Shown: positions 1 through 64,000 of the stretch, piece after piece
How positions within the stretch are numbered: the first letter of the stretch is position 1
How the letters are laid out: each line of letters begins with the position of its first letter
Assembly: GCA_010909165.1 (NCBI GenBank)
Contig: MU008155.1
Location: forward strand, 1,302,001 to 1,366,000
Source: Anthoceros angustus
Lineage: Eukaryota > Plantae > Anthocerotophyta
Direction of reading: 5' to 3'
DNA: 64,000 nt
The notes under the pieces: generated by a model
The model's database searches: none
Told to the model about the DNA's origin: nothing
The model's input: only the letters and a program-made list of their open reading frames with translations
Position numbers and translations under genes: made by a program

Positions 1-2860
1 ATAATCATTGATCCTTTCGTAGCCATCTCCCCAAAAGCCGCAGGAGGCACAAGCCGCCATTGCTCCCACATTGTCTAGGGTGGAGAATGGCTGGGTCACC
101 AACAAGTTAGACCTCGAGTGGCCGGATTAGCCAGTGATCCCGTGCTCTCAGCTCACTAAGAAGCTAGAGCACATTCGACCATTTCTTGTCTTTCTATGAG
201 GTGGTGAGAGGGTCCAAGATAGATTGGGCTAGGATGTTCTATGACACAAGATGTGAGAGGGACCACTTGACCACCTCACCCCCCTCAGCCTCTATCTCCC
301 TTCTTAATCCACATTTTTGACCATGCCAAGTTGCCGGAGGGATAGAGATGGTCTCACCTTTCCATGCCCGGAGGCCGTGTTTGAAGAAGGAAGCCCAAAG
401 AGGAGTCGAGGAAGAGGCCATCTCCAGTGGCACGGGAGTGAAGATGAGAAGTCCAAGTGTCCATGAAGAGGAATGTGGCGGTTAAGGCATCACCGGCAAC
501 AAAGCAACTGGAGTTGCTAAGACCCCAACAGCACCAAGAGAGGTCGGCCGAGCAACAGGGGACTCCAACCACTCCTAGAGCCACAAGAGCACGACCGGGA
601 ACTCACCCGATGTAAGGATAAAGGAAAGGCCAGCAGCACTATCCAGGAGCCCGTGCGGGAAGCCACAGTCATCAGAGGAATCACCAACCTTGGGCACGCC
701 GAGCCGACCGAGAAAGTCACACTGCTCAAGGGTGACCTCAAGTATACCCCAAGTGGTCGCAGGGAGAGCCGGGCCAGCCAGATAGGAAGGAGGGAACCCA
801 TCCCTGAAGGTTTGGGGCCTAACATCACCCTGCAAGAGCCGGTCTCAATGGCACGCACTAGGTGAGATGGAGGACCGATAGCTCGTCCTCTTTGTTAGGT
901 TTACAGCAGTAGGGGAACAACAGGAGAGCAAGGAGCTGGAATGAAGGAGAAGGAGGTCTTGAGGGACGCCTAGGTAGCATGGGGGAATTAAGGAAGGTCC
1001 GGAAGAGTTGCAGCAAGACCAAGGATCGAAACCCTCATGGTTCACCTGACGACAAAGCACCATAGGGGAGCTGAATGTCATCTCGGATGCGCAAGTTCAG
1101 CCGAAACTGGGATGCCTCGCCGGGCGCCACAAGAAGGAGAGGGACGAGGCAAGGAAAGGTTGGAAAGAGGCCAAGAGGGCTGTGGATTGCAAGGAGAGCC
1201 ACCGTGGAAGATGCGGAGCCTCCCATGGAAGAATCATCGAGTTAGCACCGAGGAGGTTGCTAAGCAAGCAACCGCCGGGCCGCTAAGGAAACACCTGCAC
1301 TGCTGTTAAGGGAGCAACAGCTCCAAGACCAAGAGCTACAACAAGGAAGAAGGGGGGAGCTGTACACCGTGGAGGAGGATAAATGTTGTGGGGAGGGGGA
1401 CATGGAGGTACTTGATCCATGCCTTGACGGCACGGATCCTACCTATGGGTTGGATTCTAAGGAGGAAACTCTCACCGACTCCAGGATTCAAGAGCTCACC
1501 GAGGAGGAGTACTGCATCATGCGGCGAGCACAAGAGAGAGAGGAGTCCAGCCGAGGAGGTAGAGATTTTATGGGAGAGATTGCCCAACCAGCCAAGAGGG
1601 AGGAGAGCAAGAGGAGAACATGGGCCTAGGAGGCCTGTGGAGAGGTAATAGGGGTAAGTGGCCTAAATAGCTAAAGGCCCATGTGTTATAGATAAATCTT
1701 ATCCTCTCATAGTGGATGAATTGATAGATAGGCCTCTAGGATTGGTAGGCTAAGACCGATTGGTATTTTTGGCAAGCGCCCAAGCCGCTTTGTAATGATC
1801 TTGGGTATAAGAGGCGCCCTCTTGATGAAATGTAAGCAATGTTGGCCTAAGTCTTGGTGTTTCGAGCACGGGGGTTTGGGAGGGTGATCCAGGTCGTAAG
1901 TCTAGACTGCCTCTCGCTGTGGGAGCAAGAAGACTACTGTTGCCCAGATCCGTGGCCGATCCGCAAGAGTGGTGGAAAGCAAGGGAGGGAGCCTTGAGGT
2001 CTCCTTGGAGGAGTCCTCAAGGTCAAGAGGAAGGGGTTGTGAAGCCGGGAGGCTGTCCTTTACTCATTCCTTCATTGTCTAGTACTCACCTTGTGTTTAA
2101 GTTTCGTGTGTGGAGATTTGGTGTTTGGAAAATGAGAGACAAGTGAACTGTGAGAGAAGTGAGAATGCCGACATGGGAGAGTGATGGCTGTTTGAGAGGA
2201 GTAAGAAGGGAGAAGTCTGTAAGTGATGTTTGTGTTGAAGAGAGAGCCGTGAGTGGAGGTTGAAGATCCCGTGAGGAGGAAGAAATGATTAAGAGGAACA
2301 AGTATTTTGAGAGTTGGTGAAGGGGTAAGGTCCGGATGAGAACCTTGTGGGCTGGAGAGGAGCCAGAGTGGGAAGAGATTGAATGGGCGTGAGGTGTGAA
2401 CAAGGAGTTGAAGAGAGCTGGGGAAACTTGAGAGTGTGGAGAGGGCTGATGAGGCACCCCAAGGACTGTGAGAGTGGAGGGTCTGTGAGTGGAAGGTGAG
2501 CTGAAAGGCCGGAGAGGGGCAAGGAAGTCAAAGAAGTCCGCAAGAGTGAGAAAAGAGTTATGGGAGCGAATCCCGATTGGTGGATCTAACTTTGTGGATG
2601 AATAAGAGAGAGAGAGAGAGAGAGATCACTTATCCACTTGGATCCCGACTGGGACCCACTATTAGCCGACTGATCCCAAGGTGGACCCTCCGCTAAATAG
2701 AGGTTGCTAAGTTAGCAACCGGTCCCGCTGCCGGGTAGTATCAGTCGCGTGGCTAAGATAGCCATGTGTCCGAGTGTTGTTAGGTAGTAGCCGTCTCAGA
2801 ATCGCTAGATGTTTGTGTCCGTGTTGGTTGGATTGGCTATGTTTTGGTTGTCTTGACACG
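1..2860 (+). mobile_element. Long LTR-like region (left end outside the window) with broken accessory ORF remnants upstream of a TATA box
   Basis: GTATAAGAGG at 1805-1814 is identical to the TATA context at 56053-56062 of the solo-LTR-like unit. Charged ORF fragments (1037-1309, 1369-1629) lie upstream of it, the same layout as 53787-56491. A possible LTR-type end GTCTTGACA lies near 2850-2858. The boundary is uncertain. Confidence 0.4.
2605..2625. repeat. (AG)10 microsatellite
   Basis: Read directly from the sequence. Confidence 0.95.
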
Positions 2861-2899
2861 AAATCACTCCCTTGGGTACGAATCTCAAGTCTACAACGA

Positions 2900-3900
2900 T
2901 AAGAGGGTAAATGTGGCCCTTTGTGACCACTTGGTTTAGAAAAATCACTCCACACCCCCAAGCATGCTCAAGCCCACACTTTGGGCAAGGATGTATGGAG
3001 ATGTGGAAAGGCCGGTCGCAGAACGTAGTGTGCGATCGAGTGAAGGCAAGGTTCATGACCAATGATGTTGTGCTTCACCGCCGATCCGAGGACTCTTCTC
3101 TGTGGAGTGTGGATCTCATGCCGACATGCCGAGACGCCAGATCGAAACAAGCATGTCATGCTAATGGTGGAGCATTTGAAGTGGTGCGAGGTTGCCATCT
3201 TACCCAAGCGTGACTCTCGGCTTACCGAAGGCGTTCTGGCTTCCGCTCTTAGTCGATATGGAGCATGTAGAGGTTCTCACCGACGGCAAAGAATTGGGGA
3301 ATTTCAAGACTTGTTGAGAGCTTGATTGATCATCGACGCCGAGAGATCATCCTCAAGCCGATGGACTTGAACGCTTGCGACTTCAAGCCGGCCTTGCAAG
3401 TATTGTCTCACAAATGACCAAGACATGGGATGAAGGGATGCCATACCTAGTGCTAGGGTACAGGTGAGCAATCAAGCAGCCTTGAGCAATTTTTCACCAT
3501 ACTACTTGTTGTATGGGCGACAACCATTTTGCCAAACGTGAGGCAAGCAAGGCTACAAGCACCGGATTGGCAATGCGGATGATTGCCTACGAGACCGGAA
3601 AGGCGGCGTAGCTTTTCAAACGGATCATGCCCATGGCAATGGAGAACCTTGCCATAGCGCAACATGTGGATCAAGCGCTATGCTTACACACGAGGAGGGA
3701 CATGGAAACCCAAGGTGCGCAAGTTCGGTTGGAGATTATGTCTACCGCATCGGAAGCCGTGCAACACCTTGGAGGTATCCACCAGCAGTCATCTTGCGGG
3801 TCGTGCGAGTAGGCAAAGATGGAGTGCTTGAGCTCAAGGATCGATGGCGAAGATGGAAGGATCACCTCAAGAACTGCGCACCATGCCACTTACCCAATTT
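2900..3900 (+). pseudogene. Ty3/gypsy integrase remnant (frameshifted)
   Basis: Across frames: LKPTLWARMYGDV..VCDRVKARF (zinc-binding part), WSVDLM, RNKHVMLMVEHLKWCEVAILP (first catalytic region), GEFQDLL..LIDHR, then ILRVVRVGKDGVLEL..DHLKNCAPCHLPNLDP. No gag, protease or RT was seen adjacent. Confidence 0.85.
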
Positions 3901-3949
3901 GGACCCTCAACTACGGCCTACAATGTGGCGTCCACCCAAAGACTTGGAG

Positions 3950-4027
3950 TGTCAGGTTTGTGGACGCACTGATGATGATGATGTAATGCTTCTTTGTGAT
4001 CGGTGCAATAGGGGATACCACATGTTT
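3950..4027 (+). pseudogene. PHD finger fused C-terminal to the integrase, truncated
   Basis: CQVCGRTDDDDVMLLCDRCNRGYHMF gives the C4-H part of a C4HC3 PHD finger, in frame with the integrase tail (ORF 3680-4249). The last three Cys are lost at the junction with a copia fragment. Confidence 0.85.
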
Positions 4028-4029
4028 GC

Positions 4030-4241
4030 ACCTATATACCTGCGTATTAGATTTGTTTGCTTGGTTGTTGGTCGAGGAAGTGCTTATATGAATTCAAGTG
4101 CTTACCTCGTGCAACATCTATGTGTTTTGTGCGTGCATGGAACCTTGGTTGGCCACAAGAGCGATTGCCGACATGTTGTCACAAAACAACTGTGTGGCTC
4201 CTGGTTGGGTCATGTAAACGGAGTCAAGGAACTGCCTTTCC
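4030..4241 (-). pseudogene. Ty1/copia RNase H fragment
   Basis: TQPGATQLFCDNMSAIALVANQGSMHAQN followed, after a frameshift, by KHIDVA. This matches the copia motif CDNxSAI...HARTKHID. Confidence 0.8.
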
Positions 4242-4345
4242 CACTCTAGTTCCTTACAGGCATCAGTTAGAGGTAATAAAATGTAGTAAAATTCTATAGT
4301 AAAAGTATGTAGTAAAATTTTATGGTAAAATCGTAGTAAAATTCC
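4242..4345 (+). mobile_element. Degenerate CACTA-type terminus with subterminal repeats
   Basis: CACTCTAG at 4242 (CACTACTAG with one base missing) is followed by about 5 copies of a GTAGTAAAA-like motif. The same motif lies next to the CACTA TIR at 34991. Confidence 0.45.
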
Positions 4346-5084
4346 TTCCATCACATACACCGCAATCCTCGCCTCCCTTTGTATGCAAAAACAAGAGTTG
4401 ACCTCTCCAGCCACCAAATCCATGGCCTGAAAACCCGCATCCTGTAAAATTTACACACCCAAAATACGAGGTCCCGCAACAAGAAATTTCTGCAAATTAT
4501 GCAACATGGAAATGATGAAAGCAACAAAGATGCACTCTAACCTTAATCATTCCGACTTCTCAGATCCTGGCTACTTTGCGGGAAGGTAGTGCCCTACCAT
4601 CCACCCATCGTCTAAGAATTTTTTTTCATGATGGCGCCCATGACCTAAGCACGCATTCATCGGGTTGGGTAACTTGCTCGCCCAACATGTTCCACACGCT
4701 AATAGCAGGTCAATCCTCCCTCGTGAGTTAACCTGCGGACCCAAAGAAGGACTCTGTGATTTTGGAATTCATCCAAAATCCTCGCAGCCTTCACCGCCAA
4801 TTTCCGTGAACCGTACTTCAGCCTGATCTCATCCACGGTTGGCTCCTCCCAAACATTCCTTCGAACCTATCCAAAACCACGCCGCCCCATGGCCGGGCAT
4901 GCGAGGTATTGTTACTGTGGAGTGCCAAACCACGTCCGTATTTTGGCGGCTTGTTTTGGTTTTTTTTCGGTCACATCATGCTAAGAGGGAGGAGTAGCAA
5001 TAACGCGATTGCAATCCAGACCTCGGGTCCGTTGAGGACGGAGCCGTCTGGCAGGTCTCAGGGTCCGCCCCGGGCTCCGGAGTG

Positions 5085-5655
5085 GTCTCGCCCGGCAGTG
5101 GAGGGTCTGCCCGGCGTAGGTCGATGGGAGGGTCTGTCGGCAGGTCTGATTGAGCTGGTTCGGTAGGTCCGAGGAGTGGTCTGCCCGGCGAGGTCGGCTT
5201 GAGGGTCTGCCTGGCGAGGTCCGACGGAGGGTCTGCCCGGGCGAGGTCCGATTGAGTGGTCTGCCCGGGCGTAGGTCGACGGAGGGTCTGCCCGGGTGGT
5301 CTGGACGGGTCTGCCCGGCGAGGTCTGGGAGTGGTCTGCTCGGCGAGGTCTGGATGAGGGTCTGCCCGGTAGGTCTGACGAGTGGTCTGCCCGGGCGAGG
5401 TCTGACGGAGGGTCTGCTCGGGCGAGGTCTGGCGAGTGGGTCTGCCCGGCGTAGGTCTGGAGTGGTCTGCCCGGGCGAGGTCGGATGAGTGGTCTGCCCG
5501 GCAGGTCTGACGGAGGGTCTGCCCGGGCAGGTCTGGCCGGAGTGGTCTGCCCGGCGAGGTCTGACGAGGGTCTGCTCGCGAGTCTGATGGAGTGGTCTGC
5601 CCGCGAGGTCCACGGAGTGGTCTGCCTGAGAGGTTCGGCGAGTGGTCTGCTCGGG
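5085..5655. repeat. GC-rich short tandem array (GGTCTG core, ~13/27-bp periodicity) inside LTR copy 1
   Basis: Repeated GAGGTCTG..GAGTGGTCTGCCCGGGC units. These explain the stop-free repetitive ORFs in several frames. Confidence 0.9.
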
Positions 5656-6039
5656 TCACCGAGTCTCGCCGGTGGTTTAGTTTGGTGGCACCGCATGGAT
5701 CTACTGCGGGAAGTACTGGTGCAAGAAGTCCGGGCAGTTGATGAGCTACGCCCATGCTACCACGACCGGTTAGTTACATACATAGTGGTTAGGATACATA
5801 CATAGGCGGGTTAGGTTAGGTATGGGAGTATAGGAAGGCTCGCGCAAGACGGCAGACTATCCTGTACCATCTTCAAGGCCTGGTTTTGCCTCCGTGCTCG
5901 AGGAGCGGAGTGAGTTCCCGCCACCGCAGGTGATTAATTGGTGGTAGAGGGATGTGTTTAGAGCTCGTGACGAGCCCGCCAACACGCTTTGATGGGTGCA
6001 TGGATCGGACTCGAGCTCGGAGGTGCTCATGGGTGATTT

Positions 6040-7040
6040 CGTAGACTAACCTTGAGGCCGCTGAACGGAGGTCGGGGATGCAGTCACAAGCCACTTCGCA
6101 AACGTGAAGTGAGGGGATTAGGAGGCGCTGGGGTGACTCACGGGCGGAAGCCATCCTTGAGGTCACTGAACGGAGGTGGGGGATGCATAAGCCACTTCTC
6201 CGCAACGGAAGCACCGGGAGGATTAGGAGGCGCTGGGGTGACTGGGCGGAAGCCATCCTTGAGGTCAGAACGGAGGTCGTGGGGTTGCAGTCGCAGCTAC
6301 TCCGCAACGTGAAGCCGGAAGGGGCAAAGGCGGCCCGGTGTGAATACATCGCGTGTTGGTGTTGTGACTACTAGCGGAATGGATAAGGGAGAAGGGTCGG
6401 GTTGCGGTGTGTTGAGGTGGAGTTGTGGCTTGAGTTGAGGAGCGCCGGGCGCTAGAGTACGACCGATCGAAGGAACGCTGCTAAACCTGCTCCGTAGTAC
6501 CGAGAACCGGGTTTGTGGAAGGTCCGGTCGCGCGCCGTCCGACGAGTTGTGGAGGGGCACACACTTAGGTTGTGGAGCCGCGACCCAACCTCGATGAAGT
6601 CCGGGTGGGACTGAGCTCGGAGGTGCTGCGGGTGATTTCTCGGGTGAGACTAACCTTGGAGGTTTCTGGAGGCATGGGGATGCAGTGCGAAGCCACTTCT
6701 CCATGAGCGTGGGCGGTAGGAGGGGATTAGGAGGCGGGGGCGACTGTGCGGAAGCCATCCTTGGAGGCTGCTGGAGCAGGCATGGGGATGCCAAGCCACT
6801 TCTCATGAGCGTGGGCGGTAGGAGGGATTGGGAGGCGCTTGGGGGCGACTGCGGGAAGCCATCCTTGGAGGCTGGGCGGAGGGTGGGGATGCAGTGAAGC
6901 CACTTCTCCATGAGAGCGGTAGGAGATTGGGAGGCGCTTGGGGGTGACTGTTGGGCGGAAGCCATCCTTGGAGGCTCTTGGAGCAATTTGTGGGGTTGCG
7001 GTGCAAAGCTACTTCTCCATGAGCGATGGGCGGTAGAAGG
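6040..7040. repeat. ~95-100-bp tandem units inside LTR copy 1
   Basis: Recurrent GCCACTTCTCCATGAGCGTGGGCGGTAGGAGGGATTAGGAGGCGCTTGGGG...GGAAGCCATCCTTGGAGG. Confidence 0.85.
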
Positions 7041-7814
7041 GGCAAAAGCGACTGGTGTGAATACAGTGTTGGTGTTGTGACTACAGGAATGGATAAGGGA
7101 GAAGGGTCGCGTTCGGCGTGTGTGTTGAGGTGGAGTTGTGGCGGACGAGTTGAGGGCTGAGGCGCTGAGTCGTGGTGGCAGGAGCGTCGTTAAACTGTTC
7201 GTAGTCTTGGAGAAATCCGGGAGGGTTTGTGGGAAGGTCCGGTGGGCTGCCGCAGTCCGACGAGTTGTGGAGGGAGGGTTGTGGAGCCTTGGACCCAACT
7301 GATGAAGTCCGTTCGGGCGATAGGGTGTAGAGCTCAGTGAGAATAAGCGAGACCATTCCCTTAGACGGACTCCTTCCTACAACGACCTGCAGGATTATGC
7401 TTGGCATCCCATCGGCCAAAGTCGCCACATTTTGGCGCCGTTCTTGAGATAGTATTGTTGTGGACTGCACGAGTTAGTAGGTAGGAGTAGGATGGTGCCA
7501 GTTGCGGTTGCGGATGGGTGTAATGGTCGGGCGGTTTGTGGAGTATCTGATAGGGAGGATGCACGGACGGACAGGGAGTCGAATCTAGCGGGAGGCCCGG
7601 CATGCTCAAGGGAGAAAGAAGATGGGCACGGGCGGGGAGGGCGACACATCAACCTCGGAGGAGGCGACTCATCCTCAGCGGAGGATGAATCTTGGTAAAA
7701 AGGTTCCCAATGTTGCCGGACGACACGAGGAGGTAGTAAAAGATGAGAAGGGAGAGTCAAGCGGAAGGCGGAGTATTGCAGGGTGTTGGGGCCGTAGCGG
7801 ATGAGAAGGGAGTA

Positions 7815-9410
7815 TGTGGAGTGCCAAATCCGATGTCCGTACTCTTGGCGGCTTGTTTTGCTTTTTGGGTCGTTCTTTGTTAAGAGGGATAGAGGAGTTA
7901 GCCAATAAGGCCATTTCGGCGGTGCACCACGGTGCAATCCTAGACCCTCGGTCGTCAGGTCCGTGGTGGTCCGTCCGGCGAGGTCGGCGGTGGTCCGTCA
8001 GGCGGGGTCCGGCGGTGGTCGAGGCGGTCGGCGGGTGGTCCGTCGGGCGGTCCGGGTGGTCGTCCGGGGCGGTCGGCGGGTGGTCCGTCCGGCGAGGTCG
8101 GCGGGTGGTCCGTCCGGCGGTCAGGCGGGTGGTCCGTCGGCGAGGTCCGGGTGGTCGTGGCGAGGTCCGGCGGAGTGGTCCGTCGGCGGTCCGTGAGTCG
8201 TCCGGGCGGTCCGGGTGGTCCGTCCTTGAGGAGGTCCGTGAGTGGTGGTAGTCCGGAGTGCGGGTGGTTTAGTTTGGTGGGCATCGCTGGCATGGATCTC
8301 TTGTTTGGCGGGGCGGTGGTGCAAGAAGTCGGCGCGGTGATGAGCTCGTCCGTGATTACCCGACCCAGTTAGGGTACATACATAGCGGGTTAGGATACAT
8401 ACATAGGCGGGTTAGGTTGGGGTATGGGAGTATATAGGAAGGCTGGCGTCCAAGGCGGCGAGACTATCCGGTACCATCTTGGCCTCCGTGTGCTCTTGCC
8501 TTCCGTGCTCGAGGCGGAGTGAGTTCTGCGTCACCGTCACGGGATTAATTGGTGGTAGGGATGTGTTTAGAGCTCGGTGGCGAGCTCCGCCAACACGCTT
8601 GATGGGTGCGGAGGGTCGGACTGAGCTCGGAGGTGCTCGCGGGTGATTTCTCGGGTGCGAGACTAACCTTGGAGGCTGCTGGAGCGGAGGTGTGGGGATG
8701 CGTGCAAGCCACTTCCATGAGCGTCGGTAGGAGGGATTAGAGGCGCTTGGGGGCGACTGGGCGGAAGCCATCCTTGGAGGCTGCTGGAGCGGAGGCATGG
8801 GGATGTTGCAGTACTTCTCCATGAGCGTGGGCGGTAGGATTAGGAGGCGCTTGGGGCGACTGCGGGAAGCCATCCTTGGAGGCTCTTTGGAGCGGAATTT
8901 GTGGGGATGCGGTGCAGTCACTTCTCTGAGCGTGAGCGGTCGGAGGAGATTAGGGCGCTTGGGGTGACTGCTGGCGGAAGCCATCCTTGAGGGCTGGAGC
9001 GGAGGCGTGGGGTTGCAGTGCAAAGCTACTTCTCCATGAGCGTGAAGCGGTAGGAAGGGGACAAAGGCGGCACGGTGTGAATACATCAGTGTTGGTGTTG
9101 TGACTTCTAGTGGGAATGGATAAGGGAAGGGTGGGTATTACGGGCGTGTGTTGAGGTGGGTTGTGGCGGACGAGGTTGAGGTATTTGGGCGCTAGAGTCG
9201 TGGAAGGCGCGTCGTTAAACTGTTAGGTAGTCTTGGAGAATCGGGGGTTTGTGGGAAGGTCCTGGGCTGGCGCTGGTCCGACCGAGTTGTGGAGGGGCAC
9301 ACACTTAGGGTTGTGGGCCGCCGGACCAACTGATGAAGTCAGATTCGGGCGATAGGGAGCTCGAGCGAATAAGCACGAGACCATTCCTTGGGAGCGGACT
9401 CCTTCCTACA
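7815..9410 (-). mobile_element. LTR copy 2 (solo-LTR-like)
   Basis: Ends are TGTGGAGTGCCAAA at 7815 and CCTTCCTACA at 9410. It has a GGTCCG-core short array (~7960-8250), a minus-strand CTATATA near 8432, and ~95-100-bp units (~8660-9060). Confidence 0.75.
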
Positions 9411-9454
9411 GCGACACGTGGTTATGCGGCATTTGTCCATCGACGAGGTAAACA

Positions 9455-11350
9455 CAACACCACCTAGAAACGATATGTGCCCTACTGATAATGCACACCG
9501 CTGAGGTCATACTTTGATAAAGATGCACTTTCAAGTCTACACCGAGGCTGGAGCCTGAGTGGGGCAGCCCGTTCGCGTTTTAGTAGAATGCATAGAGGGC
9601 TGCCATTTTCATATATTTATTACAATAGAAACTTTTACTTTCAAGTGGTGGAACACAATGAAAACAATCACACTAGCGGAGTCTCATTTAAGTGGTCGTG
9701 AGAACATTGCAACAAACAAGCTGCTGAAGGAGGAAGTGGTCATCGGCATCGACAATAGCCATTCAAGAGTGCGGCTGGCGACTCATCCATGCCTTGAGTC
9801 AGTACCACCGCCATATTAGGGCGGTCCATATCCTCCGCCTCGAAGTTGTCGTTCTCCTCCATTGCTTGCTCGTCTTCAATAGTATCATTCTTGGGCCCGG
9901 TCCAAGCGGTGTCGGCGCCACCAGGCATCTGTGCTGACCCTCATCCAAAAGGTCGCGGTCGTGGTCTTCAACCTTCGGCACTCAATGCAACCACTTGGGC
10001 TTTAAGGCAATGCCAACGTCCTTAAAATGAACAAAGTTAGTTGCCCATGCGCCCATGCAAGCATCCTTAAAATCAACAAAATTGAACTATTGAGGAGGCA
10101 CGAGGTTTGAACACGAAACCTATTCATTACACTTATTTCCCAAACACTAGACCAACAGTCCATGGTTGAATTCTTGAGGCGCTAAATATTTATTTTTGGA
10201 AGACAGCCTAGGAGGGGCCATGGTAGGCAGGGTGTGCTGGGGAGGGCGGCCGGCCATGGGCAGGCATGGCGTGTTGGTGGGGCGGCAGGCGGTGGCGAGG
10301 CCTGCTAGGGGCGTGTATGGGCGAGTGTGCTAGGGAGGCCGTGGCCCGGCCCCATGGGCGTGTGCTAGGGAGGCGGCCGTATAATGCAGTGTGTTGGGGG
10401 CGCCGTATGGGCAGTGTGCTAGGGGAGGCCGTGGCCGTGCCAGCGAACATCTTTGGGGGCGCGGTCGTGGCGCCCTCCTGCCTCATCCGGTGCATCTGGG
10501 TGAAGCTAGGGGGACAAGAAGGCAGCGGTATCCTATCACCGATGGAAGGTGTGGCCCATTTTGCGGGAAGGGTTAAAGATTTGCATCCATAGGTGGTATT
10601 GAAGAGTATAAGTGGTGGGAAGCTTTTTGGACGGAAGGAGATTGCTATCGTTGTGGAGAATAACATTGGGCTAGTGCTACGTCCTTGGAAGTGGTTTTCA
10701 CGTGCGAAGTGGATCATCTGACTGACCACTTCAAGTGCGGATGAAGCTTTGCTAGATGAGGCATTATTGAGGACCTCCACGTGATGATATGTATTTGGGG
10801 GCATATCAAAATGCGGGAAGGCAAGCTGCGGGAAATGCACGGATGAATGGGGACATACAATCAGGAGGGATGTTTACGGCGGTCGTGCAATACGGACATG
10901 CATAGCAGGCCATTACGGATTGGGGAGGTCATTGGCGTGAAGCTAAGCGCACGACCTCACTTTCTTATCCACTAGTATCGGACCGAGCACATAGATGCGT
11001 ATGAAGGGAGATATGTGCGGGAACACATAGTCGCCCTGGTAACCCATCGGTCCAATCTTAGGAAAAAGGGAATAAGATCCATTACCTAAAAACATCTGAG
11101 GAGGTATTTGTGAAAGCAGTCATCACTGTTATGGGTTTTATGTTGAGCATGCGGAAACATCATGTCACGGTGGACAAAAGCGATAAGGGATAAGCTCTGC
11201 GAGTTGCGTGGCTTCATACAACTGCGGTGAAAGTGTGAAGATAGTGATGACAATGGAGGAGAAAATTTGGACCAAGTGATGTGATGGATTGAACTACGGG
11301 GATGAGTGGGAAATCTCGTTTTCCGGGGTCCCGAGTTAATGTTGTAGTCC
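9455..11350. repeat. Inverted copy of 31673-33680 (GC-rich low-complexity block plus degenerate zinc-knuckle-like segment)
   Basis: For example, 11300-11350 is the reverse complement of 31673-31725 (GGACTACAACATTAACTCGGGACCCCGGAAAACGAG), and 9500-9545 matches 33575-33625. Confidence 0.9.
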
Positions 11351-12920
11351 TCTTGGCGGCTTGTTTTGCTTTTGGTCGTTCTTTGTTAAGAGGGATAGGG
11401 AGGAGTTAGTCAATAAGGCCATTTTCGGCGGATTGCAACGGTGCAATCCCTAGACCCTCGATCCCGTTGGAGGCCAGGTGGTCCGTCCGGGCGGTCCGGG
11501 TGTCGTCGGCGAGGTCCGTGGTCGTCCGGCGAGGTCGGCGGTGGTCGTCGAGGCGGTCCGAGTGGTCCGTCCGGAGTCCGGCGGGTGGTCCGTCCGGTCA
11601 GGCGGGTGGTCCGTCGGGCGGTCCGGCGGGTGGTCGTCCGGGAGGTCGGCCGGGTGGTCAGTCCGGGCGAGTCCGGGTGGTCCGTCGGGCGAGGTCCGGA
11701 GTGGTCATCCGGGCGGTCCGGTCATCCGGGCGAGGTCCAGATGGTCCGTCCGGGCGGTCCGGCCGGTGGTCCGTCCGGCGGTCGGCCGGGTGTGTCCGGG
11801 CGAGGTCGGTCAGGTCCGTCCTTGAAGGTCCGGTGAGTGGTCAGGGAGTCGGCCCGAGTGGTCGGGTGGTTTAGTTTGGTGGGCATCGCTGGCATGGATC
11901 TCTTGTTTGGCGGGGGCGGTGGTGCAAGTCCGGTAGCGTGATGAGCTACGTCCGTGGTTACCACGACCCGGGGTTAGGGTACATACATAGCGAGGTTAGG
12001 ATACATACATAGGCGGGTTAGGTTGGGGTATGGGGTATATAGGAAGGCTGGCGTCCAAGGCGGACTATCCGGAGTACCATCTTGCGCTCCGTGTGCTCTT
12101 GCCTTCCGTGCTCGAGGCGGAGTGAGTTCTGCGTCCGTGCGGGATTAATTGGTGGTAGAGGATGTGTTTAGAGCTACGGTGGCGAGCTCCGTAACCACCA
12201 GTGATGCGGACGGGTGGGACTGAGCTCGGGAGGTGCTCGGGTGATTTCTCGGGTGCGAGACTAACCTTGGAGGCTCTTTGGGCGGAGGGTGTGGGGATGC
12301 AGTGAGCCACTTCCATGAGCGTGAAGGTAGGAGGGATTAGGAGGCGCTTGGGGGGACTGGCGGAAGCCATCCTTGGAGGCTGGAGCGGAGGCAGTGGGAT
12401 GCAGTGAAAGCCACTTCTCCTTGAGCGTGGGCGGTAGGAGGGATTAGGAGGCGCTTAGGGGTGACTGTGGGCGGAAGCCATCCTTGGAGGGCTTTGGAGC
12501 GGAGGTCATGGTTGCAGGTGCAGCTACTTCTCCATGAGCAGTAAAGCAGGAAGGGCAAAAGGCGGCTGGTGTGAATACATCGAGGCGTGTTGGTGTTGTG
12601 ACTACTAGTGGGAATGGATAAGGGAGAAGGGTCGGTTATTCTGGCGTGTGTGTTGAGGTGGAGTTGGCGGACGAGTTGAGGAGCGGCGCTAAGTACGTGG
12701 CGGCGAAGGCAGCGTCGTTAAACTATTCGTGTCTTGAGAAATCCGAGCGGGGTTTGTGGAAGGTCCAGTCATTGCCTGGTCCGACGAGTTGTGGAGGGGC
12801 ACACACAAGGGTTGTGGAGCCGCCGGACCCAACGATGAAGTCCGTTCGAGGCGATAAGTCGAGAACTCGGCGCAGAATAAGCGAGACCATTCCCTTGGGA
12901 GCGGACTCCTTCCTACAACA
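11347..12920 (-). mobile_element. LTR copy 3, missing ~25 bp at its left end
   Basis: Colinear with copy 2 and ends CCTTCCTACAACA at 12920. It joins the duplicated segment at GTCC. It has a GGTCCG array (~11478-11870) and ~95-100-bp units (~12255-12550). Confidence 0.75.
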
Positions 12921-13693
12921 CATACAGTGAGGATTGTGCGCGCCTTACCGGTGGCCGTACCGTCAAAGTAGTCGCGCCACTACTACCCCACTACTAGAAA
13001 ATGGGGCGGGTTAATGCGCTTTTATGTTACAACCCCTGGCCCCATTTTGTAACATATGGAGGCCATTTGCGGGATCATGTTACAGTGCTTGGTCGAGCCG
13101 AGTGCTGAAAGTGTAACATAAAAGCGTAATCTTTCAACATAACATGGAATCATATGTTGAGTTTGGAGGGTCGGTTTATGTGGTTAGGCGTATAATACAT
13201 CGTGTTCGCGTAAGGGAGGCCTTGCCCCGCAGGGCGCATGCAAAGGTGGTGGTCAAGTATGCTGACCACCAATTTCATCTTGACTCGTCTTGAACTGTGT
13301 TAATAGACGCGTCAATCCTCGCGTCAGCGGCGTCGCGGTCACATCCATGTGCACACCATGGATGCACGCCACACCCGTTACGCGCCCTCCTCCATGACGG
13401 CCGTCGGTGGCATGATTGCAAACATGTGCCGGTGCATATGTATTGGATGCCTTCCATGGCACACTCTGCACCAACCGTCGTTTGGCAGCCTGTCTTTTGT
13501 ATTTTTGGGTTTACAGCAACCCATAAATTGTATATTGCCAAAAATAATTGTATTCTGTACACAGGTTTTCGGTGATACCCCCCTACGTGGTGTATACGGT
13601 ACTCCAATCTACCGTATACGTACGGTATATGGTACTGCAATCCGCTAGCTTTTCTTCAATGCTCTGGTCGTAGCGTCCGCAGTGATCGTGTTT

Positions 13694-16600
13694 TCAGTTT
13701 CGTGGCTCAATTGGTTTGCTTCTTTTAGTCTTGCCCCGTGATAGCTTTTTCGTTACGCAATGCACGGTGACGCTAGAGGCAAATGCAATCGTCAATCTGG
13801 CGAACTTGGATGGCCCCTCTGAAGGACGGCCGCGAAGAAGGATTCCTCTTTTGTTTTGATTTCTTCCCACTCGTATGATTGGAGGCCTTTTCCTTCGCTT
13901 GCTCATTGCCCGTCCATTTGTTCGGTTGCCTGCCAATTTATGAACAAGAACGATTTTCACAACACACAACATGCAGACGCTCGACTCACTGGTTTGTGTG
14001 ACAACAACCGGCAAACACAGCCAAGCTGAATTGTCGGCACACCCTCGCCAATATCTGCCATTGTCCGCCTTAATCGACCAACACATGAATGCAGTGCAGC
14101 ACATCCGCGGTGCGATGGAGACGCCTCCCCCGACCCCATTGTCAGCTGTGACACGTCTCCAGCACACATTCGGCCCATGCACGCCGCAACCATCGACTTA
14201 CCTTACGCGCCGGATGGCGTACGCTTGGCAGCCACCCTTGCCCCTAAATCGCCTAGAGTCTCCCGTGTTGTTCGAGCCTTCCTTGATCCTTGCTTTGTTG
14301 TCTTCGCGGTGGTGGTGAACCTCTTCCACGTCATCGCTAGAAACCTTTGTTCCCGATCGCGAGGATTTGTTGTGCACCCCTCATTCGGAGTAGTGGGCGA
14401 CCTTTGTGCATGACGTCCGTTATGCGGGTTGCGACTTTGGTCCTCCCGAACACCATTACCGTCATGGCCCATGTCCACCTCCTTCTGCCGTTGTATGTTG
14501 CCCGTTCCAGCAATGTGGCCTTCCACCTCGATCCATCGCATATGCTGGCATGCCTCAACCATTTCTTCTTCCGTTGATTCCGGTTAGTTCTTCCAACTTT
14601 GTCTTCCGGATCCATCGCGGCTAACACTTGCCGTGTGTTCTTTGCTCTCACCTCCTCGGCGCCGATTGCAGCCCGCGATCCCCGCCGACATCGTCATCAC
14701 CGCCAACATCCACTGAGTTGTACCATATTCGGCCGTCCGTCCGGCGGATGGATCTCATATCCAGCTCATCCGGGCGAGTCTATTCCATGCAGCTTGTGCC
14801 ACTCATCCTCCTTGCCCTTGCATCCGTGATAACATTTGCCATATCTTGGCACGCCTTCTTCGCATCCCAATACTCTTGCATTACGCTAATCTTTGGTGTA
14901 ACGCCATACTCCTCCTCCGTTGGCGAGCCGTGTTTACAGCTTTGAACCTCTCCATCCGCGCCCTTTCCCCGGAGGTTGGGCCCCATCCCCGACTTCCCAC
15001 CTCACTTTGGCTGCGATGGATGCTTTGGACGGGAGGAAATTGCCATGTTGGCGCAATTCAACTCTAGCCCAACTAACAGTTTCTTGCCAAGATTTGTCGT
15101 CCAGGTCGGGGGGCTTCAAGCTGTTGTCTAGCACGCCCTTTGTTCTCCTCTCTTCCACCACAGCCCGGCGGCGTCCATAGCCCAATGTTCGGCCTTTGGT
15201 TACGGAGGAGAATTTTTCCTGATTATTCTCTTCACGGCAGTGCGAAGGCGTCCTCCACTTACACGGTCGTCGCTTCCGCTTGTTCCGTCCTTCCACCAAC
15301 GGCATCTCCACCGTTGTTAAATGCCTCACCATTTTCACCATTTCTGCATGGCGTTCCGGTCCGAGGCCCCCGTACGCCGCCGGATCTCCTGCCCCTTCAT
15401 CTTCTCCAACTTCATCTGCCGGTTCGTCCATGATGTTATGCACCCAGTCTTTTCCTCTCTTGTGAATAATGGCTTGCAACAAAGCCCTATTGTCCACCTT
15501 CTCCACAACAATCGGTGGGCGTAAGCAATCTCACAGGCATCGCGGGCCGCCCACCACCACCCTCAACAAAATTGTCACTCCAGTGCCGAGGGTGGCAGCA
15601 GCGGCTTGATCACCCACGCGCCTTCTTCTACCGCGTGGCGTGGGTGTTGTTGGCTCTTCCCACCTCTTCCCGAGGCTCGACAGGTGTGGCCGTCGCCTGC
15701 TTGTTCCACCCGATAGGGCCGCACAATGTATGTGTTGCCCTCTGGATTCGTTATGGCCGGGGAGGTGGGTATGGGGATGAACCTCTGCTGCCCATCCCAC
15801 CTACTTTCAGGCGTTTCCTCCGCGTTGATAGTCCATGACTCGTTCCCGTCTAACCCAGCCAGCTACACAAGTGCACAGGCATGCACCTTGTCAGTGATGA
15901 GGCACATGCGGGGTGCTATGTTCCTCATACCAACTCTCCCAACGTTGACCTCACATGATGCTCCAGTTCGTCGCCGGCGTGAACATCATCCAGGGTTCCG
16001 TCGAATCCGTCCAAATCTTCCGGTGGGCGTTGGTAGCGAATCGCTCCCGTGCAACCGCGTGACGTACGCCGGAAGCCACGCCGCGAGGGCCAACAAAAGC
16101 CAGTCACGCGCGAGCCTTCACGAACACTCGCCGGTGACATGCAATATGATGGTGTCAAGCGCCCTCTTCGCTTGATGATGTAGTTCCCACGGGCGCCACC
16201 GGTGGTCCATGTTCAAATCTACGCTCGCATGGAGTCCCCTGTTTCTGTCACTTGTAGGCGATGGCCAGGACAACACACGGGATGCGCGAGGCGACCGAAT
16301 AGGCCAATTCTTACCTTCTTCTACGGCCAGCTGACCTCGCCCAGTCCCTCTCCCTGCGCCACTTGACACCCCTCACGGAAGCATGGATACATGTGCATGC
16401 ACAGGCTCATCACGTTCGAATCCCCACCGCGATGAATGCAGCAGATTTCCACCACACTGCGTTGATGTTGAAGGGATCCTCCGTACTCGGTAGTCACGCA
16501 TGCAACTTCAACTTGAAGATGCCATGTTTGTTAAGGTGTGGAAAAAGGGGAGGCAGAGGGAGGCGCGAGATTCATCATGGAGCCCCATTATTTCTGCGGA

Positions 16601-17099
16601 TGATGTTCACTCCAACACGCACATGCCACCGTTGTACTAATTCAAACACATTCTCATGCTATTAGAGGCAGAACACTTTACTACAACGACATATGTATTT
16701 TGGGCATACGCGCAATTAACGTTGCATTAAACGGCCGCCAGCTTCACCGCCAATATCGAGGTGCAAAAGCAGCGCCGGGACCCGAATCATCCACCTACTC
16801 GCCATGTAATCTATGCCATCGGGAGGAATGGCGGCCCTCTTCCGTCTACCGCCTAAGGTGGATTCTGCCCGACTCGACTCTGCAAAGCTGAAACAAGCGC
16901 CCACCAAATCCGGCTCGTCAAACCATTCACCGATCCTGAGGTCAGGCAGTGTGGTCATCCACTGCGTAATTTCGAGCAAGCACCTCCCAAACAAGCACGC
17001 GCGTGTGCGCGTCCGGCTACGGCGTCGAGGCGGGCGGCTACCCACATCTGGCGTCATGGTGTGAAAAGTCGGATGCCGTTCGGCGCGGCGCCCACGCAT
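13694..17099 (-). pseudogene. Second gene of the CACTA (TnpA-like position), fragmented
   Basis: Protein-like fragments in the same orientation as, and downstream of, the transposase: 16716-17099 (ITQWMTTLPDLRIGEWFDEPD), 14934-15506, 14780-14986, 14203-14562. No recognisable domain; the call is positional. Confidence 0.45.
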
Positions 17100-17825
17100 C
17101 CGCCGGGTTTGCTTGATAGTGGACTCTATGCAAAGCGGGCGTAGTCACCGCTCTGCTCCCCTGCCATCTCCTACAACCGCAACCGCACGGCCGACAGCCT
17201 CAAGCACCCACGACCTCAAGCAGCAACACATCAAAGCATCCCCAAAATCGGCTTCACTGTGGCCTTGGGTAGAACACGAATGGGGCTCCTGCGTTTATGG
17301 AGGCGCCCGGACACCATGAAAGCCGAATCGCGGTGGCGTTCCTCACTCCCCCTGCCTCCCGACTTTACTATGGACGCATTTCCAGTCGTTGATGCGTGTG
17401 TTCGTTACACCGCGATCCGCGTCGGATGCGTAATCACCGATCCGGTGATGCGTGCCACAAATATTCGCGACATGACATCCGCTCGCCGCCATTCTCTGCT
17501 GCCTTCCGCTCTCGATTGCAAATGACCGCATCCATGGTACTTAGCTAAATAGCAATAATGTCCTTGGTTATGTATGTAAGGCATGGTGCTATGATGCATA
17601 TATAGGCAGCGGATCTATATTAGAAAATACATAAAAGTCATAACTCAAGGAAAGGCGAATAGGTGGTTGAGCACATAAATATCATTATTCATTCAAGGCC
17701 AAGGAAAGTAGAATTATAAATAGAATGTCCCTTGCTCACGTGAAATCACGGATGTAAACCCCATATTTTACTTATTTGGGCGGATGTGAACTCCGACCTT
17801 ATGCCTCCCCGGTTATGGATGTATG

Positions 17826-20700
17826 TTAGAATGGGGATGATGCACATGGCGGACATGCCGCCGTGGTCATGGATGGGGAATCGAGGACAAGCGCCCGGCA
17901 TATGGGGAAAGGCATCGTGTGGTGGATGTCGACCATGCGGGCGCACATGGCCGACATCACAATACATGAAGGGCGATAACAATACGGATGGGTGCCAACA
18001 CGGGTGCATGCGGCAATGAAACAAGCATGCGATGCGGCATCCGCGTCGTAATTTGAGCGGAGTTGCGGCGTCCGTGTCGATTCGCACTGCGTGGCTTCCT
18101 CCAATATGCCCTTCAAAACTACACGCATCCGTTTCCACATCCTTCCAGCGAGCCGGGGAGGAATAGCTAAAGCCCAATTCCGGTTCACCGATATGGGGTC
18201 CGGATGCAGCATACATTGCGTGACCTGCGCAAGCCACACGAATGGCCCGTCTTCACTTCCCGGCCGATATGTGCACCTCCGTCCCATGTACACCATGTCG
18301 TACCCACAAAATGTCGAGCGCAAGGATGGCGGATGTGCCTCCCTGTCGCATTCATACCAGCGAACCTTCAATACCATAGGCTTGTATGTATCCGAGAAGG
18401 ATACACGCAAAATCTTCTCTACATGGCCATAAAAAGTTCGTTCCCGCAAGTCCTCGCCAGGTAACCCTACAAAAAACCGGGTGAATACGGCACTGTCTTG
18501 CGTTCTATGACGACTGTCATCTGCGGCTATTGTGCGGATGTGGCCTCCCTTGCTCATCATGTGGTTATATGATATGGCATTGGCGTGTGGCCCAGCCATG
18601 ATGGCGCGGGCATCATCACACATTCTAGGATGGGAGTCCCACTCTCCACCCACCCTCATAGCATGCACCCATTCTCTGAAGCATGGCTTCTGCACGCCAG
18701 GCCTAAGCTGCCGGACAAACGCATCATACAAGTCCAAAAAAGGCCGCAACACGTTCGTGTTGAACAAAACATAATTGTGTACCTGCACACGTTCCGTCCC
18801 TGTTAAGGTATGTTCGGACCCTCGCCCCATAGGCTCATTGTCCTTGTCATCCTCATCCATCCAAACAGTGTTCCCATAATCTTTGTCGGAGGAATGCTTT
18901 GAGTTGATGCACTCTTGCGGATGTATCCCACGCCATCGCCTTGAACTGGCTCGTTGTCGATTATGCATTTGCGGAAGCCGAGATAACGTTCCACTCGGGT
19001 ACATCCATCTGCAGTGCACTGGGCCCAAAGCTTCCACCTCATCAACCAAGTGAAGTACGAGGTGTGTGAAATATCCGAAGCTTCGGTGTTCCTCCAATAC
19101 ACACATGACCCTTATGCACTCCTCCGCATATCGGCGATTGCATGCGTATCCTCGTTGGCATATCCACACAACCGACTCAACCCGCGATTGCCTTATACAC
19201 ATCTGGATGAATTCGTTGTGGAGGACAATGGGGAAATACACTTGCATTACCACGTGCCAATCATGGGTCTTGATTGCCAACCTTACCCTTTGCCAACTTT
19301 GATGCTATGTTTGAGGCATATCCGTGGGTAGCCGGATCGCATTTCTTTAAGCACAAGGTCTAGATCGGGCTTAGTTAACACATACCGTGCATCGGGAAAA
19401 GTCTCGGTGTCGTGATTGGGCCACGACCATGACTTACCTCCGTGGATTCCATGTCAACGTGAAGCAAAGTCGTCTCGTTCTCCTGTCAATGTATGCCATA
19501 TGGACTCAGCATTATTTTTTTCTAGGTGCATGACATCTTTCGGGGCCCACTTCAGCATGTGTCTCCAGTACGGTAGGAAGTCGAACCACGTTGACTTCCT
19601 TCGTGTCCCAAACCGGCCAGTTACTCTTAAATCCACAAGTCGCCACCACTTCCATGACCCATCACCATTAGTTGACGAGCAGCGGGCGTGGTGGGCGGTG
19701 CTCCTCTTCGTTGTTGAACCACTCCTTTTTCGTTCTGCGCATTTCATGATCAGGAGGAAAACGCGGCTCCGGTACACATGTTTATGAAGCGCGCTGCCCA
19801 TCTTGATTCCAAACCTAGCGATCTAAGCGAGCACGCGTCCCATGTCGACCAGGCCATGATCCCTAAAGGATAATCTCCAATAATGTGCGTAACCTGCTCT
19901 AACATTGAAGCGTCGCGGGGATCGATCGCGAGCATCGAGAAATCTTGACAGCATGCCTTCCACCCACAAATCCCAGCAGCTCTTCCGGGAGTGGCGCATA
20001 AAGACATCAAAGTTTTTACAATATGAGGGCTGGCACAATAAGGGGCATGAGCACATGCTCGGCTTTGTTGTCATCCATGGGGAAGTTGTGCACAAATAGC
20101 ATTACCGCCATATGGTGGATGCCGCGGACCGGTGACCAAATGGGTTGAAACCATCCGTTGCTATGCCAAACCGAACATTCCCGGCCTCAGACCCAAACCC
20201 ATCCAAGCTATCAACCAGCCGCCATGTCGGCGTATCATGATACCCATATGCCCATCAACTCGTAGCCACGTAGAGGCGGTCATGTGGCCATAGCAGGAAG
20301 CGGAGAACATGCACGGATGCGGTCTTTGATAGGAAAATGCCACATGACCTTGTGTGGGACTTTTCCACGGATATACCTCGAGACCGCACAATGGGCATGC
20401 GGTGTGATCGGCGTACTCACCTCTAAACAACACGCAATCACCTTCTGGGGCGTGGATTTTATCATACCGCTGCGGCAAAAGCTTTTTCCCCGAGTGAGGT
20501 TGGCAACGTTCCCTACCGGCAATAAATGTTGGGACGGCTGCGGCATGTCGAGACGACCACATCGACATGCCATGCCCGGTTTGCAAGGCGATGAGGATCA
20601 ACGCGATCAACTCCGTTTCCTTGGATTTGCAAGGTGGTGCACTTCCACACGCCGTTTCCCTGCGTGGCCTCCATCCCCATGTGATCGATTCCATGTGATT
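17826..20700 (-). pseudogene. CACTA transposase (TnpD/Transposase_21 type with DUF4218/DUF4216-like regions), frameshifted as assembled
   Basis: KIHAPEGDCVLFRGEYADHTACPLCG, KTHDWHVVMQ, HLVDEVEALGPVHCRWMYP, TQDSAV, FYGHVEKILRVSF and VLKVRWYE are all typical En/Spm transposase motifs. Confidence 0.92.
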
Positions 20701-20917
20701 GCACGCTCGGGCGTCGTTGTTGTCGCCCGGCTACCATCAATGGAGGCCGCGACGCCGGACGGGCGCTATCCATATCATCCATGCTATCATAGCCATCCGC
20801 TGTCGCCCTCCATGCCATGTGAAATGCCTCCTATGGCGGCGTCATCCTCCGCGGCCGCATTGGCGTTCGGCTCACCACCGACCATCAACGGCAATTGGTT
20901 ACAAGCGAGACAAGATA

Positions 20918-21316
20918 ATGGCGGAGGAAATCGCGAGGAAAGGTCACGCCTCGGTCCGTCGGCCTGCGTCTCTCCATCCTTTCGCAAACAATGTATTCTG
21001 GAAATGTGGGCAGGAATGGGGCGGATGGGCCGCCGGGATCTGCAAATCACGGCAGGACATCGCATGTGCACCTCCGCGCCTGGTGGCATCCGGCAAGATT
21101 CGCTCCTTCAAAGAGCAAGTGATGAGCGGGAAAATTGAACAACGCCTTCACGAGAAGGCGCGGCTTGCGGATAGAGACCCGGGCACGAAGGAGGGAGTAG
21201 AAGAAGGATGGTCGTGGAAATGGCCAAATCCTAATGCCAGTTATAGCAATGAGGACAACTGCTTCGAGGAGTGCAAGCACGTGGCAGGCATTCGTACATC
21301 ATTGCCTCGCAACTAG
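20918..21316 (+). CDS. Hypothetical 132-aa protein inside the CACTA, divergent from the transposase
   Basis: ATG at 20918 (MAEEIARKGH...), open to 21316. No known domain recognised. Confidence 0.45.
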   Translation: MAEEIARKGHASVRRPASLHPFANNVFWKCGQEWGGWAAGICKSRQDIACAPPRLVASGKIRSFKEQVMSGKIEQRLHEKARLADRDPGTKEGVEEGWSWKWPNPNASYSNEDNCFEECKHVAGIRTSLPRN

Positions 21317-21390
21317 CTCATTTGTAAACCCCCTTTTTATCTAATGAAATCTGAACAGAGCAATGGTTCATCCATTCAGAGCTGGAGGGA

Positions 21391-22426
21391 ATGACAAGAC
21401 AAGTCTGGACTAAAGGGAGTCTGTATTTTCTTCGCGTGAAGGCTTCCCCACCACCGTTTTGTCACATCATTTGGCAAGTACGATACACCTTCACCTCCTT
21501 CCACAATGGCGCAAAAGCCGAAGCCAATCCGGAGCATGTAGGGGCCGAAGCGGGAAAAGCAGCGTCGCTTTGACATACGGTAAGAACAACACAGCCCACA
21601 ATGCAATGCCATGTGCATGTAAATTGGGCTTGTGGCATGGATGCGAGAGGCGCGAGGCGGACTTGGAAGGCATCCGGATGCAACATCCGTAGGAGCAGGC
21701 GATAGCGTCGAGCAAGGGCACTCGCGTCGTCCATTGCCGGGCCACCATCCTTATGCCGTGATCGACACGGACGTCTTTGGGCGTCCACGGCGGTGGCGGA
21801 GCTAGAACAAGCGGCGGCGCGACGGTGGAACAATGGATCCGTTTGCGGCATAGCGGTTGAGAGACAAGCGGCGGGTTCACAGGGCAATCCGAACTTGGAT
21901 CCCCAGGACATCTTCCACCAAGCAGCGAACATGCGAAGGTCGTGGGCTACCGGTGGGCGCGAGGATGGCATGGTCCCCGGAAGTCCCAATGGATGGCGTC
22001 GAGCCGCCACATCCGGTGTGGTCCGCAAACTTGGGCGTCATGTCAAATGGGGATCTGTGCTTGGGTGTGGTGAAGGATGTCAAGCAACGAGTGTGGCAAG
22101 AAGGCGATGGGCGTTGGGTCTGCGGTGATGGAGGAGGCGGGCGATGCACACCACCCCTGGCGAAGGTGAATTTTGCGAACTACGGTCCTAGGGCGCTTGT
22201 ATTGCCATCGAGCCACGGGCGAGATGGAGTTGTGGGTTGCCTGTTCACCTCGGCATGGACTTCCCGTCCTCGGCGGTGCAAGGAGTTGGGTGTCCACATC
22301 ATCGAGTTAGAGGTCCATAAGCTGCGAGACGTGTGCACATGCAAACCTCGAGGAGAGGATGTGGTTTGTCCCAAAAATGTGGACAAGTTTGATGTGGGCG
22401 TTGCGGTCGAGCCGCCATTGCACTAA
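21391..22426 (+). CDS. Hypothetical CACTA cargo protein, probably frameshifted (last 189-aa segment open)
   Basis: Successive + strand segments 21391-21573, 21459-21692 and 21857-22426 have protein-like composition. Confidence 0.4.
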
Positions 22427-22451
22427 AGGCAGGAACTAGCACGGAGGATTC

Positions 22452-23126
22452 TTGAAGCAGTCTTGTTGCGAGGCGTCCGAGATTGATGGGGGCGGAGGAA
22501 GCAGGATATGGGTTCGGCATTTTGGGCAGCGACCGGAAACTAATGTTGTGGGGCCTCAGGCGGCATGGTGGCCATTTGCGTCGGACGAGCCGACGGTGAG
22601 TCTTTGGATAGTCAAGAGAGACATGGATGTGGCCAATGCATTCCCTCACCAGCTCAGGCTGCTATTCAACTACAACAAATGGGAGCAATTTGTGTTATAT
22701 GCCGATTTCCAAGCGAACGACGAGGCCCGCTTCCAATTGTTGGAGGCTGCGGAGCACATAGTGGAAGCATGCCACACAATGGGGGGGAACACGAACCACG
22801 GCCTGCTAGCGGGGAGGACCCACTGTTACTTATTCCGGTTGTGCTCACTGCTGCAGCCCGTGCGAGTGCAGGTCCGGCATGGGGATTTTGTCGAACCCAT
22901 GAGCATGAGAATGGCGGGAGTTCCACATAATCAAGTGACAAGTGGAAGGAATCCGGGTGGTACTGCATGCATGTGCTCAAGGTGTGCCACAGTGAAGGCA
23001 GTAGGAGGTGATCACGGCTTGCAAAAGCGGATGCACTTGTGCACATTGTTCTGCTTGTCTACATTTCGGCCAGCCTCACTATGGGAGACTACATTGCATG
23101 AAACTTGGAGGAATGTTGTGCCTTGA
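22452..23126 (+). CDS. Hypothetical 224-aa CACTA cargo protein with Cys/His-rich C-terminus
   Basis: Uninterrupted ORF from the track containing ..FQANDEARFQLLEAAEHIVEACH.. and CMCSRC..H..HLC..C. No family recognised. Confidence 0.5.
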   Translation: MKQSCCEASEIDGGGGSRIWVRHFGQRPETNVVGPQAAWWPFASDEPTVSLWIVKRDMDVANAFPHQLRLLFNYNKWEQFVLYADFQANDEARFQLLEAAEHIVEACHTMGGNTNHGLLAGRTHCYLFRLCSLLQPVRVQVRHGDFVEPMSMRMAGVPHNQVTSGRNPGGTACMCSRCATVKAVGGDHGLQKRMHLCTLFCLSTFRPASLWETTLHETWRNVVP

Positions 23127-24173
23127 GGCCAAGCCATTGCCATCAATTTGCGAATTGCGCTGCGGCGCATTGCGCAGATGAGGAGCAGCCATGCCATCCC
23201 AATCATGTGCATTGCGAAATGGCCTTGCTCGCGGGGCAGCCCGCATAGTGGCACATCACAATGCACCTTCCGCCATCCGCGCCACCGTTCCATGGTTGAT
23301 GGAAAACAATGCGGAAGAGCATTTCCCACTAAGAAGGCGACCTCACATTCGTATATGGTCATGGAACAAGTGACATGGAGGCCACGTCGAGCGATTGCAA
23401 ATCGGAACACCGTGTATGATCATCCTCTTGTCGGCAGCGGCGTGATTTGTACACAATTGGAGAAACCATGTCACCTTCCACGGAATTTGACAAGCTATTT
23501 TCTAGCTTTGCCATACAGTGGTGGCGTAGAAGCGTGCGGCCGGAACCTCGACGCCCATCAGGTGAAACCCCGAACTAAATACGCCCGCCCCCAATGAGTG
23601 CCGTGCGACATCCAGCGGATATGTGTGCCGAATGGCTTGCACGAACATCTGGCGCACTCGATTTGAAGGTGTTGGGCGGAAGCCCGTTCCGCTCAATGGA
23701 ACCATGGGCGACCCATCGTATGTTACATCCATGTTATCCGCAACATAACCGCAACACCCTAAACCCGATCCACGCAGCCAAGGCCATTTACATTACAACC
23801 CGAACCGTAGCGAAATATGTAACACATTATAGACAACATGCAAGTTCTAGTAGTGCCGTATCCTTCACCCTCTTCATGGCGCTACTTTTTGGCGGCTACA
23901 ACACCATCCATCTTCTCCTCTCCTCTCTCAAAACACCTCCCGATACTCGGTTTTACACTCTTGAACATAGTGGGTTTTCTTCTTGCCCTCTAGAAACTTT
24001 GCCTTCTTCCTCACATTGTTCCAATGCTTCAGTTAGTCCCAAAAGCGCATCACAATGGCTTCAAATGACCAAGGACACGAAATAGTTTGATGCATTGTTC
24101 AACATGGACCAGTGGCTTGTTTGATTCCAAAACACACTAATGATTGCAAAGCCACCGGATGGTGTAATGCACC

Positions 24174-26005
24174 CTATCCTTCATAGGCAAAAAGTGAGTC
24201 CGGTAGATGAATCCTACACATTAGCACCGACACCGTGTAAGGAATGGTTAAGCACGAAATGCAAACCCAAATATGCACTATCGAGCCCGAATGGCTGGAA
24301 AATACATATAACAAGGGCTGGAAAATACGAGTTGAATGGCACGAAAACAATGGTATCGAAAATTCAGGCTTGAAGGCTGATAATTTCATGAGCGACACAA
24401 TCGGTAAGAACCCTTGCAAGCTCACTACAAACTCACCTCTTGGATGGAGGTGTTCGAGCACCGTGTGTTCCACATCGGTCTTCCTTTTCCGCCTCGGACC
24501 CCTTGGGCCCTTCTTGTCGATGACACGGCATTCTTCTGGTATACACGGTTCACAGTTCTCATTCACTGCAGCAGTAGGAAGATGCTCACAATCATGGACA
24601 CCATCTTGAATGGCACCATCTGCAGCCCGCGCTGCATTAGGTGCCACAAAAACAAAGGGGTTAGCACTAGGCGCATCCAGCTGCTGCGTCTCCCCTCCAT
24701 TTGCCGCAATTCGCTCCCTTATTCACATTCTACGCTCCAAAGCGGGCGGTTGCGGCTCATGATGCGCAGGACTTGAGGCAAGGGTGCCCGATTGGCCGGT
24801 CGGGATTGAGCTCACATGATCATCATCGACTGCGGGTTGGGCACATTCTTCACGTCTTGGACAAAAGTAGTTCCAGATGTCCTCTTCGACTATCAGCACA
24901 CTCGTGAATTGCGCAGCCGCTGATCTCCCCTTGACCGCGAGCATCATGGTTTAGCCAAAGCCTCGCCATATCCAGGACATTTTGCATCTTGCGTCATCCA
25001 TTTTCCACCTTGTTGCTCACATCCGCGCGCAAAACCCTAGGCGGAACCTCCCAAACAGCAGCCGTAGCGATGCTTGGGCCATGGTGTTGACCTTTACCTT
25101 CACCGCGCGCCCTTCCTCGTCGATTTCGCTCGGATGTCATCGGCCGACGGCGTATTCACGATCCGCACAGGACCTTCTCCTCAAATGTTGGTCGCCTTTC
25201 CATACATTCGGCCAGGCGTCACGGCTACCGTTGCGGGAGCTGTGAGGCTCATCCTCTTTACATCCTCGTCCTCTGAGGATCCATCCAAGTAATTTCTGCA
25301 TTGCTCCTTGTGGAAGTGGGCCTCCGGATCCTCGTCAGAGTCCTCACACTCGGTGGCCTCTAATGCCCTGACGCTGGCGGCACGCGTCGTGGGGCCTGTG
25401 GCACGGTTGGGCAAAGATTTGCCCTGCGATTGCCGCCCAGCGCCATCCTGACCAGACCATCCCGGCAAGCTCTTACCTCTGCCCCGCCTACCCCGTTTGC
25501 ATCGTCCACCCCGTCCTGGTGAGTAGTCCTGGCGGCCAAGAACAGCGTGCTCCGATTGTGCACCCTTCTCCTCCTCAGGCCTTGTACAAGCGTCTGCCTT
25601 CTGTGCCTGTGTGCGAGACTTCCTCACCCGCGTCCACTTACCTCTAAGGGCTTGAGCGCTGGCCCCAAAATCGGCGTGGCCACCTCCATATTCTTGTTCT
25701 TCCGAGCCGTTGGGTGTGATGCAAGTCTTCCTTGCTGCAGCGGCCGCTGCATCTCCAGCATAAAGCCGCCATGCGCTGTCTCCATATCCTTCTCGGCATG
25801 GAGCTCCACCCGAGATTTTGGCATCTACACAACCTCCCATTCGGCTGTGAAAACAAGAGCATGCAAAGGACAACACGCAAAAGCCATGTTGTTGCCCAAT
25901 GCACGAAAACACGAACTTACCCTTACGATCGATTATCTCTCTCCGCGCTCGAGGTGTTCTTCCTGCAGTTGCACTTCGGTGGATTGCTAACGGGGGCTTT
26001 GACAA
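24174..26005 (-). pseudogene. TE-derived fragmented ORF with SWIM-like motif (possible MULE transposase C-terminus)
   Basis: FACSCFHSRMGGCVDAKISGGAPCRE (~25790-25870) resembles CxC-x(n)-CxH and is followed by basic and acidic low-complexity tails. Confidence 0.35.
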
Positions 26006-26999
26006 GGAGATGACAAGCGCGTTTACTACGAGGCGAAGTGTTTTCCATACGCTTTCATGTGTCTCACTTGACGTTGTCGGCGAAATGACTCATAGTCGAA
26101 GTTCCGCCATTAGGGTTGGAGATTCAGCGGCCCTCATGCCGAGGGTTTTGAATGATGTTTTACTCGGTGGAAGGGAGCTCAAACTACGGATATGGCTTGG
26201 TGAATTAGCACATTACCATTGCATTTATAGCCTTCTTCGTCATTGGATATCGGTGATAATAAGATTTTACCCGAACCCTGGACCCAAAGGCCAAGGTTAC
26301 TTTAATCAAACCCTAACCCTCAGCCGACACATTCAACTCGATTTTTCGAAGGCCAAGGTTAATTTCACACAAACCCTAATCCTCGGCCGGCATCATTTGT
26401 GCGATGTCCGAAGATCAAGGATACTTTATGCTATATATGCTACCTACCCTATGCATTACAATTACCCACGGTTTTTGGAAGCACCCGGCTCGAGCAGCTT
26501 GGATTATGTCCGGGAGCCGGCTCATGCAGGTGTCTATCCTCACCAGCCCCGCGAGGGAGGACGACCATAAACCCTATTTCCTCTACCATCCGATCTCCAT
26601 GGCCACCCTGTTCAGCAAGGACCGAAGAGGCGCAGGCACATGTACGTACATAATTTACAGCTCATGAGCAGGCTCAAGCTCTTTGACCAGGGCATCGAAT
26701 GTTCTTGACCACTCAAATTCGGCGCACACTATTCTAGCACGCTTGGACCAACACAAGCATGTACTGTGAAGAGTAAAGTTGAAAATTGACTCATGGTCCA
26801 GTCTTCCCGCTCAATCCAATGGCTGGAATGTCGCCTAATCCTTCATCGCCCGCCACCCGGTCGCTGAGATTGCCCGTGCGATTTTCTGCCATCATATTTT
26901 TGCTCTGGTGGGAATGGAGCTCAAACCCTGGATATGGCAGCCGGCTGAATTAGCACATCATCATTTGATTTATAGACGTTTCCATTATTAGCTATGCTA

Positions 27000-29270
27000 A
27001 TCGCGGCCTGGTCTTAGGCACTGTGGCCTGCCTCCTTTGCCGCCCACCACTGGCTTCGCCACCAGGCCGGGTCCACTGGGCCGCCCCGCCCAGTCAGCGA
27101 AGCCTTCTTCGCTACCGGCCTCCTTCGCCTCCTTCGTCACACTGCCCTCTCCGCCTCAGAGAGGTCCTCAAATTGGCTGGGCTCAGGCTCGCTCAGTCTC
27201 AGTTTCAAACTGCCCATCACACCAATGCTGAATTTAGTCCCATCCCATCATTAATGGACCCTTTACCTTTCGGCCTCCCGGGCGCTTCCTTCTTCATGGC
27301 GGCCGAGAGCTCCGCCCTCCTCCGCCTCGGGCCGCCGCCCAATCGCCTCCGGAGGAGCACCATGCGCCTCCCTTGTGGCTTTCCACTCTCCCACTTGGTC
27401 TTCTATTCCAGCAGACCCTCGGCAGAGCATACCGCCCATGACGGTAGCTGTGACCCCGTCAGTGGTCTCTTCCACGGCCGCCATTGGTGAGGCCCCAAAA
27501 GTCCTCGTCCGGTGGGAGCGGGTATCCACGGTTGTCCGCCAAGGACCGGCGATCATAGCCCCTGGAGCAAGTCCGGACTGGGTTCTTCGGACCCACCGTG
27601 ACCTAGTGTCCCGAGTGCCGAGGTCCCGAGCGCTCACCTCCTTGGCCTTGCCGCCAATTTACCGCCTCTGGCCCCGGGGCCTTGAGGGGTGAGGGGGTTC
27701 GAGCCGACCCCTTGGCTTCCCGGGCGACAGATCGCTCGGTGGGTTGCCGCCAAGGACCGCCTCGCGCCTCTTTCGCCTTCTCACCGCCTCTTAGCCTCTT
27801 ACACCTGCAAGGGCAGGCTGTGTACCGCACCTTCGCGCCAAGTGCTAGGCGGCTATGTGGCACCGCCCGCTTTCCGCTGGTACACCAAGTAGTTCTGCTG
27901 GGCTCATCGGCTGCCGCCAGACTGGTCAGAGTTGGGCTGCTTGAGCGAGGCTGCCTCGGCACAGATCGCCGCTCGCGGGCATACCAGAGAGGAGGAAGCA
28001 GGATCTTCCCACCACACTTCCTAGTGGTGAGGGGTCCGCTCCAGACGAGTGGAGCCCCAGCATCCTCTCCCGCCCTCCTCCGGACCTCCCTTAGGGGGTC
28101 GGCCTCACTGGTGCCTCGGCCCGCCCGCCTCGGCAGGGCCGCCACCTCTGCAGCGAGCCCGCCTACCTCCCCATCCTTCAAGAGGGTCGGAATCCGCCCA
28201 TACATGGATTCCCCCGTAGGGGGATAGTCCCGGACGGAGGTGGCCTTTCGCCTCGCCGATGGAGTGCCTGCTGAACCTGCCCAAGATGATCCTTCCTCAC
28301 CGGAAATTTCTGCCCATCAAGCTGCCGCTTTATGGGAACACTCATTAAATTATCACCAAGGATCCACCTTGTGAGCAAGTTCCAGTGACAATGATCCGTC
28401 ACTACCCTTCACCCTTCCTCGTCTGCCACTGTGTCCAACATCAACCAAATCACAGTGGTTCGGGCCTGCCTGGCTTCAGAGCCAAGATCGGCTGCCAAGC
28501 CTATCTTTCCTTCCGCCTTTGAGGGGCCTCGGGACTACGCCCCCAACCCTCCTCATGAACTGGGTATGGTTGCCTCGTGGACCCTCCAAGGTCCTTCTCT
28601 CGATCTCCCTGAGGTTCTTGATCGAACTCTTTTGCTGGCCCGACCAACATCTTCGACAAGATAACTCGGACCACTGGGTGACACCGTCAAACGCCCGCAT
28701 AGCCTCCGGAATACGGAGCGCCACTCTTTGACCGAATCCTCCTCAGCCTCATCCAGGCTATGGCCCACCAAGTCCTGGATAGCGCCGGGTTACAATGCTT
28801 GCGCTCACTGTGTTCCATGGTTCTATACCTTCCGCAGCTCTCTTAGGTCCCATCGACCTTTTCCTCTCCTTTCGTCCAGAGCTGGAGGCCGATTGTCCGG
28901 AGACCACTGCACGATGCTGGTTGTCCGCTGCTCCAGCTCAACGTGAGCCGCAACTGGCTCCGAGCGCTCGGGTGGCTGGCCCTTATCTTCCTTTCTCGAG
29001 GTTTGTTGACCTGCACCACTGGCCTCTTCTTCCTCCTCTGGCTGCTGGAGGCCATCTTCTCAGACTGGCGGTCCATCGCCTGTCCCTCCCGCGAGGTTCC
29101 CGGACTCGGACCTCCTTGTTGATCGCCCGCCAAAGCATCTCGCCTTACGCCGCAAACTCGCGTGACTAGGAATACTGCCAACGCTGTCGTCCGCACTATT
29201 TGAACACGCCCATGCCACTGCCCGCACCACAATCCTCGCTTCCTCCACGACTCAGGGCCCAAGTCCACAT
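27000..29270 (-). mobile_element. Degenerate relative of the LTR-borne accessory ORF at 53787-56491
   Basis: FGASPMAAVEETTDGVTATVMGGML (27263-27637) vs FSGASPAVAMEETRRVLATVMDGML (~54040-54120). The 20-mer GGAGGCGCATGGTGCTCCTC is shared. A coiled-coil-like piece lies near 28900-29050. Confidence 0.6.
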
Positions 29271-31672
29271 AGCGTACTGGTCACAATGCTTGCGCCCACC
29301 TTTATGGGGTCCATGGACTCCTGCATCTCCGCAACCGAGCTTGGTGCCAGCCAGCCGATCCATACTCCCGGGTTGCCGAAGGCCTGAGTCGGAGCTCCGG
29401 CCGCATCCATGCTTATTTCCTCCTTCGCCGCTGCTTCGTTGCTACCAATTTTGACGGCGCTCTACGCTTGCCTACCAGGCGCTCAAAGAGCGTCACGGTG
29501 TAGAGTCCGATTGGCGGAGCAAGGACCGTGAGGCCATTGTCTCGAGGTCGCGCAGCCGAGACACTTCATCCTGGCTGCTGGCTAGAAGTAACGCTGGCTG
29601 GAAGGCGCCTTCGTAATTTTATGTCCGTCAAATTGCAACATGCTGGGGTCTGCATGGCGACACTATTCACCTTCCACGCTCGCTATCGCATCTTTTACGC
29701 CGCCGCGCGCCGGGCGTGATCACTCACCTCGCTAAGTACACGCTCTTTCTCTCGCAAGGTTACGGTCTCAAGGTTTACCGCATGCCCCACCTCCACTTCA
29801 GTCCACGGGCTTTTGTCATATAATTTCATGTAACACTGTGTTCCATTTGCAAGCACGCATTAAGTTAGTCCTATTTGGTATTAAGTTTATGATTTCCACC
29901 TTCATCTTAAACAACATGCAAGTGGTCTCCTCTCTCGACCTTATAGTGGTGGTCACCTCCACCATTAAAAGAGCTTAGCATTAAGTTTGTCGGAGACACT
30001 GTTAAGTTCTCGAGTGATTTTCTTCTCCACCTTCTCTCACCATCTTAACAACTTTGCTTGGTCTTATTTCCACCTCAACTTCAAGAAATTTGGGGCATAA
30101 AAGATGTACTTGCGATTTGCCTAACTCCCCGTTAAAGTGTAATAAAGTACTATATAATAAATGCCACGCATACCCGACATACATACGTAACCAAATTATG
30201 TAACATATATATTTATTACATACAAAAATATAATATGAATACATATCATTGAAAATCGATAGCCATATATATCCACTATAAACCTGATACCGTATAGTAC
30301 AAAGAACGTATTGAATAGCCTGGATATTTATGTGTGGTGGCATTGATGGATGTATACGATGGTAACAATCTATGTAAAACCGTGGTATTCCATAGGACAA
30401 AAGTAAAAAGAGAATGGTAGATTTTTGAGGAGGAGGTTCGGTGCAAGCCTATAAAAGGAAGTTACAAGACTTTTCTTGTAACACTTTATATCTCAAATCG
30501 AACTTTGAGAGGGACAAAGCAATTTCTCACCTCATCTCAACATAATTACCAACATGATTTGCAACAAAAGCCTTTGTTACGGTTTGGGCCAAGCCAAAGT
30601 GTAACAAGGGGCCCAAGAGTGTTGCATAGCCCCAAATTGCAAATATAGTGTTACATCCGGTGGTCCAAATCTTAACGCCAAAAGAAAAAAGGTTCTGTAA
30701 CATAAGCGAGGCATTTCTAGTAGGGATACCAATTTGCTTAACTTTCCCTTTCTCCAATGAATTAGGTGGGCAGCAATTTGTCAGCTAAAGCAAAAGACCA
30801 CAAAGAGCGAAGCACTTTAGGCCTCTAAGTAGCACGCCATCCTTCCTTCCATGGGATGACTCGCAGCCAAGACAATACATTGCCGCTCCTTGCTTCAACA
30901 AGGTTGTGTAACAAGAATGCCTAAGCTAGGTACATAACTTTCTCCCTCTCACAACTCTCCTCTGACACGATTGCCCACCTCTCGCTAAAGAGGGCAGTGA
31001 TACCTCGCAAATTTTTCATGGCGGCCCCTAAGGTCGTTAGAGAAGAAAAGGAGTTAAGGATAAAATAATCTTCCACACTACAATAAATTTTGAATGTAGA
31101 TATTCATCTCCGGTGGATATCACTTGTTGCACAATAGCTTAGGTATTCCATGGCATACAAGTTAGTTAAGTACCAAATCTCAAGGAGCGAATATTAAATC
31201 CAAAGTGGAGTTAACCCACATATTCTTCTCGAATTTAGTACATACATATTTAATATTCTATTTTTAGATGTAATAGCATACTCCTCATCACCCAGTTTGG
31301 GCGTTATTTTAGGCATGTAGCAATCAAGATGAATATGCAAAAACAGAAACACGATAATTTTGAAGGTGAATAATCAAGGGGTTTTCCGCAAATAATCTCT
31401 CAAGGGGTTTTGATGGGCCCTAAAAAATTTTGAAGGCATTGCGAAAACAACCAAAAAGGGTGTCACCAAGAAAGTTACTACTTTCCATCCAAAGAATGTT
31501 TGTGTCGAATGGTGGTCGCAAACTCAAACCTAGGGAATGATGCAAAGTAGGAACGGTGAGGAAGGCTGCTCACGCAAGTGGACGATCAGAACTCGCTTTG
31601 ATGGAAATGTGGTTTTGTTATGACACCACAAAAGCCACAGTGGTATTTCCTAACACGTAAACATCAAGAACG

Positions 31673-33680
31673 GACTACAACATTAACTCGGGACCCCGGA
31701 AAACGAGATTTCCCACTCATCCCCGTAGTTCAATCCATCACATCACTTGGTCCAAATTTTCTCCTCCATTGTCATCACTATCTTCACACTTTCACCGCAG
31801 TTGTATGAAGCCACGCAACTCGCAGAGCTTATCCCTTATCGCTTTTTGTCCACCGTGACATGATGTTTCCGCATGCTCAACATAAAACCCATAACAGTGA
31901 TGACTGCTTTCACAAATACCTCCTCAGATGTTTTTAGGTAATGGATCTTATTCCCTTTTTCCTAAGATTGGACCGATGGGTTACCAGGGCGACTATGTGT
32001 TCCCGCACATATCTCCTTCATACGCATCTATGTGCTCGGTCCGATACTAGTGGATAAGAAAGTGAGGTCGTGCGCTTAGCTTCACGCCAATGACCTCCCA
32101 ATCCGTAATGGCCTGCTATGCATGTCCGTATTGCACGACCGCCGTAAACATCCCTCCTGATTGTATGTCCCCATTCATCCGTGCATTTCCCGCAGCTTGC
32201 CTTCCCGCATTTTGATATGCCCCAAATACATATCATCACGTGGAGGTCCTCAATAATGCCTCATCTAGCAAAGCTTCATCCGCACTTGAAGTGGTCAGTC
32301 AGATGATCCACTTCGCACGTGAAAACCACTTCCAAGGACGTGTAGCACTAGCCCAATGTTATTCTCCACAACGATAGCAATCTCCTTCCGTCCACCCAAA
32401 AGGCTTCCCACCACTTATACTCTTCAACAAATACCTATGGACGCAAATCTTTTAACCCTTCCCGCAAATGGGCCACACCTTCCATCGGTGATAGGATACC
32501 GCTGCCCTTCTTGTCCCCCTAGCTTCACCAGATGCACCGTAGGATGGGCAGGAGGCGCCACGCCTCCCCCAAAGATGTCGCCATGGCGCCACGGCCGCCT
32601 CCCTAGCACACTGCCGGCCGGCCCGCCTCCCTAGCACACGCCATGGCGCCGGCCGGCCGCCCAACACACGCCGCCTCCCCTAGCACAGCCTGGCCGGGCC
32701 GCCGCCCCAACACGCCCGCCGGCCGCCCCTAGCACAGCCGCGGCGGCGCCCTCCCCTAGCACACCGCCCATGGGCGCCGCCGCCTCCCTAGCACACTCGC
32801 ATGGCCGCCACGGCGCCCAACACACGCGGCGCCACCGCGCCCCCACCAACACGCCATGCGCCATGGCGCGGCCGGCCGGCGCCTCCCTAGCACACCGCCA
32901 CCATGGCGCCGGCCGGCGCCCTCCTCAGGCTGTCTTCCAAAAATAAATATTTAGCGCCTCAAGATATTTCAACCATGGATTGTTGGTCTAGTGTTTGGGA
33001 AATAAGTGTAACGAATAGGTTTCGTGTTCAAACCTCGTCTCCTCAACAACTCAATTTTGTTGATTTTAAGGATGCTTGCATGGGCGCATGGGCAACTAAC
33101 TTTGTTCATTTTAAGGACGTTGGCATTGCCTTAAAGCCCAAGTGGTTGCATTGAGTGCCGGTTGAAGACCACGACGGCGACCTTTTGGATGAGGGTCGCA
33201 GATAGATGTCAGGCGACACGGACGGGCCCAAGAATGATACTATTGAAGAAGCAAGCAATGGAGGAGAACGACAACTTCGAGGAGGATATGGACCGCCTCG
33301 AATATGGCGGTGGTACTTGACTCCGCCGCGCAAGGCATGGATGAGTCGCCAGCCGCACTCTTGAATGGCTATTGTCGATGCCGATGACCACTTCCTCCTT
33401 CAGCTTGTTTGTTGCAATGTTCTCACGACCACTTAAATGAGACTCCGCTAGTACAGTGATTGTTTTCATTGTGTTCCACCACTTGAAAGTAAAAGTTTTT
33501 TGTAATAAACATATGAAAATGGCAGCCCTCTATGCATTCTACTAAACGCAACGGGCCCACACCCTATGCTCCAGCTCGGTGTAGACTTGAAAGTGCATCT
33601 TTTATCAAAGATATGACCTCGTAAAGGGTGTGTGCATTATCAAAGTAGGGCACATATGTCGCTCTAGGTAAGGTGTTCTT
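31673..33680. repeat. Second copy of the segment inverted at 9455-11350, including a CCTCCCTAGCACAC-type GC-rich array (~32570-32910)
   Basis: Direct sequence comparison by eye. Confidence 0.9.
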
Positions 33681-33872
33681 CGTGACAAGGTGTGTCTCGG
33701 CCGGAATGATATCCCCTTCAAAATTATCGTGTTCGCACTTGTGTTTGCCTCTTGGCACGCCAGAATTGCATCGCTGCGTACCACGTGCATCGATCAGGCC
33801 TCTTCATCGCTGCAATCCGGATTATTCTTTGCCGAATTTGGGTTGCCTTCATGATTCCTCACGTATAGATTC

Positions 33873-34232
33873 TTGAATGTCTCGGAGGAGGTGATCGAGA
33901 ACTTGGATGGTTGGGCGGCAGAGTGCCTGGGAATTTATCGGGTAACGTGGGAGCACGCTTGGGCGGCTCGGAGGCTTCCTGAGCGCGACCCATACATGAC
34001 CGACGAAGCCGCAGACCGGCTGATGGCGCTTCAAACTCAAGCGGAGGCGGTGGATTTCAAGAGGAGGCTCATGGAGATGGGGCGTTGCTTGATGGAGATT
34101 ATTGCCCTTTCGGAGGGTCCGAGTAGGGCGTGCCCAGACTTAGGTTGTGTCTTCCAAGACTGGATTGCAGCTCAGCGCCACAGTTTAGAAGTGTTATATA
34201 GAGCTGCCCAGAGGCGTTGCGGAGACATTTAG
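33873..34232 (+). CDS. Hypothetical ~119-aa helical protein near a CACTA end
   Basis: Open frame with protein-like amphipathic composition. It starts at TTG with no in-frame ATG until later, so it may be an exon. Confidence 0.35.
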   Translation: MNVSEEVIENLDGWAAECLGIYRVTWEHAWAARRLPERDPYMTDEAADRLMALQTQAEAVDFKRRLMEMGRCLMEIIALSEGPSRACPDLGCVFQDWIAAQRHSLEVLYRAAQRRCGDI

Positions 34233-34669
34233 CGTAGAGGCATTTTTCAGCCCGTCTCTACCTATCCCATTCCACTTTTGATCGCCCCTTTTGGGCAAAA
34301 GTAATCCTTCTGGGCTAATAAATCGTGGTAGAACTTAACCAATACCACATCTACTTTGTGTACTTGCAGTGAAATCGGACGCTGTATTGGTCTGGTGGAT
34401 AAGATCATGCACTGCAAATGTGCGTTCGAGGGTTCGAATCCATTCCTCGACAGGTGTCAAAACAAGTTGCAAGTTTGATGGAAAAGTTTTTGCATTGCGC
34501 ATAAGCGCATGAGGGTTCGAGCTCGCGCGCATACGATGCCCTTGTGGATCGAACCAAATGCATGTTTTGTCTCGGAACCCGTCATTAAGCGCCCATACAC
34601 GCGTTCCTTCTATATTGTCTATAAATGTGAGGGCGTCATAAATTAGTGTCATGGTATAGCGTATCTAGT

Positions 34670-34991
34670 CGTAAAGGGTCTTGTTGTAAACCCTACAGGT
34701 GTGTAGTAAACTATGGGATGTTGTAAAATACCATTGGCATATTGTAAAAGAACCTAACAAGTGCCCCGTAGTAAAATCCATTTTGTTTTGCCACGTCAGC
34801 TGTTGCGCCTTTGGCAAAACAAGCCTTGTAGTAAAGTTGGAATGAGGGTTAGTAAATTCATGGCTATACTTGAAAATAATACATGGACTTGAAACAATGC
34901 CTTCAAGTGACGTAGTAAAGTGGGCAGTCGTGGTAAAATGCACCCCTGTTGTAAAACTGCAATTAGTAAAAGTACCCTTTTCCTAGTAGTG
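34670..34991. mobile_element. Right terminus of a CACTA element (partner end not found)
   Basis: TTTTCCTAGTAGTG ends at 34991 (reverse complement CACTACTAGGAAAA), preceded by about 10 GTAGTAAA/TTGTAAAA subterminal motifs. Confidence 0.8.
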
Positions 34992-36059
34992 AATAGTGAG
35001 TAATAAGGACGGTAGGTGAAGGAGGCCGCATGCACAAATGAGGAAAGATTTGAGGGGTTCAAGGGGGAACGTGCTAACGCGCAGACACAGGTAGCACCAA
35101 AATTTGGCAGAAGCCCGACTCAAAGCAGGTGGAAGGATGTCTAGGCTGCAGAAGGAGAAGAGCATGATGACTATGCAGGTGGAGGTCACAGGCGACGGCA
35201 CATGCCTGGACAAGCATGATCTGTGAATGCAGAGGTCATCAACTGCATGTTGGTGCAGCGTCAGCAGCAGACCGCCTACCACTCTGATGTCAGTTCACTC
35301 CACAAGGAAGGTATCCTGGTGTTTAATAAAGCACGGAACTCATTATCCAAGGTTACCATGGTATTTGGATGATGGGCATGTATGCATACCAAAAGGAGCA
35401 AGTTCTTAATCATGCTTGGATGAAAATATAGGTGTTTTTTTTAAATATAAAATATAGTATAAATCCATTACATGATTCCTTTGGTTTTTACTCTAAAATG
35501 ATTACTTATATTTCTCATTTAGATTATAATTTTGAAAATTAAAATTAAAATCTCATTTTTCTTATTCATAATTAAAGAAAGAACTATTCTAAAAAGTAAG
35601 TAGATTCCATGTTAGATCTCTCCCGTGACCAATCTATTGGCTCGATGCAGCATTTTCTTATGAGAGGATGGAGTATAGAATAACAGATCCATCGATAGTG
35701 TCTGATGCGACGGGAATCCACCAAGTTTCTTCCAAACTTGGTGGTTTTGTGGCTGCATATAGAAGCGACCATGGAGTTCCTTGTTAAGTTGCACCATGGA
35801 ATAGTAGTTTGTGGCATTGATCGAGAGCGCATTGAATGTGCCTTTTTAAATTGGCAATGCTTCCATGATTTTGTGGGCCACCATGTGCAACAACAAAAAC
35901 TAAATAGTAAAGAGTAAAGTCTAGGGCAATGGGCAACAAAGAAAGAGCCTGATCCTGTATGGAGGATTAAGGCCTGCTTGGTTCATTTACCATATATATT
36001 TTTTACTTTGAATCTAAAGATATTGCACAAAAACAAAGAACTCAATCTCCACTTGCACT

Positions 36060-36125
36060 CGTGCTCGCAATATCATTAACAATACAAAAAGATGCTCGCA
36101 ATATCATCAACAATACAAAAAGATG
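36060..36125. repeat. 31-bp tandem duplication
   Basis: GCTCGCAATATCATYAACAATACAAAAAGAT occurs twice. Confidence 0.85.
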
Positions 36126-36404
36126 TCATAGTCCACACAAATAGAGGCTAGTATGGTTTGCTTGGCGTATATTTTAAAACTGAAATCAATAATAGAGTAT
36201 TGAACCAAGTCTCAGTCGAAGTGTTACACTATGATTGGTTACAACTCTAATACTAGTAGGCCAACTAGGATATTTTCTAGGAATGAGAAAAATAATTCAA
36301 TTAAATTACATAATAGAATATATCAAATCTTATATTATATTGAGGAGTCATTTCCTTTGGGTGATTAGAAGGAAAGACCACATGAATCGTGAGAAGCGGA
36401 CATG

Positions 36405-36495
36405 CCTCAAGTGTTTAGTGAGTGAATCACATGACAAGGCCCATTTTTCCTCAAGTGTTTAGTGAGTGAATCACATGACAAGGCCCATTTTTCCG
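36405..36495. repeat. ~44-bp tandem duplication
   Basis: CCTCAAGTGTTTAGTGAGTGAATCACATGACAAGGCCCATTTTT occurs twice. Confidence 0.9.
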
Positions 36496-37017
36496 ATGAT
36501 GCCGGAGGCTCCAGGCATTACAGGATCAATATGCGATCCTTTCTGAAAATACGTTGTACTGGGTAGATCGAGTTACATAATATCCATGATAGGTGGTCTA
36601 CTCATTAGCAAAGCCTAAGTTTGTAACAAAAAGTAACAATCATCAAATATGGATATAAAAATATTTTAAGCATGTTAAATTAGCTTAAAAAACTTATGAG
36701 TGAGGTTTGCCTCAATCTATTCCTCGAGTCGTAGAAGAAGAAGAAGTCTATTATAGTCCACTTGGATGGATTTTTCTTATCATGGGACTTGGTACTTGAT
36801 AGCTTGTACCATGGCTACTCGCACCAAGGGCATCCACTCCCTCTAGGCACCCCATCTAAGTACCGATCTAAGTACAGGATGTTAAATAACGACGTTCTTA
36901 TAAATGCACATCCAATGCGCGGTCTTATAAATACAGCATAATTGTCTAGTTTTGCCATAGTATTGACTATTGTATCGACGTTATGTTTCCTCATAAATGT
37001 GCACTATCCTTGTGTTA

Positions 37018-38190
37018 GTCTCCATTTGAGATGTGCGCAATCCTTTTATCGAAAATCAATATGCGCAATCCTTGTGTTGTTGATAAATATGTGCAATCCT
37101 TGTGTCGAAAATAAATATGCACAATCTTTGTGTTGTTGATAAATATGTGCAAGCCTTGTGTTGTGGTCTCGATTTGAGTTGAAGATATCGATTTGAAATG
37201 CCTTCTGTTGTTGTCTCGATTTTAGTTGAAGATATCAGTTTGAAATGCCTTGTGTCGTTGTTTCGATTTGAGTTGAAGATATCGGTTTGAAATGGGACAG
37301 ACAGCTGTGCTTGCTTTCCTTGTGGAAGGACGGTTGATGATTAAGCTGTGAAAGACAACTGTGCTTACTTTTCTTGTGGAAGGACGGTTGATGATTAAGC
37401 TGTGAAAGATAGCTGTGCTTGCTTTTCTTGTGGAAGGACGGTTGATGATTAAGCTGTGAAAGACAGTTGTGCTTGGTTTTCTTGTGGAAGGATGGTTGAT
37501 GATTAAGCTGTGAAAGACAGCTGTGCTTGCTTTTCTTGTGGAAGGACGGTTGATGATTAAGCTGTGAAGGATGGCTATGATTTAAGATAGACAGCTGTGC
37601 TTGCTTTTCTTGTGGATGTGAAGGATGGCTGATGATTAAGACAGACAGCTGTGCTTGCTTTTCTTGTGAATGTGAAGGACGGTTGATGATTAAGCTATGA
37701 AGGACGGCTGATGATTTAGCTGTGATGCCACAATGCTGGGTGGTCCATGAGATCCTAGTTTGCTTATGTGAGAGCTGCTGGAGAGAAACCTACCATACTT
37801 TATGTGGGACATGAACAATCTACGATACTTGTATGGAAAGAACTTTGTGTCATATCGTGTCTATCTCCATTTGAGATATGCACAATCCTGTTTCAAGCTC
37901 CTTTTGAGTTGATGTTTCTTCATAAATCTGTACAATCCTTGTGTTGTTGTCTCAATTTGAGTTCAAGTTCTCGAATTGTAATGGGACAGACAGCTGTGCT
38001 TGCTTTTCAGAGAGCAGGACGGTCGATGATTAAGTGCTGGACAGCTGATGATTAAGCTGTGATTCGACAATGCTCGGGTCCGTCCCTGGGATCCTAGTTT
38101 GCTTGTGTGAGAGCTGCCGGAGAGAAACCTACCATACCTTATGTGGACCACTTGGATGAACAATCTACCATACTTTGTATGGGAAGAACT
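37018..38190. repeat. Compound minisatellite: 28-bp, 47-bp and 54-bp arrays plus an unexpanded sister block
   Basis: 28-mer about 4-5x (37030-37165), 47-mer 3x (37166-37293), 54-mer GCTGTGCTTGCTTTTCTTGTGGAAGGACGGTTGATGATTAAGCTGTGAAAGACA about 5x plus degenerate copies (37303-37725). Block 37864-38190 has each motif roughly once. Confidence 0.9.
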
Positions 38191-39004
38191 CTCCCATCTC
38201 CAACTCTGGATCAGCCCAAAGTCTAAACGGTACCAGAAAAAGGAAAGGAGAACCGGACCACAAAGGGCGATGAGAACTGGACCCCAAAGGCCAACGAGAA
38301 CAGGGCACTTGGAAAGGATGGCAAGACAAAAGGAGGGGACAAAGAACAGAGCTACATAGACACACGGCCATGCCCACAAGCCTCTATACCTGAGACCCGA
38401 GGAGGCAAGCGAGGCATGACCAAGCCACCAGAAGACATTTATACAACAAATCACGATGTGCCAAGCTTCACCCTTCACCTACGGTATTAGCCCCCGTGTT
38501 AGCACCAATCAAGTGCCTGGAAAATTAGTGTTCAGGCACATCCGTGATGTGAAGTGGATCCTGATAAACGAGGATAGGGAGACAAGAATTAAGGCAGTGA
38601 AGCCGGTGAAGAGCATCAAGCAGCGTGCAAGTGCGGAAACAAATAACGTTCAACATAAAATACATCACATGAGGTGGACAGGGGATTCCAGGCATAAAGG
38701 GGTATTATTGATCAATTAGAAAAAAGCTCGGGTTGGGTCGGACATGGAAAACACACCATAACTTGCGGTGAAACATTAGAAATACCAATCCATATTAGAG
38801 ACCGCAATAATGGACTTCATAGTATCTCTTCAGTGAGAGCTTCAGATGACAACTACAACGGACCTGTCACCATTGGACATTATTACCACCACCACGCCCC
38901 CATTCTGGGCCAAAAACATAGATCTGGGCACCGTCTCGTTGAACCCTGGTTCTGGTGTACAATCGTATTTGAGAAGCCCCCCAAGCTATATCCTCACAAT
39001 ATCC

Positions 39005-41848
39005 TCATGACTGCCCAATGAGACTAGCTATGTTCACATGTGAAGTGCAAAGAAAGCTCCTTAACGCCTTCGTCTGCTGTTGCCCGTAGAATTCAAGCAT
39101 TTGAGCAACAACATCTGCAAGCAACCCAACCAGCATTACCACAACAGTCGTCAGCCTGTAATTCAATTGGCGGTGAAATAAGCAATATCACATGATGAGA
39201 GTGTGCAGAACAGATCTTGTGCAACACAGATCTCATGCAGCCAAATTTTGACAGGTTAGTACTACTACAACAGGTGCTGGACTTCCACTCCTGTATCATA
39301 CTTTCAAACACAAGACAATCTGGAGGCTTCCATAACACAAGCTTCCATCCCTCCCAAGTTACCAGGCCTCACCAGCACGACCTGTAAGGGCCGGCTCTTC
39401 TTAGCTACCGATTAGAGACAAGTTATCTCTCTAATCAGGTACCGTGCAAAAAGCTTTTGGAAGCAATAGGCTGATATCATACAACCTAGAAATCGGAACA
39501 ATACCACCAAGCTCAAATTTTCCAGACAGACGCTGTCCACCAGGCTTCCACATCACGCAGACTACACAATCCACTATAAGATGATTTGTGTGATTCCAGG
39601 CTAGTTGAAGCAAGAAGCATAAGTCAGAGATCCTGGAATCCTGGCCCATGCTACCTAACCCAACTGCTGGGTATTAACGAATTTCAAAATTAACAGATAC
39701 ACCATGTCACGTGAGTTCACCATCTTTACTCTGCTAGGTATGACACTGCAGGCAGGCTATTCCAAGTGGAAAGCCCAAGAGCGAGAGATGCACCAAAGCT
39801 GTCTGGCAGCGTACAGACATGATCCCTGATAGTTCCGTTCACCATCCAAAACAGTGTCAAATGACAAGGTAAAACCATGACTGGGAGTACCTGTCAAAAT
39901 ATCCGGAGTTGTTTGAAACTCAGTCCACCAGGGGATCTTTCCATTTATAAAAGGCAGTTCAATATTTAGAACCTTTGAAGCCAGGAAAGCAGCCCCAGCA
40001 GCTATATGCTCAGGATGGAATTGAAGACAGAGTGTAGTTCGCAACCTGCAAGAAGATCAAGACCAAGAAGGTATTGAGAAATGCTAAATCATGCTGAACT
40101 CTGCACAGCAGCAATGCATCTTAATATCAGCAGCCACTCACCCATCATTGACAAAGTTACAAGCAACTTGCCAAAACGGGCCATGCCCAAGCTCCATTTT
40201 GTTCAACACTGCAAGTAGGGGCTTGTACGGATGATGCACAGTGAGTTCGAAGTCCAAAGTTGTAAGCACCAATTGCTCTCCTCCCAGAACAATCTCTCTT
40301 TGTCTCTCCATCTCCTGCTCAGACAGGCACAGCAGATATTACTCCTGCGTGCAACAGCAACAGGAGAGCATCCTCAAAAATACAAACACAAACACAAATG
40401 TGATTGGATCATCCTTACTCTTTGAAATCTATGCTGAAACATGTTTGGTGGCCAATTGTGGCATAATTCATAAGCCACAAATATCACGTCATTCAATGGA
40501 CGAGCTGTTTCTTCTAGCTTCGCTGCCAAAAACATGCAGCTTGTGGCAATAATCTACAGAGACAATGACCATATCAGAAGAGGGGGCTGATCACAATTTT
40601 GCAAGAATACAATTTGGAAGAAAAATGCTGAGGCCCATGCTGATCACGTACAAATCTGTCATTTGAGGCATGTGATTGCCGCAAGAAAAATCTGTGGCAC
40701 AGTACAATCGCAGTCGCGATAGCTGTCTGCGGCCTGCACATATTCAAATATCTTTGTCAGGAGAAACCTCACAGACTGTTTCCGTAGCTCCCCACTCATG
40801 ACTAGTCTTGACTGTCCAGAGGACATGAATACGTACCCTGTAAGAAAAACTTTTGAGACATCGCTTTCCCCTCATATACAGCATCTCCCTCAGTTCCTAG
40901 TATAAGGCTTCAGCTTGAACAGGCAGGTAGCCAAGGAAGAAGACACAGTTGCAGCTGCTTGCAGTTGACTGATAGGTATACAATCACCAATCGAGGTTCA
41001 CAGATTCTGACAGAAAGGACAAAGTCCTCTCAAGTTGTTTTACGAGGTTTCTTACAATCATGAGCCTTCACGAAGAGGGCACTTGACCTAGGGTCATGAC
41101 TTGTTCAGCTTCCTGCCACTTTAAACATTCGGGATTCTAGGTGAAGCAGAAATGGGGAGGGGGCCCGCCGAGACCTTTCCAGGACGCAAGAAGCAGATAG
41201 CACAGCTATCGGACCTCATCCAGGACCTTGTTCTTTCCACTCAAACTGCAGACTCATATCCGCCTATAGTAATGCTCAACAGAAACACTAACTCACAAGC
41301 CCCAAAAACATGGCGCTAACCCTGCTCCCGCAAAAGGGAGACTCCGCAAGTTACTTCACTACACGAAGGAGTATAGATTCCCCATGCATGTCCAGTACTC
41401 AGATGTCCAACTCTGACGCTCAATGAATGTTTCCAAGAGCTACGAATCCGTGGCAGTAAAGCAGAAGACCAAGCACAGTATAACCACTGCCATTGATTCC
41501 TGACCAGCATGAAATTTAGGGCATAACGTGTGAGTGCATATCTTCGCGCATGACAGCCAGCCAGCCAGTAATGGGTGGATCTCAGAATACTCACAGTTGC
41601 AAGCGCATTCCGAGATTTTGCAGAAAGGTACAGTAAGAGTTCCGCAGATTTATCTCCTTCCGCAAGTCGATTCCGTCCCTTCGCGATGGCGAAAACCTTT
41701 CGATCTTGTCTCTCGGAAAATAGAACCCTGCACTGTCCGTCGAACTGCAGCTTGCGGAGCTGTTGCCATCCGAGCTTGTAGACCCCGCAGAGGGGCATGC
41801 ATTCGCTGTGTCTCGTTCCATTTGCAGAAAATCCCACGTGGTGACCAT
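39005..41848 (-). CDS. CYCT1: Cyclin T1-like protein (P-TEFb cyclin), 6 coding exons, about 302 aa
   Basis: Exons 41848-41595, 40733-40652, 40553-40419, 40314-40142, 40045-39891 and 39114-39005; all introns are GT-AG and in phase (909 nt). Motifs: [88 protein letters not shown]. The start could instead be the ATG at 41821, and an alternative last exon is not excluded. Confidence 0.93.
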
Positions 41849-43020
41849 CCTGTAAACGGAGACAAGGAAAGACCTATCTCAGCCACCTAACCCACACTCT
41901 GCGGCACAAGCACGGAAGCCTAAAAACAGCCCACAGCGTTGCAAGCTTTCAAGAGCACATCCTGACACAGAAGATTCACACACCGGGTGCCTGGATTCAA
42001 AAGCACCGGGACGACATCGCAAACACCAGCCGGAGGACGATAGATCTGACAACGCCGTCAGGGTTATGGAAGCTGTTGGCAGCAACGCTACTTCCAAAGA
42101 AGCGCTATTCCCAGTTTCGATGGTTGGTCGCAGGGGGACAGACTTCCAACAACCCGCACCGGCCCCCGCCAGCTCTTCTCCAGTGCTGTGAGAAGCTATA
42201 CCCAAAAATATAGTTCAGCCCTCAGCTGTGGGGATACAGCGACTGCTAACTGGCTACACAACCCCGTGACTAGTCCTTGGCAGCCACCGCAGCCGAAAGG
42301 ACAAGGGAAAGGGAAAGGAAAAGGAGTCGACGACAATACTCCGGCAACAAGCCCTTTGCACTTCTTGCCAAACGATGGCCACAATATGGCCCACGCCTTG
42401 GGTCCTTGGGTTTGGAGAACACAAGAACTGCAGTTTCCTAATTCGTCGCCGTATACCCTAGTAGATACATTTACATACCTAGTCGGTACCCCGACTACCC
42501 ACATAGGTACGCGGTAAGTGACATTATTAGGTGAGCCCTACTTTTTCTTTTAGAGGAATTTATACAATACTTTATAAATGGATGTGATCGTACAACTCAC
42601 AAGAGCAAAAACATGGGTGAGAGATAGTCTGCAAATCGAGCAAGGGGCCGAGCAGGCTGGGCCGTCACATCGCAGCGAGTACACATCACAGAAATATGAA
42701 CAAAGTGACAGCCCCCAAGGAGCCCCTTACTCAAGCTCCCCCAACCACCTCACACTTCATATCATACAATTTTTGCTAAGCATACCACCGAGACACTCCA
42801 CCATTTGTGGCAGACATAAAAACGGACAGTGATGGCACCACAAGGCCAGGATCCTCCTTCGCTCGGCTCCATCCCCCTCCATGCACAGCCAGAATCTTCT
42901 CTCATGAGTGTCCTTGGGAAGAGAAATCAAGAGACCAACGTTTTGCCAATCCCTCGATTTGGATCGCTTCGGTTTATCTTTAAGCATTCCAATAGCACTG
43001 AAAAGTACATACGCCCAAAT

Positions 43021-43715
43021 CTAGCAGAGTAGCTTGTTGCACGTTGCAAGATCATCTCCGTTGAAAATCACGGCCGTCCATTGGACACAAAGGACATGAA
43101 TGGTTGTGGCACGAAGCACAGGCCACCATTGTTTTGATAGCCAGGATTTTCCAGAATCACCATCCAATCCAAAGAGCACAGTGAACTTAGATATAGTCAG
43201 ATTCATGTCCGTCATGATCTTACGAATCCATGAGAGGATCTCGCAACTGCACTTTTGTGCAAGGGGGCACCTGTAAAAGATATGCTCACTGGTATGCTCT
43301 TGTCCCGAGCCGCAAATAGTGCAGGAGGGGCAGCCCATAGCTTCAAAGAAACCATTCCATCTATCCGAGTTTGGAAGAGCATTGCGTAATATTTGCTAGA
43401 GAGTGCACCTATGTCGTTCTAGCACGCCTCGGCTTTTCCAAACCAGCCTGAGGATACGAGAATGGAGAGCGGATCTAACTTGATACTTTGCAGTAATTTT
43501 ATGAAACTCTTGCGGCATAGAGTCAGCCACTAGAAGTCTGTAAATGAATGAGGTCGAATCGTTGAGAAATGACTTCGAAGCAATGGTTTCATCCCCCTGA
43601 AAATTATTCCACCATCTCCACCTGCTAGTTTGAATTCGACAGAAGAAGGAGGCCGAACCATCCCATCAAAACTTGAAGCCCCCCCATTCGGTCGCAGTGC
43701 AGAGCAGTTTGTTAG
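43021..43715 (-). pseudogene. L1-type LINE ORF2 3' fragment (zf-RVT region)
   Basis: LRLVWKSRG...ILRNALPNSDRW..CPSCTICGSGQEHTSEHIFYRCPLA matches the LINE C-terminal CCHC zinc finger pattern. Confidence 0.8.
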
Positions 43716-43719
43716 CAAG

Positions 43720-44028
43720 TGTGGACAAGGGACGGATGCTTTGACTCCCTTTCATATCGATTAGTAAGGGTTTTTGTCTTTTTGTGAGGATTTGTGTGAG
43801 AAATAAGGAATACAAATGGATAATAAGGCCTATCGGTTACGCAGGCAGGGTGGCAACTCCGCTGTAGGCAAGGTCCGAAGGAGCTCCGGAGGACGGTCGC
43901 AAATATCAAGGAAGGCAGGGTTCAGAGCAGTTCCGAAGGAGGACTAGAGCAAGTTCGGAGGGGGGAGGTCGTGTGTGGAAAAGGAAGGTAAGTCCGACGG
44001 AGTGGCTCATAATTATGAAAGGATAACA
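43720..44028. repeat. Short LTR-like repeat (TG...CA), related to 57943-58161
   Basis: Both copies start TGTGGACAAGGGACG, share GTGAGGATTTGTGTGAGAAAT and GGATAATAAGGCCTAT, and end AATTAY..AAGG..AACA. No TSD, PBS or PPT was found. Confidence 0.6.
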
Positions 44029-44417
44029 CGAGTGAAGAATTTATGTGTATAAATGTAGATCAATTATTCATTTAATAATTCCATTGTTGGATCAAGAAAA
44101 GAAGTAAATTGCTTATGCAAAAAGACAACTAAAACTAGAGTTGAAACGTTGTAACCATTCATTTAGAGACGTAACCCTAATGAAACGACACTATATGGTT
44201 AACCCTAACTCAACATATCTTAAATATGTATGAACCAACTAAACCCTTAAACCCTAATCATGATATCAACACTATCTATCATTACTCCCACTTGTTGATC
44301 ATGGTTCAAGGACAGTCCCCACGACTGTGAGCTGCTTGTGAGACTGTGGTGTTGAGCTCCGGATTCCCCAAGCTCCATAGCGGCATCTTGTAGCGTAGAG
44401 CCTTACGCTCTAGCTTC

Positions 44418-44947
44418 ATGACATTTCCGGACACCATGGAGTATTGTACTAGTGTGAAGCCACCCGAGTACAAGTGCGCTCCACTTATAATTCTTCTTTA
44501 CGCCATGAGTCTTGCTTGTATTGAGCATCTCGAGAGGAAGCTAGCTATGATCGAGAATATGTCTTCTTTATCTGAGGATGTCCCTCCCAAGCGCCGGTGC
44601 CAGGAACGCGATTCCCTAGGCCGGTTGTCCTCTATTGGAGCAGCTGCCTATAACAAAGGGAAGGCAACAGACTTCGGAGGTGCTGAGAAAACTGGCAAGC
44701 GCAAACCTGGAAGGCCAAGGGGCACCACTAAGGAGGTCTTGCAGCGCCGTAAAGAGGCTGCTGCAGCTGCCCTAAAAGGCTCCATGGGCGGCCCTTCTGC
44801 ACGGACGAGGCTAACCCATCTGAGGATCCTAGCTTTCCTAAGCCTGCCAACCTGTTCAAGGAGACCCAAATTGTGACATACGGATCCACCAAGCATCCTC
44901 ACAGCCCCTTGTGGTATAGGGTTTACATCGGCAGCACCAAGGCAGTG
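44418..44947 (+). pseudogene. AT-hook-containing ORF, 5' part, interrupted by the TIR element
   Basis: KRKPGRPRGTTK. The frame reads GSTKAV|MKRVRVEAFG across the reconstructed empty site that joins 44947 to 57099. Confidence 0.5.
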
Positions 44948-46199
44948 AACAAGGTCTCCTAAGAAGTGGAGACGACTCCTCGTCTCTAATTTTGAGGGTG
45001 TGAAATTTGGGGTTTGACGATGGAAAACCGTGCTTTGTCACGTTTTCAAAACTTTGGCCAAAAGCTTAAGTGTGAAAGTCCGAAGTTTAGAATGAAACCG
45101 TGTATTTTTAGGGTTTTCCCTGGGTAACATAATCCTCTAATTATCCACAAAAAAATGGTTACATTCGAAGATGGAAACCACATGTAATATGCCATGTAGT
45201 CATATGGACATCATGAATTTCAAAATGATGACATAAACGGTTTGAAGGGTTGCATGTATGAATGGTAAATAAAAAATGGTGGATGCCGCATCTAATTCTA
45301 TGGTGGATATCCGGTGAACGCGGCTTCATCGTGAACCGACTCAGTACACAAGTCAAGTGTTGGGTTCGGATAGTGCCTCATTTCTATGTTGCGAAACATG
45401 ACATGCACAGGCATGCGGCTTGCATTCTCCAGCGTGCTCTCAAAGTCCCCCCAGGCACCAACGTTTGGATGTGTTGAGCGTCATTTTTAACCTCACACGC
45501 TTAGCATAATCCATGCCCATTGGCTAACCTAATCGGCTACAATGTTGCGTATGGTGGCCAGGCGAGGCGGTATGACATATCCTGATCTGAGGCCCGTGGT
45601 TATGTCATCGGACATGCTCAATGCTTGATGCGTATATAGCCAGTGGCGACGATCACGGTAGTTTTGTATACATGATGACAATGTCTGCGGAATGTGGAGG
45701 AGTTTGACGATCGGCGATTTCGCTATTTTACGGTTATGCGGCGGGGCGAGTTCTTATTGCAAGGGTGATCATGGGCCCGCTATGGTAGCATCACGCCTCA
45801 ACATTCAATGGCGACAAAGAACAAAGCGCAAAATCGTATGCTTGCAATCCGGTGAAAACAAACACGAGAACATGCACTCGGGTTGAGGGTCATCACCGAG
45901 GACACAACGGACAAAGATAGCTCATCCGGCCTCAACAGTTGTCGGTGTTTGTGCTCACCGGTGCGGACACCTCTCCATGCGTCTGTGATCTGAGTCGAAC
46001 ACAAAACAGTTGCGGGCATTACCAATGCCCCACCTGATCAGAGATTCACAACATTAGTTCATATGCCCCGGGTTTTTCCGGCGCTATCCATGGTAGGGGG
46101 TGAACCAATGGATCATAGTCCTTAGTGGTCGTGTCAAGGAAGGTGACCTTGTCGCCGCCCCAGGCACTATGTTCACATGCCCAAACTTCGCCACTGTGC

Positions 46200-48300
46200 C
46201 CCAGGCTCCCTATTACCTTTGTCAACTATCGCCACAGCCTGAAGACATGGAAGGATCATCACACCTCAGGTGTAGAATGCTTTCCGATTGCGTGGCGCTT
46301 GAGATCCACAAAACTTGACTCCTCCACATTGTTCATCATCGGTTCTTTGGTGAGCGTCTTAGGCCCGTAGCCTTCAACCTCTCCCAACTCTTCCTCCTCG
46401 CTTGGCATTCTCTAAAGTATTGAGACGGAGGTCCATGAATTGAGCTGGCCGGGATCTCGTCTCACGATATCACGTTGCGTCCGCGCGAGGCGGCTACCAT
46501 ACGATCCGAGCGCACACCCCGGGACCCACTCGCCTTCCACGTATGCGGCTCCATCAACTTCCTCAACAACGATGAAGCACGGTATGGAAACTACCTATCA
46601 TCTGGCGTGTTATAACACGACTTATGTTCCTGACCTTCTCCTCAAAGCGGGTTGTCAACCACATGCCATCATTCATAACGATTTGAAGGCTGCGGTGAAA
46701 TGTTGGCACACAATCACCTTCAACGATCCGGCCCGTGGTGATATAATCCCTGCATACGACATGCTTGCAACGCTTTCACATTAGTTTTGTGCCGGAAGCC
46801 AGTGACACTCCTTTACAAGCTGCAAGCAAAACCTCCGTACCATGGACATGTCATCGGGGAATGAAATACCACGGCCGAAATACCTCGATGTCGTGATGCC
46901 TGGAATTGCAATATGATATTTTCAAACTCATCGCGGTGAATCGTGTCATACTCCTTGGAGTTGGCATCCAGATGCAACCCTCGTGGCAAGTCCAATAGGA
47001 GCAGGGCAAGCAGGGGGGTTCCAGCGAGCCATTCTCACGATGTTACCACATATTATTCCTATCACTGCATGATCTCCGGAAGCATCTCGATCGTCTTCAA
47101 CTTATCGGGGTGGAGGTCTCCGGCATCGCTGCTCATCATCGCCATAATCTTCCATGCTTTGGCCTTCAACACATGTTCCTTGAAACTCTCAGGGGTACTC
47201 CACGTTAGGCAAGCATTGGCTCGGCGCACCAAGGCAAAACCATCAACCATGAGTGTTCATGGGCATATGGATGTACATGGGCATAGCGTTCGGTCGAAAA
47301 ACAAATCGGATGCCACATTCTTAGAAATCAAACATGAAACAAGCAGTCCGGTGTGGACATTCCATACTTGCTCGGGTTCACACTTACCATATTTTTGGAA
47401 AGGTTGGAAGTTGCTTGATTTGGTCCACAGTCTTTGTATTGAGGATACCGCTCCTAACACGCTCAAGCGTCTAGCAATTCGGGGTTCTTCAAGTGTGGCG
47501 TGAATGAGGTTGATTTTTTGGCTTTCTCCACCCAATCCACATTTGCCGTAAACTCATTTCCCAGACAAGACCTTCATGCATCTTGTCTTCAAATTGTTGT
47601 TGCTGCCGAATATTCAATCCCTTGAAAGCACTTCCACACTCTCAGCATCCGCATCTTTAACCTCTATGACTACAAGGTCTCGCCACGGTGATTGGCCTTG
47701 TCTTCCTCACAGCCTTTGTTTGTTTGGCGGCTAGGGCTCGGGCCGCATCTATTTGTTCGAGTAGCGCTTACATTCCCACTTCTCAAATATCTCGTCACAT
47801 ACCTCCACACTTCTTCATCAACCTTCGCCATGATAATCAAGTGTCTGTTGTCCACGGTCGGTGATCGAACCTTGGGGCCATGCTGCGCATCCCACTTGGG
47901 GATCTGCCTGGCGGGCATATACATCCGACTTCGTCTACATCGCACTTCAAGCCCTTCTCTCCGCATCAACTCACTTACGATGTACGTACCTGTCCATGAA
48001 GGTGAATGTCTTCGGCATCTGCGATGGTGTTGTGGTCTCTCGATCCTCATCTCGTCCTCGTGAGTCCGGCTAGCTATGCATCCATCCACTTGAACTCTTC
48101 CTTGGGTATGGATCGAGCGGGACCTTGCACGGAAGGAATGGTTCCCTCCCAAAACGAAGAAATTGTAAAGCCCTCATCCACCTTCTCAACGTCAAAGTTC
48201 TCTTTGTGAGGACATGCGGTCGACAACCACAACCATTGGCGGCACACTACCCATGGGCGTGTTTCATCTTCGCATCAAAGCCTCTACCCGAGATCCGGCT
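46200..48300 (-). pseudogene. MULE (MuDR/FAR1-like) DDE transposase with C-terminal SWIM finger, heavily frameshifted
   Basis: In order across frames: VVVVD (~48230), EEFKWM (~48090), MPKTFTFMD (~48005), FALVRR..STPESFKEHVLK (~47180), FACSCKG...KRCKHVVC (46755-46830, two 1-bp corrections needed). Order and spacing fit MULE D-D-E-SWIM. Confidence 0.6.
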
Positions 48301-49233
48301 TCCTCACCTTAGGCGCCTCACAGATCTTGAGTGTCTGCTGCAGATTGGCAACTTCAAGGTAGACTCCCGGACTCTCTTGATAGCAATACCGTCCCTTTCG
48401 GCGTCCCGACTTGCATCCTTTTATGGCGTGAGCCTATCATCGTCGATGGCGACGCATCTTAGCTCTCTCCACAAACCTTGGCGTGGTGGATCCTCTTCCT
48501 CCTCCTCCTCCACAATTCGGCTTCTCCCGTTGCCACAGGTTTCTTGGCTTTCTGCTACCGCCTGTCCTTTTAATGTGTTTGCCATCTGCGGGCCTCTCCT
48601 CTTTCCCCTTTCTTCAAATTTCCCAGTGCCTGCTGCACCCTGCGATCGAGCAGCCCGGGCGTGAACCATCACGTACCGGGGATAATATCCGGTCATCCTC
48701 CATCGACCTCTTCTTCAAGTTCTCCTCCTCCTCTTCCGAGCCACCTTGACTTCCTCCAAGCTGCGCATCTTCGTCCTCCACAATGGTAGAATGCCATCAA
48801 AAGCCCTCGGTGTCCTCAGTTGTCTGGGCGTCCTCCTCACACCGTCAGACTACCTTCGAGTAAAATGGAAGTGGCTCACCAAGTCAGCCCGCAGTGAAAC
48901 AGCAGGACGTCGGTGCGGCGGTAGTATCATGGACACCAGCAGGCGGCGGAAACAGGCGAGGAAGGTGCTGGATCCCCATCGATGTGGTATTGAAGAAGCA
49001 TTGGGATGCCTCTTGCGCAGCGATGTCGGGTTGCTTAGCAAACCTTGGGGTTATACTTTGCATTGTTGGTTGGACAACATGCTTCCTATGATGCATTTGT
49101 TCCTTCATGCAATGCTTGGTTGCTTCCCAGAGATGCATTGGCCGGGACGGCGCTAAGTTGGCCCCCGGACACTCCTACTCTCGACCTTTGGGTTCAATCG
49201 GACCCGGACACCGAACCAAGTTACTGATTCCTT

Positions 49234-49854
49234 CTAAGCAAATTTGGTGCAACACTTTGTGGAACACTTTGTGTCCATCATTCGCAACCCACCAGCAGTT
49301 CCTCTCTCACACTTTCGGTGGCAATACGGGTCAAAAGTCCGGATCGCGGTGAGTATACTCGGACGGCGTGGGGTCGAGCTTGAGATGTCACGGTCTTGAG
49401 TGCGGAGGAAAATTACGTACCCTTGGTCATCCTTCTCCACAAATGCGTGAACAAAAGCGGCACCAAGACGGGAGACTTTATACTTGAGTACGCTGCATCC
49501 AAGATGTCTGATATGCAATATGTCCAGCAGGTTCATAGACCAATTCATCCATATCAAAGGAGAGTGTTCCGGGAACATCTTTACGATCATGTCGATTTCC
49601 GCTTGTATGGACTTTGGAATGATGTTGCGTCGGTGGCAGGTAGTGTGTCGCGGGGTCAAAGTTGTCGCGCTCTGGGTCTTGGAGGTCTTCGGGTCCGAAC
49701 TCGTCACAATGTCCAGGGGCCTCTGCGAATCACCGGCCTTCCGCCGTGCCCGTTTCTTCTCAGCCGCGAGCACAGCGTCTGGCTCAGCACCTTTACTCCG
49801 CTTCTTGGTCTGAGGTGTCATCTCCAAAAAACAAACCAAGTAGCAATGAGGCAT
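49234..49854 (-). CDS. Hypothetical protein in the TIR element (possibly the N-terminal part of the transposase gene)
   Basis: 206-aa ORF with a basic NLS-like start (KKRSK..EKKRARRK). Same strand as, and upstream of, the DDE region. Confidence 0.4.
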   Translation of the reverse strand: MPHCYLVCFLEMTPQTKKRSKGAEPDAVLAAEKKRARRKAGDSQRPLDIVTSSDPKTSKTQSATTLTPRHTTCHRRNIIPKSIQAEIDMIVKMFPEHSPLIWMNWSMNLLDILHIRHLGCSVLKYKVSRLGAAFVHAFVEKDDQGYVIFLRTQDRDISSSTPRRPSILTAIRTFDPYCHRKCERGTAGGLRMMDTKCSTKCCTKFA

Positions 49855-50504
49855 TACGCACTATGGATTATTGACTGCAAGTAGCACGCTTCATCAGGCC
49901 ACCTTGATACCTCCTCTTGAATCACCGGACAACGGTGAGGATGAGCGATGATCCTCGAGATCCACCGACTCCTCGGCGATATGAACCTCCCGATATGGAG
50001 TGGTCGAATACCACCACGGTTACCAAAATACTTAAGTGAACCTTTGGTGCCGCTATATGCATCTCCTCGCAATATTTTCGCCACCACTTTCCAGCGATCT
50101 GACGGTGGATGGCACAGTGTGTGACGGACAGTGAGACGATCTCCACTGCACAGCGACCGCCAAATGAGGTGGAATCGCAAATTTGGGTTGATGCAAATAG
50201 CCCGTTCATATGTTTCGCCAGCGAGGACACAACCGGCTAAACAAAGAATAAAGCATATTTTATGGAATATGCCTAGGCAAAACTCAATTTGCTAAAAAAT
50301 CTCGGGCTCCTCGATTCTACGCAATGCAGCGAAGGCATTTAACGATCCTCACCATGATTTGTAGCATAAAGTAGATATCCGTCCTAATTGTCAATAATCA
50401 ATGCGGTCCGCAAGAGGCATCTATACATGATGTTGAGCGGGCAATCTTTGCGGGTCTCCCTCGAGCACGCGTTCTCAACAATTCGTTTTCACTAGTCACG
50501 AGCA

Positions 50505-52852
50505 ATGGCAAGCGATCTCAATGCGGAGGAGGTTCTTTGATTTGGTGAGCAGCGGACTAGTGATGGCCGATGAAGACATCGGCCATGTCGAGTCGGATAT
50601 CGTGGACTTGGCGGCGGCGCGATGCTAGGCATGGGGTCCACTAGGCAATGTGTCAAATTCACGTGGTCGACATTCAAGGCGTTCTGACCCAGGTAAACCC
50701 CGGGCGTCCGGTGAAAGCTTGCGAAGACCCGGACACGCCAGTTTGGATCAAACCGACTTCTTTGGGTGATCGTTGGGCCTTGGTACGCAAGTGATGGAGA
50801 CCTTTACTTGTTTGATCCGGATGGACTCGGAGCAGGCGGCGAGACCGAGGAGAATTGCGGCACATGTGGACCGGCATGTCCGAGCTCGACAGCGCGCTGG
50901 GCGGCGGCCCGATATCCACCACCTGGCGCCGCACCCCTCGGCGGCTGCCGGCACTATACCAGTGCATTCAAATCGCGGTGCCAAGAAATTGGCAAGGATG
51001 TTACCTCGATCCAAATCCGCGCCAGCGGGTGGCTCCTGGTGACAAGGTGACAAGTGGCACCTACAACAAGTCCATGGTGTGCTTGCAAAGTACCATCAAC
51101 CTTGTGTCACACCACCTAGCACGAATGACAACACGGATTCTGAAGCAGAGAGTGTTGGTGAGTCTCTAATGCGGTGAGAAGATGCATGTGATCGTAGACT
51201 TCGGTTTGGACTTCACGGCATTGGGTCATGGAGGACCTGCCAGGAGCAGGCCAGAGCGACCAAACCTGGTACGTGATCCAATTGCCTTGTTTGGAGATGT
51301 GCTGGCACTAGATCACAATGAAGATTTGCCCGAAATGCTGCCCCCTACTAATCCTAAGTCCAGGGGGTTGGAGTTGCAATCTCGCGATAGGGTTGTTTGC
51401 TCAACAAAGAACCGTGCAAGGGTTGTCGGATCATGTAATCGCGGAATCAGTAAAGCGGCTTTCAGCATATGAAGAGACAATGTTGTACAAAAGGTTTAGC
51501 AAGGCTGGGGAAATGGTGATCAAGTCACTTTGTTGTTCTTTTTTTTCCATGATCCATCGGGCGATCAAACCCTAATGCATTGGAGGGTAGTTATTAAAGA
51601 GGGGTGCTACAACCCTCTACAGCAGTCAGAAAAGGTCACGCAGCACCCTTTGAAGAAACATGCAACCAATCAAGCTTTTGGAGACCACAATCATGGGTTA
51701 TGATTTCGAGTTGACGAGGAACAAGACTTTGAGCAAAGACACAATGGACATGTTGAGGAGGAAGATCTTCGAGTTACGAGCAGAGCCAAGAGAGGAACCG
51801 GCTTTGCTTCCTCCTGTTGATGGTGAAGCAAGTGGTGACGATAGAGTTTTTATGCAGTGTGGCTTATCTGTATTGGCATAGAGTGCTGATGCATTGTGGC
51901 TTTTGCACCGGATGTCCGGTGCTAAAGCTCCTGGTCGTTTCTAATTGTTGTAAGCATTACGCTTGTTTCTAGCCAGCCGCATATTTGGGTTTTTGTGATT
52001 TGGGCCTGGGCTCGGCGGGGCTTGATCATGAGGTGTGCCGGGCTTTTGACTTGTATGCGGGTGATTAGTCAGCGAACCTGAACACACTGCCATGTGGTAT
52101 TTTGGTCATTTGCCGTGTACTCGCAGCTACTCCATCTACCGCTCAGAACCAATTCTCCTGTGTTTGCCTTCCGGATGTGCGCGGCAAGCAACGGAGCAAG
52201 AACCCATTTAGGTGTGCGTCGTCAATTGTCCTGTACAGTCTGGCTGTGCATGCTGATGCTAGTGAGCGAAACCTTGATGCCTCCACCAGACGGGTGCTAG
52301 AGTGTTGTTGCAGACCAAACCAGTTCCTATGAGGACCAGGCGTGGCGGCTACCAGTCCCCACCATGGGTCACATGGCATATTGCGCAGAAGAGGGCCGAG
52401 GAGATCCACTTGATGGAGCGTCGTGGGCGTCCGAGGCATCATCGCCAATTGGTGGCCACTTCTCGAGTGGCATCCGCTTGCCACTCCCAAAGCCTTTGCG
52501 GGTTCTGTGGGGAGGTGGGATAAGGGTTTCTTTGAGGGAGCCTGAGAGTGAGGACTCTTTCCCGAGGAGGAGGAGGGCTGTGAGGCCCCGTGACATCTCC
52601 CATGATCTCACATTGGCTGGGAAGGAGGTGAAGGCAGCTGAGATGGAGCTGCGGAGGTTCAGGCCATATCTGGCCGTAAAGCCTGAACAGCGGGAGTTGA
52701 CGAAGGAGGAGCTAGAGGTAGAAGAGGCAGTGTGGGCAGCAAGAAGGCGTCAGAGGGAGCTGGCGCTTGTAATGGCGGCAGCGGAAACAGCTGCCAAGGC
52801 ATTAGCAGCTGTAGAGGGTTCAGATGTGAAGCGGGAGCCTGTGGCTGAGTGA
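50505..52852 (+). pseudogene. Fragmented cargo ORFs of the TIR element, divergent from the transposase
   Basis: Protein-like segments: MASDLNAEEV..(50506), IVGPWYASDGDLYLFDPDG (50766), 51182-51472, 51660-51881 and 52364-52852 (helical tail). No family recognised. Confidence 0.4.
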
Positions 52853-53786
52853 AGGCTTTTGGTAGTAGGCTGTTTCAATTCATGCATCTGTCGGTTGCTG
52901 TTGCTGGTGCTGTCGCTTGAAATCTTGATTTTACTTTTGCTGTTGTTGTCCTCTTGTTGATGGTGCTGTTACAAAGGCTGTTGCTGTTGGTAGTAAGGTC
53001 TTGCTGTGAGCCAATGACTGACTGCTGCTCTTCATGTATGTAGGTGCCAACATATAGGCGGGGAGGTTGATGTACAGTGGAGGGCAGCAGGCCTGTGATG
53101 AGGTCCTTCCTTTTTTTGGGAGCCACAAAACCCCTGGCTAGGATAGGCAGCTATGTTTTGGTGTGGGTGGAGTGCTGGTGCAAACCGTAGACTTCAAACT
53201 TGTTCATAACAGTAGTGGGCGTAAATTGTTGGCTTTGTCTGGACAACGTGGTGCGAAGGTCACCGGATGTCCGGTGCCTTTGGCAACTTAACTGAAAAGC
53301 TTGTCTTCGCGCTTAGACTGCAGATCCAACCTAGGTCCGACACCCATGTCTCTTCGCTTATGAGTATGGGTCACTTGAAAAAATTCGAAAAGTGACCGGT
53401 TGTCCGGTATCGGTTATATGGTGCCAGGGCACTTTTCTTTTTCATATATGTGAGCATTTTTGTATAATTTGGAACGCGAAAATATAGTTGGGCATATGGC
53501 CCATGTGGGATCTTGGTGTCTTATACCTCTAGTCTCCCACTATTGTACCAAATCAGATGTGTGCATGCATGTTTGTGTATCGGCTAGTTGACATGAAGAC
53601 ACATATCCTTGTTGTTTTTTATGGTGCCACAACCTTGCGATCGGTGTGGATCGCGGACTCTTCCCTGGGGTAGGAAATGAGTTAGGTTTTGTTTTTTTCG
53701 TAGGCGTGGAGTAGAAAATAAGGCGGAAGGGGAAAAATAGGTCCGAGCCCTGACTACACTCGGAGTAGTTCAAGGACTCGGAGTAG

Positions 53787-56491
53787 GTCAAGGATCACGG
53801 AGCACCCTCCCGGGAGGACCCACGACTACACTGGGCACAGTGGGTCCGCACCACACCGGATGTGATAAGCACGCCAAGCAAAGTAACTTAGGAGCGGAGC
53901 GGATGTGACGGGCCACGTGGGCATCTGAGAGGCGGACGGCAGCATCACCGTAGGGGTTACGTGGGTCAATTATAACCAAGTCCGACTTACCCGGATCACT
54001 GTGGTCCTTAACGGACCGGGAGATGCCCGCACCCACGACGGACTTCTCGGGTGCCTCGCCAGCTGTGGCCATGGAAGAGACACGGCGAGTCCTGGCAACC
54101 GTCATGGACGGGATGCTCTGGGGTCTCTGCGGGACGGCAGTAAGACCCAGGAGGTAGAGGCAACCAGGAGGCGCATGGTGCTCCTCTAGGAGCAGGTGGA
54201 GGCGGCCCAAGCGGCCAAGAAGAAGGCGGAAGCCCTCGCTCAAATCGAGGAGGGAAAGCGTCGGGAAGCAGAGCGGGAGGTCCGGTCTATTCATTAAGAC
54301 CGGACCAAGGTCCTCACCGCGGCACAAAAGCAGTGGAGGCCCCAAGCCCGCAGAGGACCGCAGCGACGGAAGTGGCGCAGGGGGAGTTGGAGGAAGCCCA
54401 GGGACAGTGAGCGGCTCGAGACCGGCCGAGGGCGGCTCGGAACAACACCAAGCCTAAGCTCGTGAAGGCGGCGCGGAGGCGGCCGCGGTAAACCGATCAC
54501 CGGCGGGATCGAAACCGGTGGAGGGGAGACGGACAGCCGCTGCTAACCTCAAGGCGGAGCAGAGGTGGGGAGGGGAGCAGGGACGGCCCAGTGAAGAGAA
54601 AGAGGCCAGCAACAAGGAGATGGAGGATCTCTGGGCTCAGTTGCGTGGAGCGGAGGAACGGCGGCAGGAGATGGAAGACCGCAAGGAGACCTTGGAGCTG
54701 CAGCTCCAAGACACAATCGAGCGGAACGGAGCTCTTCGGGGCGTGATCGCTGATCACGAGCGGGAGATAGAGCGACTCCAGCTCTGTTGGAGGGCGGAGG
54801 AGGTAAGGCGATGGAACAAGGAGCAGGACGTCGCCGAAATGGAGAAGAACCTGGACGAAGCAAGGAACCGGGCGGAGTTGCCGGACCGCCTGGGAAGAGA
54901 GATGGCGGAGCTTCAGGCCAGGATGAACGGGGGAGCGAGGGCCCTGGACGCAGAAAAGAAGCTGTTGGTCCAGTTGAGGAAGGCGGAGGGGGAGCGCTGC
55001 GCCATGGCGGGAAAGCCGGGCAGGAGGTGCGGAAACAAAGGGAGCTGGAGCAGGCGGAGCAGCAGCGGCGGCTGCAGGAAGTAACGGAGGCCTCCCTCGT
55101 GGCCTCGAGACGGCCCGCCCAACCGGCGGCGATGAAGACAGCAACAAGCCGCAGCACGCCCGCCAAGCACCTATGGCGGAAGGGAGACGGGTGCTCCGGC
55201 GCTGTGGAAGAGGCAATCCAAAGAAATCGACTGATTTTGCCTACTACACGCCGAGCTCCTCAAGGCTTGGAAGCTTTCGCACTGCCATAACTGGACGCAC
55301 CTCCTAAGGGTCAAGGAGTGGAAGGAGAAGAAGGGCACGGGACAAGACGGGGCCTTGGTGGCCTTGTTCGTGACGGCGCGGTGGAGAGGAGCCCAGAGGA
55401 AGCATGACGCGCCAACGAACAGTGCCTTGAGGTAAGCCACCGCAACCAGCAGGAGGATAGGGAACGAGGCCCCAAAGGGGTGGGGAGGAGGAAATCAACC
55501 GGACCAAGGCTAGGGGGGCCGTGAGCGAGGATGGGCCTCAGCCGAGGGTCGTGGCCTGGGGTCCGGACTTGAAGACCGACCGGTAATAAGGTTGGACCTC
55601 GAGGTCCGAACCTGAGAAGACCGGACCTCGAGGTCCCGACTGAAATAAGGCCGACTCAAGATCGGACTGTGAGTCGAGACCGACCCCGAGGTCCGGACTC
55701 GGAGGAGAGAGGAGTCGACTTGCTCAGAGGAGCACAACCTGGCTCTGTGTGACCCACTCAAGACTAGGAGAGGAGGATGTGGTGGTGATCAGCGGTTGTC
55801 CCACCGCGTAGAGCCCACCCGGCAGGTCTCGGAAGGGGAAGGGTCTCGCCGCTGGATCATCCGATTGGAACACAAGGTGGAGGGTCATTGCCGAGGCGAA
55901 CCAAGGGCATCCCCAGCCGATCACGAGGCGAAACCAAGGGCATCCCGCCCACCACGACGACGGAGATAGGCGGAGGGGGGGATGGTAGGCGGTTGATTAG
56001 ACACACCGAGGCCACCACCAATAGGAGTGTAATAAAGACCACCTTGGGTGTAGTATAAGAGGGGACCGCCTAGTAAAGCATCTTTTCTTGGTGGATACTT
56101 CTTGTAGACTCTTGTGTGTCTGCGCTAACAAGAGGTCAGTCACCGAAAGGTGCATGACGCCCCGAGAGATTGATCAAGGTCCTGGTGACGGACCCTAACG
56201 TGGTGATGGTGTGAGGGCAAACGACGACCCTTTTTGCTCAGAGAATGGACCGACGCGAAGTGGACCGAACGCGGTGGAGGCGGAGGAACTCCGGGAAGGC
56301 GTGTAGAGCCCAGCGGAACGACGGAGGAGGTCCGGACCACGCAGCCCACCCGCCTTTTCCCCCAAGAACGATGAGTGCAGCGAGAGTGGTGAGAAGAACG
56401 GACTAGAAGAACGAGTGACGGACTGGAATGATACGGACGCGAACGAGTCCTTAAATGTTTGGCCAAGGCGGGCCTATTCGGTGAACGTTAC
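53787..56491 (+). mobile_element. 2.7-kb solo-LTR-like insertion containing a frameshifted coiled-coil ORF
   Basis: Flanked by direct repeat GAGTAG (53781-53786, 56492-56497). Ends are GTCAAGG...CGTTAC (near TG..CA, imperfect). TATAA lies at 56054. ORF 54518-55084 is heptad-rich (EMEDRKETLELQLQDTIERN..). Confidence 0.65.
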
Positions 56492-57094
56492 GAGTAGTTA
56501 GTCGTAAAACGGTGAACGCGTGCGTTTGAGTCTGAAACGGACACGACGTTGAGGTGAGAAACGATTGAAACGTGGCAAACGGAGCCTATCATTCTCTTGG
56601 GAACGGACTCCTTACTACACGACACGGGATTGTGCGCGCCCGGCTGGCCGTCAGCAAAAGTCGCGCCACAATCGGTAAGGGTAGGATGTCCGGCATACTT
56701 GGACCAATGTGTACAAAAAAACATGTTAGCATATTGAGGTGTCGTTGCAGTTTTCAACTTAGCACATTGGTTCTGAAATTGTCATAAATGTATAGATTTA
56801 AAATGACAACCGGTTTTTGCGAAAATGCCCTTAAAAATCCTTAAAAATGGGGTATTTTCCAACTTGATCCAACCATGGACCTTTCTTAACAAGGTTAAAA
56901 GACATCCAAAAGGTAGAAAAGGTGCTTGACCTTTTCTACCTTTTTGAAAATTGGAAATAGTGCGGTTTTTGCCCTTGGTTTTTGGAAAAGCACCCAATCC
57001 AGAGATTGGTTTCCAATTTGTAGGTCGAATGTGACCAAATGGACGTCTGTCTCTAAAAAGAGGAGTGTGTCTCTACTTCTTAGGAGACCTTGTT

Positions 57095-57501
57095 AGTGAT
57101 GAAGCGCGTGCGAGTTGAGGCTTTCGGCATTCCCAAATAAGCATGGGTTAGTACATGAAGTGTCCGATTACACCGCTTGGTCGCTTTTCCTTTTAGCATT
57201 TGCCAGTGGGATGGTTCCTAAACTCCCACTGCTTCTGGCAGGGTCCAATATGCGCATACAGGAGGAGTCTGACATGAAGTCTGAGGACAGGATCTCGGGC
57301 CAGGAAAAGAGGAAATGGAAGAGATCAGAGGTCCTCCAATGGGTGGTTCATGTCAAACCTGAAGGACCGGCGGGTGAGGGCGGTGGCCAAAATTATTGTC
57401 CACTGGAACATGCTCATGAAGGTAGACCACCTAGGGGACAACCTACTCGTGTTCCTTCATGCTCTCATGAGGGGGAAAAGAGCTGCATGAACGACATGTA
57501 A
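57095..57501 (+). pseudogene. 3' part of the ORF interrupted by the TIR element
   Basis: Continues the 44418-44947 frame briefly, then shifts into ORF 57115-57501. Confidence 0.4.
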
Positions 57502-57942
57502 AAAGTCTTGGCCTAGGAGACTCCTTAGAGTTCCTAGGAACTGCAGCAAAGAACCGAATCCACAAAGGCGCAGCTAACCACGGCACTGTAGGAGGAGACA
57601 TCGCGAGTAATCATGAACGCCTTCATTCCCCGGATCTCATGGAATAAGAATCACCACAAGACTCTGATTCACCGATTCTGGTCATCGCCATCATCTTCTT
57701 CGGGATCGATGGCCTGGGATGGCCTGGACCTCGCTAAGGCTTGTGGAGTCCTCAAGATGCGGCCTTTGCCGCTTTCAGCTTCCCCTTCCCCTTCAATGGC
57801 TCCGGCACCACCCCTCCGATCTCCTCCGCGGGCCGGTTGTACACTACTCGAAGTGCTTCCACCGTCCAGCACCTGAGGTCCTCCCTCAAACTCTTCGAGC
57901 GGACCGACTTATTCGCCACCGCCAACAGCTTTTAGGCGTACT

Positions 57943-58161
57943 TGTGGACAAGGGACGAATGCTTTGACTCTCCTTCGGGTCGATTAGTAGGGATTTTTCA
58001 ATTTTTTCGTGAGGATTTGTGTGAGAAATGAGGGATACAAGTGGATAATAAGGCCTATTTAGTCAGGGTTCAGAGCAACTACGGAGGAGAAACGGAGAAG
58101 GTCCGAAGGAGGGGGTCCTGGGTGGTCTGACGACGTGGGTTGTAATTACGGAAGGGCAACA
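57943..58161. repeat. Short LTR-like repeat related to 43720-44028
   Basis: See 43720-44028. This copy lacks ~90 bp of the other. Confidence 0.6.
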
Positions 58162-60099
58162 CGTGGACAGTGGCATGGGTCGTCTGACATACAAGGGGTG
58201 AGAACCCCAGATTTGCTAGAAGCCGTTAAAGGCAGGTAGTCACGACCCAAGGACATGCTCCAAGAAGGCGGCGGGTGTGAAGATGTGGTATAAGATGCGG
58301 CAGTGGTACATCGGTACCCAAGGACAACTTCCCTGCAACAATTATGCCTCGCTGATTACAATGAGAGAAGAAGAAGACTCCTGCATGTATGCCTTGGCGC
58401 TTTTCCTGCCTCGGCCGACACCTAGCCCGGGCGCCACTCTTCCATCGCTGAAACGCACCATCTTGGAGGACTCCATCGTCTCAGCGCGCTTCCCTCCTTT
58501 AGGGCTAAGGGCGACGAAAGATGCGATGAGGCCGGAGCCATTCCGGAAGGGAGACGACCAGTGAGGCGGCATGGCTCCCAAGAAAGCGGCAGAGACTCTG
58601 GAGCCCTGGATGCTGGTGAAGAAGAACATCACCACCAAGCGCTACCCGGATTTCTGCCCATGGCTGGAGGAGGCGGGCGAGCTCATCGAGGAGTGGCACC
58701 TGGACATATTCAAGGCAGTCTGGACTTGCGACAGCGTGACCAGCTCCGCCTCTGCCTATCTTCGCTCACCGACAAGGGTACCGGTGCCGTAGTCTTGGCG
58801 GCCACCTCGAACGCCGCCTTCTTCTTCCCTCCATCCTGGTCCGACTTCTAGCCCTGTCGACACAGTCACTGGGGCTTGCTCTTCCAGTATCGCCACTAGC
58901 AACAGGAAAGATGGAATCTCTTCCCAAATTTCCCTTGGGGGGCAAGTGGTCCTTTCCAAGCGAATGGCATCCAGGATGGTCTCCCAATCCTCCTCCGCCT
59001 AAGTACGCCCGGTCTAGGGCTTTGCTGCAGGCCTATTGTCCGGGAGGTGCTCCTCATCGTCCCTTCCTCCAATCAACAAGTGTGTTAGCCCCCGGTGGAG
59101 CGCGCGCTCCTCCTCACTCTCCTTCAGGAGGTTGTCACTACTACAAAACGGGACGGTTTATGACAAGTGTGAAATGACAAAGCTATTCCGCATCACTGCC
59201 ATTAAAGAATGCTCTGGTCGGTGGCAATGACATTGTGCATGCGTCATAGGGTGTTTATGATGTATGTATTCTCGTGTTTCCTCCGCTATTGGGCCTCATA
59301 CTAATCTTTGGATTCCATCCCGTCAATATCGTTACGTGGGGGTTCAAATAGTGTCCGACTGCTCGAGTTGGCCTTCCCTGCTCGCAGGCCGGGTCACCAA
59401 CGGGTTAGTGTGGCCGACATTGTCGCCAAACGGTAACCATGTTTCGATCATCGCGGCGTGCTTTAGTGGGAGAGGATGGCCTCGACACCATTCCCAACGC
59501 CCCTGCTGTTGTTTCCAACGGCCGCACGAGGAGGACCCAACGCCTCCCACGGGCGCATTTTAGTTGTGAGCGGGACTCACCACCTTCTCGTGAACTCCTC
59601 TTTACCGCAAAGACGCTGCACCCAACTCCGCCATAGCTGCATCGGGTGAGCTATGGATCCTCCTTACACCAACCACAAATACCGGTCATCTCGCAATTGC
59701 CCGGTTATGGCGGAACCACACACCCCATCCGGCTGACGCCGCAGCCCGCCACGTCGCTCATGGGCGCTACCGCTGCCGAGGTGAGGCAAGATGTCCCAGG
59801 CGCAATCGCCTGGCGCCGCGTAGGGCAAATGTGGAGCGATCGACAATATTGTTTGCTGCACGCCGCCGTAAATCCAGATCGAGGTGTCCAGCCTATGTGC
59901 ATCCACACCGACGGGTTAGCTCGTAATGCCTCGCCGCAGCCTCCGGGGGCTTGTGCGTCATGCCCCGGAGTTTGTTGATGAAGTACCATTGCACATACCC
60001 GACGGGTGGGCGGGTTCCGAGGTGAGCGCTTGCACAAAGTTGATGCAAGACTTCAGCCAGGCTGCTCAGCAGGAGGGACAATCCAATTTGGAGGAGGAG

Positions 60100-62500
60100 G
60101 CTGCCAAACCCTTATGGTCGCCTCCGCCGAGGAATCCATGCATAGTCGATCATCCACGCTCGCATTCCTTAACATCCAAGACCAGATAAGATATCCGACC
60201 GCCATGTCCGCAATCTTCACCTCCTTCTTCGCCGGTGTTGCAAGACCAACAAGATGTCAAGGCAAGGTCGGATGTCCAGAGATGATGCTACACGCCGCGC
60301 AGTACGAATTGATGCCTGTTGGAGATCGCTCTGTTTTGGGGCACGAGGGCATTAGAGACCTCTTGCCACGGCGGCGAGCCCAGATATCGCGAGGGTGCCA
60401 TGGGCAACCTATTTCGGAAGACAATGTTTTATTTCACGCGATCGCCTCGCCGAATGTATGCGCGCTTTTTCAACAAAGACGTGAATCGATATGGTGGAAG
60501 GACCATAGGAGCACCGGTGGCGCGGATAATGGCCGATACACCCGCTCGCGTGCCTTGGATAGTAAGTGCCTTTCCGAAGACCAAATCTTCGCCCAGATTC
60601 TCACAGACGGCTTCAATCCAAGCGCCATCGTTCTTCCTCGTACTCTATCTGGCCTGTTCTCATTTTCATCCACAATTTTCCTCCTTGGCTCACGACAAAG
60701 AAGCAGCGGATTCTTATGCCTTTAATCATCCCAGGGCCGAAACAGGTCAAGAATATGGATGTGTATCTCCAACCTTTGTTGGAGGAGCTGGCGACCTTGT
60801 GGGTGGGTGTCCCATGTGCTGATCATTCCAAAGACGTGTCTGACCCGGGTCGCTTTTTCATCCTGAGGGCCGTGCGCGCACATGTGACTACCCCGACTCG
60901 AGCGCCGCTTGCAAGTGAGAGGGTATCGTTGTTGTGGACGCGGGGCTGGAAGCTAGATGGTCCCGGGCTTTGGAGAAAGTCGCGATGGGCACAGTAGATG
61001 GTGCCCCGCCCACGATAGCGCGGCATGACCACCGTGAGTTTTTCGACAATGCAAGTGATATTCGGCACGCCCTTCCCGAACCGTGCAGACATCATTGGAG
61101 ATGGATGCTTGGGAAAATGCGACCGGTGAGCGGGCGGCCGCAATGTCATGGGGTGTCGCGCCACGGCTTAAATGCTGCCCTACTTGCCGCCTATTCCGGG
61201 TTGTGGTGAAAGACGGATGCACACGGAAGTTAACAACGCTGTGCTTTTTGGAACATATGGAGTGGCAAATGGGACACCCACAATGCCGTGATTGACCTTA
61301 TGAATGTGGCCTCCAAGCCGTGGCTCGTTCGATGTGAGGCCCACCTCCCCGGCCATACACATTGAGCAAAATGACTTACAGTGCCGTGAAAGCGGAGCTA
61401 TGCAGATCAAACCACCAACGGCATTTGGGTCCAACCTTGCAACCAGCTTTGTGGGCAATGGTGAAGAGTCACGACCGCACTTGCTCCTCCAATTTTATTT
61501 TCCTATTGCACTACGCCACCGCTTGAGAGGCCCGGAGTACAAAGCCTTCATATAGAGCTCCATCTACCGATGGATTTGTCAAGGCAATCAAGCCCACGTA
61601 AACTCAATGCGGGCTCGTTGTGGATACAATGGTGGCCTTGGAGCGGTATTACCCTTCCGTGTTTTGGAACTGGCGCACCTCTTTATCCACCGCTAGATGA
61701 AGTTGCCACGCACGGCACGGTGCATGTTCGATGGATGTACCCTATCGAGGCATATGAATGTCTTGAAGCAATCAATCCGCCAAAGCCCGGCCCAAGGAAG
61801 TATGGCCACCGGGTACTTGGCAATGGAGAGCATGTTTTATGCGGACTACCCGGCGGCAAGGAATCCGGCTCAGCTCATTTGTTCCAACAGACATCTATAG
61901 ACCGGATGCAGGCCCCATCGGAAAGCGCAACCTAACCCTAAGTGGAGCAAAAGCGTATGCATCGATTTCGCTCCATTCGGAAACTTTGGATGGGATTCAA
62001 TGAATGGAGTTTGATGTTGAGGACTGACCGGGCCACTTTCCTCGAGTGGTCGGAAGCCGGTCCGAATCGTTGGCAATCCTTGAACAAGATAACGATATTC
62101 GGGCCATGGTGAACGGGCCGTAAGCGGGTCAGCTGGTGGGGTTGGAGACAATGGGGTACCACTACCATAGCCGGTGACTGCACCGCCTCCACATGTGATT
62201 GGGTTTTGGGACCTTTGACATGGAAGACCAACCTCGGCCGCCAGTTGAATGACTGGATGTGACTTTGAGGCGATTTTTGTGCCTTTGTCCTCCAAATCAA
62301 GTGGTTTTTGTGTGACGATCTTCAAACCCAAAGTCTATGGAAGAAGACATGAGCGGTTTCATGGTGGACACAAGGAAGGTGTACATCGGTGACCACAAAA
62401 CCATATTCACGCTGTCGACACGCGTTAGCACACCCGGATGTGGGAGAAGGCCGGGGTGGTTCATTTGCACACCGGTGCCTTCTTGGGATTTGCTATTGGA
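60100..62500 (+). pseudogene. CACTA transposase, frameshifted as assembled
   Basis: TDGFNP, SSSYSIWPVLIFIHNFPPWL, LIIPGPKQVKNMDVYLQPLLEELATLWVGV, EVATHGTVHVRWMYPIE and FVLQIKWFLCD..EEDMSGFMVD. Confidence 0.92.
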
Positions 62501-62663
62501 AAAAGACATGTAAACCCACGATCACCGGGATGTACAGAGCTTCATTGAAATGTAAACCACCAAGTGCCTCCATGGCACACGCATGCGGTCGTGCCATCCG
62601 ATGGCCAACAAAGCTAACCAAAGAGAAAATCCGACAAAGGTCATGGACTTGCACCTCAACGGA

Positions 62664-63635
62664 CTATTGAGGTCTGTCGGCGTAAACACAAAGGCAAAGG
62701 TTGCCCCAACAACCAAAGCATGCCCTTTCCTCGCCGATGCAGTGACAACACTTCACAATCAAATCACATGCTTCCATGACATGGAAGATCCTTCCATTCG
62801 ACGGAAATCGGCATATGCAATGAAATGGTGGCAATGGTCGATACGAAGGGATCTTGTGTTGGAAGCCCACACACCACTGTCTGTCAACCTCCTTCTTCAG
62901 AATGGCGAGCTTCCCACCAACCTTGGATGCTGCAGACACCAATCCTACCACACCCTTTTCAGGCCCTGTCCACAACGTCATGCACTCCTCATCCCATCTT
63001 GGCCCGACAGTGCGCTCAAGCATTTGCCATCCGTGGTCGCTCCACTTCACCCACCGCAACTCGCTCAGGATGTCTTCCTTCAAACTGTTTTCGGCGGTTA
63101 AACGTCTTGCCGGCTGCGGCTCGTCCAAGAAGCAAGGTGCGAGCTCTATAACTCGGATGTCATATCGGTTTGCGGCAACAATGAAACATGTTGATGGAGT
63201 GCACACTTCCACGGTGGTGGCAATCGCTTTGAGGTATTCCCGCTTCTTCATCTCATCCGATGTCGACGACAAAGTCGAATCTCTCCGCTGCTTCCATGAT
63301 GCCCTTGCCCAACCGGGATCACATCCCACATACCAAGGCTTGGGGATCTTCCACTTGTCCTTCACGCACATTCCGGGGGGCATCATTGGTTGATAACGGA
63401 TCAACCAATTCTTCTTCTCCGAGGTGAATAGGCCAGACGGCCCTACAAGTTGGAATGCCCACCATTCGCGCCCAGAGGGGCCGAATTGCAGTGGTGGGAC
63501 GTCCCCCAGTCGGTACGCATGTGCAACCGCGTAGTCCCAGCCAGAAAGAGCAATTGCATGATCCCACTGCCAAATTGGCTTCGCTGGAAGGCGGGCGTTG
63601 ATCATTTGCGCCCGGAGCGCGGTCATATCCCACAA
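62664..63635 (-). CDS. Hypothetical Trp-rich protein with Cys-rich C-terminus, convergent with the CACTA transposase
   Basis: 323-aa open frame ending HCIC..ACDLIVKCCHCIGEERACFGCWGNLCLC. It probably extends upstream via a frameshift into 63623-63994. Confidence 0.5.
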   Translation of the reverse strand: MWDMTALRAQMINARLPAKPIWQWDHAIALSGWDYAVAHAYRLGDVPPLQFGPSGREWWAFQLVGPSGLFTSEKKNWLIRYQPMMPPGMCVKDKWKIPKPWYVGCDPGWARASWKQRRDSTLSSTSDEMKKREYLKAIATTVEVCTPSTCFIVAANRYDIRVIELAPCFLDEPQPARRLTAENSLKEDILSELRWVKWSDHGWQMLERTVGPRWDEECMTLWTGPEKGVVGLVSAASKVGGKLAILKKEVDRQWCVGFQHKIPSYRPLPPFHCICRFPSNGRIFHVMEACDLIVKCCHCIGEERACFGCWGNLCLCVYADRPQ

Positions 63636-64000
63636 TGCGGGTCCTTCAAGCTTCTGTGCCAGCTCCCCAAACCCACCGTCGCTAGATGGGCTCTCGAAGG
63701 GCGTTCCAAGTGTTGCATCAGGCGGCGAGTCACAAGGCTCACTCTCACTGGAATGGCCAGTAGCCCAGTCATGCCAATCGCGTGCCCATCTTGGCTTTCC
63801 ATCTCAGACACCGACGGGCGCAAGGGAGTAACTGTTTGCAGCAAGTGAATGTCGGGCGGCGGCTTTGGTGATATGCAGCGCCAGCCGGCTTGGAGTGAAG
63901 GTCGAACCTCCACGTCTGCCCTGCTTCCGCCTATAGAGCGTGAACGGACTAGGTGGTACGATGCAACACCTGGCACATAGCGCACGGCTAGCAAAATAGT

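What the first reader, a model, noticed from the sequence alone, without database searches (positions are those of the whole stretch)
44948..57094. MULE-like transposase inside an element with short TIRs and only a 4-bp target duplication
Seen: 34-35-bp TIRs, AGTG on both flanks, no 8-11-bp duplication, a 7-bp hairpin overlapping the inner edge of the left TIR (44969-44986), a D-D-E-SWIM remnant, and several cargo ORFs on both strands over ~9.4 kb. Established: MULEs normally make 8-11-bp TSDs. Alternative reading: the right end is CACTA-like (reverse complement CACTAACAAGG) with a decayed left end and AGG/ATG flanks. Either way the combination of ends and transposase is non-canonical, which suggests an undescribed lineage or a chimera.
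Basis: partly seen in the sequence, partly recalled or inferred. Interest (0 to 1): 0.78.

Follow-up and report, generated by a model that had tools for sequence, protein, structure and literature searches.

The report
Mutator-like transposon with four-base footprint
This 12-kb stretch of a plant-like genome is a broken jumping gene with matching ends and an exact 4-base repeat on both sides; its enzyme remnant is likely of the Mutator type, which normally leaves 8-11 bases, so it may be a short-footprint variant, but only this one copy's ends could be read.

Summary
The ends are real: the first 18 bases match exactly, the pair is unique in the window, and it extends imperfectly to about 41 bp. 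AGTG sits exactly at both outer edges (chance about 0.5%), with no exact 5-12-bp duplication there. The right end is a high-depth repeat in an independent run and stops at 57084-57107, so much longer true ends are excluded on that side. The element is about 9.1 kb plus a nested 3.0-kb solo-LTR-like insertion (53645-56670), so much of the 'cargo' is not cargo. The CACTA reading fails; a separate CACTA starts at 59136. The weak point is the enzyme. A loosened motif chain (D, C-x-H, NNxxES, CKH) lies in MULE order (0 of 2000 shuffles, tuned after seeing it), but Pfam, three database searches and frameshift-aware MULE profiles gave no support, and the second Asp cannot be placed. No second copy's flanks could be read. 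Best reading (0.45): a decayed MULE-like element of a lineage with a 4-(or 5-)bp cut stagger, like hAT5 among hATs. Rivals: Sola-type ends around an unrelated remnant, or an ordinary MULE with a decayed 9-10-bp duplication.

The parts
44944..44947 (+). Left copy of the 4-bp direct repeat AGTG (candidate TSD)
44948..44988 (+).
45810..45880 (-). SWIM-like Cys/His stretch ending in CKH (45846); C-x-C spacing not intact in one frame
   Evidence: by eye, no Pfam hit
46300..46340 (-). NNVEES motif, candidate catalytic Glu
46695..46720 (-). VCQHF, candidate (C/D)xxH motif but with one residue between C and H
46950..46980 (-). LHLDANSK, candidate first catalytic Asp
45400..47700 (-). Putative MULE-like transposase remnant, many frame changes and stops; limits approximate; part of it (46670-47336) is a repeat in run X1 (depth 57 against about 3 in unique flank)
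   Evidence: not supported
49237..49860 (-). 208-codon stop-free frame upstream of the putative transposase, no family assigned
50300..53600 (+). Internal region with broken frames, no Pfam family at cut-off; moderately repeated in X1
53640..53644 (+). Left 5-bp TSD (ATCGG) of the nested insertion
53645..56670 (.). Nested 3.0-kb insertion with TGTGG...CCACA ends, solo-LTR-like; a contig of run X1 joins the two sides without it
   Evidence: (joint 53645 to 56684, depth 98); its 3' end resembles 9382-9428 and 12888-12980
56671..56675 (+). Right 5-bp TSD (ATCGG) of the nested insertion
56676..57053 (.). Right subterminal region, AT-rich, high-depth repeat in X1 (mostly 50-420)
57054..57094 (-). 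Right TIR, with GTCTC/GAGAC/GAGAC pentamers at offsets 7, 22, 42
57095..57098 (+). Right copy of the 4-bp direct repeat AGTG (candidate TSD)

Best explanation
This is a broken, TIR-bounded repeat of about 9.1 kb with a later 3.0-kb insertion, and it is likely a cut-and-paste transposon whose likely Mutator-like transposase would join its ends to target DNA with a 4-base (possibly 5-base) stagger instead of the usual 8-11. Shown: the TIR pair, the exact AGTG repeat at the TIR edges, the nested insertion with its own 5-bp duplication, a repeated right end that stops at 57084-57107, and no inner TIR pair with an 8-11-bp duplication. Inferred: that the minus-strand remnant at about 45400-47700 is a DDE/RNase H transposase with (C/D)xxH and SWIM motifs; that it is the element's own enzyme (it points into the left end and stops about 450 bp from it with no boundary seen between); that it would bind the alternating GAGAC/GTCTC pentamers in the TIRs; that it would excise through hairpins on the flanking DNA as Muta1 does; and that gap filling after a short staggered attack made the AGTG copy. 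This copy is dead as read; part of the breakage may be assembly error.
For: Ends and duplication: (chance about 0.005-0.006; 0.022 if symmetric inward shifts of 0-3 bases are also allowed). Right boundary: depth 109 at 57060-57083, 21 at 57084-57107, 0 in all 13 bins beyond. Motif order and spacing: D1 46974, C-x-H 46708 (89 codons on; about 90 in the fungal reference profile), E near 46321, CKH 45846; loosened chain found on the minus strand, in 0 of 2000 shuffles, and nowhere in the other 51.9 kb or the reversed window. The minus strand is purine-rich over 46-50 kb. GAGAC/GTCTC occurs 3 times in the first 46 bases of each end against 0.2 per 120 bases window-wide. Precedent for lineages with shorter TSDs in the sister superfamily: hAT5, hAT6, hAT7 (PMC12730594, passages). 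Relatedness of MULE and hAT, shared (C/D)(2)H motif and flank-hairpin chemistry: PMC5499845 (passages).
Against: No tool-based homology supports MULE: Pfam 0 hits on 3 read-through frames and no MULE, SWIM, ZSWIM or KDZ hit among 67 stop-free pieces; no hit in word-seeded searches of two of the three frames or in a phmmer scan of one frame against 1.84 billion representatives. Frameshift-aware alignments to three of my own MULE profiles were at background; the one whole-profile score that looked high was passed by 3 of 292 control tiles and did not place the motifs in register. The strict canonical motif chain fails; the loosened one was tuned after seeing the sequence. D2 cannot be placed and the C-H spacing is one short. 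A coding-bias test gave z 0.8 for this region, and its controls were poor. The termini start with AAC, while most arthropod MULE TIRs start with G/C (PMC13359780, passages). All TSD lengths stated in the part of Table 1 of PMC6446971 that I saw are 8-11 bp or none/not indicated. Only one copy's flanks were read. The depth mass in the last bin (511) fits an end at 57094 only if the terminal layer is about 46 deep; at 74-81 deep it fits an end near 57089-57090, the GG...CC boundary. The left end has far lower depth in X1 than the right end (7 against about 100).
Confidence: 0.45

Rival explanations
1. The ends and the 4-bp duplication belong to a known 4-bp-TSD superfamily (most likely Sola), and the motif-bearing stretch is either a nested MULE fragment that lost its own ends or is not a MULE gene at all.
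For: Sola elements have 4-bp TSDs, very variable termini, TIRs from 11 bp and occur in moss (PMC10741241, passages). An earlier unchecked note reports an 11.5-kb Sola element in this genome. MULE identity is unsupported by profiles. Depth along the element in X1 is very uneven (0 to 144), as a composite would give.
Against: No recalled Sola motif chain was found in six frames (motifs from memory, weak test). AGTG does not fit the AWWT/AWDT preference of insect Sola1 (PMC3845634, passages). No inner TIR plus 8-11-bp duplication marks a nested MULE. The loosened MULE chain is rare by chance.
Confidence: 0.27
2. An ordinary MULE: the real duplication was 9-10 bp and has decayed, or was lost, and the 4-bp match is partly or wholly coincidence. 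The true left end would be GGTCTCC or GTCTCC.
For: AGTGAACAA(G) against AGTGATGAA(G) matches 7 of 9 and 8 of 10 if the left end moves in by 5-6 bases; that gives a G-start typical of MULEs. The depth mass in the last bin can be read as an end near 57089. First readers flag anomalies out of many windows, so rare coincidences are enriched.
Against: It leaves 5-6 extra bases at the right end that are the exact complement of the left flank (chance about 0.001-0.0003), against about 0.04 for the extra matches under the 4-bp reading. With both ends moved in symmetrically to GG...CC no duplication of 3 or more bases is left. Both TIR tips are intact to the last base, which makes loss of only the duplication less likely.
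Confidence: 0.2
3. A CACTA element with a decayed left end and 3-bp flanks, or a CACTA/MULE chimera.
For: The right end read inwards begins CACTAACAAGG.
Against: The left end reads CAGTGAACAAGG (needs a substitution and an indel); the flanks AGG and ATG differ; no Transposase_21 or DUF4218 hit inside. The two CACTA-type starts seen in this window read CACTACTAGAAAA (12991) and CACTACTACAAAA (59136), unlike this end, and the Transposase_21 hit (E 2.4e-21) lies outside, at 60566-60994. CACT is simply the complement of the AGTG duplication.
Confidence: 0.04

Closest known systems
MULE/MuDR superfamily, SWIM-bearing groups with short TIRs (Dupeyron et al. 2019, PMC6446971; passages incl. most of Table 1 seen; FASTA supplements not readable)
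   Same: Order and rough spacing of D1, Cys/His motif, E and a C-terminal SWIM-like motif (by eye and loosened patterns); short TIRs occur in several groups (for example 20-46 bp); extra ORFs on either strand occur.
   Different: 4-bp instead of 8-11-bp duplication; termini start with A, not G/C; C-x-H instead of C-x-x-H as read; no Pfam MULE, ZSWIM or SWIM hit.
hAT5, hAT6, hAT7 lineages (PMC12730594, passages)
   Same: Precedent: lineages inside a (C/D)xxH-type superfamily that changed TSD length.
   Different: They are hATs, with 5-7-bp TSDs; no recalled hAT motif was found here and no hAT Pfam hit.
Sola (PMC10741241 and PMC3845634, passages)
   Same: 4-bp TSD, short TIR, variable termini, 2-9 kb or more, present in bryophytes.
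   Different: Sola has a DDD transposase; none was recognised here; AGTG does not fit the Sola1 AWWT/AWDT target.
Muta1 of Aedes aegypti (PMC5225508, PMC5499845; passages)
   Same: Model for the inferred chemistry; ends built from a terminal motif plus short repeated motifs.
   Different: 145-bp TIRs, 8-9-bp TSDs, intact and active.

Membership tests
MULE/MuDR | 8-11-bp TSD | tested here: not met
   Exact duplication is 4 bp at the TIR edge; 9-10 bp only with 2 mismatches and asymmetric ends. One copy only.
MULE/MuDR | MULE-type DDE domain by profile | tested here: inconclusive
   No Pfam or database hit; own profiles at background; loosened motif chain 0 of 2000 shuffles. Frame changes every few dozen codons blunt all of these tests.
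MULE/MuDR | (C/D)xxH motif 15-45 residues after the second Asp (PMC5499845) | tested here: inconclusive
   VCQHF at 46708 has one residue between C and H; D2 not placeable.
MULE/MuDR | Conserved Trp upstream of the catalytic Glu | not tested
   True frame before the E motif is unknown.
MULE/MuDR | SWIM or other zinc finger | tested here: inconclusive
   CKH at 45846 with upstream cysteines, no PF04434 hit.
MULE/MuDR | Long TIRs (typical, not required) starting with G/C | tested here: not met
   35-41 bp; similarity beyond 42 bp not above shuffles (71 of 500 reach it); starts AAC.
MULE/MuDR | Placement inside the MULE clade in a DDE tree | not testable with these tools
   No alignable protein and no second copy could be obtained.
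CACTA/EnSpm | CACTA/CACTG at both ends | tested here: not met
   Only the right side, and only by including the AGTG repeat.
CACTA/EnSpm | 3-bp TSD | tested here: not met
   AGG versus ATG.
CACTA/EnSpm | Transposase_21 inside the ends | tested here: not met
   Hit only at 60566-60994, outside.
Sola | 4-bp TSD | tested here: met
   feature from PMC10741241
Sola | DDD transposase | tested here: inconclusive
   No chain of recalled Sola motifs; no Sola profile available; sequence too broken to exclude a remnant.
Sola1 | AWWT/AWDT target | tested here: not met
   AGTG; feature from PMC3845634
Ginger | TG...CA termini with 4-6-bp TSD | tested here: not met
   Termini AA...TT; feature from PMC10741241
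KDZ (Zisupton, Kyakuja) | 8-bp or 7-bp TSD and KDZ transposase | tested here: not met
   TSD lengths from PMC12730594; no KDZ Pfam hit
Kolobok | TTAA target (recalled) | tested here: not met
   AGTG; recalled Kolobok motifs absent

The most novel reading that the evidence does not exclude
A multi-copy lineage of SWIM-bearing Mutator-like transposons in a non-seed land plant that has changed its target geometry to a 4-bp stagger and its termini to AAC, the shortest duplication for the superfamily and the MULE counterpart of hAT5; pipelines that classify by TSD would file it under Sola or miss it.
Probability: 0.4. Interest if true: 0.62.

Novelty: new variant of a known kind. Interest (0 to 1): 0.4.

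Why it matters
TSD length is set by the spacing of the two active sites on bent target DNA and is used as a defining mark of superfamilies. A MULE-type enzyme with a 4-bp stagger would halve the usual value, give a natural pair for asking what fixes that spacing, and test the idea that MULE precise excision depends on 8 or more bases of flanking homology (discussed in PMC5225508 and PMC5499845). It would also mean that structure-based annotation misfiles part of the DNA transposons in bryophyte-like genomes. If the rivals hold, it is an ordinary decayed element.

Tried and rejected
No whole genome is held, so other copies could not be collected. Run search: 1 DNA holder with a share of 0.07; no RNA holder listed. 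Laying that run's contigs gave no joint across the whole element and no cover of the right flank at 57108-57400; the loose-end tables were cut (6 of 108 and 6 of 14 rows shown), so terminal bases of other copies were not seen. TIR pattern scans: 1 match in metagenome contigs, a 20-21-base chance match in unrelated coding DNA; 0 in viral contigs. Related-locus scans of viral contigs: 0 confirmed. Protein searches with the putative transposase: none; the third reading frame was not searched against the large databases. The protein atlas gave no usable hit for the 208-codon frame and no result for the transposase region. To get reference MULEs I scanned collections with short recalled motif patterns: the viral hits showed no MULE context by eye; one genome-collection hit (L012, handle G001) held eukaryotic-type MULEs, which seeded 5 homologues; 0 of 400 further genomes added any. 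Profiles built from these narrow sets did not detect the region. A three-frame alignment was not colinear and was dropped. Flank frames gave no Pfam hit, so frame continuity across the empty site could not fix the TSD length. The coding-bias test was uninformative, as a control stretch also scored z 3.1. The hairpin as a special feature was rejected. Long degenerate TIRs were rejected. A nested MULE with TIRs was not found: 0 pairs at 14 bp with at most 3 mismatches, 9 chance-level pairs at 10 bp. Literature: 9 full-text searches listed no paper on a MULE with a 4-bp TSD; I saw listings and passages only, Repbase itself and subscription journals are not covered, and the FASTA supplements of PMC6446971 could not be read.
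Full report
Setting. No whole genome is held. The window is repeat-rich, about 50% GC, with a cyclin-like piece near 39.8-40.1 kb, a LINE-type zf-RVT piece at 43024-43395 and CACTA domains. Earlier unchecked notes on this genome call it a land plant, likely a hornwort, with Sola, GingerRoot and CACTA elements; I did not test the host.

The ends. The inverted repeat starts at 44948 and ends at 57094. The first 18 bases are identical and occur only at these two places, even with 3 mismatches allowed (2 matches, 0.03 expected). blastn gives 35 columns at 91% and a gapped alignment continues to about 41 bp. Beyond 42 bp the two ends are no more alike than shuffles (71 of 500 reach the score), so there is no long TIR. 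Each end carries the pentamer GAGAC or its complement three times within 46 bases. I read them as likely transposase sites, by analogy with the repeated end motifs of Muta1 (PMC5225508, passages); this is inference.

The duplication. I tried all end shifts of up to 12 bases and lengths 2-12. With both ends at the edge of the inverted repeat the only exact duplication is AGTG; random pairs give this 0.45% of the time. Two other readings exist. Moving the left end in by one base gives an exact AGTGA, so a single extra T at the right tip, or a lost A at the left, would make it 5 bp. Moving it in by 5-6 bases gives 9-10 bp with two mismatches and a G-start, but leaves 5-6 bases at the right end that perfectly complement the left flank. 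That costs about 0.001-0.0003, against about 0.04 for the extra matches under the 4-bp reading. So 4 bp is the simplest reading of this copy.

Independent data. One public run (X1, contigs, share 0.07) matches unique DNA at 40-42.5 kb closely at depth about 3. The right end is at depth of the order of 100 and falls to 21 in 57084-57107 and 0 beyond, so the repeat ends within about 13 bases of the TIR tip. The mass in the last bin fits a tip at 57094 if the terminal layer is about 46 deep, or near 57089-57090 if it is 74-81 deep; this cannot be settled and is a mild point for the ordinary-MULE rival. The left end is much shallower (7 over 44669-45335). Depth here is no copy number. All 12 indel rows shown of 35 for the right end are bases that the contigs lack, 6 of them in most of the depth, about 1.5 per 100 bases. 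The window therefore carries extra bases, from assembly error or private decay, enough to shift frame every few dozen codons.

The interior. A contig at depth 98 joins 53645 to 56684. The window shows ATCGG, then TGTGG...CCACA (53645-56670), then ATCGG: a nested 3026-bp insertion with a 5-bp duplication, likely a solo LTR; its 3' end resembles two other places in the window. Without it the element is 9116 bp. The long GC-rich frames at 53.8-55.7 kb belong to this insertion. No frame inside the element reached a Pfam cut-off (133, 67 and 81 pieces; the first set includes flanks), so host-gene cargo is not shown.

The enzyme. On the minus strand LHLDANSK (46974), VCQHF (46708), NNVEES (46336) and a Cys-rich stretch ending in CKH (45846) lie in the order and rough spacing of a MULE core plus SWIM (the motif expectations are recalled, and the D1-to-CH distance of 89 codons matches about 90 in the reference profile). 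A loosened chain of these four patterns appears here, in 0 of 2000 shuffles, and nowhere else in the window or its reverse; the strict version fails. The loosening was done after seeing the sequence, so the true significance is lower. Against this, Pfam, word-seeded searches of two frames, a full phmmer scan of one frame, and frameshift-aware alignment to profiles built from 5-11 fungal-type and bacterial Mutator-family proteins gave no support. In the block test each motif ranked in the top 0.02-2.3% of positions, but the chain did not beat background (22 and 29 of 200 shuffles reached it). The profiles were narrow and the frames broken, so these blanks do not show that it is not a MULE. The second Asp cannot be placed. 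The label 'MULE-like' is likely, not shown. No inner TIR pair with an 8-11-bp duplication surrounds the gene, and it ends about 450 bp from the left TIR, which fits an own gene better than a nested one, though a nested fragment without ends cannot be excluded.

CACTA reading. CACT at the right end is the complement of the AGTG repeat. The left end does not match, the 3-bp flanks differ, and the window's CACTA-type starts read CACTACTA(G/C)AAAA (12991, 59136). The Transposase_21 hit lies downstream of 59136, outside the element. Rejected.

Mechanism. Likely cut-and-paste by a DDE enzyme that binds the short TIRs, frees the ends through hairpins on the flanking DNA, as shown for Muta1 (PMC5499845, passages), and attacks the target with a 4-base stagger that repair copies. 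The ends and the repeat are shown; the enzyme class, its link to these ends and the chemistry are inferred.

Comparison. MULE TSDs are given as 8-11 bp (PMC6446971), 8-10 bp or 7-12 bp (PMC10741241); short TIRs are common in MULE groups, so only the TSD and the A-start are odd. A defining feature was tested and not met, so I do not file it as a MULE member; it likely works like one. hAT5, hAT6 and hAT7 show that TSD length can shift inside a related superfamily (PMC12730594). Sola is the known 4-bp class in bryophytes and is the main rival for the ends. Nine paper searches listed no 4-bp MULE; coverage is limited. For all papers I saw search listings, abstracts or passages only.

Verdict. A real TIR element with a probably real 4-bp duplication, a nested solo-LTR-like insertion, and an unconfirmed MULE-like remnant. 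Odds: short-TSD MULE-like variant 0.45, Sola-type or other ends with an unrelated remnant 0.27, ordinary MULE 0.20, CACTA 0.04. Interest 0.40; a table of flanks from other copies would decide it.

Noticed in passing
window 59136-64000: Separate CACTA element: starts CACTACTACAAAA at 59136, Transposase_21 at 60566-60994 (E 2.4e-21).
   Followed up: partly
window 12991 and 17829-19304: Another CACTA-type start (CACTACTAGAAAA) and a 492-codon minus-strand frame with DUF4218; whether they belong together was not checked.
   Followed up: no
window 9519-11350 and 31672-33602: A 1.9-kb inverted duplication, near-identical apart from frequent 1-base indels, 20 kb apart.
   Followed up: no
window 5000-13000: Roughly 3.4-kb periodic units with internal 20-28-bp and about 105-bp tandem repeats; unit ends resemble the 3' end of the nested solo-LTR-like insertion.
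   Followed up: no
window 51907-51920, 53262-53275, 53395-53408: Three copies of a near-palindromic 14-mer in the right half of the element (5 strand matches, 0.4 expected); possible protein-binding sites.
   Followed up: no
window 43720-43978 and 57943-58125: Same-orientation repeat (86% over 116 bp) in both flanks of the element; the host sequence may itself be an old repeat.
   Followed up: partly
window 39760-40056 and 43024-43395: Cyclin C-terminal-like piece (E 2.5e-4) and LINE-type zf-RVT piece (E 0.003), both below cut-off.
   Followed up: no
window 3542-4246: PHD-finger hit (E 4.6e-6) in a 235-codon frame.
   Followed up: no
window 37031-37734: Adjacent 28-, 47- and 54-bp tandem arrays.
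   Followed up: no
G001:C1 4.4-6.6 Mb (L012, L034-L040, L047-L048, L054, L056): A genome held as a bacterial MAG carries several eukaryotic-type MULE transposases (FAR1, ZSWIM1-3, SWIM hits; relatives named from a lichen fungus), which points to eukaryotic DNA joined into that assembly.
   Followed up: no
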